A DNA stretch of 63,808 bases, the filler included, from Nemertoderma westbladi (lineage: Eukaryota; Animalia; Xenacoelomorpha), in assembly GCA_032718475.1 (NCBI GenBank). It is 4 parts of 4 records of this genome, joined end to end, with 100 filler letters (N's around TTAATTAATTAA, not from the genome) between each part and the next. Parts side by side here need not be neighbours in the genome. Positions count along the whole stretch, not along the records: positions 20,856 to 47,189 come from JAUCBJ010001258.1; 3 more parts are not named here. One strand, 5' to 3'. A program made the position numbers and the translations under genes. The notes under the pieces were generated by a model. It was not told where the DNA came from and did no database searches. It saw only the letters and a program-made list of their open reading frames with translations. Below, in pieces: positions 1 through 63,808 of this stretch. Every line of letters begins with the position of its first letter. The first letter of the stretch is position 1.

Positions 1-177
1 TCCAGCAACAAGTTTCTGTGTGTGAGGGGGTCCAGCAACAAGTTTCTGTGTGTGAGGGAGTCCAGCAACAAGTTTCTGTGTGTGCGGGGGTCCAGCAACA
101 AGTTTCTGTGTGTAAGGGGGTCCAGCAACAAGTTTCTGTGTGTGAGGGGTCCAGCAACAAGTTTCTGTGTGTGAGGA
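1..177. repeat. 30-bp tandem minisatellite (GGGGTCCAGCAACAAGTTTCTGTGTGTGAG), about 6 copies, cut by the window start
   Basis: Tandem units visible directly; they explain ORF 18..302 (CEGVQQQVSV repeats). Confidence 0.9.
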
Positions 178-519
178 GTAGCCCATTGGTAAGGACTTTT
201 ATTCCATATATTTCATTCACTATGTACGATAACTTTCCAATTTCGGCGATAATTCTATATGAGATTAATATCTACTCTATTTGCCGCACTTGCACGGAAT
301 AATATAGATAGTAATTGTAATACCAAGCCAAAGATATGTCTGTGTCTCCAATTCCCCACATGTGTGTCTCCCACATTGGTGTAAGCTGGGACAAACTTAA
401 CTAATTAAACTAATTAAACTAATTAACAGCTAAAATTACAAAGATTTTAATAGTGGAAAGGAGAGTAGGACGTTTTGAATTACCGGTATACCGATTATCA
501 AAATAAAAATGTCTATAAT

Positions 520-1310
520 TAATCCCCTGTATAGTACCCCACCCCTCCTCCCCATCACTCCCCTACATACCCCACCCCCCTCCCCATCACTCCCCCTGTA
601 TACCCCCTCACTCCCCTGCATACCCCACCCCCCTCTCCATCACTCCCCTGTATACCCACCCCCCCCTCCCCATCACTCCCCCTGTATACCCCCTCACTCC
701 CCTGCATACCCCACCACCCCCGCCCCATCACTCCCCCCTGTATACCCCTCACTCCCCTGTATTACCCCCTCACTCCCCTGTATACCCCACCCCTGTATAC
801 CCCACCCCCTGTATACACCCTCACTCCCTGTATACCCCTCACTCCCCTGCATACCCCACCCCCCTCCCCATCACTCCCCCTGTATACCCCATCACTCCCC
901 TGTTATACCCCCTCACTCCCCTGTATACCCCACCCCCCTCCATCACTCCCCTGTATACCCCCTCACTCCCCTGTATACCCCACCCCCCTCCATCACTCCC
1001 CTGTATACACCCTCACTCCCCTGCATACCCCCTCACTCCCCTGTATACCCCACCCCCCTATCCATCACTCCCCTGTATATCCCCCTCCCCTCCATCACTC
1101 CCCTGTATATCCCCCTCCCCTCCATCACTCCCCTGTATACCCCACCCCCCTCTCCATCACTCCTCCTGTATACCTTCCCTAACTCCCTTCTAGCCCCCCT
1201 CCCTCACTCCCCTGTATATCCCCCTCCCCTCCATCACTCCCCTGTATACACCCCTTCCCCTCCATCACTCCCCTGTCTGTACACCCCCCCCCCCCCCCCA
1301 TCCATCCCCA
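520..1310. repeat. C-rich degenerate minisatellite (CATCACTCCCCTGTATACCCC-like units), intronic in LAMP
   Basis: Recurrent units; the P/H/S-rich ORFs here are repeat translations. Confidence 0.85.
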
Positions 1311-1344
1311 CATTGTACCGTTATATCTATATTATATCGCATAG

Positions 1345-1451
1345 ATGATGTATATAAAGTAATGGATGCCGACAAGAAGGTATGTCTCATGGTTCAGATG
1401 AAAGCCACTATTACTTTTACTGGACATGATGGTCTAACGCCTAATACTCCG
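1345..1451 (+). CDS. LAMP1: LAMP exon, start of luminal domain 1 (DDVYKVMDADKKVCLMVQMKATITFTG...)
   Basis: catag| acceptor and |gttagt donor; homologous to the domain-2 start NYSVAGADNKTCMMVDIAVKFTF; not in the ORF track. Confidence 0.85.
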
Positions 1452-4400
1452 GTTAGTAAATTTCGATATTATTCATTTGAAGTTTTAGTTCTGAAGATTT
1501 AATTATATATTAGTTATTTGAGTTAATAACTTTTTTTCATTGAGTTCTGTCTTGGTAGCATTTATATGCAATCCAACCTCCTTAGCAACCTCCCCACTTT
1601 ATTCAGTAGAAGCTGTGCATCTGTTACCGTATTAGAGAGCAGGGCGATGTCATCCGCAAAGTCGGTGTCTGTGACTGTAGTTGCCGTATTCCCTTCGGGA
1701 CCCGACGGATTCCAAAGGACGGAGCAGCCTGCGGGGCTAATACGAGCCTGAAAAGGACTCGAAACGTGACGGAAAGCTGCATTCCCTCGCCAGACACGAC
1801 GGACGCGGACTGGACGGATCACAAGTAGTTGTGGGGTTAAAATCTTCTAAAAGTAAAAGTCGGTAGTCTTATAAAGTGTCAGTGATCTTATAAAATAAAT
1901 ACTTAATTATCATTTTGTCCGTAGGTTTATTATATTTGTGTATATTCTAATTGTTGGTGTTGGTGTGGGGAAGCCCAAATATTTAGAATCAGATCGTTTA
2001 CAGAGAATCAGTTATACGAGAATAAATGGATGTTCAACCGAAGCTATTCCTTTTTCACGGCCTACACGACATACTTTAAGTTTTCCCCACACAATATAGT
2101 TTCAAGAACTTACATCGACGTCATCCCTTTGGATCCATGATTGACGGCAACAAGGATGACATACATTGATACATGTATTTAAAAATAGTAGAATAGCTTA
2201 GTCGAAGTAAAATAAAGTACCGGTAATTGATTTATTTTATTTAATTTATTTTCGTACATTATATATATGAAATGCATCATAACAATATAAGTACAGCGTA
2301 CCGGTATGTATTGTACAGTATACATATAAAGATTAGCACAAGGTAAATAATAATATATAATAAAGGTAAGATCAACAAGTGACGGCATAATAGACACATC
2401 ATAGAGATATCAGATCAGGCCTAATTTTAAAAATACAGCAACAAAAGAAAAACTGACACATAATTTGTCCGATAACAAAGTAGTATTAACAAACTTTATA
2501 AATCGGTTATATAACATTATAAGACGGTGACAAAAACTTACAATCCCTTCGACTTGATATCTGTGAGACTTAAAATGTAGATTCCAAACATTACGTACAT
2601 TATTCCACACTAGAGTACAGCAAGCACAAATATACTGAATATATAATATAATATATAATAGAAATAGAAATATAGACTATGGTAACTAAGTAGAAATGAT
2701 CAGCTTGTACACATATACGATAACATATAATCTAATTCTTCTGCAGAAAACCCCGGCACTTCTAAAGTGCTCAGCCGGCAATCCAAAAGTTCCCTACAAA
2801 TGCGCACTTTATAATTGTTAGCACCGTCACTGCATGGTACATACTTCAATATCTTAACTTGATTATGTTTTAATAATCTTAAATTGTGTTCATTACATAA
2901 ATTGCCAATTTTCCTAAAATTACACCCGGCACGAGATCTACAATCAAATAAAAATAATTCTGCCAAGAAACGAATAGATGGTTTTTTATTTTATTTTTAT
3001 TTATTTATTTATTCCAGACATCAGTAAAATTAAATACATAATACAGACGTCCATATAGCACAGTAAAACAATAAATTGTATTATTATAATTAAATCAACG
3101 TATGTAATGTATGGTAGGGTATAGGGTAGGCTTACTATGTAAGCATCCAGTAAAAAAAAAAATATATTGCATATTAGGTAATATAATAAAAAAATGCCCT
3201 TAGTACAGTAGGCTAGAGTCCAGCATGGCCCGTATCCGCGACGTAGCGGACGTTACCCTGGTGACCGCTTGGATAAGTTTATTATTACTCGCATCTACTC
3301 TGGTAAATAAACTCCTAATCGATTTATGACGGATATGTATGAAACATGGTAGATTGTTATTTCCAAAAAAGAGGGACATACTGTAACCACTTTGTATGGA
3401 GAATAACAACCTAGCCGCCCTATTATACGCCACCTTTAAACGATTATACACTACAGAAGAGTAATTGCTACGTGACCACAATGAATTACAATATACCGTA
3501 GTTAAAAATGCACGAAACAAAGTAACTTTAGCTGATATAGAACAGCATTTAAATTTTCGAACTAACGTATTTGCCTTTGCGTATAACCCTCTATTAGCTT
3601 TCTTGATGTCATAATCATCATCCCTACTCTCATGAAATAAGTGCCCTAAATATACCCATTTGTGAGCTCTGGAAATCTGTTTACCATATAAAAAGAAAGG
3701 AATAACACCATTATTACTATAACTACTAGACAAAAAATACATGACCTTGGTTTTCTTTAGATTGAAAATAATATTGTGATTTACAGCATAACTAAAGCAA
3801 CAATTGATAAGAGACTGCAAACCAATAGCGGAATTAGAGATGAGACATATATCGTCTGCATACATTATATGATTTAATCTACAACCGTCTAATAAGCACC
3901 CCACATTGGTATCCACTAAATCGTAACTGAGTTGATCCATGTATACGTTAAATAAGTATCCACTCAAAATACCCCCCTGCTTAACCCCATTTGATACTGT
4001 AAAAGGACTAGAAAAAGATTCACCCCATTTGACCTGCAATGTTTGCTTTCTGTACCAATAAGCTAATACCCTAACAATATACTTGGGTATACCCTTGAGG
4101 AGAAGTTTCTCAAAAAGTTTATCATGTAGTATTCTATCAAATGCTTTGCTAGAGTCCACAAAGCACACATATACTGAAGAACCGTTATATAAATAATAAT
4201 CAATTATCTCCTTGAGGGTAAAAATGCACATGTTTTAAAGAGGTCAATAAACTTTGAGCAAACGAAACAAACCTAGATTGAATCATTATACATGGGTGAT
4301 TGAACTGCACAATATTTTCTACGATATATCTATGTGTTGTACGGGGTAAGCCAAAAATAATCCTCACATTGATATTCCAAGCACTATAAATACGTGTACA

Positions 4401-7400
4401 TTGTGGAGAAAAAAGGTCCCAAAGACTACTTCCATAAAAACATGTGGCATAAATTCGTTGTATGTTACACAATTGATACTAATTAATTTAGTAACAATAA
4501 TATATTAATTTACTGTAACTAGCACTGGTATTTCGCATACTGGTAGCAATTCTAGAACATATGATCTTGTTTATCACATTTCTTCGAACTTCTTGAATGT
4601 GAAGGGGAAGCGGCATAGCACGAATTAACAATATCCCGCAATAATTTAGTATTCTGCAAATCTTATTTTTTGTACCACTGTATATAGCTTCTACAAATAA
4701 ACCTTGTATAACTACAACAGTGCTGAAGCTAATTTATTTGCGTCAGGTTCTATAACCGAATACCACCTTCTGGGACAGGCGATAATCGATGTATAGCGAT
4801 TGTAGGTTAAACAGTAGTCCTACAGTATTTAAAATAATGACTGGGTAGTGGGTAGGGTATTATGAATAATCTTCTACAAATTACATTGCATAGACTATAA
4901 TCTTTAAATTTGAATTATTTAAGGGAGTAAGTAAATCTTTGGTCCAAAACGTCCGACAAGCAATTCTTATATTTCACTCATTGGGCCGAAAAGTAATAGG
5001 CCAAAACGTCTTGGACCGAATCGTCTGTTACCCAGCCCTGCAGCCGACTGTAGGGGTCCATTTGTTACACCTTAAACCAAGTGTGCCGCCTGGGTTAGGT
5101 TACCTAACACTGGTAGAGAAGCATCCAGTCCAGCATACATTACTATTGCATAAATCATTTGGTATAATTGCTTTTTTTTAGAAAAATTTATATGCACTTA
5201 TATATTTATATACTCCATATTATTATTATTATTATTATTTAGATTCCGTATACGGCTGATCTTCCAAATGCCAAAGATGTTACAACCACTGGCGACTGCG
5301 ATGGATCTTCCGAGAGGTCAATTACACTGGCGTGGAAAGACCAGCTACAAGTTGGTGCCAATTTTAATTTTACCTATACGTTTGTTAACGAGAAGAAGGT
5401 CGTTTCCGTAAAGTCTATTCACGTCAACATTACCAGCGTTGGCAACCCGGCTTTTATGATTGGTGGGTTATATTGTATTTAGGATATTTAATTTTCTGCG
5501 TTGTTGTGTTTATTAACTAAGTACACGGTTGTAGCATAACATGGAGGGTTTGATTGTTTGTTTGACTTTTTTTTTCCAAATTAACATAGTTAAAATCGAT
5601 AAACACTGATACCGTAGAAAACACAACAAAATATAACTATAAATAAAGGTAGCTTTAAACTGACAGTAAGTTAACCACTCAGACATTACAATTAACTCTA
5701 TGATTAAAATACACATTATATAAAAGTAAATAAAATATTAAATCGCTGTTAACTATACTTTAGGACGATAACACATGGCACCATAAGGTAACATTAAACT
5801 AAATATATTTATTGAACCTCCAACACAAGTAAAGTATTAAATATTATGATTAATTAATTGCGAGCAATTAGTAAAATCAAATGTGATAAAAGAAACGGGG
5901 AATAAGTTATCTAATTGAAAATAGCTATAGTGCTGCACCAATTGGGAATCTAGGCGTTTCCATAAAGGTCACATTTAAGGTGATAATCAAAATTAAATAA
6001 GAGTAAATTAAAAATCTAATATTAAATATATGAAGTAGGGGAATATCAACGCCAATAACATCGGACTAATTACTCTTAAAATTAAAATCCTATTGACTGC
6101 GTTTATTGTTTTGGTTAGAATTACGTGCGACTGTAACATTTGAGGCGATATAATAATTCAACGGTGAAACAGGATTACGTATATATTTTGAATATATATT
6201 ACGAATATTCTCAATCTTATACAAATATACTTTACCATAAAACGCAATACTTACTGAATGCGTATTGAGAGTTATTATTATAATGGGTTATTATAATTCA
6301 TTTAATTAATATTATAGGCTCAAAATCACAAAAAGTGGCCAAAATTTTTTTTTTTTGATCCAATTTTTTTTGTAAAAAAAAAAGTATGTAATATTATATA
6401 TCACCAGAAAGCTCTCGATGCGCTGAATTCAATGGTGGTAATTTTCCAATAGCCCCGACCTCATGGTAACAAATAATTGAGAAAAACAGATGTCCATTCC
6501 TTTAACACTTCTCCCACAATGTAACGCCCGATATCAGCCACTCAGAGCCCTTGAATGGTGATTTCCGATGCCTGTAACAATTTGTCCCACCATGTAACAC
6601 CAGTTGTAATTACACTGAAATGTTAAATTAACCTAGATTTCGTATATGAGTGGGAGCTATGCAGCCATTCCTGATCCCAGTAACAGCTCCCAATAAAGCT
6701 TATTTGAAAATATAATCAATCATACGAAATCTTTATGGTCCCCATTTCTGGAAAAATTATAAAATACTATAGTTTATCAAATAACATAAAAAGTTTTAAC
6801 CATTTTAGGTACTTTAGGGACGATTTATATGAAAATCCACAATGTATGACGAGTTTATTACCGAGTTTATAACTGTATATCACTATGGCTGAGCAGTTAG
6901 TCAAAACCTATAAATTGTTCATCAGTTTCATCTCCACGCTCCACATAACCTCATGTACTCCCCACTCCATCTTCTACACTCTCCATAGATTCTCCTGTAT
7001 TCCAAACGTTATCTTGTATAGCCGCCACGGATCTTCCCATACCCCCCACTCCTTCAAAACCTGTAAATTCTTCATTATCACTTTCATCCCCACCCTCAAC
7101 AGATCCACCTGTACCTTCCACTCCATCTTCCCCACCCTCCTCAGATCCTCCTGTACTTCTCACCCTGTCTCCCACACCCTCCACAGATCCTCCTGTACTT
7201 CTCACCCTGTCTCCCACACCCTCCACAGATCCTCCTGTACTTCTCACCCTGTCTCCCACACCCTCCACAGATCCTCCTGTACTTCTCACCCTGTCTCCCA
7301 CACCCTCCACAGATCCTCCTGTACTTCTCACCCTGTCTCCCACACCCTCCACAGATCCTCCTGTACTTCTCACCCTGTCTCCCACACCCTCCACAGATCC

Positions 7401-10400
7401 TCCTGTACTTCTCACCCTGTCTCCCACAACCTCCACAGATCCTCCTGTACTTCCCACTCCGTCTCCCACACCCTCCACAGATCCTCCTGTACTTTTCACC
7501 CTGTCTCCCACACCCTCCACAGATCCTCCTGTACGTTTCACCCTGTCTCCCACACCCTCCACAGATACTCCTGTACTTTTCACCCTGTCTCCCACACCCT
7601 CCACAGATCCTCCTGTACTTTTCACCCTGTCTCCCACACCCTCCACAGATACTCCTGTACTTTTCACCCTGTCTCCCACACCCTCCACAGATCCTCCTGT
7701 ACTTCTCACCCTGTCTCCCACACCCTCCACAGATCCTCCTGTACTTCTCACTCTGTCTCCCACACCCTCCCCAGATCATCCTGTACTTATCACCCTGTCT
7801 CCCACACCCTCCACAGATCCTCCTGTACTTATCACCTTGTCTCCCACACCCTCCCCAGATCCTCCCATACTTTTCACCCTGACTCCCACACCCTCCACAG
7901 ATCCTCCCATTCTCCTCTCGCACCTCTAACTACTGCTCTCGCACTAACTACTCCTCTCGCTCCTCCAACTGCTCCCCTTTCCCTTCCACATCTACCTTTT
8001 CCCCTCACACCTCCAACTGCTCCTCTTGCACCTCTACCTTTTCCCCTCGCACCTCCAACTGCTCCCCTTGCACCTCTACATTTTCCCATCACACCTCCAA
8101 CTACTCCCCTTGCACCTCTATTTTTTTCCCTCCCACCTCTAAAAGCTTCCCTCACGGAGCTCCCAATCTCCCTCTCCCAATCGCAGAAGATAGATCTAAG
8201 ATGGACCGCATTCCATATAAGACAGATCAGTATTATTAGTCCTATTTTTATTTACTTGATACCGGAACGGCAAGCTGATGTCTAATAAGTAATGAAATGT
8301 GGTCTCTATTCTATACCGTACTACTAGGATCGGCATGCTGCATTGCAGCTGCATTTTTAAGAATGCTGTGCCGGCTTGTCAACAAAATTGCACCGCCACA
8401 ACTCCCTATCACCCATGACATTTGCTAGATCATCCGCATCTTTAAGGCCAGTGTTCTTTAAGATGCGTCTCAAGAAAGTCATGGGCTGTCCACCATGCTT
8501 ATTCACTCCATGAGGCTGCCAAAGTACAAGATTATGCACTGGCTGGTCCTCACGGCGAAAGCAATGTCCTGCAAAGCGGAGGCGATTTTGTTCTAGTGTC
8601 AAGCTTGGGGGAACCAATGAGACACCTCCAATGTTATATAGTGTCTGGTTGGAGATGTGTGCATTGTACTTGACACAATGAACCCGGCGTAGCATTCTTG
8701 TGAATGTGCCATCCAGAGATTTGGTGTCCTCAGCAGTTAGAGCCCAGCATGGACTCCCGTAGAGGAGTACTGGAACTACTGCTGCTCTAAATAATCGGAC
8801 CTTAAGTTTCCGATTAATTCTCGGTGACTTCCAAATCCTGGAAAGCCTATTCAAGGCTGCCCATGCCTTTCCCTTACGTATTCGAAGGTCCTCACCTGAC
8901 TTCCGGATCCATGATCCCAGGTAACAGAAGTCGTCCACATGCTCAAGCATACCATCCTTTGAGCTTATGCTCATCCGATCAGAGACTTGCTGAGGACTTT
9001 CAAAGTTAACTGTCAGAATTTTGGTCTTTCTGGAGTTAATAAAAAGACCAACACTAGAAGCAGCATGTTCTAATGAGCTGAGGAGCCGTTGGGCTCCCTC
9101 TAATGATTCTGAGAGTACTCCTAAGTCATCAGCAAAGTCTAGATCAGTTAGGTACTTGGCAGGATTTCCTCGACTTCTGGAGCCAGTAGGTGGAGTTATC
9201 ATCACCCCATCATCATTATAATGATCTAAGGACATTCGTAGAACATAGTCAACCACAATAATGAACAAGAATGGTGCAAGTGTGTCTCCTTGGAGGACGC
9301 CCCATAACACTTCAAATGGTTCTGTGTCACCGTCAACAGTAGACACAAATGTTGTCGAACAAGCAACAAGGAACGGCAAGCTGATGTCTAATAAGTAATG
9401 AAATGTGGTCTCTATTCTATACCGTAGTCACATAGTGTCTGTATCAGTGTCTTATAACTGGTTCTGGTTAGGATTAGTTTGTTTAGTAGTCAATAGTAAA
9501 CTCTATGCACTGCGCTCTCTGTAGATCCAATAACTTCAAATCAAACGCAATAAAGAGGCAGCACTGTTACTGTTACCGGTACAACTGTAGGTAGGTAAGT
9601 ACCAATTCACAGTTAATACTGCTGTTCTGTGTGCATGACCTACAGTCTTATCAATATTATAAAGTCTGCACTACTAAAGTGTTACAGGTGAGACATGTCC
9701 CATTCTGTAGCCCAAAATTATTCGATTTACTTGTTACATGTGGGACGTCCCGTACCTCCTTGTAACCATTTTTTGTGAAACAGGCTTTTGTTACAGGTGG
9801 GACAAAGCTCATGCTGATAAATGTAAAAGCAACTAAAGTCTATTCCATAGTCAATTGTTGCCACAAATGATTACTCACGCAAAAGACCAAGAACTTGGCT
9901 ATACGCTGATATTTGAATCTTCATATCACGTTTGTTAGAACTGATTCTAGAGCATGGTAAAGCAGTGCACTTGGTGTTACACATGGGACAATCCTAATGG
10001 ACATAATCGACTCGCACGTATAAAACAAGCCAAATCTCCGGTTGTGTTTAGTATTTTTTCGTAAAATCTGGTACATTCCACTTCTTGAAGATTTTCCTTT
10101 CAAATAAGAGTTTCGTTTATAGAATCCAAATAAAAACCTATTGGTGAATTCAGTTGTTAACGTTTGGGACAAGTAATTGTCAAAAATAGGGGTATATTAT
10201 CTATTGTTTTATTTAAATATGATATCAATTAAACAATTTGGGAGTTATTCCATTGCATTCCTCTATTATTTAGCTTTAAAATGAGCTATAACTTGTTGAA
10301 ATACACCCAGTAGATGTCAAAATACATCCCCCATAATGCAATGAACTTTTTTGGACAATGGAAAAACCTGCATTTTTTAGTACTAAAAGGTCTGTAAAAT

Positions 10401-13400
10401 CTTTCAAAGTCGGAGTGGCAGTATGATTTTTTGTGCATCTGTTGGACCATAAAATTATCTTCAAAAATATATATAACTTTACTAGGTTCCAAAAAAAATT
10501 TCATTCTAAAATTAAGTCGAATCGTGTGGGAAACGTTTTTGGCCACTTTTTGTGAGTTTGGGCCTGTAACGTTATTGTTTAGTTGTTTGATTTATTTCCT
10601 ATTAATATAATAGGTTCTATTGATGTTACTATTACACCTAAGAGTGACTTCAACCACGCGATAGACACTTCATATAAGTGCGACACCCAGGTGATACACG
10701 GTGCCAACGATCCCAATAAAACCGCCGTTGCTATGTCCGAAGTTCAGCTGCAGGCCTTCGGTGTGTCGGATGGGAAGTTCTCCAACGGTTAGTTACATTA
10801 ATTATTAGAACGGCAGGACAGAACCACGACCTGCTCACTCAACTCACAAAACTGTTGTTACTCAACTTGTTTTTGCGTCTTCTTTCTCAAAAATTTGGAA
10901 ATAAATGTTACTCGTGTAAGGGCAACCCAAGCGCAGTTTCACAGTGTAATACTAATTAACTAACTGTAACTTATCTAACTGAGTAAACTTACTATCTAAC
11001 TGAGTAAACTTACTAACTAACTAATTATCTAATTAACTAACTGTAACTTATCTAACTGAGTAAACTTACCATCTAACTGAGTAAACTTACTAACTAACTA
11101 ATTATCTAATTAACTAACTGTAACTTATCTAACTGAGTAAACTTACTATCTAACTGAGTAAACTTACTAACTAACTAATTAACTAACTGTAACTTATCTA
11201 ACTGAGTAAACTTACTATCTAACTGAGTAAACTTACTATCTAACTGAGTAAACTTACTATCTAACTGAGTAAACTTACTATCTAACTGAGTAAACTTACT
11301 AACTAACTGAGTAAACTTACTAACTAACTAATTGTAGCTGACTTACTTACTAACTAACTAATTGTAACTGACTTACTTACTAACTAACTAATTGTAGCTG
11401 ACTTACTAACTAACTAATTATCTAACTAACCAACTAATTGTAGCTGACTTACTAACTAACTAATTATCTAACTAACCAACTAATTGTACCTGACTTACTA
11501 ACTAACCAACTAATTGTAGCTGACGTACTAACTAACTAATAATCTAACTAACTAACTAATTATCTAATTAACTAAGAAACTAACTAATAATCTAACTAAC
11601 TAACTAATTATCTAATTAACTAAGAAACTAACTAATTATCTAACTAACCAACTAATTGTAGCTGACTTACTAACTAACTAATAATCTAACTAACTAACTA
11701 ATTATCTAATTAACTAAGAAACTAACTAAATATATAACTAACCAACTAATTGTAGCTGACTTACTAACTAACTAATTATCTAACTAACTAACTAATTATC
11801 TAATTAACTAAGAAACTAACTAATAATCTAACTAACTAACTAATTATCTAATTAACTAAGAAACTAACTAATTATCTAACTAACCAACTAATTGTAACTT
11901 ACTTACTAACTATCTATCTAACTAACTAAATATTTATTTACTTACAAGGTGAGAGGAGATAAGTTTAAGTGAAGTGAAGCGAAGATTAGTTGTATTTACC
12001 AACATCATATATATTTAAATATATTAATGTTCCTAGACAACGTTTTATTGATTAAATAGTGTCGGTTGATTGAAATTCGCTATATTATTTGTTAGTTTTT
12101 ATCCGTGAAAAGAAATTCTCAATGATTATTTGTTGATCTTCGCAGCTACTGAATGTCCCCAGGATTCTCACAGCACACCCACACCCACCCCAACCCCCAC
12201 GCCCTCCCCAACTCCGAAACCCTCCACTGCAACGCCACCCCACCCTACAACCACCCCACCCTCACCAGTTAACCCGGGTGACCCAACCCCTGGTAACTAT
12301 TCCGTCGCTGGCGCCGACAATAAAACATGTATGATGGTCGATATCGCTGTCAAATTCACCTTCAACTACACCAAGAAAGATAACAAAGTAGGTGGATCAA
12401 CCCACACTAGGGCCTGAAGCGGTAAATTTTTCCGTCAACCGGTTATCCATTTCCAATTAACCGGTTAAAAAGTAAAACCTACCTAGATCTACAACCAATG
12501 GTGCAACATACATACTAAGGTACATACTATGAAACTGAAAGTTATATCGCTGACAGTCCCCAAACTTAGGCTACAGTACCGGTATGTATATTTATTATGT
12601 AAGCTAAGCTAAGAGGTATCCGTCCCTTGCGGTACTGTTAAGTGCCTCTATTGTGATAGAGCCACCAGTACTATTAGTTGATGTTTACTGTACTGTAGTC
12701 CTACAGCTGCATACAGTTCAAAATGAATTTCTGAAACATCGCAATGGGAAATACTTATTAATATGGTAACATACAGCTGTAATAAAACTGGTAACAGAAC
12801 CTGAAAATCTGAAAAATGGGACATTACGTCGGTTAACCGGTTAATCAATTTCTAACCGGTTAATTTGAATTAACCGGTTAACCGCTTCAGGCCCTATCCC
12901 ACACTAATACTAGTATATATAGTCTTGTATGCAGGCACAGGGTGGTGTATGGTTGTGGCGATAATGTGAGGGGGGGGGGGGGGGCATGACCCTCCTCCCC
13001 CCCCCCCCCCCCCCCCTCCTAAATCCGCCGCTGCTTGCCTTTTTTGCTACCATCTTTAGCAGTCCCATCCTGGTGCGTTCAAATAGGTGTCGGATAGTGT
13101 GTCAAACATATTCCCCCTTAATAAGAGGGTCAAGAGAATGAATACACAATTTAGACGCAATAATGTCGTGGATGGGATTTTTCAGTGATGAGTTTGTATT
13201 TAGTGAATATAAACCGAACTGGCCGTGCGCACGACTTTGGTATGAGACCACGCAACCTTCGCACAAACAGACCGGTTGCCCGACCTCGGTACTCAAACCT
13301 ACAGATAATCGGTCTGGATTCGTCAGCAGTTGCAGCATCCACCTGGTCGCTGACCTCGGGGGGTACAACCACTGGTACCCCGCCCTCAGAACCACTACTC

Positions 13401-16400
13401 GTACGGCCCCTACCTGCTTGAACTGCAACAAGCTCGCGTTGTGCCATTGTATCAGTATCCTGGTTATTACCAAGAATCTTCTAAGCATGTTTTTACGCAC
13501 ACGGATGCCAGTCATCAACAAACAGAAACGTGATTGGCGTAAGTTTGTGGTTCTGCATCCCAGTTGTTAGATACAAAACGTATCTCCTTTTCTTTCACTG
13601 GCCATTCTTGAGATTTATATCAAGTTACATTTCCTGGCTTGGCCTCTTCAAAAAGTCTTAAGTACTTTAGGGTGGTGCGTTTTTTACTTTTTTTCGATTT
13701 CATTGTTCTACCGGTGCACAAAAGTTGCCAAATGGTAAAAAAATAAGGCAAAAAGAATTTCTCTAAATCCTTTTTATTTCAACCCTGATACAAGTATAGA
13801 GGATATTTTGCTTTCTCTAAGTGAAGCACTTACCTTCACAAATCCTGAAGTACCGATTATACTTGGGGGTGATTTTAACTGTCGAATTGACGATGGAGCG
13901 CCTGGAAACCATGGATTGGATCTCACGACAAACCTACAATCCCTCGGATTCACATTGCAAAACACAGCTTCTGATTGTACTTACTACTCCCCCCAAGGAA
14001 CGAGCACAATCGACCTTTGGTACACTCGTAGTCCAACAGACATAGATATATGTGTGTGCATCAGTTGCTATACGATTACACCCGATACGCAAACACCAAC
14101 GTGCCGATTTACAGATTGTTCTAACCTCTCACAACGAATGTATTGATAGACCAGGTCCACATCTGTCACGAAAGTTGAATACTGACATCCTTGAAGAACA
14201 GCTCCGGTCCCATGATATAATTTCCCATCTTTTAGAAAACGACATGGATGCTGATGTTGATGAAATCAATGTCACAATCTCAGCTGCTTCACAAAAACGC
14301 TCTAAATCACACTCTCACCATCAACTCTGGTATGACGAAGAATGCAAATCTAAGAAATGTGATCCTTGGGATCCTTGACGGATCCCAAGGGGGTTGAAAT
14401 TTTAAGCCTTCATGATGCACCACAATGACATTTATAACTATATAACACATTGATGAAAGATCAATGACTCAAGAAATTACTTCCTGCATGCATCAAATGT
14501 CATCAAATGGGTCCAAACTTAGCTAGAAACCAACATTTTGATGTTTGGATCGAGGGAACTAGTGCCACAGGCACATGGCCAGAACCTACCCTTTGGCGCA
14601 AGTGATGAGTATTCTCAAATTTTGCGATGCTCATTAGAACCACAATGACCGATTTAGTGGGGGTAGACACCTTCAAAACAAACTTAGAGCTAATAGTTCT
14701 TGAGATAACGCAGAAAATGTGAAGTCCGGCACAAGTCTACATTACCGCCTTGAAGCGATATGGGCAAATACACTAACAATGATGCTTTGAATTATCTTAA
14801 AGGCATCAAAAATATACACATCACTGCAACAAATTGATTTAGTGTATACAGACACCTTCAAAATGAAAGAGCAGTAATTAGTTCACTATAGTTTTTGTAC
14901 GAAATGTGTGGAATGGGTCAACTCAATCTCAATATCAAGTATCAATAAATTGGTTGATATAGTCTTGACATTTTGTAAAATAACTCAAGAACTAATGACT
15001 CTACTCTTATTTTGAAGGTGTCTTCACCCATTATATCGATCATTTCTGTGATGTGTCTATTCATGATTCCTTGAGATAATTCAAAGTATCATTTTTACTA
15101 TTTGTCCATATCACATCAAGGCGGTAATGTAGTCTTGTGCCGGACTTCACATTTTCAGCGATATTTCAAGAACTATTCGCTCTACGTTTGTTTTGAAGGT
15201 GTCTACCCCCACTAAATCGGCCATTGCGGTTCTAATAAGCATACTATTAATGCAGTAGGAGTACTAAAAGTTGGCCATCGCGAAAATTGAGAATAATCGT
15301 CACTTGCGCCAAAGGGTAGGTTCTGGCCATGTGCCTGTGGCACTAGTTCCCTTGATTCAAAAATCAAAATGTTGGTTTCTAGCTAAGTTTGGACCCATTT
15401 GATGCATGTAGGAAGTTATATCTTGAGTCATTGATCTTTCATCAATGTGTTATATTGTTATAAAATTCATTATGGTGCATCGCGAAGGCTCAAAATTTCA
15501 ACCCCCTGATCCGTGAATATATAGACAACATTTATAGAATTTTTTTTTGCCTTATTTTTTTACCATTTGGCAACTTTTGTGCACCGGTAGAACAATGAAA
15601 TCGAAAAAAAGTAAAAAACGCACCGCCCTAAAGTACATATTATATGGTTTGCACTATCAGCCTTTGGACAACCCAACCCCCCCCCCCCCCCCCCCCCCCT
15701 GCCTCCCTCACGGGGATTCTTTCTTGTATTGGAATATTTTCAATCATAAATCCGTATGTCGTTAATTATTACTTAATTTGTTCTCCGTTTTCACAGATCG
15801 CCACGGTTTCATTCAACCTACCCAGCAGTAACGTCACCAAGGTGGACACCAACAACTCCCATTGCTATGACAACGTTACGAACACCGCTCGCATCACTCT
15901 GAACTTCCGAACGAACTGGTCGCTCCAGATGACCTTCGCCAAGATGAATAAATCCGCGTTACTAACGGCCGACAACTCGAAGAAACAGTACGGAATGACG
16001 GAGTTTGTGTTCACTTACAACGCCAGTGATAGTCACGTGTTTCCTGACAACAAACTCAAAGGTTCCTATATTTATATTAATTAATTTAACTTAAATAGAA
16101 ATTTTTTACTTTTACTAAAAAATTATAGACTTTATTTCTAAAAAAATTATGTTTCTTATTTAGCGGGAAATAAAATAGAATAATTAACCGCGTCGACGGA
16201 GGAAAAGCAATGAACTGAAAAATACAATTCGTAGACCTAGAAACATTTATTAAGATCCCCAAGAGTTGTACCCGGTATATTATATTGTGCTATATTAGTA
16301 TTTCATCTAGAGTTATAATAAATGCTTTCGCTCTATAACATTTCGCTTTTAATATTTGGCGTTAAACAATTTTCAATAAATTAATGCGATAATCCTGTCT

Positions 16401-17014
16401 ATCCTCTCTCAGGTATTGTGTCGGCCCATTTGTTATCTAATTCGAGTTTCTTTAACACCAACTTGGGTAAATCCTATGTCTGTAAATCCAAGGCGAGTTT
16501 GTCTCTTACGGACAATGTTACCGCGGTTGTTCAGGACATCCATCTGCAGCCGTTGGACGTTAAGAACGGAACATTCGCCGATGGTAAGAATTTATATTAA
16601 CTAATTAAATCGATGGGGTATTACTGTTTAGTTTAGTAGATATTAATTTATTTATTATAACTATTTATATTAAACTGTATAAAGTTGGGATTAATAATAG
16701 ACAACAGCGATGTGGTTTTACAGTAAGAGCGAAGAGAGGCAGGCGATATCTACGAGTTGTGTTACCTTATAGAGTGTTACTTACACCGTTATGTACGTAA
16801 TTCCCCTAAAAAATATTGAAATATTAATTTTTCTTTATTATTTATTAATTAATTATCCTTGATTTTAGCCCAAACCTGCACTGCCGACGATACCGGTAAC
16901 AACATCGTGCCTATAGCCGTTGGCTGCGCTCTGGCCGCACTCGTTATCATTGTGCTCGTCGCCTATCTGATTGGCCGATCGCGACAGAACAAAAGAGGTT
17001 ACCAGCAGGTCTAA
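1345..17014 (+). CDS. LAMP1: Lysosome-associated membrane glycoprotein (LAMP1/2-like, two luminal domains); coding exons 1345-1451, 5243-5462, 10614-10787, 12146-12387, 15797-16061, 16413-16583, 16869-17014; signal-peptide exon presumably upstream of the window
   Basis: All exons are bounded by AG/GT with matching phases. The spliced protein has two LAMP domains (KVCLMVQM / KTCMMVDI, SYKC / SYVC, QLQAF / HLQPL), a P/T-rich hinge, many N-x-S/T sequons, a TM segment IVPIAVGCALAALVIIVLVAYLIG and the GYQQV* lysosomal sorting motif. Orthology to LAMP1 specifically is not established. Confidence 0.93.
1500..1700 (-). mobile_element. Short RTE-clade reverse transcriptase fragment
   Basis: TDTDFADDIALLSNTVTDAQLLLNKV, an RTE-type FADD motif. 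Confidence 0.7.
2228..4475 (-). mobile_element. 3' fragment of an RTE-X-like LINE (ORF end and 3' UTR), split by a nested insertion
   Basis: ORF 4200..4472 (FYGSSLWDL...LLTSLK) continues as PSIRFLAELFLFDCRS (2980-2700) once 2982-4232 is removed; AATAAA-like tail near 2230-2250 on the minus strand. Confidence 0.65.
2982..4232 (-). mobile_element. 5'-truncated RTE-X-like non-LTR retrotransposon (RT domain, ORF 3200..4231)
   Basis: FVDSSKAFD, GVKQGGILS and MYADD motifs; (TAAA)n tail at about 2985-3012. Confidence 0.85.
5035..5135 (-). mobile_element. About 100-bp fragment of the RTE 5' UTR
   Basis: Nearly identical to 55665-55758, which lies upstream of the RTE endonuclease frame. Confidence 0.65.
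5243..5462 (+). CDS. LAMP1: LAMP exon (IPYTADLPNAKDVTTTGDCDGSSERSITLAW...NPAFMI)
   Basis: tttag| and |gtgggt; 73 codons + 1 nt; LAMP-like GxC..ITLxW motif. Confidence 0.88.
7130..7910. repeat. 39-bp minisatellite (CCACAGATCCTCCTGTACTTCTCACCCTGTCTCCCACAC-like), about 20 copies, with degenerate flanking units
   Basis: Tandem units visible; same family as 43035-47050. Confidence 0.92.
8321..9369 (-). mobile_element. 5'-truncated RTE-clade LINE with (TAG)n tail and 57-bp target-site duplication
   Basis: GVLQGDTLAPFLF, LDFADD and YLGS motifs; identical 57-bp direct repeats at 8264-8320 and 9370-9426. Confidence 0.92.
10614..10787 (+). CDS. LAMP1: LAMP exon (GSIDVTIT...SYKC...EVQLQAFGVSDGKFSN)
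   Basis: aatag| and |gttagt; SYxC and QLQAF motifs. Confidence 0.92.
10950..11930. repeat. Complex AACT/TAAC-based satellite
   Basis: Units such as CTAACTGAGTAAACTTACTAT and CTAACTAATTATCTAA. Confidence 0.9.
12146..12387 (+). CDS. LAMP1: LAMP exon: ECPQD, Pro/Thr hinge, start of domain 2
   Basis: cgcag| and |gtaggt; PTPTP hinge followed by GNYSV..KTCMMV. Confidence 0.92.
12408..12896. mobile_element. hAT-like MITE
   Basis: TIR TAGGGCCTGAAGCGGT / ACCGCTTCAGGCCCTA; 8-bp flanks ACCCACAC / TCCCACAC; subterminal AACCGGTT motifs. Confidence 0.85.
13090..14378 (+). mobile_element. Degenerate LINE remnant (possible ORF1 knuckle and AP-endonuclease fragments)
   Basis: IILGGDFNCRID and TYYSPQGTSTIDLWY endonuclease motifs, then WYDEEC; upstream CLNCNK; frameshifted. 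Confidence 0.65.
13662..15636. mobile_element. TIR element with about 100-bp inverted termini enclosing a LINE fragment and a 1.1-kb foldback
   Basis: GTACTTTAGGGTGGTGCGTTTTTTACT... (13662-13760) is inverted at 15538-15636. Confidence 0.75.
14385..15512. mobile_element. Foldback (palindromic) element, arms about 550 bp
   Basis: GGGGGTTGAAATTT... pairs with ...AAATTTCAACCCCC; internal blocks such as GAACTAGTGCCACAGGCACATGGCCAGAACC recur inverted. Confidence 0.85.
15797..16061 (+). CDS. LAMP1: LAMP exon (IATVSFNLP...HVFPDNKLK)
   Basis: cacag| acceptor and a weak |gttcct donor; phase fits the next exon. Confidence 0.85.
16413..16583 (+). CDS. LAMP1: LAMP exon (GIVSAHLL...GKSYVC...HLQPLDVKNGTFAD)
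   Basis: ctcag| and |gtaaga; GKSYxC motif. Confidence 0.92.
16869..17014 (+). CDS. LAMP1: LAMP last exon: transmembrane helix and GYQQV cytoplasmic tail
   Basis: tttag| acceptor; AQTCTADDTGNNIVPIAVGCALAALVIIVLVAYLIGRSRQNKRGYQQV*. Confidence 0.96.
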
Positions 17015-17671
17015 TTAACTACCGTCGCCTAGCAACAAACTCATATAGAATCGACGCCACAAATATCGCTAAACAATTCCATCGACATATAAATGTAGGA
17101 CATTCATTTATACGGACATTAGAACTTGATTTAATTGATTTTTAACTTTACTATTAATTATTACATAACAATAAGTCGAGTTCCACTATAATATTTACAT
17201 TTCCATTTCGCACTACTATATTTACCGGTAAATAAATACTATCGTATTAATTGCCTCCTTATCCAATAACTCTACTGGATTGTATTAATATTGTAATTAT
17301 ATAGTACCAGCTCCAGCTGTATACAACAAGTCACCTTGTTTATGGTTTTTGTTTATTTCGAATGTTTTATAAAATAAAAGTATTTTTTTTCTTCACTAAA
17401 AGTTTATTTAACCTTTTCATCGTTTAGTTTCTGTTTTATCAAACATTTTAGTTCTTAAATAAATCGCGACTTTGTTTCTGTTGTATTTTGAGCGACAAAC
17501 TTCCTTAATTTCAGGAAACAGAATTTCTGACTTTTCTGTGGCTATTAAATATTTTAACTTCCAGAAATAATTTTAATCAGTTTAAATTACTTGGAAATAA
17601 GTTTTTTGTGTTCTAGAATTATGTTATTTAATGATTATGTTTAATAAACTGGATGAAAAATATTTCAGAGG

Positions 17672-19125
17672 GTCTAAAGTTCTACCAACAGAAATCTAAA
17701 GTTCTACCAACAGAAATCTAAAGTTCTACCCACAGAAATCTAAAGTTCTACCCACAGAAATCTAAAGTTCTACCAACAGAAATCTAAAGTTCTACCCACA
17801 GAAATCTAAAGTTCTACCCACAGAAATCTAAAGTTCTACCCACAGAAATCTAAAGTTCTACCCACAGAAATCTAAAGTTCTACCCACAGAAATCTAAAGT
17901 TCAACCCACAGAAATCTAAAGTTCTACCAACAGAAATCTAAAGTTCAACCCACAGAAATCTAAAGTTCTACCCACAGAAATCTAAAGTTCAACCCACAGA
18001 AATCTAAAGTTCTACCAACAGAAATCTAAAGTTCTACCCACAGAAATCTAAAGTTCTACCCACAGAAATCTAAAGTTCTACCCACAGAAATCTAAAGTTC
18101 TACCCACAGAAATCTAAAGTTCTACCCACAGAAATCTAAAGTTCTACCAACAGAAATCTAAAGTTCTACCCACAGAAATCTAAAGTTCTACCCACAGAAA
18201 TCTAAAGTTCTACCCACGGAAATATAAAGTTCTACCCACAGAAATCTAAAGTTCTACCCACAGAAATCTAAAGTTCTACCCACAGAATTCTAAAGTTCAA
18301 CCCACAGAAATCTAAAGTTCTACCAACAGAAATCTAAAGTTCAACCCACAGAAATCTAAAGTTCTACCCACAGAAATCTAAAGTTCAACCCACAGAAATC
18401 TAAAGTTCTACCAACAGAAATCTAAAGTTCAACCCACAGAAATCTAAAGTTCTACCCACAGAAATCTAAAGTTCAACCCACAGAAATCTAAAGTTCTACC
18501 AACAGAAATCTAAAGTTCAACCCACAGAAATCTAAAGTTCTACCAACAGAAATCTAAAGTTCAACCCACAGAAATCTAAAGTTCTACCAACAGAAATCTA
18601 AAGTTAAACCCACAGAAATCTAAAGTTCTACCAACAGAAATCTAAAGTTCAACCCACAGAAATCTAAAGTTCTACCCACAGAAATCTAAAGTTCTACCCA
18701 CAGAAATCTAAAGTTCAACCCACAGAAATCTAAAGTTCAACCCACAGAAATCTAAAGTTCTACCAGCAGAAATCTAAAGTTAAACCCACAGAAATCTAAA
18801 GTTCTACCAACAGAAATCTAAAGTTCAACCCACAGAAATCTAAAGTTCTACCCACAGAAATCTAAAGTTCAACCCACAGAAATCTAAAGTTCTACCAACA
18901 GAAATCTAAAGTTCAACCCACAGAAATCTAAAGTTCTACCCACAGAAATCTAAAGTTCAACCCACAGAAATCTAAAGTTCTACCAACAGAAATCTAAAGT
19001 TCTACCCACAGAAATCTAAAGTTCTACCCACAGAAATCTAAAGTTCTACCCACAGAAATCTAAAGTTCTACCCACAGAAATCTAAAGTTCTACCCACAGA
19101 AATCTAAAGTTCTACCCACAGAAAA
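17672..19125. repeat. 22-bp tandem satellite (CAGAAATCTAAAGTTCTACCCA), about 65 copies
   Basis: Visible tandem array with no spacers. Confidence 0.95.
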
Positions 19126-20755
19126 TAATGGTGCTTTACAAATATTACGTTCTAGAGTTTATTCTTGTTGATTAAACATTATCTCCACTTAAAATTATAT
19201 TATTTTTGCGCTAAATAACAAATAACTTAATCATGGAAGTTCTGATAATATGTTTTAAATTGTTTCTTATTCACATTATTGTTTTGATATTGATATTTAT
19301 CTGCTCTCTAACAAGAACTAACTAAATCACGCTGTCTATCCGTTTTGAGTTCCACATATTTTTTCTTTCGCTCAATAGGCCTGAGTTATTGTGGAGGATA
19401 TTGTGGTTTAGTGTTTTGGTCAAGTTTATTACTATTGTCACTTTGAACAATAATAAAAACTGTATTTTAACTTAAGTTCCCTTATAATATCTAATAAATT
19501 CGTCTTGTGAGAGTTTATAAGATTACGAGTTGGTGTGACAACACAGTTTGCTGCAACCAGCGCAGCAGAAGTTTCCATAAAATTCAATAGATGACACTGA
19601 CGCACAACAATTATTAAAACATGTCTAGGACTGCGAAGTGACTAACGTATTAATACCCAGTATTTTTGTGCTACTACTTTTTCTCTCTAAAACTTATGCA
19701 TTAATATTTTTACGTAATGTTCTCATAACGGAACTCCTTAGCTAGAATATATTGAGCTATTTCTCCTTTAAATATTAATTTACGGATAATATGTATTTTC
19801 CTAATTTGTTTGATTATTGATTATTATAATTATTGTAGATTAATAATATAACATAATAAATATACAATGTGTTTCTTCTTAATGTGGATTGTGTACGAGG
19901 GAAATTCAAAATTAAATTTATTGCGCATTCAGAAAGTTGACGAATAACCAAAAAAAAAACAACAATAAAAATATTGAAATACAGCAATGGAGGTGTCATT
20001 GCATAGAAACCACAATTCCGGGCAGAATTCGTTTTGAGAAAATGGAGAATGAAGTTGTGTAGGTATGTTTAATTTTATTGAACATAAAAGTTTTGATAAA
20101 ATTTATGTTTTGTCCGACTGTCCGTTTCTCTGTCTGTCTGTCTGTCAAACATATGAGTAAGTTTACTAAATGACTACAATTTACGTTATGGGGGAATTTG
20201 TGGGCGGTGATTTCATTTCCGATGTCAGTTTTTATGTTTTATGGATTTAAGACTGTTTGTATGGTTTTCGGACAGACAAAACAGAGAGACACACATTCAG
20301 TTTAGATCACTTCAACCATGAAAACTGAAATCGTATATTATGGAGTTTGAGATCAGAAGAACCTCAATGGAAATTTAGTCAGCTAATATGCTTCTTTATC
20401 GTGCTCCTTATCTTTCTAAAAGTACCCAATGCTTCCTGACTGACAAAACTTTATTATATTTTGCTTAACCGTAGGCCTACCCTATTAAACTATTAAAATT
20501 TGTTATAACTCTGAAACAAACGTAGTTGGTAATCTAAAATTTTATGACTTTTCATAAAAATCAATTGTCTTCCTAATAGTGAAAACCGTTTTCAAATCTA
20601 TTGGGAAGTTATCGAGTTATAGCACCATTTTTTAACCCTACTTCAGGCACTTTTTTGAGACTTTTGAAAATTACATTTCATGAAATATGATTTGTATCAT
20701 CTCTTTTTATGATTTACACCGGTTTTTTGGTGTTTGCAATTATAGATGGAATTCA

Positions 20756-20855
20756 NNNNNNNNNNNNNNNNNNNNNNNNNNNNNNNNNNNNNNNNNNNNT
20801 TAATTAATTAANNNNNNNNNNNNNNNNNNNNNNNNNNNNNNNNNNNNNNNNNNNN
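20756..20855. other. Assembly gap with artificial TTAATTAATTAA linker
   Basis: N44-TTAATTAATTAA-N44; the same construct occurs at 47190 and 56769. Confidence 0.97.
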
Positions 20856-21021
20856 ATTGAGTGGTGATGTACAGGTACCGGTACTTCACTTGATGTAGGC
20901 AACTGACTGACAGACTGGCTGATCTCCAAAATAATTAGGCCTAACTCTGTAACTACCGCGATACCGGTAAGACGCTAAACTCGTTGGCCAGCACCGCCCC
21001 TCCGCACCAACTGTTCACAAA

Positions 21022-21729
21022 ATGACTCGATGGCAAGACGTAGGTGACGATATTCTGGATTCTCTCGAAATCCTTAAAAACGAATTGAAATCCCTCAGTG
21101 GTATCAAAGACGACGTCGCGGCAATAAAAGATACTCTAAAGATTATCCCCAGCATGATAAAAAACATTGATCATCTAGTCAAAGAAAACAAGCAGCTAAA
21201 AGCAGAAAACGAAGAGTTGGCCCAGTACTCTCGCCGTCACGATATCTTAATTCATGCTGTACCAGAAAACACCAACCCAGATGAAGAACGTTCCGTTGTC
21301 TTTGATATTACAAATAAACTCGGAATTCCTCCTTCTATGATCGATGTGTTCCACAGGCTAGGCAAGAAAATCAAGGAAAGGGCTGCTGGAGACGGTAAAG
21401 TTAAATGTCGCCCTATTATAATACGCTTTCTAGGCCACGCTTCTCGACTACAAGCTATCCGGAGTAAAAAATCGTTGCCAAATCCGTTATACGTAACGGA
21501 ACATCTAATTCCATCCCGTGCTGAGCTGTACAACAAAGCGCGTGAGCTACAACGTAAACACGAAATACGAGCGGTATATTCATTCAATGGAGTTGTTATG
21601 ATTCGCATTAAAGAAAATGATTTACCACTGCGCATTGCAAACCAATCCGACCTTGAGTCGTTGACTACCCTACCAACTAGGAAAACCATTGATCGTCGTA
21701 GCCCACCAATCCCAAACTCTTCTGGATAA
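21022..21729 (+). CDS. LINE ORF1p (coiled coil, RRM-like and C-terminal domain)
   Basis: Heptad region, QYSRRHDILIHAVPE, HRLG, RPIIIRF and YVTEHL motifs typical of this ORF1 type. Confidence 0.85.
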   Translation: MTRWQDVGDDILDSLEILKNELKSLSGIKDDVAAIKDTLKIIPSMIKNIDHLVKENKQLKAENEELAQYSRRHDILIHAVPENTNPDEERSVVFDITNKLGIPPSMIDVFHRLGKKIKERAAGDGKVKCRPIIIRFLGHASRLQAIRSKKSLPNPLYVTEHLIPSRAELYNKARELQRKHEIRAVYSFNGVVMIRIKENDLPLRIANQSDLESLTTLPTRKTIDRRSPPIPNSSG

Positions 21730-22301
21730 TTCGAATCGAGCCTAACTCGACACTGAATGCAGTGTTGAGCGATGTCATGTACTACCCACTGTACTGTTGC
21801 AGCTTCATTTCACCTATTGGTCGTGGGCTATTACTGTACTATTGGCTCTGTTAGCCTTTAATTTGTTGTTATTCTATGTAAGCGTACCGGTATCGTAGGT
21901 TAAAATTTTTTTTTTGAAGGGATAATAATTGAACTTATATATGTTTCAACGATAGATCCATTTGGACTATTTAACAGAAAGATAATAATCGCCACAAATG
22001 AAAAACACTAGCCCTATCTCTAAGTTTTGAACGGACCAATCTTTACTTTATTTTATTTTCTTTCTGATGAAAACCTTTATTACGGATAAAGTCAAATTTA
22101 AATTAATACCGTTTTTGATTATCCCATTCACTATATATATATATATATATTACTGTTAGTTCTAAAATATTTCTTATAATTAATTGATATATTATGTCAT
22201 GTCAGTCAGGTGTATACGTCATGATTTATAGTGGTTAATATTACTACTAACATCATTCGCTTATCATTTCATATCATCTCACCCGCTTTACTAAACGCCC
22301 C

Positions 22302-25300
22302 ATGCATGAACCCTCTACCCCTTCATGCGCGCTCTGCTTCTCTCAATTTATCTCCTCGGACTACTACTTTAAATGTAATATTTGCGGCCATTCATATCAT
22401 GCACAATGTGGATCTTACCAATCCAGCTCTGAGATAGAAGCCACCCCAATGTCCTATGTCTACTGTATATTCTGTAATTTCGATATATTTCCGTTTTCCG
22501 TTGTAGACAATAATGACAGCGACATTTTTCACTATTTTTCTCCTGAAATAAATGATGACACAGACTCAAACATTATAAACCAAACATTTAGCCAGCTTGA
22601 CCCCGAAAATAATACAGTCTCACTTAATATAAATATAAATAACGGTTATTTTACAGAAGATACTTTTAACAACGACTTTAAAAATTTAGATAATACAGGC
22701 CTAAAAATATTCCACCTTAATGCTCGCAGCTTACCCAAAAATAAATCTGATATTGAAACTTTTCTCTTAACATTAACTACCAAATTCGATGTCATCACAT
22801 TTTCAGAAACTTTTTTAGACAGTAACTCAAATTTAAATGAAATCACTTTTCCCGGTTTTCACACCCCTTATCTTGACATCCGGAAAACAGGCGACAAATT
22901 AAATCGTGGTGGTACTGCTATCTATGTCAAGGAATCCCTGGATGTGTCCCCACGTCCTGATTTAAAAATGAATGGTCTTGAAAATTCATGGGTGCAAATC
23001 AAAAGACCACAAAATGCCAAGCCCTTAATTCTAGGCACTATTTACCGTAGACATTCTGTACTCCCTACTGATTTTCTTGAATTACTCGATCTAGCTCTAA
23101 CTGAACTTACTAAAAACAACTATGATGTAATTATCACAGGAGATATTAATATTAACCTTCTAAAATCAACCACTACTTCCAAATCCTATACTGACCTCAT
23201 TAATTCCTACGGTTTTATACAACTTATCAACCAACCTACACGTGTTTTTCATAATGAACTACCCGATCAGACAATACACTCTGAAACTCTTATAGATCAT
23301 ATACTTACAAACATTACTAATTATACTACTACAGCCGGTACTTTTAACTCACAAATAGGCACTTCTGATCACTATGCTACATTCGTTATCCTCCAGAAGT
23401 ACTCCTGTTACTTTCATCCAGCAGCTCCACACACAATATTCGATTACTCGCGTTTTAACAAGGATCAATTTCTGAGAGACGTAGCCAGTAGTAAATCTTG
23501 GTCTTATCTAACTCCAACTATAGCCGACAAGGACAAACTAGACTCTTTCTACTCCGATTTTAATTCTATCTGCGACAAACATTTACCTAAGAAATCTATT
23601 CCACCCCGTAAAAAATTATCTAAACCCTGGATGACTGATAATCTTATCAAAAGCTCCATTAATAAAAACAAATTATACAGAATTTACATTAGGAATCCTA
23701 CCCCTGCTAATACTCTTGCTTACAAAACCTATAGGAATAAATTAACTTCTACTCTAAGGGCTGCCGAGAAGGCCTATTACTCTAGTGGATTCGAAACTAA
23801 CTCAGGTAACATACGCAAAACATGGATAATTATAAACTCTGCATTAAATAAAACAAAACATTTAAATACTCCAAAAAAACTAACTATCCGTACTGATAAT
23901 TCTGCCAAAACCATCACCGACCCAAAGCAAATTGCTGAAGCTTTCAACCTACACTTTACTACCATAGGACCTAAACTAGCCAACGATATTCCTAAATCCA
24001 ACCGCTCCCCACTACGCTTCATTAACCACACTCGCTCTAACTCATTTTCACTGGTAGAGACATCCCCTGTCGAAGTCGAATATCTAATCCTCCAATTAGA
24101 CCCCAAATCTGCATCTCATGATTGTTTCCCCATTAAACTATTACAGTTGTCTGCTAAATTACTATCTATTCATCTATCTCACCTAATTAACCTATCGATA
24201 ACTCAAGGCTTCTTCCCTAAGGCTCTTAAATCGGCCAAAGTCATTCCCGTATTCAAGAGTGCCGACCCATCGGACACTAATAACTACCGACCTATTTCTC
24301 TTCTACCCGTAATAAGCAAACTGTACGAATCCATAATTAATAACCAACTACTCTCGTACCTAAAAAAATATTCCATATTGTCTAATTCTCAATTCGGCTT
24401 TCGCCCTAAATCTACAACATCCCATGCTCTGCTATCCGTTGTAGAGAATATTCACAAATACTTAGACCAAAAACTATTCACCAGTGCTATCTATATAGAT
24501 CTAAAAAAGGCTTTCGACACTATTGATCACTCTATCCTAACCTCTAAGCTAAACTCCTATGGTATCCGGGGAATACCACAGCAACTACTCTCAAGCTTCC
24601 TAGATTCTAGAACCCAATTTGTTTCTATCGGTAACCACCATTCTTCTAGTTTACCTATTACATGTGGTGTCCCACAAGGCGCCACTATCTCGCCAATCCT
24701 ATTCCTATTGTATATCAACGACCTTCCCAATGCTACCTCACTAATCTCAACATTATTTGCTGACGACACAACTCTTCGTATAACTAAACCTAATCTGGAC
24801 TCTTTAATCTCCATAACTAACTCTGAATTATCTAAGATTGCGGACTGGCTATCAGACAACCGTCTATCTCTCAATCTATCTAAGACTGAATATGCTATAT
24901 ACTCTAATTACCCTAATACTCACTCCGACCCAATACTAATTAACCATTCCCCCATTACTCGGAAACCACATTCTAAATTTCTAGGGGTTCTAGTAGATGA
25001 CAACTTAAACTGGAAATCTCACATTAAACATATTACGTCTAAAATCTCTAGAACCTCCGGAATATTCTACAAACTGCGTCACATATTTCCCCTTCGTATA
25101 CTTCGCCAACTATATTTTTCACTTGTACACCCCTATTTATTGTATGGCATTCTACTCTGGGGCAAAACCCATTCTTATACCCTACAACCCCTACGTATAA
25201 AAATAAACAAACTCCTCCGCTGTATTACTTTCTCGCACTACCGAGCTTCTTCTAAACCTATCTATAAGTCTCTCGGCATCCTACCTATTGACCTCCTCTA

Positions 25301-25589
25301 TAAGCACCAAGTAGGATCCCTCATGTACGATGTAAACGCTAACTTATTTAAACCTGATTCTACTCTAGGCTCATTATTCACCAAAATTTCCTCTGTACAC
25401 AGATATCCAACTCGCCTTGCTACTACGGATGGTTTCTCTATTCCGAAGGTCCGCCTAACTTCCTCCAAAGCTTCCATGAATTATCAAGGCCCTTCAATTT
25501 GGAACGCACTACCATCTCAATTAAAACACTCAAAATCAAAAAAAGCATTTTCGTCAGCGTATAAATACCACCTGTTAATGTCCCTGTAG
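22302..25589 (+). CDS. LINE ORF2p: N-terminal PHD-like finger, AP endonuclease and reverse transcriptase
   Basis: CALC..CNIC..HAQC..CIFC; HLNARSL, SET, GDININ, IDHI, SDH; NYRPIS, QFGFR, DLKKAFD, GVPQG, FADD, FLG. Confidence 0.95.
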   Translation: MHEPSTPSCALCFSQFISSDYYFKCNICGHSYHAQCGSYQSSSEIEATPMSYVYCIFCNFDIFPFSVVDNNDSDIFHYFSPEINDDTDSNIINQTFSQLDPENNTVSLNININNGYFTEDTFNNDFKNLDNTGLKIFHLNARSLPKNKSDIETFLLTLTTKFDVITFSETFLDSNSNLNEITFPGFHTPYLDIRKTGDKLNRGGTAIYVKESLDVSPRPDLKMNGLENSWVQIKRPQNAKPLILGTIYRRHSVLPTDFLELLDLALTELTKNNYDVIITGDININLLKSTTTSKSYTDLINSYGFIQLINQPTRVFHNELPDQTIHSETLIDHILTNITNYTTTAGTFNSQIGTSDHYATFVILQKYSCYFHPAAPHTIFDYSRFNKDQFLRDVASSKSWSYLTPTIADKDKLDSFYSDFNSICDKHLPKKSIPPRKKLSKPWMTDNLIKSSINKNKLYRIYIRNPTPANTLAYKTYRNKLTSTLRAAEKAYYSSGFETNSGNIRKTWIIINSALNKTKHLNTPKKLTIRTDNSAKTITDPKQIAEAFNLHFTTIGPKLANDIPKSNRSPLRFINHTRSNSFSLVETSPVEVEYLILQLDPKSASHDCFPIKLLQLSAKLLSIHLSHLINLSITQGFFPKALKSAKVIPVFKSADPSDTNNYRPISLLPVISKLYESIINNQLLSYLKKYSILSNSQFGFRPKSTTSHALLSVVENIHKYLDQKLFTSAIYIDLKKAFDTIDHSILTSKLNSYGIRGIPQQLLSSFLDSRTQFVSIGNHHSSSLPITCGVPQGATISPILFLLYINDLPNATSLISTLFADDTTLRITKPNLDSLISITNSELSKIADWLSDNRLSLNLSKTEYAIYSNYPNTHSDPILINHSPITRKPHSKFLGVLVDDNLNWKSHIKHITSKISRTSGIFYKLRHIFPLRILRQLYFSLVHPYLLYGILLWGKTHSYTLQPLRIKINKLLRCITFSHYRASSKPIYKSLGILPIDLLYKHQVGSLMYDVNANLFKPDSTLGSLFTKISSVHRYPTRLATTDGFSIPKVRLTSSKASMNYQGPSIWNALPSQLKHSKSKKAFSSAYKYHLLMSL

Positions 25590-26124
25590 TTAGGCCCATG
25601 CCCACTTTTTATATCTCACCACGTATCTTTTATTATAGTCGCTGCCATTTATTGCCTCTCAAAGTCTTCTATCCCAGAATGCTACTGCTACACTATTCGG
25701 CTGACCATCAATTATATCTTATACAATAAAGCTCAAAAACCAGACAAATTCTAGAGGAGCAGACACGCCCACCCACCCCCCCCCCCCCCACCCCACCTCC
25801 AACCCATCAATTTCCAGTCGGAGTAGCAGGCTATACTAGCTTCGCTATTGTCTGCTACTTCGTCATCACCATCACCTTCATCCAATGTTTGTATTGATTG
25901 TACTGAAATAGGAAATTGTTGAAAGGAAAAATAAATTGAAATTGAAATTGAAATTGATTCCCTCGCCAACTCGGGGGACCCGTCGCAAGATATATAAATC
26001 GTATTAGCAATACTTAATTAAGAAGCAATTAATAGTCAATCAAATAATATAGATTATTTGTTGGAATTTGTAAAATATCACATTTTGTTAATTTACCACT
26101 CACCGAAAATAGGAAGTCCCACAC

Positions 26125-27570
26125 CCGTGTTCTGAGTTTGGTCGGTTCACATATCGTGGATTCGAGTTTGTTTGGTTCACATATCGTGGTTCAGAGTTTG
26201 GTTGGTTCACATATCGTGGGTCAGAGTTTGGTTGGTTCACATATCGTGGTTCAGAGTTTGGTTGGTTCACATATCGTGGGTCAGAGTTTGGTTGGTTCTC
26301 ATATCGTGGGTCAGAGTTTGGTTGTTTCTCATATCGTGGATTCGAGTTTGGTTGGTTCACATATCGTGGTTCAGAGTTTGGTTGGCTCACATATCGTGGG
26401 TCAGAGTTTGGTTGGTTCTCATATCGTGGGTCAGAGTTTGGTTGTTTCTCATATCGTGGATTCGAGTTTGGTTGGTTCACATATCGTGGATCAAAGTTTG
26501 GTTGGTTCACATATCGTGGGTCAGAGTTTGGTTGGTTCACATATCGTGGTTCAGAGTTTGGTTGGTTCTCATATCGTGGTTCAGAGTTTGGTTGGTTCAC
26601 ATATCGTGGTTCAGAGTTTGGTTGTTTCTCATATCGTGGATTCGAGTTTGGTTGGTTCACATATCGTGGATCAGAGTTGGTTGGTTCACATATCGTGGTT
26701 CAGAGTTTGGTTGGTTCACATATCGTGGATCAAAGTTTGGTTGGTTCACATATCGTGGTTCAGAGTTTGGTTGGTTCACATATCGTGGATTCGAGTTTGG
26801 TTGGTTCACATATCGTGGTTCAGAGTTTGGTTGGTTCACATATCGTGGTTCAGAGTTTGGTTGGTTCACATATCGTGGGTCTGAGTTTGGTTGGTTCACA
26901 TATCGTGGATCAGAGTTTGGTTGGTTCACATATCGTGGGTCAGAGTTTGGTTGGTTCACATATAGTGGTTCAGAGTTTGGTTGGTTCACATATCGTGGTT
27001 CAGAGTTTGGTTGGTTCACATATCGTGGTTCAGAGTTTGGTTGTTTCTCATATCGTGGTTCCGAGTTTGGTTGGTTCACATATCGTGGGTCAGAGTTTGG
27101 TTGTTTCTCATATCGTGGTTCAGAGTTTGGTTGGTTCTCATATTGTGGTTCAGAGTTTGGTTGGTTCTCATATCGTGGATCAGAGTTTGGTTGGTTCACA
27201 TATCGTGGTTCAGAGTTTGGTTGGTTCACATATCGTGGTTCAGAGTTTGGTTGGTTCACATATCGTGGTTCAGAGTTTGGTTGGTTCACATATCGTGGAT
27301 CAGAGTTTGGTTGGTTCACATATCGTGGTTCAGAGTTTGGTTGGTTCACATATCGTGGTTCAGAGTTTGGTTGGTTCACATATCGTGGTTCAGAGTTTGG
27401 TTGGTTCACATATCGTGGTTCAGAGTTTGGTTGGTTCACATATCGTGGTTCAGAGTTTGGTTGGTTCACATATCGTGGTTCAGAGTTTGGTTGGTTCACA
27501 TATTGTGGTTTAGAGTTTGGTTGGTTCACATATAGTGGTTCAGAGTTTGGCTGATTCCCATATCGTTCAC
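26125..27570. repeat. 30-bp tandem satellite (TCAGAGTTTGGTTGGTTCACATATCGTGGT), about 48 copies
   Basis: Tandem array; source of the repetitive ORFs on both strands. Confidence 0.95.
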
Positions 27571-27860
27571 ATATCCTATATAATTATCAGCTTATGAGGT
27601 TTTGCTGGAATATATTCGACTATATTTAGTATATTTCGGTAGTTGAATTCGGAAATGATTCACGGTGTTATACCTATTAGACCAATAATTTAATAATTTT
27701 AATTTAAAAATAAAGTTACAATAAAGCTTGTACAAAATAAAATAAAGTTACAATGACAATGATGATGAGATGGACTGATCTGATTAGAAAATAATTTGTA
27801 ATATAAAATCAATTTAATAACCTTATAATATATTATATTTACAGTCCACTATACTATTTC

Positions 27861-30800
27861 CTAACTGTCTTTATGTTTTTTTCTAGTTGTTAGTAATTTA
27901 ACTAAGTGGCTCTGGTTAGTTTTATTCAATAATTCACAGAATACAATAAAGTCATCATAAGGTCTCCTTTTAATGGCTTCTATTAGTTCGCTGTTTTTTT
28001 GTAAACCAGTCGGCTGATATTTGATCTGCTCAATAAGATTTTCAGTAAGAATATTTCTACTTCTCAATAGCGGTAACAATTCACTCAGCTCCATGTTATA
28101 AACCAGTTCAACTTTATTCCTCATAAGAATATTTTCAAATTCTACATCAACATTTCCTTTTATCATATCTACTAAATGTTGTTGGTTTGTTTGTGTTAAA
28201 CTATCCATAAATACTTTCATAATGAACTCTGATTTCCCTTTTAGAGATTCTATAATGGCTCGGCTCTTTAGTATTTTAGTTTCTCTTGTTTCTATAAACT
28301 GAATCTGATCATTGTTTAGTATAAAACTTTTTTCGATATATAGTAATAACTCAGTTGGTTCAAGTTTTTCTTCAATTTTTTTTGTTTCAACTTTTAAATA
28401 TTCCTGATCCTTTGATTTAACTAAAAACCAAGTTTTATATTCCTGAGTTTCTATACTTGCATTATTCTCACAGGTAATTATTGGTTTACTCAAACAATCT
28501 GATAGTAGAATAAAGTGGATACAGGATTCATTGTGGCATTTATATAGGCCATGCCTTTCACATTTATATGAACAAGGACATGTTACTTTCAATTGAAAAT
28601 CAACAATATTGTTCATTTTTCCAGCTGATATAAGTTCTCCCAAGCTGTCAACAATGTAATCTTTTACTCTGTTTGCAAAATCAGAATCTGGAGGACTTAT
28701 AAAATTTTCGTTGCTATCAATATTATCTTTAGGTTTCATAAGAACTTTTCTTACAATTTGAACTTTTATTCTAGAAAAATGCCTTGGAGACACATATAGA
28801 ATTATATCGTGATCAACATCACAGTATATAACTACAGACCGGTAGTAAAGAGTTGGTTCAGATTTAATATCTCCAATGAGATACGACCATTCTATAAGGC
28901 GTTTTACTAGTCGACAAAATAGACCCTCAGGTAAAAAACCATTAAATGCAATAAAAAATTCAATATCATTTGCTTTAATAGGGTAAATAGGCTGATTGGC
29001 ATTCTTAAGTCTACAAGGTACATAATATGATTTATTCATTTTTGACTTTTTTAACAATGTTTCTGATTCGTCTCCATTACCTGGCACAGTTTCTCCTATT
29101 CTTTCACATATTAAATCAAAACGCTCTAGGATTTTTAACATAAAATTTTTTTTGAGTCCCATATTACCCCAGATATCGTCCAGTAGATCCCAGTGCAATA
29201 TACCCTTGTCATCCAAATTCTCAAAATATTTCAAATTTTTCCAATTGATATGTTCTTTGACTGTAATAATACTGGCAAACATTGAACTTAACCACTCTGG
29301 TTTCAATATAATTGTATCACGCAACGATTCTTCATCAAAATAGATAATTCTACCTCTATCATGGTAAAATTCTAACATTGTCTTTAAACCGGGGTATTCA
29401 AATTCTACTTTTATTTCCTTTAACTTACATTCTAAATCTATAATATCAATATAAACGTCATCATTTTTAAGTAATTGAGTTACAAGTTTTTCAAATTTTA
29501 AATAATCCAAAGGAATTTCTTCCTTAAATTTGTCCATTTCTTTAACAATTTCTAGCTGTAAGTTTTGAAGTTCTTCATCTGAATCTGATCTTGCCTCTTT
29601 GCTATTTTCCACAGCAAATGCTTCTTTAACTAAAATATTGCAATGCAATGTGGACTTTAATAGTCGGAAAATTTCTTTAAACTTTTTACGAGCTAAAATG
29701 TTCTGAGTTTCTGGATCTTCATGCAAACTGGCTTTCTTTGTTCCAACTAAGAATACTGGAGGACCAGAAATGTTTGCGCCACTTTCTGAATTCTTTTTAC
29801 CAAATGTAAATATATTGCGCAACCAAAAATCAATAAATTCTATATTAGTCATCTCGCTATATATCTTATTTATATTCTCTTCATCGGCTCTGAATATAAT
29901 GTTGGCTGTTTTATCAGCATCTTGGGTAAGATCAAAAACAACTATATAAATAGCCCGTCTACTTAGAAACATCTGATGGGTGGTGTAATAAATACATTGG
30001 CCACCAAAATCGACTATCTGTAGAGAAAAGCGACTGTCTTCCTCATTAAATTTAGCCAGAATATCTTGAGGTTTACCAGATAACAATATATCCTCTATGC
30101 CTTTTGTGACTTCTGAAGGGATATCATATTTATTATCCTCAAATTTTGATTCATATGGTGTTACGACTTTTCCGCTATCAGATATATTTCCTCTTTCGCT
30201 ATCTACTGAAATATCTTCTCTAATTTCCTTGCTGCTTTTTATTTTAACAGGCTTATCATAAGAACTGGTTCTATTATTCATGTCTCTATCGCTATTTTCA
30301 CCAGATATTACAGATAAAGTTGACTGGATGCGATCAGTGTATATTTTTTCACTGTCCACATTAGATGCATCTTCTTGAACTTTGAATTCTAGAACACTTT
30401 TTGCAACTTTCTTTGCAACAGCATTGTCTGGATCAGCCTCTAAAATATCAACATTCTTTAAATTAGTCCAGTCTGTGTGTTTATCAGTATCTATAACACA
30501 ATTAGCCACTGAATCAATACCATCTGTTATTGGTTCATTTATATCAAACGGTTGACCAATAAGGGACTTCTTCAAACTTGTTTTACCAGCCCTCTCCTGT
30601 CCCACTAACATTAACCGGGTTTTCAATATCCATGTAGTCCCTTTAGAAAGAGCTGCTTTATAAGCAGCCAATGCTTCTGGCCCTCTCGCCAGTATCTCTA
30701 CTGGCAGTTTTTGTTCTTTTATATAATTAATTAAAAATTTTGGAAGTTTCATTCTATTTGATCCACTTATATTCATAATCATAAGTCCCATGTCTCTGAA

Positions 30801-31126
30801 TTTATTAACAATTTCTATTGTTGAAACTTCATTTAAACCCCAAATACTAACCAGATTCTGGGTTGTTAACTCAGAAATATCTGCATCCAGTTTAAAGTAA
30901 AGTTCTTTCTCTTTATCTGAAAGAACATCAACAGTAGATATAATTATATCAGTTATCTTACCCTGGAGTGGTTTATTTATGGGACCAACCCATCCGATAT
31001 ACTCAACAATTTCCTTTAATTCTTCAGATTCCGCCAATATACTTTCCACCTGTTCGATACTTTTCCTTTTTTCAGTTTGATCTTTACTGATCGTATCAAT
31101 TACTGTAATTGTGCCGTAAACATCTC
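27861..31126 (-). CDS. Roc GTPase, COR and tandem CARD exon (ORF 27861..31175 trimmed to the splice acceptor)
   Basis: P-loop GQERAGKTS, switch I TDG, DFGGQ, VGTK; COR motifs LEFYHDRGRIIYF, IILKPEWL, YYVPC, PEGLFCRL; two C-terminal CARD-like units ending TNQQHLVDMI and TNQSHLVKLL. Confidence 0.9.
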
Positions 31127-32131
31127 CTATATAAAGTATAATTATTGTTAAGCTGTCTTTCCACTGAGTTGACATCCAATATTACGATGAAAAATTCTGG
31201 GTTGGAGCAAATTAAATTTTATTAATCAAGTTACAAATATAATTATAAATATATTTCGTTAGGCTCTCCAGTATGCACCTACGGTCCCTATACGTTTCCC
31301 TGCCTATGTCTTCTGTTTTTTGGTTACAACATTTATTCTGTTTTTAGCGAAATTTTCAACAGATAACAAGTCGTACGTTACGTTAGTCAATTCTGCAATT
31401 TATATTAGTTTTGTACTTTATTGATAATGATAGCGCTGAGCTACAGAAATATATTTGTAATTATATTTGAAATTTGATTAATAATATTTAACTTGCGCCA
31501 ACCCTGAATTTTTCATCGAATATAACTGACATCTAAAACTTTCTTATAGTTAATTATTATTGCAAAAAAAAGGTATATAAAAGGTAAAAAAAAGGATTAT
31601 TGCAATGATAAATGGGACAATAGGCGAGACAATAGGCGGGACAATAGGCGGGAAAATAGGCGGGATAATAGGCGGGACAATATGCAGGACAATAGGGGGA
31701 CAATAGGCAGGACAAAACTACTACTACTACTAGGATCGGTATCAGTGGGGACTTCGCGCAGCACGAAGTTGGCAGAGCCTTAGCGAATTGACACTGTTAG
31801 GGGGTGGGTTAATTTATGCAAATAGTTGTCGTTGTCACGTTGGCCCTCTAGCGGCAGACTGGAGAACTGCAGATGGATTCGCCTCCTTTGAAAGTCACAG
31901 CTAATGGTCTAATACATATCTGCCAAGTTTCAGCTTAAACGGATTAAAAGCAAAGAAATGGGAGGGCATTTAATGTTTAGACATGTGGCCCTCTAGCGGG
32001 AGACCATTGCACTGATGGTGTTCTGAAAGTCTCTCAAAAATCTCAGCTTTTGCTCATATTGATACCTACAAATTTTCAACTTGGCAGCTTTAAATCCGAC
32101 AAAGTTATTAGCATGTCAAAATCGTAACGAC

Positions 32132-32163
<32 letters not shown>

Positions 32164-35100
32164 CGACAACGACGACGATGACGACGACAACTATTTGCAT
32201 AAATTGACCCACCCCCTAACAGTGTCAATTCGCTAAGGCTCCGCCAACTTCGTGGCTCACGTCCAGTGTCCTTTAAGATGCGTCTCAAGAAAGTCATGGG
32301 CTGTCCACCATGCTTATTCACTCCATGAGGCTGCCAAAGTACAAGATTATGCACTGGCTGGTCCTCACGGCGAAAGCAATGTCCTAAAAAGCGGAGGCGA
32401 TTTTGTTCTAGTGTCAAGCTTGAGGGAACCAATGAGACACCTCCAATGTTATACAGGCAGGACAATAGGCGGGACAATAGGCGGGATAATAGGCGGGACA
32501 GTAGGCAGGACAATTGGATGGTTAAAATTACATGGTTAATATAAACAACTACCCGCGATACTGTATACTGTTAATATAAACAACTACCCGCAATACTGTA
32601 TACTGTTAATATAAACAACTACCCGCGATACTGTATACTGTTAATATAAACAACTACCAGCGATACTGTATACTGTTAATATAAACAACTACCCGCGATA
32701 CTGTATACTGTTAATATAAACAACTACCCGCGATACTGTATACTGTTAATATAAACAACTACCCGCGATACTGTATACTGTTAATATAAACAACTACCCG
32801 CGATACTGTATACTGTTAATATAAACAACTACCCACGATACTGTATACTGTTAATATAAACAACTACCCGCGATACTGTATACTGTTAATATAAACAACT
32901 ACCCGCAATACTGTATACTGTTAATATAAACAACTACCCGCGATACTGTATACTGTTAATATAAACAACTACCCATGATACTGTATACTGTTAATATAAA
33001 CAACTACCCGCGATACTGTATACTGTTAATATAAACAACTACCCGCGATACTGTATACTATTAATATAAACAACTACCCGCGATACTGTATACTGTTAAT
33101 ATAAACAACTACCCGCGATACTGTATACTGTTAATATAAACAACTACCCGCGATACTGTATACTGTTAATATAAACAACTGCCCGCGATACTGTATACTG
33201 TTAATATAAACAACTACCCGCGATACTGTATACTGTTAATATAAACAACTACCCGCGATACTGTATACTGTTAAAATAAACAACTACCCGTGATACTGTA
33301 TACTGTTAATATAAACAACTACCCGCGATACTGTATACTGTTAATATAAACAACTACCCGCGATACTGTATACTGTTAATATAAACAACTACCCGCGATA
33401 CTGTATACTGTTAATATAAACAACTACCCGCGATACTGTATACTGTTAATATAAACAACTACCCGCGATACTGTATACTGTTAATATAAACAACTACCCG
33501 CGAGATGTGGTCGAGAATAGTCTCCAACACTCCGCTAGCTCCAACAGTAGCGCCCAAACCTACTGACGATACTGACTGTTTTATACGATTTGTACCAACA
33601 GTCTCCAAAGCTATAAAAACAATCCTTGATCAAATTGGATTGCACACATTTAATTTCGAACGTAGGACTCGGTCAAATATATTGGACCAGACGAACTACC
33701 AATTTAATCTTCGGTCTAACAGCAGTCAATAGTGCTGGTTTACAAGGCTGAGATACTGTAACTCCCTCTTGAAATGACTCCCCAATCGTCTCAGCCTAGG
33801 CTGAGAACACTCCCCACCCCCAGTTATGACTCCCCTTAGGCTGAGATGACTCCCCTAATTGAGTTATAATTCATATCCGTACAACTCTTCGATTTATCTC
33901 TTACTCTTTTACTTACTTACTATTTCTTACTCTTACTTTTACTCTTCTGTTACCCTGTTACCCTCGTTTCGCTGCCATTTTTCTCATCAATAGTGATTTA
34001 TTTTTTATATATTTTTGAAAGCTTGCATTGTGAGGATTCCAAATATGTATCAATGTCTAAATTTTGTTGAGAAACAAATGAGATATGGGCGTTCTAAGAT
34101 TGCAAGAAGTATCTTTCATTATAATATACCAGTTATTTATGTATATGTGTAGCTATGCATACATAAATATTTTGCCTATAAAACGATATTTCATAGGCAT
34201 GATACAAATAATAACACGTTCTAGAATGTTGTGTTTATATTAATTATAATAAATGACTTCCAGCGAATGATAATTTATCACAATCTTTGAACGCCAGTAC
34301 TATATCTCAGCTGTTTCTCAACGAAACTCAAAATATATTTATATTTGGAATCCTTACAACTCAAGCTTTCTAATAATATGTCGTTGTGGCTAATATGAGG
34401 AATGGTCGTATTGCAATGAGGGCGATATCGCAAACTTCAAACGTATATAAATTCAAAAAAGAAAATTCTACGTAGCTTCATGTTAAATAAAGTATGATAA
34501 AGACTGTATAAAAATAAGGTGGGGTGTGGGTTAGGGATGTCCCTTCTTATCTAAAATGACACTTTATTACGGGCAAGGTGTAATAATATATTATATTATA
34601 ATAAGCCTTTGTTGTATGCCTAAGTAATGGGACTGTGTGGCAGACTTGAAAATGAAAAATGAAAGTTTTTATTATACATTACCGGTTGTATTCTCTGTAC
34701 AGTTACTTTACTGTATTGCAGTACCGGTACGCCTATTGGCACCATTATAGTTTGGTTATTTAAGTAGAACTACCAGTTGGTTAAAACGCCATTGATACAA
34801 ACCAATCACAAACAACCTAACAGATAACTGAATACTACGGTGGTGAGTTGCGGCCAATTATTGCATTTTTTTTTTAAACGTTTAAAAAAAGTTATTTAAG
34901 TTTGTAAAAAAAAAATAATGTTTAAATTAATGTTTTGCTAAAAAAAATTAATGTTTTGCTAAAAAAAAGTTAATGTTTTGTTAAAAAAAATTAATGTTTT
35001 GCTAAAAAAAATTAATGTTTTGCTAAAAAAAATTAATGTTTTGCTAAAAAAAAATTAATGTTTTGCTAAAAAATATTAATGTTTTGCTAAAAAAAAATTA

Positions 35101-38100
35101 ATGTTTTGCTAAAAAAAATTAATGTTTTATAAAGTATAATTTGAATTTCCCGCTTTCTTCTGGCTTGTTGAAGTGAAGACAGAAGGCCTATCGAAAGATT
35201 TTCACTTTCAGTCTCCCCTTCAGTTGTTGTATTATAATATTAGCTGTAGGTAGATACCGGTACGGTTGGTATGTGTAGGGAAGGGAAGAAAGGCCTATTA
35301 TCATATAAAACACTGTAGATTCGAATTTTATGAGTTGTGACGAGTCTGTCTCTAGGCCTATGTATTCATCTAAAGCAAAAGGTACAGGAAGTTCAAGGTT
35401 GCGTTCCTTACAGCGGGGGCGCCCAAAGTTAAAAGATAAAGCCATTCTGTTCAAATGTTTAGTCGACACAGGTAGGGGAGGGGCACTGCGGTAATTAAAA
35501 AACTTCTTGGTGCCTCAACTACACTTAGGATTATGGTACCACTGCGACAACCCATTATAAGTGTAAAAAATCTTATCATTGATAAACTCTTTCCTAATGG
35601 GAAAAATAGGACATTGTTAGCGAAGAAATTACCTTCAGCTCCAAGTGAATACGATTTCACTTTAGTCGATGCGAATAACGATTCCATTGAGAGCTACAAA
35701 TGTTTAGATGAATATTGTGTTGCAAATTGTGTTGTTGGAGTACCACGTATTGACATTTTATGTTGTAAGCTATCGGTAGTTGAAGACTCAACTATAGATC
35801 AAAATGTTATTGACTCAACTATAAATCAAGATGTTATTGAGGTCGCCGTAGCTACATGTATAGATAAGATTCCCACTGAAACATCATCTAATGATAACAC
35901 AGAATGTGGAAGAAGGTTAATTTGTCCAGTGTGCAGTACCTCCAGGCCGAGAAATGAACCATTTTGTGATAATTGTCGGATATTATCAGATTATGAAAAC
36001 TCTGTCTTATTTGATTCATTCGCTATGACAGAAGACTATTTAGAGAACGAGATAATGACTAGTGAAATTTCACACGGTGGACTGCGTGAAGAAGTGGCAG
36101 GTCTCCGGGTTGCCTACTTTCAAAATCGCCCAGAACCATTGAATATCGATATGGATATCGAAGAATCAAATACACCTGATGAATTACCAACAAGACCACC
36201 CGTTGCCTGCGAAATTGAAAGTAATTCTACCCACTTAGTCGAGGCCGCAACTACTAGGCCACAAAATGTGAGTTTAGCTGATGCCTTATTGGCAGCACGA
36301 TATACTTTGGGAGAGAAGGCGGGTCTCTCTTATACATTGTTTGAGTTACCACGAAGTAGACTAACCGATAGTTTATATGAAATACTAGAGTTGGAAGATA
36401 TTAAATCTCCTTCTGTTACTGTTAAGTTTATGGGTGAAGATGCCGTAGACACAGGGGGGCCATTTCGAGAACTCTTATCGATATTTTTTTTGCATCAACC
36501 GCCATCCCTTTTCAGAGGACAGTATCCACATTTTACCTTCCGTCACAATTTGGAATTATTAACCAATTTCAAAAACTTAGGTAAAATTGTAGCATTGGGT
36601 CTTATTAACGGCGCCGCAGGTCCACATTTCCTCACCCATTCTCTGGCATGTGCAGTATTAGATATTCCATTTAAAACCGCTCTGGAAGAAGTCCCCCTTG
36701 ACGAAGAATATCGCGAGAAACTAATTTCAATTAAACAATCAATCGATGAGACTACATTTCAGGAATGCATGGGGTCATTCACAGAGCGTTTTGATATGGG
36801 GGTGGTAAAGGGTTCCCTAAGCATAGACGAAAAGGATAGTTTATTGAGTTTATTGTGTCGCCATATTGTTGTTAGCTCAGTTGGGGAAGAGATATATAAT
36901 TTTAAAGAAGGCCTTAACATCTTTGGTGCTTATGATATTATGAGAGAGTATCCTGAGGAGAGTTACAAAGCGTTGACTTTTGTAGAAGTTACTTACGAAG
37001 AGGCCAAAATGTGTTTTAATCCCATATATGAATCTGGAGAAAAGACAAGACAGCGTGAAAAGGAAATAGAAATAACTTTCAAATTTCATAATTTCATGAA
37101 GAAAGCTAGCAAAGGATTACTATCAATGGAGATCATTACTAATGATGATACAGTTAGAAAGTTATTATCACTTGGTGACATTATTCAGTTTGGAAGTGGC
37201 TCCCGCTATCCAAACTTTGAAGGAGAACTTAGATTTTTCCAAACTGAGTACAAGCAAAGACGACTTGTTGGAGATACTTGCGGAAAAGTATTACGATTTC
37301 CTATAAATGATCGTTACTTGTTGGGTTCAAGCGATCAATTTTCGAGGCGTCTGCTGACTGATATGTTTGATGATCTGGGTTTTGGACTTCAGTAGATTTT
37401 TGAGACGGGTTACGGGACTTCTGCGGGTTTCCCGTCGATTATTGAGACGGGTTATGGGACTTCTGCGGGTTTCCCGTCGATTATTGAGACGGGTTACGGG
37501 ACTTCTGCGGGTTTCCCGTCGATTATTGAGACGGGTTATGGGACTTCTGCGGGTTTCCCGTCGATTATTGAGACGGGTTATGGGACTTCTGCGGGTTTCC
37601 CGTCGATTATTGAGACGGGTTACGGGACTTCTGCGGGTTTCCCGTCGATTATGGAGACGGGTTATGGGACTTCTGCGGGTTTCCCGTCGATTATTGAGAC
37701 GGGTTATGGGACTTCTGCGGGTTTCCCGTCGATTATTGAGACGGGTTATGGGACTTCTGCGGGTTTACTGTCTGTGTGTCTATTATTAATAATTGGTTTA
37801 ATCAATCATTTAAAATGTTTTTAATAATTATAAATCATATGTTCAGTAATTGTTACCTATACTTATTTATTGACAACTATATACACGTTCGTGGGGACTT
37901 CGCGCAGCACGTAGTCGGCAAGCCTTGGCATACGGTTCATATAGAGCAAATGGGGCATGTCTAGTTTGGACCCAATATCCCATGCTATAAATGTATTCAT
38001 TCGATATACAATCATATGTTAATCCGCTAGGTGGTGTCAAATTGTTATTCTGCAATTTCGTACTTACCAGTGCAGCACTGTACAGCAGTAACGTACCGGT

Positions 38101-41012
38101 AGGCCTATGTCATTACTTCTGAGTCTCTAGCGGATCCCCAATTAAATGTCTTAACTTTTCAATTTCGTAAAAGATAGACTTCATGATTCTCTACAGGCCA
38201 CCAAAATTTCAGCTCAGGAAAATGAGGCCTTCCCGAGAAATTTAACATTTTCTAAAAACTACATAATCTGTCGTAGCTGACGTCAGACTGCATGATTTTT
38301 CACCAAACTTTACAAACTTTCTAAACTTTCTCTCTACTACTTACCTACTAAGTTTGGTTCAATTCCGAACCAGCGATGCAGAGAAATTCGCGTTCAAACA
38401 TTTACCAGACAGACGGACGGACAGACAGACAGACAGACGGACATGCCCCATTTGCCCTATATGAACCGTATGCCAAGGCTCGCCGACTACGTGTCTCGCC
38501 CCACAAGTTGGGGAACAAAAAATGCACTTCAAATACAATTGAAATAAATACATACAGTAGTAATGCAAATGTGTTTGTATCTTACTAAATATATGAATCA
38601 ATTTCCTTCATAATAATATTAATTAAGTACAGCGCCGTCGCTTTACAATCCCCAAGATTTACGATTTACACATTACAGATTTACACAATTGTCACGGTGT
38701 GGAAAGCGTAGAAAACGTTGAATGGTTTCCACATTCACGTTTTCGGTTCCTCGATCTGAACGTATCAAATTTGGCACGCCCCCCATTGCGCAGACAACTT
38801 CTAAAAAATATTGACCTATGATAAAGGGATCATTATTAGTGGATGCACTCTTCAGCCAAATTAATTTGCGGCTATAACCGTCGATGCAGCCATGTATGGC
38901 TAAGCCAAACGGCTTTAGCTTATCCCATCCGTCCATATGGAATATAAAGTTTGGCCCCTTTGCTATGTAGGTTCGTCTCACAAGTTTATTCCCCAGGCGT
39001 TGTTTTACTAGGTCGGGATTTAAGACTTTCTGAATGAAGGCCACAATTTCCTCACGGACAAAGAGGCCATACTTGAACAGCAGTATTTTCTTCATATGTC
39101 TATAGCCAGAAGAAGGCTCCGCAAGAATTGCACTAACTATTTCGGGTAACCGTTCGATTTGAAACCTCTTATGCAATTCCATATCGCCCAATCGTCGACG
39201 AATTGTTCGTATAGAAATATCCTCAAAGTGCTCTTCACGCAGTAAGCAAGAGATTTCCTTGTATGTAAATCCCTTCTTAAAGTATGCTAGCAACACGCGG
39301 TTGTCCATGTCCGTACGAAATAATTAAACGGATAGCTTACCGGTATCGCGTACAATAAGACTACAGTCTAATCGTATTGCACACAATTAACAGCCAAGAA
39401 TGAAGTACCTAAGCCTATGTAGGCCTACTTAGCAAAACATTGATTTTTTTTTATCAAAACATTAATTTTTTTTATCAAAACATTAATTTTTTTTTATCAA
39501 AACATTATTTTTTTTATACAAAACATTAATTTTTTTTTATCAAAACATTAATTTTTTTTTATCAAAACATTATTTTTTTTTATCAAAACATTAATGTTTT
39601 TTTATCAAAACATTATTTTTTTTTAACAAAGCATTAATTTTTTTTTAGCAAAACATTAATTTATTTTTTCAAACTTAAATAACTTTTTTTAAACGTTAAA
39701 AAAAAAATGCAATAATTGGCCGCAACTCACCACCGTAGAATACATAATATTATTCAGCTAATTGCTGGTTTATTAGTTTATTTTTATGTTACATTATTAC
39801 TGCAACCAAACCGCACCTAAAACTATCCGACTACAGGGACTATGTTGTAATGGTCTATATTCTGATACCCCTATTAGACTAATTTTAATTTCGTTCCCAT
39901 GGTACCCAATATTGGCAGGAGGCAGTGAAGGTAATGTTCAGTTAATCCGCATCATATCGGTAAGTAAATTATTAATTAAATAAAATAAAATTAAATAATA
40001 ATAATTAATGTAATTAATTAATTTAAGTGTTATAATTATTATTACTTACTATGGTACGTGGTACGGTACTGAATTAGACCCTAGGCCTAATTAATTAATT
40101 TAACGTGTTTTAATAAAAGAGGTCTATTAATTAATTACCTGTAATAATATGCCGGTCTTCTTTACAGAAACCCACCGCTTGGATGCCGCTCCCCGTTCCT
40201 TTAATCCGGTTGATAACCTCCCCAGTTACAGAATTTAGAATATAAATCAACCCGGTGTTCCTCCCAACAGCAGCGATTCTGGATCCGTTCGGACTCAATA
40301 CGATCCACCGGACGTTAGGAGTTGCTTCCTGTCTCCACAAGGTCTCCCCTGCACCAACAACGAAGCGATGGATCCCTCCTCCCCCATCTACCGACACCAC
40401 TGACTCCCCATCCGGACCCCAACCCAGACTCCAGACCCTCCCACTGTGCCCCCGGTATTGGTACAACATCTCCTGGGTTTCGGTCACCCAAACTTTTACT
40501 GTTCTATCGTCCGAACCGCTGGCCAACCGGGACCCGTTCGAGTCGAACCGAATACAGGTAACCGACCCAGAATGCCCCGCCCAGTTCGTAACCTTATATT
40601 TCCCCCCAGTTATTGATATAATAGAAATCCCCCCGTCGGTCCCACAAGTTGCAACGACGTCCCGGTTGGAGGGATTTATATCTATTTCCCACCTATATTT
40701 ATACTCCCCCCCACCAACCACTAACTCCCCCCTCGGTACCTCCACTACGACCCTCCAACCGGTCGTTTCCCGCTCCCAGACAGTCACCGTCCCCCCCCCG
40801 ACCGGTTCCCGAGGCAACGCGGTTCCCGTCCGTAGAAACCGCGACTCTCCAGTATTCGTTAGAACCTCCGGATCCCGGTAGATATTCCTTTTTGTAGAGA
40901 GTTGTTGAATTTATGATACAGGGGAGGTTGTAAGACACAAAGACAACCTCCTCGGTACCCGGGATCATTTTGAGATCCTTGATCGGCGCCATTGTTAGGG
41001 GGATTATTGAAT
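27861..41012 (-). CDS. ROCO-family protein, WD40(x7)-Roc-COR-CARD-CARD; exons 41012-40139 and 31126-27861, about 1370 aa counted from Met 40992
   Basis: The phase-1 donor ACAG|gtaatt (40139) and phase-1 acceptor tatatag|GA (31126) join as DRHIITG-DVYGTITVID and complete the seventh WD40 repeat. One extra G in a G9 run (40791-40799) must be removed to keep the WD40 exon in frame. Confidence 0.75.
31186..31517. mobile_element. MITE (MuDR-like) in the intron next to the ROCO acceptor
   Basis: TIR GATGAAAAATTCTGGGTTGG / CCAACCCTGAATTTTTCATC; imperfect 9-bp flanks CAATATTAC / GAATATAAC. Confidence 0.65.
31717..32455 (-). mobile_element. RTE 3' fragment (same family as 8321-9369), interrupted by a HINE/MITE
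   Basis: 32263-32455 matches 8448-8640; (TAG)n tail at 31717-31737. Confidence 0.85.
31745..32262. mobile_element. HINE/MITE-like non-autonomous element with about 70-bp subterminal inverted repeats and a (GAC)n microsatellite
   Basis: CACGAAGTTGGC..TTATGCAAATAGTTGTCG (31762-31832) is inverted at 32180-32254; shares GTGGGGACTTCGCGCAGCACG with the element at 37891. Confidence 0.75.
32535..33502. repeat. 35-bp tandem satellite (GTTAATATAAACAACTACCCGCGATACTGTATACT), about 27 copies
   Basis: Homogeneous tandem array with no spacers. Confidence 0.95.
34010..34375. mobile_element. Degenerate foldback/MITE remnant
   Basis: GAAAGCTTG..GGATTCCAAATAT..GTTGAGAAAC is inverted at 34310-34370. Confidence 0.5.
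35533..37395 (+). CDS. Transposon-borne HECT-domain E3 ubiquitin ligase-like protein (G2E3-like) with a C4 zinc ribbon
   Basis: CPVC..CDNC; VKFMGEDAVDTGGPFRE (HECT N-lobe); GDTCGKVLRFP (catalytic Cys motif); GFGLQ* with Phe near the C-terminus. Confidence 0.82.
   Translation: MVPLRQPIISVKNLIIDKLFPNGKNRTLLAKKLPSAPSEYDFTLVDANNDSIESYKCLDEYCVANCVVGVPRIDILCCKLSVVEDSTIDQNVIDSTINQDVIEVAVATCIDKIPTETSSNDNTECGRRLICPVCSTSRPRNEPFCDNCRILSDYENSVLFDSFAMTEDYLENEIMTSEISHGGLREEVAGLRVAYFQNRPEPLNIDMDIEESNTPDELPTRPPVACEIESNSTHLVEAATTRPQNVSLADALLAARYTLGEKAGLSYTLFELPRSRLTDSLYEILELEDIKSPSVTVKFMGEDAVDTGGPFRELLSIFFLHQPPSLFRGQYPHFTFRHNLELLTNFKNLGKIVALGLINGAAGPHFLTHSLACAVLDIPFKTALEEVPLDEEYREKLISIKQSIDETTFQECMGSFTERFDMGVVKGSLSIDEKDSLLSLLCRHIVVSSVGEEIYNFKEGLNIFGAYDIMREYPEESYKALTFVEVTYEEAKMCFNPIYESGEKTRQREKEIEITFKFHNFMKKASKGLLSMEIITNDDTVRKLLSLGDIIQFGSGSRYPNFEGELRFFQTEYKQRRLVGDTCGKVLRFPINDRYLLGSSDQFSRRLLTDMFDDLGFGLQ
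37398..37765. repeat. 42-bp tandem repeat (ATTGAGACGGGTTATGGGACTTCTGCGGGTTTCCCGTCGATT), about 9 copies
   Basis: Starts immediately after the HECT stop codon. Confidence 0.92.
37885..38507. mobile_element. HINE/DINE-1-like non-autonomous element nested in the IS3EU-like transposon
   Basis: About 55-bp inverted repeats (CACGTAGTCGGC..AAATGGGGCATGTC), a GACA/GACG microsatellite at 38408-38442, and GTGGGG/CCCCAC ends. Confidence 0.75.
38673..39308 (-). pseudogene. IS3EU-type DDE transposase (HTH and integrase core), truncated or internally deleted before the third catalytic residue
   Basis: ISIRTIRRRL HTH; FHMDGWDKLKPFGLAIHGCIDGYSR and RSDRGTEN supply the two Asp; the downstream NQRIER-type Glu motif is absent and the frame stops after a short duplicated TGTGTAAATC. 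Confidence 0.8.
40139..41012 (-). CDS. WD40-repeat exon (seven repeats, the last completed by the next exon); apparent 1-nt homopolymer frameshift
   Basis: GHSGSVTCIRFDSNGSRLASGSDDRTVKVW, GHSGRVWSLGWGPDG and others; ttttag| acceptor and |gtaatt donor; ORFs 40699..41031 and 40131..40817 meet at a G9 run. Confidence 0.85.
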
Positions 41013-42654
41013 CTAAAAGATAAAATAACAATTAACTTTCATTTCTTCTTCTTATTCGAATATAATTATATATAATAAGGGGGGGGGGGGGGGGGGGGGG
41101 GGGAGTTTAACGGTTAATCCAACAGTGTCTATGTTGTAGTCACCACGAGCCGCCGAGAGTTTATTCTGTGTGAATAACAGATGTTGTCCTCACGTAAGTT
41201 TCAAGATGATATTTGGTTAGTATTTATTTTGAACAAGAATATAATACCTACTTAATATTTATATATTAATTTGAAATATTTCAACTTAATATTAATATAA
41301 CTAGACGGCTCCATCAGTGGACAGTTGGTGTTTGCAATTAGATGGAATTCATATAAATTAATTTAGAAATTACAAACTTGTTTTCCTCGGTGGGTCAAAT
41401 TTTGGTGCGGCACCAAATTTTGAAATCCTTTCAATAGTTCAATCGCTTGTGACAACTTATTTCTCGTGTTTTACAGGTTTATGGTTTATTTTAATACAAA
41501 CTTTGTTTTTTTTCTAAATTTTATTTGTGAAAATATTTTTCGTGGAATTTCTTAAATTTTATTACATGTGTTGAAAGAGCATCGAAGTAGAAAATGTTTG
41601 CAGCTTTGTATGTAATTTGAGCAAAATCCATGCTCAATAGTAAACTCAATATATTTACTCAATAGTAAATAACTTAATATATTCTTAATAAACTTAATAT
41701 ATTCCAGAACCATTAAATTATTTAACATTGAGTAAGGCAGCATCAGGAGGACGAGTACAGTAATTTGAACCCCAGAACTACGATAGCAATATAGTTTGCT
41801 AATAATTTACTTTAATAACTATTACAACAATCCGGTTAAGGATATTGTTGGTATAAATTGAATTGCACTAGCACAGAAATATAAGTAAAAAAAGTACCAA
41901 TTTAAGAATAAAATTACGTATTATATGGCAAAAAACGTAGGGCCTAGCACATTTTTTTCAATATTCTCTCGACCCTTTATTAACTTCGCTGGCGCTCGGG
42001 AAATAAAATAACTCGAGTATAGTGGAAAAAAGTTGTAACTTTTATTTTCCTAAGTACTAAATACTTAATTATACTAATAAAACGTATTTAATGTGAACAA
42101 TACCGTCTGTGGGTAATGGATACATGACTTGTCCACCAAAAATACTATTCAATTAATTCAGCCAATTTAGTTATATATCCAATTTGAAGTTTATGCAATA
42201 TGTTACCCCTAGCGGCCAACATAGGAAAATATAGAAATTTTAGAAAGTAAACCATTTAAATAAGTTTGACATCAATTTTTACTAACAAATTCGGGTGATT
42301 TTTGATGATCGAATCTTACGGCGATTGGATGAATTAAGCCTAGAGCTATACAACACACATGACACAGTAATGTTTTACCTTGGAGCTTGGGTGTTATTAT
42401 TCCCTTGGGCAAAATAACACCTATGCAATTAATGAATTAAAGTGAAACACACCGAAAATTTTCCAATTCCCTTGGGAAAAATAAATATAAACACCCCCAA
42501 AACTTTCCAAGCCCCATTTTGTAAACTCTTCCCCCAAACAATGCCCTTTTAGAATCTGTAAATAGTTGTTAAGGGACAAAAATAATCGAAATGCATACCA
42601 TAATAAATGTGTAACAACTTACTTATTCCCCAGAAGTTAGTTATTTTCCCAGTT

Positions 42655-42722
42655 ATTTAACCCGCGGGCAGGAAACAACCCGAGGGCGAAGCCCGAGGGT
42701 GTTCCTGCCCAAGGGTTAAGCA
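42655..42722. repeat. Hairpin motif CCCGAGGGCGAAGCCCGAGGG inside an inverted repeat, resembling non-autonomous Crypton-like elements
   Basis: TAACCC..GGGCAGGAA ... TTCCTGCCC..GGGTTA stem; related hairpins at about 41965-42020 and 50455-50560. The family assignment is from memory of such repeats. Confidence 0.4.
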
Positions 42723-43034
42723 TAGAGCAATATAAATTTGTTATTAATAGAAATTGTTTCCAACTTTATAACTACATGTAAAAATGGAAGCAGGACAATT
42801 CGGTCCCGGACAATTCGGTCCCATTTATTTTGTGTTATGGGACCGAATTGTCCGTGACCAAATCCTACCAATTGGTACTATAATGGTGAATGTTCTCAAC
42901 CTTAGTATATATTTTTCTACGGTAACTAGTGTTTTTTTACTAGTTAATCATTAAAAAATTCACTTTTTATCCGCAAAATGCGGACATAAAATACTTTTTT
43001 GTCCGCATATGCGGACAAACCCGGATGCGGATAC

Positions 43035-46000
43035 ACCCCTTCCACAGATCCCCCCATACCTCCCACTCCGTCTCCTACACCATCCACAGATCCCCCCATA
43101 CTTCCCGCACCGCCTCCCACACCCTCCAAAGATCCTCCTGTACTTCCCACTCCGTCTCCCACGCCGTCCACAGATCCCGCCATACCTCCCACTCCGTCTC
43201 CTACACCATCCACAGACCCTCCTGTACTTCCCACTCCGTCTCCTACACCCTCCAAAGATCCTCCTGTATTTCCCACTCCGTCTCCTACACCATCCACAGA
43301 TCCCCCCATACCTCCCACTCCGTCTCCTACACCATCCACAGATCCCCCATACTTCCCACACCGCCTCCCACACCCTCCAAAGATCCTCCTGTACTTCCCA
43401 CTCCGTCTCCCACACCGTCCACAGGTCCCCCCATACCTCCCACTCCGTCTCCTACACCATCCACAGATCCCCCCATACTTCCGACTCCGCCTCCCACACC
43501 CTCCAAAGATCCTCCTGTATTTCCCACTCCGTCTCCTACACCTCCACAGATCCCCCCATACCTCCCACTCCGTCTCCTACACCATCCACAGATCCCCCCA
43601 TACCTCCCACTCCGTCTCCTACACCATCCACAGATCCTCCTGTACTTCCCACTCCGTCTCCCACACCGTCCACAGATCCCCCCATACTTCCCACTTCGCC
43701 TCCCACACCCTCCACAGATCCCCCCATACCTCCCACTCCGTCTCCTACACCATCCACAGATCCCCCCATACTTCCGACTCCGCCTCCCACACCCTCCAAA
43801 GATCCTCCTGTACTTCCCACTCCGTCTCCCACACCCTCCACAGATCCCCCCATACCTCCCACTCCGTCTCCCACACCCTCCAAAGATCCTCCTGTACTCC
43901 CCACTCCGTCTCCCACACCGTCCACAGATCCTCCTGTACTTTCCACTCCGTCTCCCACACCCTCCAAAGCTCCTCCTGTACTTCCCACTCCGTCTACTAC
44001 ACCCTCCACAGATCCCCCCATACCTCCCACTCCGTCTCCTACACCATCCACAGATCCCCCATACTTCCGACTCCGCCTCCCACACCCTCCAAAGATCCTC
44101 CTGTACTTCCCACTCCGTCTCCCACACCCTCCACAGATCCCCCCATAGCTCCCACTCCGTCTCCCACACCCTCCAAAGATCCTCCTGTACTTCCCACTCC
44201 GTCTCCCACACCGTCCACAGATCCTCCTGTACTTCCCACTCCGTCTCCCACACCGTCCACAGATCCTCCTGTACTTTTCACTCCGTCTCCCACACCCTCC
44301 AAAGATCCTCCTGTACTTCCCACTCCGCCTCCCACACCCTCCACAGATCCTCCTGTACTTCCCACTCCGTCTCCTACACCCTCCACAGATCCCCCCATAC
44401 CTCCCACTCCGTCTCCTACACCATCCACAGATCCCCCATACTTCCGACTCCGCCTCCCACACCCTCCAAAGATCCTCCTGTACTTCCCACTCCGTCTCCC
44501 ACACCCTCCACAGATCCCCCCATACCTCCCACTCCGTCTCCCACACCCTCCAAAGATCCTCCTGTACTTCCCACTCCGTCTCCCACACCCTCCACAGATC
44601 CTCCTGTACTTCCCACTCCGTCTCCCACACCGTCCACAGATCCTCCTGTACTTTCCACTCCGTCTCCCACACCTCCAAAGATCCTCCTGTACTTCTCACT
44701 CCGCCTCCCACACCCTCCACAGATCCTCCTGTACTTCCCACTCCGTCTCCTACACCCTCCACAGATCCCCCCATACCTCCCACTCCGTCTCCTACACCAT
44801 CCACAGATCCTCATGTACTTCCGCTCCGCCCCACACCCTCCACAGATCCCCCCATACCTCCCACTCCGTCTCCTACACCATCCACAGATCCTCATGTACT
44901 TCCGACTCCGCCTCCCACACCCTCCAAAGATCCTCCTGTACTTCCCACTCCGTCTCCTACACCCTCCACAGATCCCCCCATACCTCCCACTCCGTCTCCA
45001 CACCTCCACAGATCCTCATGTACTTCCGCTCCGCCTCCCACACCCTCCAAAGATCCCCTACTCCCACTCCGTCTCCACACCTCCACAGATCCTCTGTACT
45101 TCCCTCCGCCTCCCACACCCTCCAAAGATCCTCCTGTACTTCCCACTCCGTCTCCCACACCCTCCACAGATCCCCCCATACCTCCCACTCCGTCTCCTAC
45201 ACCATCCACAGATCCTCATGTACTTCCGACTCCGCCTCCCACACCTCCACAGATCCTCCCGTACTTCCCACTCCGTCTCCCACACCCTCCACAGATCCTC
45301 CTGTACTTCCCACTCCGTCTCCTACACCCTCCACAGATCCCCCCATACCTCCCACTCCGTCTCCTACACCCTCCACAGATCCCCCCATACTTCCCACACC
45401 GCCTCCCACACCCTCCAAAGATCCTCCTGTACTTCCCACTCCGTCTCCCACACCCTCCACAGATCCCCCATACCTCCCACTCCGTCTCCCACACCATCCA
45501 CAGATCCCTCCTGTACTTCCCACTCCGTCTCCCACACCCTCCAAAGATCCTCCTGTACTTCCCACTCCGTCTCCCACACCGTCCACAGATCCCCCCATAC
45601 CTCCCACTCCGTCTCCCTACACCATCCACAGATCCCCCCATACTTCCGACTCCGCCTCCCACACCCCCCAAAGATCCTCCTGTATTTCCCACTCCGTCTC
45701 CTACACCCTCCACAGATCCCCCCATACCTCCCACTCCGTCTCCCTCCACCCTCCACAGATCCCCCCGTACTTCCCACTCCGTCTCCCACACCGTCCACAG
45801 ATCCCCCCATACTTCCCACTTCGCCTCCCACACCCTCCACAGATCCCCCCATACCTCCCACTCCGTCTCCTACACCATCCACAGATCCCCCCATACTTCC
45901 CACTCCGCCTCCCACACCCTCCAAAGATCCTCCTGTACTTCCCACTCCGTCTCCCACACCCTCCACAGATCCCCCCATACCTCCCACTCCGCCTCCCACA

Positions 46001-47050
46001 CCCTCCAAAGATCCTCCTGTACTCCCCACTCCTTCTCCCACACCGTACACAGATCCTCCTGTACTTTCCACTCCGTCTCTCACACCCTCCAAAGCTCCTC
46101 CTGTACTTCACACTCCGTCTACTACACCCTCCACAGATCCCCCCATACCTCCCACTCCGTCTCCTACACCATCCACAGATCCCCCATACTTCCGACTCCG
46201 CCTCCCACACCCTCCACAGATCCTCCTGTACTTCCCTCGCTCCCACACCCTCCAAAGATCCTCCTGTACTTCCCACTCCGCTCCACACCCTCCACAGATC
46301 CCCCTACTCCCACTCCGTCTCCACACCCTCCACAGATCCCCCCATACCTCCCACTCCATCTCCTACACCATCCACAGATCCTCATGACTCCACTCCGCTC
46401 CCACACCCTCCAAGATCCCCTACCCCACTCCGTCTCCACACCGTCCACAGATCCTCATGTACTTCCGACTCCGCCTCCCACACCCTCCAAAGATCCTCCT
46501 GTACTTCCCACTCCGTCTCCTACACCCTCCACAGATCCCCCCATACCTCCCACTCCGTCTCCTACACCATCCACAGATCCTCATGTACTTCCACTCCGCC
46601 TCCCACACCCTCCAAAGATCCTCATGTACTTCCCACTCCGTCTCCTACACCCTCCACAGATCCCCCCATACCTCCCACTCCGTCTCCCACACCATCCACA
46701 GATCCTCATGTACTTCCGACTCCGCCTCCCACACCCTCCAAAGATCCTCCTGTACTTCCCACTCCGTCTCCTACACCCTCCACAGATCCCCCCGTACCTC
46801 CCACTCCGTCTCCCACACCATCCACAGATCCTCATGTACTTCCGTCTCCGCCTCCCACACCCTCCAAAGATCCTCCTGTACTTCCGACTCCGCCTCCCAC
46901 ACCCTCCAAAGATCCTCCTGTACTTCCCACTCCGCCTCCCACACCGTCCACAGATCCTCCTGTACTTCCACTTCGCCTCCCACACTCTCCACAGATCCTC
47001 CTGTACTTCCCACTCCGTCTCCCACACCGTCCACAGATCCTCCTGTACTG
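43035..47050. repeat. 4-kb 39-bp minisatellite (CCACAGATCCTCCTGTACTTCCCACTCCGTCTCCCACAC-like), about 100 copies
   Basis: Tandem array with many indels; source of dozens of spurious ORFs. Confidence 0.95.
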
Positions 47051-47189
47051 AAGTAGTTCTTACTAAAAGCCTATACATACTTTAGCAGCTTCAATGTACT
47101 GTACAGTCCTGTACATGTACAAGGCAGACTAGACAGGGGTGGCCTGTTAATGTTAGGGATTAAATTCAATGTTATTGAGTTTATTGTTT

Positions 47190-47289
47190 NNNNNNNNNNN
47201 NNNNNNNNNNNNNNNNNNNNNNNNNNNNNNNNNTTAATTAATTAANNNNNNNNNNNNNNNNNNNNNNNNNNNNNNNNNNNNNNNNNNNN
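47190..47289. other. Assembly gap with artificial linker
   Basis: N run with central TTAATTAATTAA. Confidence 0.97.
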
Positions 47290-47507
47290 CAACAGTTTCC
47301 ACCATTCAAACAAGTTAGAATTTTATAGATTAATAGTATTGATGCGGTAACGAGATAATTTGTATATTGATACTGTATACTAATTATGTTTGTTTATGTA
47401 TGAAAATCTGCAGGGTTGCAATGCCAGAACCTATACCAAACTAAATAACTGATATATTTTATTATAATAGAATATTTATAATATTTTTTTTGTATTACCA
47501 ATTTCAG

Positions 47508-47689
47508 GATGTCCAGAACCTTACCATATTGCTCCAGTGGGGACGGTTGGTACTTTAACCTCACCTAACTACCCGTCCAACTACAATAACAATGATCATT
47601 GCATCTACCACATCCATGGAGAAGTTCACAAGACCATTCAATTGACATTTCAAGTTTTTAATGTTGAAAGTAATTGGGATTTCCTCTAT
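47508..47689 (+). CDS. CUB-domain protein exon, N-terminal half of CUB
   Basis: ttcag| GCPEPYHIAPVGTVGTLTSPNYPSNYNNNDHCIYHIHGEVHKTIQLTFQVFNVESNWDFLY |gtaagt; SPNYP..Y....C motif; missed by the ORF track. Confidence 0.9.
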
Positions 47690-48179
47690 GTAAGTAGCTG
47701 ATGTGGATTGTAGGAAATCATCTTCCTTATTTAACAGGAGCAGGAAATTTATATGGCCTACATAGTACATATATAGTGTAGTATATGAAAATATAGATAC
47801 ATATAAGATATTATGTTATGTATATAAATAATAATACATAAATAAACCCCTTTTGTATTCATTTAAGATTGAACATAGCAAAAATGTTAGTTGGCGCAAT
47901 ATACAGATTAAATAATATAGATTTATATATGTCTATTTTCATAGACTATGATATTATGAAATTCATTATACACGTTACAAAACGATGGTACGACTTGTAT
48001 ATCTCGAATTGAACGAAACAGTTGCCGTGTGTATTTCATGACAAACAGTTTTTGTTGATGTGGAAAATCTACCAAATAGACTACTGTATAAGTAATAAAA
48101 TAATAGGTCGCATCCAATAGATCTTAAACATACCTTTGTGTTTCATGTTCACTCACCCAATTATCATAAAGACAAATCA

Positions 48180-49530
48180 TGCGTTTGGAGCTCATTTAAC
48201 CCATCATAGTAAACTATGTGCAGAACAAAGAGTCACTCAATAAATGACAACAAATAATAAGTTGGTCCAAGTTCCCAAGAAGGGTGACCTAACAATCTAA
48301 GAATCTTTCTGTACTACTACTACTATGATCGGCATGCTGCATTGCAGCTGCATTATATATATATATATATTACATATAATATTAAGAATACTGTGTCAGC
48401 TTGTCGATAAAATTGCGCCGCCACAACTCCCTATCACCCATGACATTTGCTAGATCATCCGCATCTTCAACCCGTATTCATCATCAATTCGTCCCATCCG
48501 TACCCCTACGTCATCATCAAAGTTTAGATCAGTAAGGTACAGTAAGGATCTTTCTGTGGAATATCATTGATATAGATTGCTGCAAAGATATACTATATAA
48601 TTCGTTTAAATCGCATCAGGAATACCATTGAGAGACTAATGGAGCTAATTTTGATACTTAGAAGGGATAATTGAAGAGTTATAAAAAAAGAAATACAGAC
48701 ATATGGCTGTTATCTTTGTTGAATTCTTCAAGGCCTTCAATTCAGTCTCTCACTCATATATGTCAGCATACTTTCAATCATGGTGATACACATCCATTCA
48801 AAGTCGTTTGGTTAGTCATCTCCATGGTGACACGCTTGCACCATTCTTATTCGTAATTGTTGTTGATTATATTCTACACATGTCCTTAGATCAGCCTATC
48901 ATAATGATGATGGGGTGGCTACCTAGTGGCTCCAGAAGTAGAGGAAATCTAGCCAAGTACCTAACGGATCCTGAATTTTTTGGTGACTTAGGAGGGTTAT
49001 TGGAATCACTAGAGGGAGCCCAAAGACTTCCTCGGCTCTTTATAACAGGCTGCTTCTAGTGTTGGTCTATATGTTAACTCCAAGAAAACCTACAATCTCA
49101 CAGTTAACTATGACATTCCTCGGGAAATGTCTGATCGTATGTGCATTGTGCATAAGCTCAAAGGATGGTATGCTTGAGCATGTGGAAGACTTCTGTTACC
49201 TGGGATCATGGATCCAGAGGTCAGGTGAAGGAAGACCTTCGAATATGTAAGGGGAAGTCATATAGGATACATCGGGAACTTTAAGGTGCAACTATTTAGA
49301 ATAGACGCAGTAGAACCAGTACTCTTCCTCTATGGAAGTCCATGCTGGGCTTTAGAGCAAACCAAATCTCTCGATGCCACAAATGCATGATTGCTATTCC
49401 AGGTTCAATGCATCAAGTAAAATGCACACATCTTCAACCAGATACTATATAATTATTGGAGGTGTTCCATTGGTCCCCCAAAGAGTGTTACTTGAACTGA
49501 ACAGAGCCACCCCTTTTTCGCAGGACATGT
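48180..49530 (+). mobile_element. Degenerate RTE RT remnant (plus strand)
   Basis: VPKKGDL, GISL..IAAKIY, GDTLAPFLFVIVVDY and FCYLGSW spread across frameshifts. Confidence 0.8.
48313..48542 (-). mobile_element. Short RTE 3'-end insertion with 15-bp TSD, nested in the older RTE
   Basis: (TAG)n tail and conserved 3' end; TAAGAATCTTTCTGT (48298-48312) / TAAGGATCTTTCTGT (48543-48557). Confidence 0.78.
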
Positions 49531-50502
49531 GGGTGCTTTTATACATGGGTAGAACGAATGAATTTGATTGTGGCACCATAGACTGAAGAAATGGAGGTGC
49601 TGCAGATGTTTGGATTTTATAGAGAAAACGTATTAAATTTATTATAAATTTTATAGAGACATTTATTCTATTTCCCAGTGAGTGAAAATTTTAGTTTTAG
49701 TAGTGGGATGACATTTGAAGTTTTCTACGCGTTTGGAAAGAATCTCCTTTCATTAGCATTTGATATATCTAGCTTGCTTAGCTAGAATGTTCCATACTTT
49801 ACATGACCGTAATTCAACATCTTTTATTTTTGAGCAGTTAAGCAGAGATGGGCAGCCGGAGCGGAATCTATACCTTCATCCAGGTAGCATTTACTGCTAA
49901 AAATTGAACAGAACACATTCACTTTTTTAGATGCCTTCCAGTTTGTGGTGTCCTCATGTACAATGGTTATAATTGAGATAGGGAGTTGTCGCTGTACAAT
50001 TTAGTCAACAAGACTGCATAGCATTCTTATTGCTGCATTACAGCAAGCCAAGTATGAATGGCATTGTGGGAGAACAAATTTTTAATGTTAAGCCATAAAA
50101 GCATCTCAATGTGCAGCTACAATGTAGCAGGCCGATTATAGATAGTTAGATGCTCTTTAAAGGTATGTATTTTCTGTGCAGCAGTTGAACGTGTGTTGCA
50201 TCCTGTGTAGCTCTAACTCCTGAAGACACTCTCGATGGCACATATTCCAGGATGCTATTGAAGGTGCATCCGTGCACAACATTGCATATGATGCACATAT
50301 ACGCGATTAGGTGCTATACAACAACTGCACCATCTCATTATCAAGTTGCCAAGATCAAATAACTGCTATTCTTTATGTTGGGATTTTGTTCCAATAAAGA
50401 TAATAACTATTTTCATACTTGTGTGTAAAGTAGCACTTTACAGTGTGATGATCCGAGTGGCTTTGTTACACGAACGAACGTTAGTGAGTGAGTGAAAATA
50501 AA

Positions 50503-50540
50503 AATGCAGCTGCAATGCAGCATGCCGATCCTAGTAGTAG
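50503..50540 (+). mobile_element. About 40-bp RTE 3'-terminus insertion
   Basis: AATGCAGCTGCAATGCAGCATGCCGATCCTAGTAGTAG flanked by an AGTGAAAATAAA duplication. Confidence 0.8.
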
Positions 50541-50979
50541 AGTGAAAATAAAGCCACGAGGATCAGAACACTGTAAAGTACTTTGCAACAAGTATGTATG
50601 TAGTTTTATTCGAAAATTTTAACATTACGAAATGATTGTACATATACATTATAAGTGATAGAAACTGCACAAATTATATTAGTTGCTGTATAAATAAATG
50701 TAAAAGTGACATAAATTATGTTATGAATAAGTTTGCTTATATTTATCGCGGCGTTTGGAGCCATGTTATAATAATATAGCTAGGCCCTACTGGTTATTAA
50801 TAGCTATACCCCGCCTACCGGTAGGTAATGCAGTAGGCCTATCTGGCTGTCAGGCAAATTTCCACCTATTGTTTACGTGGTATCCACTGACAGCGTTAAG
50901 TTATGTCCCCTTAGTGGACATTACTTAATGTCATCATGCATCGTTACGTAAACAATAACACCAAATATAATACTAAAAG

Positions 50980-51745
50980 TAATAATAATATAATAGTAAA
51001 ATATATATTTATTTATATAGCGCCAAATTTACATCATTTACGTACTCTAAGGCGCTGACAACACATAATACACAGTAATTAATAGTTCGTGACTGCAATG
51101 GCAATAGTTTGAGGTAAAATCAACTAAATTAATGTAGTAATAAAAAACCAACAATAAAAACATCATAAAATATAGTAAAAACAAACAATAAAAACGATCA
51201 TCGCAGATATTCCAATCTTACGGGTTAAGTTAATTAGTAATTAATGGCAATAGTTGTGAAATAAAATTATCCAATTAATTAATTAAAAAATGTCAGTCGT
51301 CCATAAAAACAAATAAATAATGTTTAGTTTAGAATTAACTTCATAGGCACAGCGTAATATAGGACACTAGTTCACGTGGTATTCCAGATTGTATAGGTGA
51401 GTTTTTAAACGTTTCTTAAAAATGCCCACATTCAATGATTCGCGTATGGCCGGAGGCAATGTGTTCCATACAGTTGGAGCAGCAATGGAGAACGATCGTC
51501 TACCATAATGTTCCGTATTGTAGCGAGGGACCACGAGTAAACCCAGCCCGCTGGATCGCATCTCGCGGATGGGTATGTGCGGAGTTAGTAAGTCGCTTAG
51601 ATACTTCGGGGCACAGTTATTTACGCATTTCCAAGTTAGCAAGGCAATTTTAAAGTCGATACGGCGAACTATAGGTAACCAGTGCAATGCTTTTAGGGTT
51701 GGAGTTATATGGTCCCTCTTCTTTACACCACATAGAAGTCGAGCT
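50980..51745 (-). mobile_element. L2-clade LINE 3' fragment
   Basis: HWLPIVRRIDFKI..APKYLSDLL..GRRSFSIAAPTVWNTLP..FKKRLKTHL; GGCGCTATATAAATAAAT-type tail on the minus strand. Confidence 0.85.
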
Positions 51746-51998
51746 AGAGAGTCGAGCTAGTCGAGCGAGAAATGTACAGGCCAATACAATGCTGTAATGT
51801 CCTCTAAAGTTGTAAAGTGCTAAATAACAACTCGCTGTTAATACTAACGGCGTTGAGTAATGTTACAATTTTGGAATAAAATTTTTTGATTGTTCTACCT
51901 CCACAGTACAACATACTTCCCATTCAATAATTTTTATATTGGTGTTTTCTATTTATATTATTTGATTATCTTTATTAGAAAAATTCTTCTCTCAATAG

Positions 51999-52158
51999 GT
52001 ATATGATGGTGCTAATTCTACTTCAACATTGCTGGCACGTTTAAGTGGAAATACACTACCAGCTCAAATAACATCGTCTACTAACGATCTATACCTTGTA
52101 TTTACTACTGATGGCTCAGTTACTAAAGCCGGGTTCTCGATAGACTATGAAAATATAG
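51999..52158 (+). CDS. CUB-domain protein exon, C-terminal half of CUB
   Basis: aatag| VYDGANSTSTLLARLSGNTLPAQITSSTNDLYLVFTTDGSVTKAGFSIDYENI |gtaagt; joins in frame as WDFLY-VYDG. Confidence 0.9.
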
Positions 52159-53022
52159 GTAAGTAGAGTAATATTCCAAGGAATCCATTCCATTATGCAC
52201 ATGATGAAACTGTTATTTTATCTATAGAATTTTATCTAAATGGATACAATTTCATTCGAGATATTCAGATTAACGCACTTTCTGAGTACCCCAATAATAG
52301 GGATGTGTGGATATTTTGTATGGAATCTACATTAGATGAGTTGTTGCGTGTATGCGGTGGCCCCTTGTAATATATTAACTTATCACTCTCAATGAGTTGA
52401 AAGAGCAGTTCAGTGCGTTAGCAAGGCTTCAGTGGGGGGGGGGGGGTGGTATCTACCTACACACAGGGATCGTTTAATTCGAACACAGATTATCAGCTGA
52501 AATGGCAAGTTTTATATCTAAAAAGGACTTCTCTCCGAAACTAAAGATGAAATGAAACAATAATTTTAGTGAATGAACAACCGAACTACAAGCTTGCCAG
52601 CCGAGGGCTGGCAATAATGGACGGATCCGTTGCTACCAATATTGTTGTAATAATATACGCGCCTATGCAGGGCAGCCTAATAATGAAAAACGAAACATTG
52701 GGCGATTTGTAAGGAATGTATCTCTACAATTCTGAACGAAATAAAGCGAAATTTTGCAGAAAGCATGTCCAATAGATGCTCCCTATGGGGTGTCGATAGA
52801 ATTTTGATTGAGTGAATTCTACGATTATGATCGGCCATTCTATAATTAATTTTACTGTAGCCAGGCAACCAACAGGTCCCTCGCAACCAAAACCTTGCAT
52901 ACATAACTAGGTCCGATATTGAACCATCAAAGTTTCATCCAATTCCATCAACATTAAGTGCAAGAAGTGTGTGTACAAACAAACAAACAAACACATAAAC
53001 AAAATCAAAACAATTTTATATA

Positions 53023-53685
53023 CACCATAACCCTTAATACAACAACCATTTTTAGGGGGTCGGAGCCCCCCCCCCCCCCCCTAATTTTTTTCAAATTTCA
53101 ATAAAATGCTACGAAATTTGGTATGATGATAGATCGACACCTTTTCTTACTGGTGGCCTGACCGGATTTTTCAATTTCTCAGTTATTTCCATACAACAAT
53201 CCCTTAAAAAATGTCTATTTAGCAATGTTTAACCACCTCCGTAGACTTTATTTTACGTCTTTGAAATGTAATATAGATATCATTAGATCCGCCTTCGTCT
53301 GTAGATTCCGAATCTGAAAACCGTTTTAAATTTAACCAATAATTGGTAAAGATATTATCAAAATACTAATGTGTAAATTTGGTGAAATTTACAACGGGTT
53401 TCATATTCGGAATATGCAGATGAAGGCGGTTCTAATGATATCTAGATTTCATTCCAAAGACGAAAAATAAAGCTGACGGAGGTGGCGAAATAGACGATTT
53501 TTAACGGCTTGTTGTATCGAAATAGCTCATAAATTAAAAAATCCGGCCAGGCCACCAGTAAGAAAAGGTATCGATCTATCATCATACCAAATTTCGTAGC
53601 ATTTTATTGAAATTTGAAAAAAATTATGGGGGGGGGGGGGGGCTCCGACCCCCTAAAAATGGTTGTTGTATTAAGGGTTATGGTG
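53023..53685. mobile_element. Palindromic (foldback) MITE with TA TSD
   Basis: TA|CACCATAACCCTTAATACAACAACC ... GGTTGTTGTATTAAGGGTTATGGTG|TA; the arms pair over most of the length. Confidence 0.88.
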
Positions 53686-53859
53686 TAACCTTATTGGGGG
53701 GGGGGGGGGGGGGGGGGGGGTAGGAGTGAAGACCAATATTTTTTGTAGTTTTTCCTTTTTAAATTCAGTTCGCCACCCTGCCACTTGTTAGATATGAGAA
53801 AACTGCAAAATCGGAAAATTTCGACCACCCCTAGTAGTCACTCTATGAATTTATCAAAA

Positions 53860-54958
53860 AGGTTTCAAAATGTGACAAAAAACCCGAGAACCTTGTAATG
53901 CTAGGAGCACCAATCGGGACAATGGCCATCCAAGACTGCTGCAATAGCAAAGGTGAGTGACCTGGCTACACTCAGCAGTAGCCTTTATCTTATGGACAGC
54001 CACCATGCATTCTTTCTTCCCCGGAACTCCTTCGCTATTCCCAGGTTATTATATTTCCTCCGAACGGCCCTGTATTTTACCTTCTCTAAACTCTTATCGA
54101 GGATCGAGCTACGATGACACACTGCATAGCGCTCTCCAGAAGGTGGCCAATGTAAAGATAGATGACCGTGCCTGGGTACAGGCCTGTCTCCCATCTCGGA
54201 TCGGTGGTCTCGGCCTGGGGTCTGCACTGCAACTCGCACCTCCCGCCTTCCTGGCTTCTGCGGCTGCATGCTTGTCCCTCCTCTCAGCTCGCCTGATCCC
54301 TCTTGGAGCTCCACAATCCACCCCCGAGTCTTTACCATCAATTCCACTGGCCTTGGATCTCTGGCGTTCCTCAGTGGCACCCGATGTTGAGACCCCATCC
54401 ACGGGGGAGCAGAGAATATGGACATATCATATCCACCAGGAGAACCTCTCTGCTCTCTGTCGACTGCCACACCGACGGATATTTACCGCTTAAATTCCCT
54501 GGACAACCACGTGTCGGGCTGCCGGCTTGATGCTTTACCTTCCAACTCCCTGAGTCTAAAACCCACCAACTCGCAGTTCCGCATCTCAGTCGCTACCCGT
54601 CTTGGCTGCAAAGTCACGAAACCACACAGCTGCACCAGGTGTGGTAGCGCTGTGCAAGTGGATGGGCTACACGGCCTCTCTTGTTCGAGAAGCGCAGGTC
54701 GAATTACGCGCCATGCAATGTTAAATGATATTGTTAAACATGCACTGGACGGGATGTCCCTGATACCCTGGAGCGAAGGTAAGACCTTAACCTGGGATGC
54801 CACTGTCATGGACCCACTAGTGCCCAGCCACCTTGCCACCAGCTACGCCTCTGGTAGACGTGTTGTGGAAGACCAGGAGCAACTTAAAACTCTTAAATAC
54901 CAGGAGCTACTGTAATAGACCGCGGCTACAAATTCTAACCCATAGCATTTGAGATGCT
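53860..54958 (+). mobile_element. Degenerate CRE-clade non-LTR retrotransposon 3' part (post-RT region, zinc knuckle, restriction-like endonuclease)
   Basis: QACLPSRIGGLGL..APPAFLAS; CTRCG..HGLSC..RH..LND; DG..LIPW..GK.L.WD.T; frameshifted. Confidence 0.8.
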
Positions 54959-54959
54959 T

Positions 54960-56035
54960 ATAAGTCCAGTCAGTTCTTCATAAAACTGGGCTGCTTGTTC
55001 TGGCTCGATGCATTGGTTGGACTGTCGTAACATAGAACTGTTGCCTTGGGATTCCCATCAAATGTTGCGATCATTACCCTGGAATTTATAGATTCGATGT
55101 TGTTTAGGGTCTTAGTACAAATGGGCTTAGCAGAATTCCTACTCCACCAATTGATGCATTGGCCGAGTTTCTTACTGCTGAGCTTGTTACTAACGTCGAT
55201 CCATTTCCAATATTATTGTACTTCATGGCAGTGTCTCCATGACAAATTCTTGGATGCAGATGATGTCGATGTTATATTCTATTGCCAGAGCGACCATGTC
55301 ACCCTGTTTGCTATGTGCTTGCAGCGTGCGTGCGTTCATTGTAGCAATCTTTAGTGTCTTTTTACATTTCAACAGGTTGGTTCTTCTTTCTTCTCTGTCT
55401 TCGGTTCCAGTGGCCAATTTATCGACCCCAGCCTGGTGTACCACTGAGAGACGCGGTCCTTGTTGACCCGGGCGACGACCGAGCCGGTATTTCTCCTGGA
55501 GGGTTCTCATACTCATATCTTTCAGTTGCGAGAGTAAACTGCTTGTGGTCGCAACTCCTACAAGGTGTCTTCGCAGTAGGTCGCCATTGGTTGATTACCT
55601 TCCGCCAACCTGTCAGCATGTCTAGCCATTGGTTGATTACCTTCCACCTATCCATGGCCTACAGCCCTGCTGCCGACTGTAGGGGTCCTTTTGTTACACC
55701 TTGAACCAAGTGTGCCTCCTGGGTTAGGTTACCTAACACTGGTAGAGGAGCTTCCAGTATAGACAGGGTGGGGCGTGTATCATCTCTATTGCAGATGCGT
55801 ATGAGCCTTTGCCTTCAATGGTGCCCTAGGCGCTATAGCCCTCAATGACTTATTTAGTTGAAGGGGCTAAAACCAACCCTCTCTTGATCAACTAAATAAT
55901 GAATAGGCTATGCTTATCGGGCCTGCCCTTCTGGGCTGACAGCTACAGGTAATACCACATTACTCCCATAGTGGTAGCAGGATCTGGGGACCTGACCTGA
56001 CTGCATGCCCTTTACTTCATGCTACTGCGGATGTA
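54960..56035 (-). mobile_element. 5' portion of an RTE-clade LINE (5' UTR and start of AP endonuclease)
   Basis: LKIATMNARTL..NIDIICIQE; the 5' boundary is approximate. Confidence 0.72.
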
Positions 56036-56768
56036 TATCTACTATATACCTATAAAAGGCAAATCTCTCTCTCTCTGTTGTGCTCGAACTCCTGCAAAAC
56101 GGGCGGAGTGATTGAGCTGGGACTTGGCATGTGTGTTTAACTTTAACAACTTTAACCAAAACAATAAACTAATTAGTTTACTGTATGTATAGAGGTTATA
56201 ATAAAGAAATAAGTGTTATAAAGGAATTAATAAGGATTGATTATATATTTCTTCAAATAAATCATGAAACGTGAATGAAAATCATGAATTGAAGTGCTTA
56301 AATAAGTTATTAAAAGAAATAGGCTTAATTAAACATTTTATATCAACACGAAGCAATAATAATGAATAGTATTTACCATATTATTACTATTATCATGTCC
56401 GAGATCGCATGACCTACAGTACTGAACAGTATGAGCAATTTACTCATAAGAAACTATGTGTCCAAAAAAATTTCTATATTCAACTCGGTTACTCTCTTTT
56501 TGAAGGTGTCGACCCCCACTAAATCGATAACTGCGAAGACGCATCTATATTGGGTTCCGGCGACTGAAACGTAGAATATCTTGAGAAATAATCACTCTAC
56601 GTTACGTGTAGTGCGGCCCAGTAGTCACAGTTGGTTTGTTTTGTATTGCTATTTTCCTTGACAATTTGAACTTTGAGCTGCAACATAAATTGACTGAAGT
56701 CAACTGAAGTTTGCAGCAATTTTTATGGGATCAGAAATACTATTTATAGTTTTGTAGCTAGGTTTTTC

Positions 56769-56868
56769 NNNNNNNNNNNNNNNNNNNNNNNNNNNNNNNN
56801 NNNNNNNNNNNNTTAATTAATTAANNNNNNNNNNNNNNNNNNNNNNNNNNNNNNNNNNNNNNNNNNNN
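56769..56868. other. Assembly gap with artificial linker
   Basis: N run with central TTAATTAATTAA. Confidence 0.97.
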
Positions 56869-57721
56869 ATCAAGGGCGAGGGTCACTGGTGCTCGTTCCA
56901 ATTGGCGGAATGTTGTGAAAGTTGTTGTCGGAATAATATTCAATGTAAAATATAAAATACTTATCTTAATAATAAAATTAATAAAATTTTTACTTGTTTC
57001 TTTATTTCAAGATTCTAATTTAGGTTTTTGACGCCCCTACCAGAATGGCGCTGGGTGTGTGTACAAAGTACAACCCTCTGGACCCTCCTAGATACGCCTC
57101 TGATTTCGCTAAACTGAAAAATGAGTGAACAAACTAACAAAGGTGGTGGTTTCCGCTTAATATTTTTTTTATCGAATAATAGTCCAATCTCCCGAACCAT
57201 TGAGCATATTTCTTTCATCTGTAAGAGTCCATCAGCCAATTTTCTGCAATTCGTACAACAACATATTATAACGAACCTGCCTATTAATAGGCCAGGGTAG
57301 TTTTTGTCAAGAGTTGAGCCGTTCAAAAACACGATGTGGTTATGTGTGTATGTGTGTACTGAGTTATAACCATCCAATATCTCAAAAACTCAAGCAGGTA
57401 CGCAAAAACTTTAATAACAAACTCTACATAGATTTTTGTTGCGCACAAGACTGTATATTTTTTGTGGCGTTTCAATCACGGGATCACTGAAAAATAGCGG
57501 TTTTGAAAATTTAATGTCGAATTTCACCGATTTCAACTCGTCGAGTAGGCACCAACTATTTTATTAGGGCTATTCAGTCAATTGAGCAACATATTTGAGC
57601 CTCAGAATCTTTTCAAATATCGCCAATATCGTACAGAACGTCGCCAAAATTTGTTAGTCCGATAAAAAACGCACTAATTCGTTTAAAAGAGTAAATTATT
57701 GGTTGCAGAATAATATGATTC

Positions 57722-58233
57722 AACTAGAAAAGCCAGCCAGCTGGCTGTAAGGAGACCGTCCATATAGACAAACGTAGTGTTAGTTGGGTCCCATCATTCA
57801 TTATCATCAAACTATAAACCATTTAAACGGCCCGTTGCTTACAATTCAATTACCTGGACTCCAATCTAACATAGCAGTGAGTAACCTTATAGATTATTGT
57901 CATAGGATTCACTGGGAAGAGCTATTCATCTGGTGGGAATACATTATACAAACTTACAGTTGATATTTGATTACTGTCTGGGTTACAGGGTTAGAGTGAG
58001 ATAGTAATCAATTTGGCAAGTAATATACAGTTGGATTGGATATATGCAGTTTGGGCTATCCATTCAATAAATAGTACAGTAGTAGTAGCTTACTAAGGCC
58101 CACATGAGTACCAGCAGCTGGTGTTTCTATCGTTGAGTTGATGGCAATTTTCGTGTTTTCATTTTTGCTCACTCACTGCGGTACTGGTTTGAGGGGCAGA
58201 TTCGCTTAAAGCCAGCTTGCTGGCTTTCTAGTT
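57722..58233. mobile_element. MITE-like element with hairpin+CTAG inverted termini
   Basis: AACTAGAAAAGCCAGCCAGCTGGCT versus AGCCAGCTTGCTGGCTTTCTAGTT. Confidence 0.55.
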
Positions 58234-58364
58234 ATATTTGAACAAAAGCAGAAAAGAATACGATAAAAAAGTAATATAAATAATTTGCGAATAACCCAAG
58301 TAAAAGTGATTGAACCTTAAAGCGCAGCAGTTACGAGTACTGTTTATTGTCTAACTTTCATTAT

Positions 58365-59224
58365 TGGTTCACGGTCCTTGACATAAGTGTTGGTTCACGG
58401 TCCTTGACATAAGTGACCATTATTACCGTAATGTGTGTGTGTGTGTGTGTGTGTTAGTGTGTGTGTGTGTCCAGAGCGATATCTCAGTTATTTATTAATC
58501 AATCGAAACAAAATTTGGACAAAAGTTAGATATAGGGATGGCGAAGGCTCATACAAAAAATTGGGTGTCGAGATGGTATTTGTGCGATGTGAGCGCTATA
58601 TTTGCGTGTTTTCGCATGGTTTAGGAAAAAGCTATCTTGTCATAGGGAACGCAATGAATGATTCTGATATTTGGCATGGAGGTACCTGAATTATTTCTAA
58701 ATCGATTAACGGAGGCCGATTTTAAAATTTGGACCTACATTATGACCTAATTGAAGATTTAATTAAGGTAATTAATTAGCACTGCTAGTACTGTCTGATC
58801 GTCTGCCTGTAGTAGGCATAGGCATACCGGACCGGTACTACCTGACCACTGTAGGCATATCTGCCTATCTTCATACTGTCATACCGGTAGGTCAGTACAG
58901 CAGTAGGTCCTACTGTCCTAGCCTAGCCCTAGCAGTAAATATAATATTTCGCCATGTTCGCAGGCGACTTCGCACCGTACCGGTATAAATGTTGGCGGAT
59001 GACGGGATGACGTCGTGTGGCGCGTATAATTACTTACCGGTTGCCGGTAGACGCCTACCCAACTCGTCACTGGTGGTCGTGGTCGTGGTGGGATGAGCTG
59101 AGCATGAGGTCGCCTACGATGGGAACAAGTGAAAAGGAAACATAGGCCTACCCGAACGAAAACGTATTATTATTGTACTGATTAAGTAGGAGGACCGTGA
59201 ACCCTCCAGGCTTGCCAGCTTGTG
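58365..59224 (+). mobile_element. Helentron-associated (HINE-like) element
   Basis: Subterminal IR GGTTCACGGTCCT (duplicated at the 5' end) / AGGACCGTGAACC, a (GT)n microsatellite and a short 3' stem-loop CAGGCTTGCCAGCTTG. Confidence 0.65.
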
Positions 59225-59330
59225 TATATTATTATTACAGTTTTATTTTCTGATTATCTGATTATCAATCTGACATTACAGCAGTAGTCTTGTGAAACGT
59301 GGCTATTCATGCTAAGATAGATCACATAAT

Positions 59331-60483
59331 GGGTAAATCTTTTCGACCTACGCGTAGGCCTACGCGTAGCTACGCGTAGCTACGCGTAGTTCGCAACATT
59401 GGGTCATATATCACCAGTTTCAGAGTTTTAACAATAACTACGCGTAGGTGCTACGCGTAGCTACGCGTAGGTGCTACGCGTAGCTACGCGTAGGTCCTAC
59501 GCGACCTACGCATAGGTGCTACCCATAACTATGCCTATACGTCAGTACGTCGTTTATCATTAGTAGGCTTACGTATTCCAAGCGAGTCAGTACTAAAATA
59601 AGACACAATACGGTATGTTCAATAAACAACCCACAACCATCAAATGCTTTCAACAGTAATGTATCCTATACCTGTATACTCTATATAGAGGAATACGCGA
59701 AAACTACATATTCTTCACTTCATGCGTTGCGGGCGGTAAAATGTGTTAATAATTAATGTTTAGAGTTCAAAAATAGTTTACAAAGGAAATAGGCCGATGG
59801 TTCTTATCGATTCTCTATGCTTTTTATTGCCTTTGTTCACGATAGGGCAAGGATATACTGTATTTAATATGTTAACCCCTTGACAAGGGAAGGGGGAGAC
59901 TAAATTGTCTACCATGATTGGTTGCACTTGTCATTTGACCAAACAATTTGATTATATGCAGTATTTATCAGCTTTCGCTTAACCTCTTCACCGGTAGACT
60001 GGTCGCTTTATTTACTACTGTTCAATATTTAAATAATCCAATGGAAACAAAGATACTTGAATCATGAGACGTGAATTTCAAGTTTATTTTTTATTCATCC
60101 TCTGTGTTTGTATGTGAAAGAGCCGAATATTATTTATTACCAGTGCTGTATGTAGAGATATGAGTTTCCGATTCTGTTATTACATTTGTCTGATAATCAG
60201 ATACCTGACATATACCGATACTTGCCTAACAACTCAACCCTACCGGACCTGAAATGAAAAATCATTGTTATCAGGACTGCTACGCGTAGCACCTACGCGT
60301 AGTTTCAAAATACCTACGCGTAGTTCCAAAATAACTACGCGTAGTTTTAAAACACCTACGCGTAGTTGTTAAAAAGGCAGTAAGTCTGGCCCTACCGGTA
60401 AATGACAGGAATGGAAGTTACAAACTACGCGTAGCTACGCGTAGCTACGCGTAGGCCTACGCGTAGGTCGAAAAGATTTACCC
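59331..60483. mobile_element. Non-autonomous TIR transposon (Merlin- or MuDR-like) with perfect 8-bp TSD CACATAAT
   Basis: About 60-bp TIR GGGTAAATCTTTTCGACCTACGCGTAGG...; TSD at 59323-59330 and 60484-60491; many CTACGCGTAG palindromes. Confidence 0.9.
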
Positions 60484-60588
60484 CACATAATTACAATTAA
60501 GATTACAACTACCAGACTGCCGTTTCTATCAGAACAATAACGCAATTTTATCTGATTACAATACTGCAATAGGCCTACAACAAATACA

Positions 60589-62025
60589 ATGACGTCGATA
60601 AAGTTTGATAGAAAAAGTACTGTAAAACTGGATACATTGAAACAAATTGAGAGTCGTGTACGAACAAAATGGGAGGAGGAACGAATGTTTGAAGAAGATG
60701 CTCCTCTAACTGACGACCCGAAATACTTTGTTAATTTCCCGTATCCGTACATGAATGGAAAACTTCATATTGGCCACACATTTTCCTTGTCTAAATGCGA
60801 ATTCGCTGTGGGATATCAGCGTTTGAGAGGGAAAAGATGTTTATTTCCCTTCGGGTTCCACTGCACGGGGATGCCTATAAGAGCTTGCGCGGACAAACTG
60901 AAACGCGAGATAGAACAGTTCGGTAATCCGCCAAACTTTCCCGACGAAGAAACCGAAGAGGTTATCGATGGGGGTGGACAAACCGGTGAAATCGTTATTA
61001 AAGATAAATCGAAAGGGAAGAAGAGTAAGGCGGTCGCCAAAGCCGGATTGGGGAAGTTCCAATGGCAGATAATGTTATCTCTGGGAGTAGCGGAATCCGA
61101 GATTCCAAAGTTTGCCGATCCGAAATACTGGTTGACATTCTTTCCGCCGTTGTGTCACTCCGATCTCAAGCGTTTCGGACTAAAAACGGATTGGCGTCGG
61201 AGTTTCATTACGACTGACGCCAATCCTTGCTACGACTCATTCGTACGGTGGCAGTTTCTCCGCCTCAAAGAACGGAATCGCGTCAAGTTCGGTAAGCGGT
61301 ACACGGTGTTCTCGCCGAAGGACGGGCAACCATGTATGGACCACGACCGGCAGACTGGGGAGGGAGTCGGACCCCAGGAGTACACGCTCATCAAACTGAA
61401 ACTAATAGCTCCCCTTCCATCGTGTCTGTCCGGCTGCGATGGGCGTCCGGTCTTCCTAGTCGCAGCGACACTCCGCCCAGAGACGATGTACGGACAGACC
61501 AACTGCTGGGTCCATCCGGACATTCGTTACGTAGTGTTCCCTACCGCGGACAATCAGCTGTTCGTTGCTACGCGACGCGCCGCTCTCAACATGAGTTACC
61601 AGGGGTTTACCTCGCGGTTCGGGGTCGTTGAACCCCTGGTCGAAGTCCGTGGTAGTGAGTTACTGGGTCTCCCGCTAGAGGCGCCGTTAACGTCCTATCC
61701 CCGGGTGTTCGTGCTGCCTATGTTAACAGTGAAGGACTCTAAAGGTACGGGGATAGTGACCAGTGTCCCTAGCGACGCCCCTGACGACTGGGCCGCTTTG
61801 AACGACCTCGTAAAGAAGCCGGCCCTCCGCGATAAGTTTGGAATTCGGGAGGATATGGTCACTCCCTTCCGGCCCCTTCCGATTATAGAAGTTCCCGGGT
61901 TCGGGAACTTATCGGCTGTTAAAGTTTCTTTGGATCTGAAGATTCAGAGTCAAAACGACACGGATAAGTTGCAGTTGGCCAAGGAGAAGGTTTATCTTAA
62001 GGGTTTCTACGAGGGGATACTGCAG
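60589..62025 (+). CDS. LARS1: Cytosolic leucyl-tRNA synthetase, first coding exon (gene continues beyond)
   Basis: [14 protein letters not shown] (HIGH motif), [56 protein letters not shown] (editing domain); donor CAG|gtgaat at 62025. Confidence 0.96.
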
Positions 62026-62306
62026 GTGAATGCTCGGCCCTAGTGTATTAGTGTATTACTCTATACACTTGAAAATATATCATTTATTTTCGTTTTTAAT
62101 TTCTGATATTTTCATTTTTTGTTTCAGTTCTCGTTTCCTTTAACAGGTTTTACGTCGATTACGGCCCTCATTTGTAGGTGGGGAAGGGGGGGGGGGGGGG
62201 GGGGTTCTCTACTCTTCTACCCTCATCCCCAACCAAGATTAACATATTTAATATTTTATTTATTTAACGTATATTCATTAACGTATTTTATGTTAACTTT
62301 GCAGAT

Positions 62307-62346
<40 letters not shown>

Positions 62347-62369
62347 GGGTGACTATAGCCGTAGCTGTA

Positions 62370-63320
62370 ACTCACTGAATCTATTGTACACCACTTAGCG
62401 GTAACTCTTAACTCACTGTATCTATTGACACCACCTAGCGGTAACTCATTGAATCTAAATACACCACCTAGCGGTCTCTCATTGAATCTATTGTACACCA
62501 CCTAGCGGTAACTCTTTACTCACTGAATCTATTGACACCACCTAGCGTTAACACATTCAATCTATTGTACACCACCTAGCGGTAACTCACTGAATCTATT
62601 GTACACCACCTAGCGGTAACTCACTGAATCTATTGTTTACCACCTAGCGGTAACTCTTTACTCACTGAATCTATTGACACCACGTAGCGTTAACACATTG
62701 AATCTATTGTACACCACCTAGCGGTAACTCACTGAATCTATTGTACACCACCTAGCGGTAACTCACTGAATCTATTGTACACCACCTAGCGGTAACTCAC
62801 TGAATCTATTGTACACCACTTAGCGGTAACTCTTAACTCACTGAATCTATTGACACCACCTAGCGGTAACACATTGAATCTATTGTACACCACCTAGCGG
62901 TAACTCTTAACTCACTGAATCTATTGACACCACCTAGCGTTAACACATTCAATATATTGTACACCACCTAGCGGTAACTCACTGAATCTTTTGTACACCA
63001 CCTAGCGGTAACTCACTGAATCTATTGTTCACCACCTAGCGGTAACTCTTTACTCACTGAATCTATTGACACCACCTAGCGTTAACACATTGAATCTATT
63101 GTACACCACCTAGCGGTAACTCACTGAATCTATTGTACACCACTTAGCGGTAACTCTTAACTCACTGAATCTATTGACACCACCTAGCGGTAACACATTG
63201 AATCTATTGTACACCACCTAGCGGTAACTCTTAACTCACTGAATCTATTGACACCACCTAGCGTTAACACATTGAATCTATTGTACACCACCTAGCGGTA
63301 ACTCCCTGAATCTATTTTAC
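62370..63320. repeat. 34-40-bp variant minisatellite (CACCTAGCGGTAACTCACTGAATCTATTGTACAC) in the LARS intron
   Basis: Tandem units with alternating variants. Confidence 0.92.
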
Positions 63321-63808
63321 ACTAGTCCGTTGCTACGGGATCGGGATCCACAATTTCCGGATCGGGATTTTTGATTTTATTGCGGCCATACCCTGCATTT
63401 ATATGTGTACAAAATACTTTCGAGAAATCTCATATAGGCCTACTAAGAAATGCCTGGAAAAATGTCCACTGACTTTTTCCAATGTTTCACAAATCCATTC
63501 ATCCTAGCTAAAAGTTTTGTTATGGGGGTTTTCATGATCTCTGATTTCCTTCCAAACGTCAGTTTTCACTTTTAACGAAAACCATTATGTCTTGATGTCT
63601 GCCTGTCAGTCTGTCTGTCCGTCCGGCGATCTGTCTGTCAAAATATAACGACACCATACCACCAAGTTAAAAATGTTTTTGTTGTGGTTTTCCTGGTCAC
63701 TGATTTCATTTACGATGTCAGTTTTAATATTTTGCGAAGTCTATTATGTCTGTCTGTCGGTCTGTCTGTATGTCCGTCTGTCTGTCAAAATAAAAGAAAA
63801 TCATTCCA

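Follow-up and report, generated by a model that had tools for sequence, protein, structure and literature searches.

A predicted ROCO-family gene joining WD40 repeats, Roc-COR and two CARDs in the xenacoelomorph Nemertoderma westbladi

There are several described systems in which a Roc-COR core is combined with domains of immunity or cell death. Trichoplax adhaerens is reported to have at least 17 ROCO genes with CARD, death, TPR, LRR and AAA domains (Civiero et al. 2014, PMC4104024), and these resemble the protein described here in that Roc-COR is flanked by CARD among other domains; the text of that paper available to us contains 0 occurrences of WD40. Another source includes N-terminal WD40 among the repeats of ROCO proteins and gives about forty animal domain combinations (PMC11378527). 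Roc-COR proteins with TIR, Death and Neuralized domains have been noted in anemones and Aplysia, in what amounts to a passing mention in the accessible text (PMC5094078, PMC9334734). Bacterial proteins of the type repeat-AP-GTPase(Roc)-COR-effector have a predicted defence role (Kaur et al. 2021, PMC8195603). As far as that account goes, they share with our protein the repeat sensor, the Roc-COR and a variable C-terminal effector, and differ in being bacterial, with LRR sensors and TIR, caspase or other effectors, whereas our core groups with animal proteins. The human ROCO proteins have varied roles, MFHAS1 among them has no kinase, and a nucleotide-dependent change of oligomer is reported for MFHAS1 and C. 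tepidum Roco, according to the portion available of PMC6337361. The placozoan Apaf-1 expansion is covered without ROCO in the accessible text of PMC6321704. No description of a WD40-Roc-COR-CARD protein, and no experiment on immune or death function of the invertebrate family of Roc-COR fusions, was found in the largely open-access literature searched.

We analyzed a window of 63,808 nucleotides of Nemertoderma westbladi (assembly GCA_032718475.1), four parts of the genome joined by filler. It is animal DNA in which the exons are GC-rich and the introns AT-rich, and in which LINEs and long arrays of tandem repeats occur. The features of the locus are collected in Table 1. It encodes domains that lie in order on one strand, in exons of matching splice phase, and it is a member of the ROCO family. 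We consider that this is probably a real gene whose domain combination is new among the relatives examined, and that it is NLR-like by analogy, not an NLR.

Table 1. Features of the locus and neighbouring landmarks (positions along the window)
Feature	Positions	Strand	Remarks
Stop codon	27861..27863	-	AATAAA/ATTAAA hexamers after it, at 27818, 27703 and 27694
CARD 2	27888..28133	-	Pfam CARD E 4e-12, 46.5 bits
CARD 1	28158..28388	-	Pfam CARD E 9e-6, 26 bits
Cys/His-rich unit after COR	28470..28580	-	alignment
COR	28605..29522	-	Pfam COR-A E 3e-12
Roc GTPase	29610..30638	-	~150-residue insert between G2 and G3
Helical segment, possible STAND-type winged helix (a lead only)	30714..30962	-	Atlas matches 0.80-0.84
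Exon 2 start, strand completing last WD40 blade	31086..31126	-	blade score gain on joining
Predicted phase-1 intron, 9012 bp	31127..40138	-	inferred; ~4100 bp without the large transposon
MITE-like element, 79-bp inverted ends	31179..31523	.	just upstream of acceptor 31126
IS3EU-like DNA transposon	34836..39737	.	66-bp inverted ends, TA..TA termini, 6-bp target duplication
Second frame of IS3EU-like element	35476-37395	+	639 codons; in Pfam only a weak zinc-ribbon match
Inverted-repeat element nested in IS3EU-like transposon	37908-38493		
Integrase-core frame of IS3EU-like element	38673-39323	-	Pfam integrase core E 2e-17
Exon 1 (WD40 propeller)	40139..41012	-	AT-rich AG acceptor before 41012; phase-1 GT donor after 40139
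Nine-G run, WD40 frame break	40791..40799	-	one WD40 repeat spans the break
Candidate upstream exon, 76 nt	59038..59113	-	pyrimidine tract-AG, GTAAGT donor; by inspection only
Leucyl-tRNA synthetase (LARS)	60556-62043	+	single exon, ~1.45 kb

Most of the protein is encoded by exon 2. The minus-strand frame at 27861-31181 is open for 1106 codons, and from the acceptor at 31126 it provides an intact exon of 1087 codons, with a chance of about 1e-43 by base composition. Besides COR-A, Pfam recognized Roc (E 5e-13) and the two CARDs (jointly E 9e-15) in this frame. COR follows Roc directly, a point on which Pfam, PDB sequence matches and a fold search agree, and in the fold search the Roc-COR model matched LRRK1, C. 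tepidum Roco and LRRK2 (E 3e-19 to 1e-16). In the alignment blocks the G1 P-loop, the G2 Thr and the G3 DxxG of Roc are intact, and the insert between G2 and G3 is common to the relatives. The guanine-specificity Asp of G4 is replaced by Ala. Among 136 aligned cores this residue was Asp in 95, one of Asp, Asn or Glu in 120 and Ala in 4, and the relatives P0001 and P0019 likewise have no Asp there. The Cys/His-rich unit, likely zinc-binding, is found behind COR in most aligned relatives as well.

Between the propeller and Roc there are about 125 mostly helical residues that an earlier note on this DNA did not mention. All the named Atlas matches of this segment were winged-helix families of STAND proteins, and against our own profile of 15 bacterial NB-ARC proteins it scored 4.8 bits, a value reached by 13 of 2000 shuffles. 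For a winged helix here, hhalign returned a probability of 0.7%, and phmmer, Pfam and PDB searches gave no support. That note had called for structure prediction. For exon 2 the full model was confident for Roc-COR only, the helical segment staying below pLDDT 50, and single-sequence models of the CARDs were helical with pLDDT about 40.

The C-terminal units had been proposed to be CARDs, and each alone exceeds the Pfam cut-off (26 and 46.5 bits against 23.9). Their mutual score of 88 was reached by none of 1000 shuffles, and the pair likely originated by tandem duplication. The top PDB matches of CARD 2 were CARDs of apoptosome and PIDDosome proteins (CED-4, Apaf-1, RAIDD and caspase-9, E 0.005-0.04); they were weak and single out no binding partner. 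Past the stop codon, one of the long tandem arrays of the window begins after some 300 bp.

Exon 1 contains the WD40 propeller, found by Pfam in the minus-strand frame 40131-40910 (E 2e-19). It has an ATG in good context (ACAATGG) at 40992, and its final base is followed by GTAATT; read unspliced, it meets a stop codon one codon beyond the donor. The propeller has a periodicity of 42, matched by none of 300 shuffles. Seven repeats had been counted before; the profile gives five clear and one weak, and the first blade is recognized by eye only. The best 120 of 486 homologues of this exon are all proteins of bacteria and fungi with many repeats, for the most part at 24-36% identity; they include neither a close relative nor a protein that spans the junction. 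Given the AG acceptor before 41012, a further upstream exon is likely. No coding exon was recognized by eye upstream of 41012 in 124 open frames, of which those with GC of at least 0.40 were inspected.

As assembled, exon 1 is not the single frame that had been assumed. Inside the second WD40 blade, at a run of nine G, the reading shifts between the frames 41010-40801 and 40793-40140, and translation from the ATG at 40992 reaches a stop at 40701-40699. The repeat across the break, read with X, scored 23.6 bits with the WD40 profile; for the best half-repeat upstream, the first frame gave 26.9 bits and the second -7.2. Since one repeat spans the break and only the first frame is WD40-like upstream of it, both pieces belong to one gene, and a WD40 exon that does not read through as assembled means either that the assembly is wrong here or that the allele is a young null. 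We think it rather unlikely that the gene model is right but the copy seen here has recently become a pseudogene or null allele, in which the extra G is real and translation stops at 40701. The break is present in the sequence, and the intron contains a little-decayed transposon. The same reading is favored by the fact that none of 149 candidate small introns bypassing the break was convincing (the best had weak sites and lost whole blades), and by the other five long coding stretches of the window, which show 0 frame breaks, indicating that the assembly is not generally indel-ridden. Against this, the break is the sole lesion seen in some 4.1 kb of coding DNA, and it sits in the longest single-base run of the six coding stretches checked, long one-base runs being a common site of assembly error. 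An assembly error in the nine-G run is the likelier explanation. The product of about 1370 residues proposed before is reproduced (1372 positions with X) only if the break is read through.

The GT donor after 40139 and the AG|G acceptor at 31126 are both present and both of phase 1, as claimed, and there are no N gaps between the exons. To rank the acceptor, two WD40 profiles were built from the repeats of the best 120 of the 486 homologues of the WD40 exon. In a fixed-register test, devised after the result of a local-HMM test, the 12 residues past the junction were scored against them. Between the exons there are 224 open AG sites, and site 31126 came first among them with either profile, by a margin of about 10 bits. 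It was second and first, respectively, of 1279 open AG sites over 40 kb downstream, and first of 235 among AG sites with at least 100 open codons after them. In the local-HMM test, where 1063 open AG sites were ranked, it was not among the best 15; this ranking failed to separate sites because the score could rest on exon 1 plus the Ser past the junction. Upon joining exon 2 the last blade increased from -2.0 to 7.9 bits, the join completing a WD40 blade that exon 1 by itself leaves unfinished, and the spliced blade scored 20.6 bits versus -8.3 for the unspliced genomic frame. Donor 40139 had no other partner exon among the sites with at least 100 open codons.

Within the predicted intron lie a 4.9-kb transposon, a pair of small elements with inverted repeats, pieces of LINEs and tandem repeats. 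The inverted ends of the IS3EU-like transposon are still 98.5% alike, and its second frame, by eye, is presumably HECT-like. Its TA..TA termini and 6-bp target duplication are defining traits of IS3EU, as given in the accessible text of PMC10045372. The stop codon that bounds the long frame of exon 2 lies in the MITE-like element.

The codon composition of the two exons is different. GC3 is 0.56-0.58 in exon 1, resembling the LARS exon, and 0.24 in exon 2 (27864-31124), less than in the LINE frame (0.35) and far under host exons (0.53-0.62). This contrast fits separate genes, or joined exons of different origin. Exon 2 could thus be a stand-alone or differently spliced Roc-COR-CARD gene, with the WD40 exon as a relic or part of another transcript. 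We regard such a pair of units as very unlikely. It agrees with the GC3 values (0.57 versus 0.24), the in-frame ATG at 31175, the scarcity of sequence before Roc in many relatives and the fact that the broken part is the WD40 exon. It does not agree with the residues after AG 31126, which fit the blade end in exact register above 223 other open sites, with the negative score of the unspliced frame or with a donor left without another partner of that length. The one-gene reading is favored by the acceptor rank, the completed blade, an intron made of transposon and repeats without a gap, the intact exon 2, the G run as sole lesion, and the good context of ATG 40992 compared with the poor context of ATG 31175. 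It is therefore very likely that both exons belong to one gene, joined by a predicted splice. The WD40 exon and the 1087-codon exon with Roc, COR and two CARDs are both real, and a single kinase-less WD40-Roc-COR-2xCARD gene, as suggested in the earlier note, withstood the sequence tests, provided that the frame break is an error.

Other features of the window were apparent. The LARS exon has at most 69% identity to any of the 120 proteins listed, with vertebrates as top matches. In a LINE at 20971-25589 (+) the two frames, of 252 and 1112 codons, are both open (endonuclease, reverse transcriptase), and long tandem arrays produce spurious open frames at 26129-27566, 43034-47049 and 7087-8142. 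Exons at about 12140-12390 and 15720-16060 (+) may, judged by eye, belong to a LAMP (lysosomal membrane glycoprotein) gene, and an inverted repeat at 13662-15636 adjoins the second of them.

As relatives of the Roc-COR core we used 50 plus 147 proteins, the best 197 of 5142 representatives passing E 0.001. Pfam was run on 72 of the 147, namely all 42 in which at least 180 residues precede Roc, and 30 of the 50 others whose C-terminal flank is long. Death, DED or CARD was found in 38 of these 72, a caspase domain in four (P0311, P0330, P0399, P0408), CARD in five (after COR in three: P0327, P0370, P0404), a kinase in one, NHL repeats in one and WD40 in none. The first 50 relatives added fusions to RIG-I, NACHT, SH2/SH3 and GT4; the only WD40 among them is in P0048, C-terminal and with a kinase. 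WD40 before Roc was not found among the best 197 of 5142, and our own WD40 profile, not very sensitive since it barely detected the WD40 of P0048, had no clear match in any of the 197. Taken together, the effector or partner domains fused to related cores are Death, DED, CARD, TIR, caspase, Bcl-2, NACHT and RIG-I. P0330 combines Bcl-2, Roc-COR and caspase in a single chain, and in the gene models P0311, P0399 and P0408 Roc-COR is likewise fused directly to caspase. The brittle-star P0016 has CARD, a full RIG-I helicase, Roc-COR and Death in one protein.

A core tree was built with the 136 sequences covering most of the core (62 of the 197 relatives were excluded). With midpoint root, the window core was sister, with support 0.83, to a group of 48 sequences that holds the Neuralized-Roc-COR-Death-TIR proteins. 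It belongs to an invertebrate ROCO group whose ends are swapped. These proteins (P0001, P0003, P0006, P0291 and others) are conserved in echinoderms, hemichordates and molluscs. Their cores, from sea urchin (P0001), Ptychodera (P0003) and molluscs, are the closest among the best 197 of 5142, with 31-35% identity over about 770 residues, but the long branch of the window core does not allow an orthologue call. Common to both are the split Roc, the Cys-rich unit, the lack of kinase and a death fold after COR. They differ in that WD40 replaces Neuralized, two CARDs replace Death and TIR, and the window protein has the extra helical segment.

P0370 (1190 aa) is similar in layout: a non-helical N-terminal domain comes first, then Roc-COR, and a pair of CARDs forms the C-terminus. 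The tree puts its core far off, in another clade and at a distance of 3.4, and its Roc-COR-2xCARD probably arose independently. P0370, P0389 and P0349 share an N-terminal domain of about 230 residues and end in CARDs, Death and HEPN respectively; in P0370 this domain looks propeller-like by eye, yet it had no Pfam, PDB or repeat signal. Of the domain-architecture search proposed before, the exact WD40-Roc-COR-CARD was absent in the best 197 of 5142 relatives, whereas Roc-COR-2xCARD exists in P0370. The novelty was overstated for that reason and because ROCO with CARD or death domains in Trichoplax (PMC4104024) and N-terminal WD40 (PMC11378527) appear in the accessible literature.

The window protein has the Roc-COR fold of LRRK1/2, DAPK1 and MFHAS1 but no kinase, LRR or ankyrin (Pfam gave no match to LRRs before Roc or a kinase after COR), and the WD40 of LRRK, unlike this one, is C-terminal. 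In DAPK1 a death domain follows COR. Apaf-1/CED-4 and the NLRs likewise combine repeats (WD40 or other), a nucleotide switch and CARD in a single chain; the CARDs of Apaf-1/CED-4 weakly resemble CARD 2, and the window protein has a possible winged helix. The domain order is however reversed, STAND proteins having the death fold N-terminal and the repeats C-terminal. Unlike Apaf-1/NLR, proteins with Roc-COR have been reported to occur as monomers and dimers and not as rings. No Pfam match to NB-ARC or NACHT was found in the window protein, and our own NB-ARC profile scored below zero. The description "apoptosome/NLR-like" is thus an analogy. That an apoptosome was rebuilt around a GTPase, with WD40, a STAND-type winged helix and two Apaf-1/CED-4-type CARDs on a Roc-COR that replaced NB-ARC, as a GTP-gated caspase-activating platform, we find highly doubtful.

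Our preferred reading, held with middling confidence, is a single kinase-less ROCO gene for a cytosolic sensor-switch-adaptor in cell death or innate immunity, if the frame break reflects a mistake in the assembly or a minor allele. The role is suggested by the domain company in the fusions of the relatives. The earlier idea of a sensor-switch-effector fits relatives that fuse the core to Death, DED, CARD, TIR or caspase, its function being deduced from such fusions. In the proposed mechanism, exon 1 would be spliced to exon 2, and the propeller would bind a ligand or keep the protein closed. The nucleotide state would alter the oligomeric state of Roc-COR, a behaviour reported for C. tepidum Roco and MFHAS1, and this may cluster or free the CARD pair. 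The pair would then recruit a partner with a CARD, for which an initiator caspase or a RAIDD-like adaptor is the likeliest candidate. The gene would likely have originated when a WD40 exon of the host became linked to a Roc-COR-CARD exon from the end-swapping family. We counted against this receptor reading the frame break, the GC3 contrast, the local-HMM result, the absence of a WD40-before-Roc relative, a G4 without Asp and the weak CARD matches to apoptosome proteins.

It is quite unlikely, in our judgement, that the product of this one gene is instead a scaffold or decoy, with CARDs that hold back the recruitment of caspases or have a role outside immunity, and with a Roc that may bind nucleotide poorly. 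The atypical G4 and the lack of enzyme output would suit it, and CARD-only caspase inhibitors do exist. The roles of human ROCO proteins are also varied (PMC6337361, in part). However, G1, G2 and G3 are intact, P0001 and P0019 are also without the G4 Asp, and the fusions in ROCO relatives are mostly to effectors.

If expressed, the sensor-switch-adaptor would be a ROCO protein that is compact, lacks a kinase and has an output that can be read, namely CARD recruitment. It could serve to test the standing prediction that Roc-COR is an immune or death switch like the STAND ATPases. WD40-Roc-COR-CARD would be one more product of a family known for domain shuffling, and it points to a large, little-studied family of invertebrate ROCO proteins fused to caspases, Bcl-2, TIR, RIG-I and death folds.
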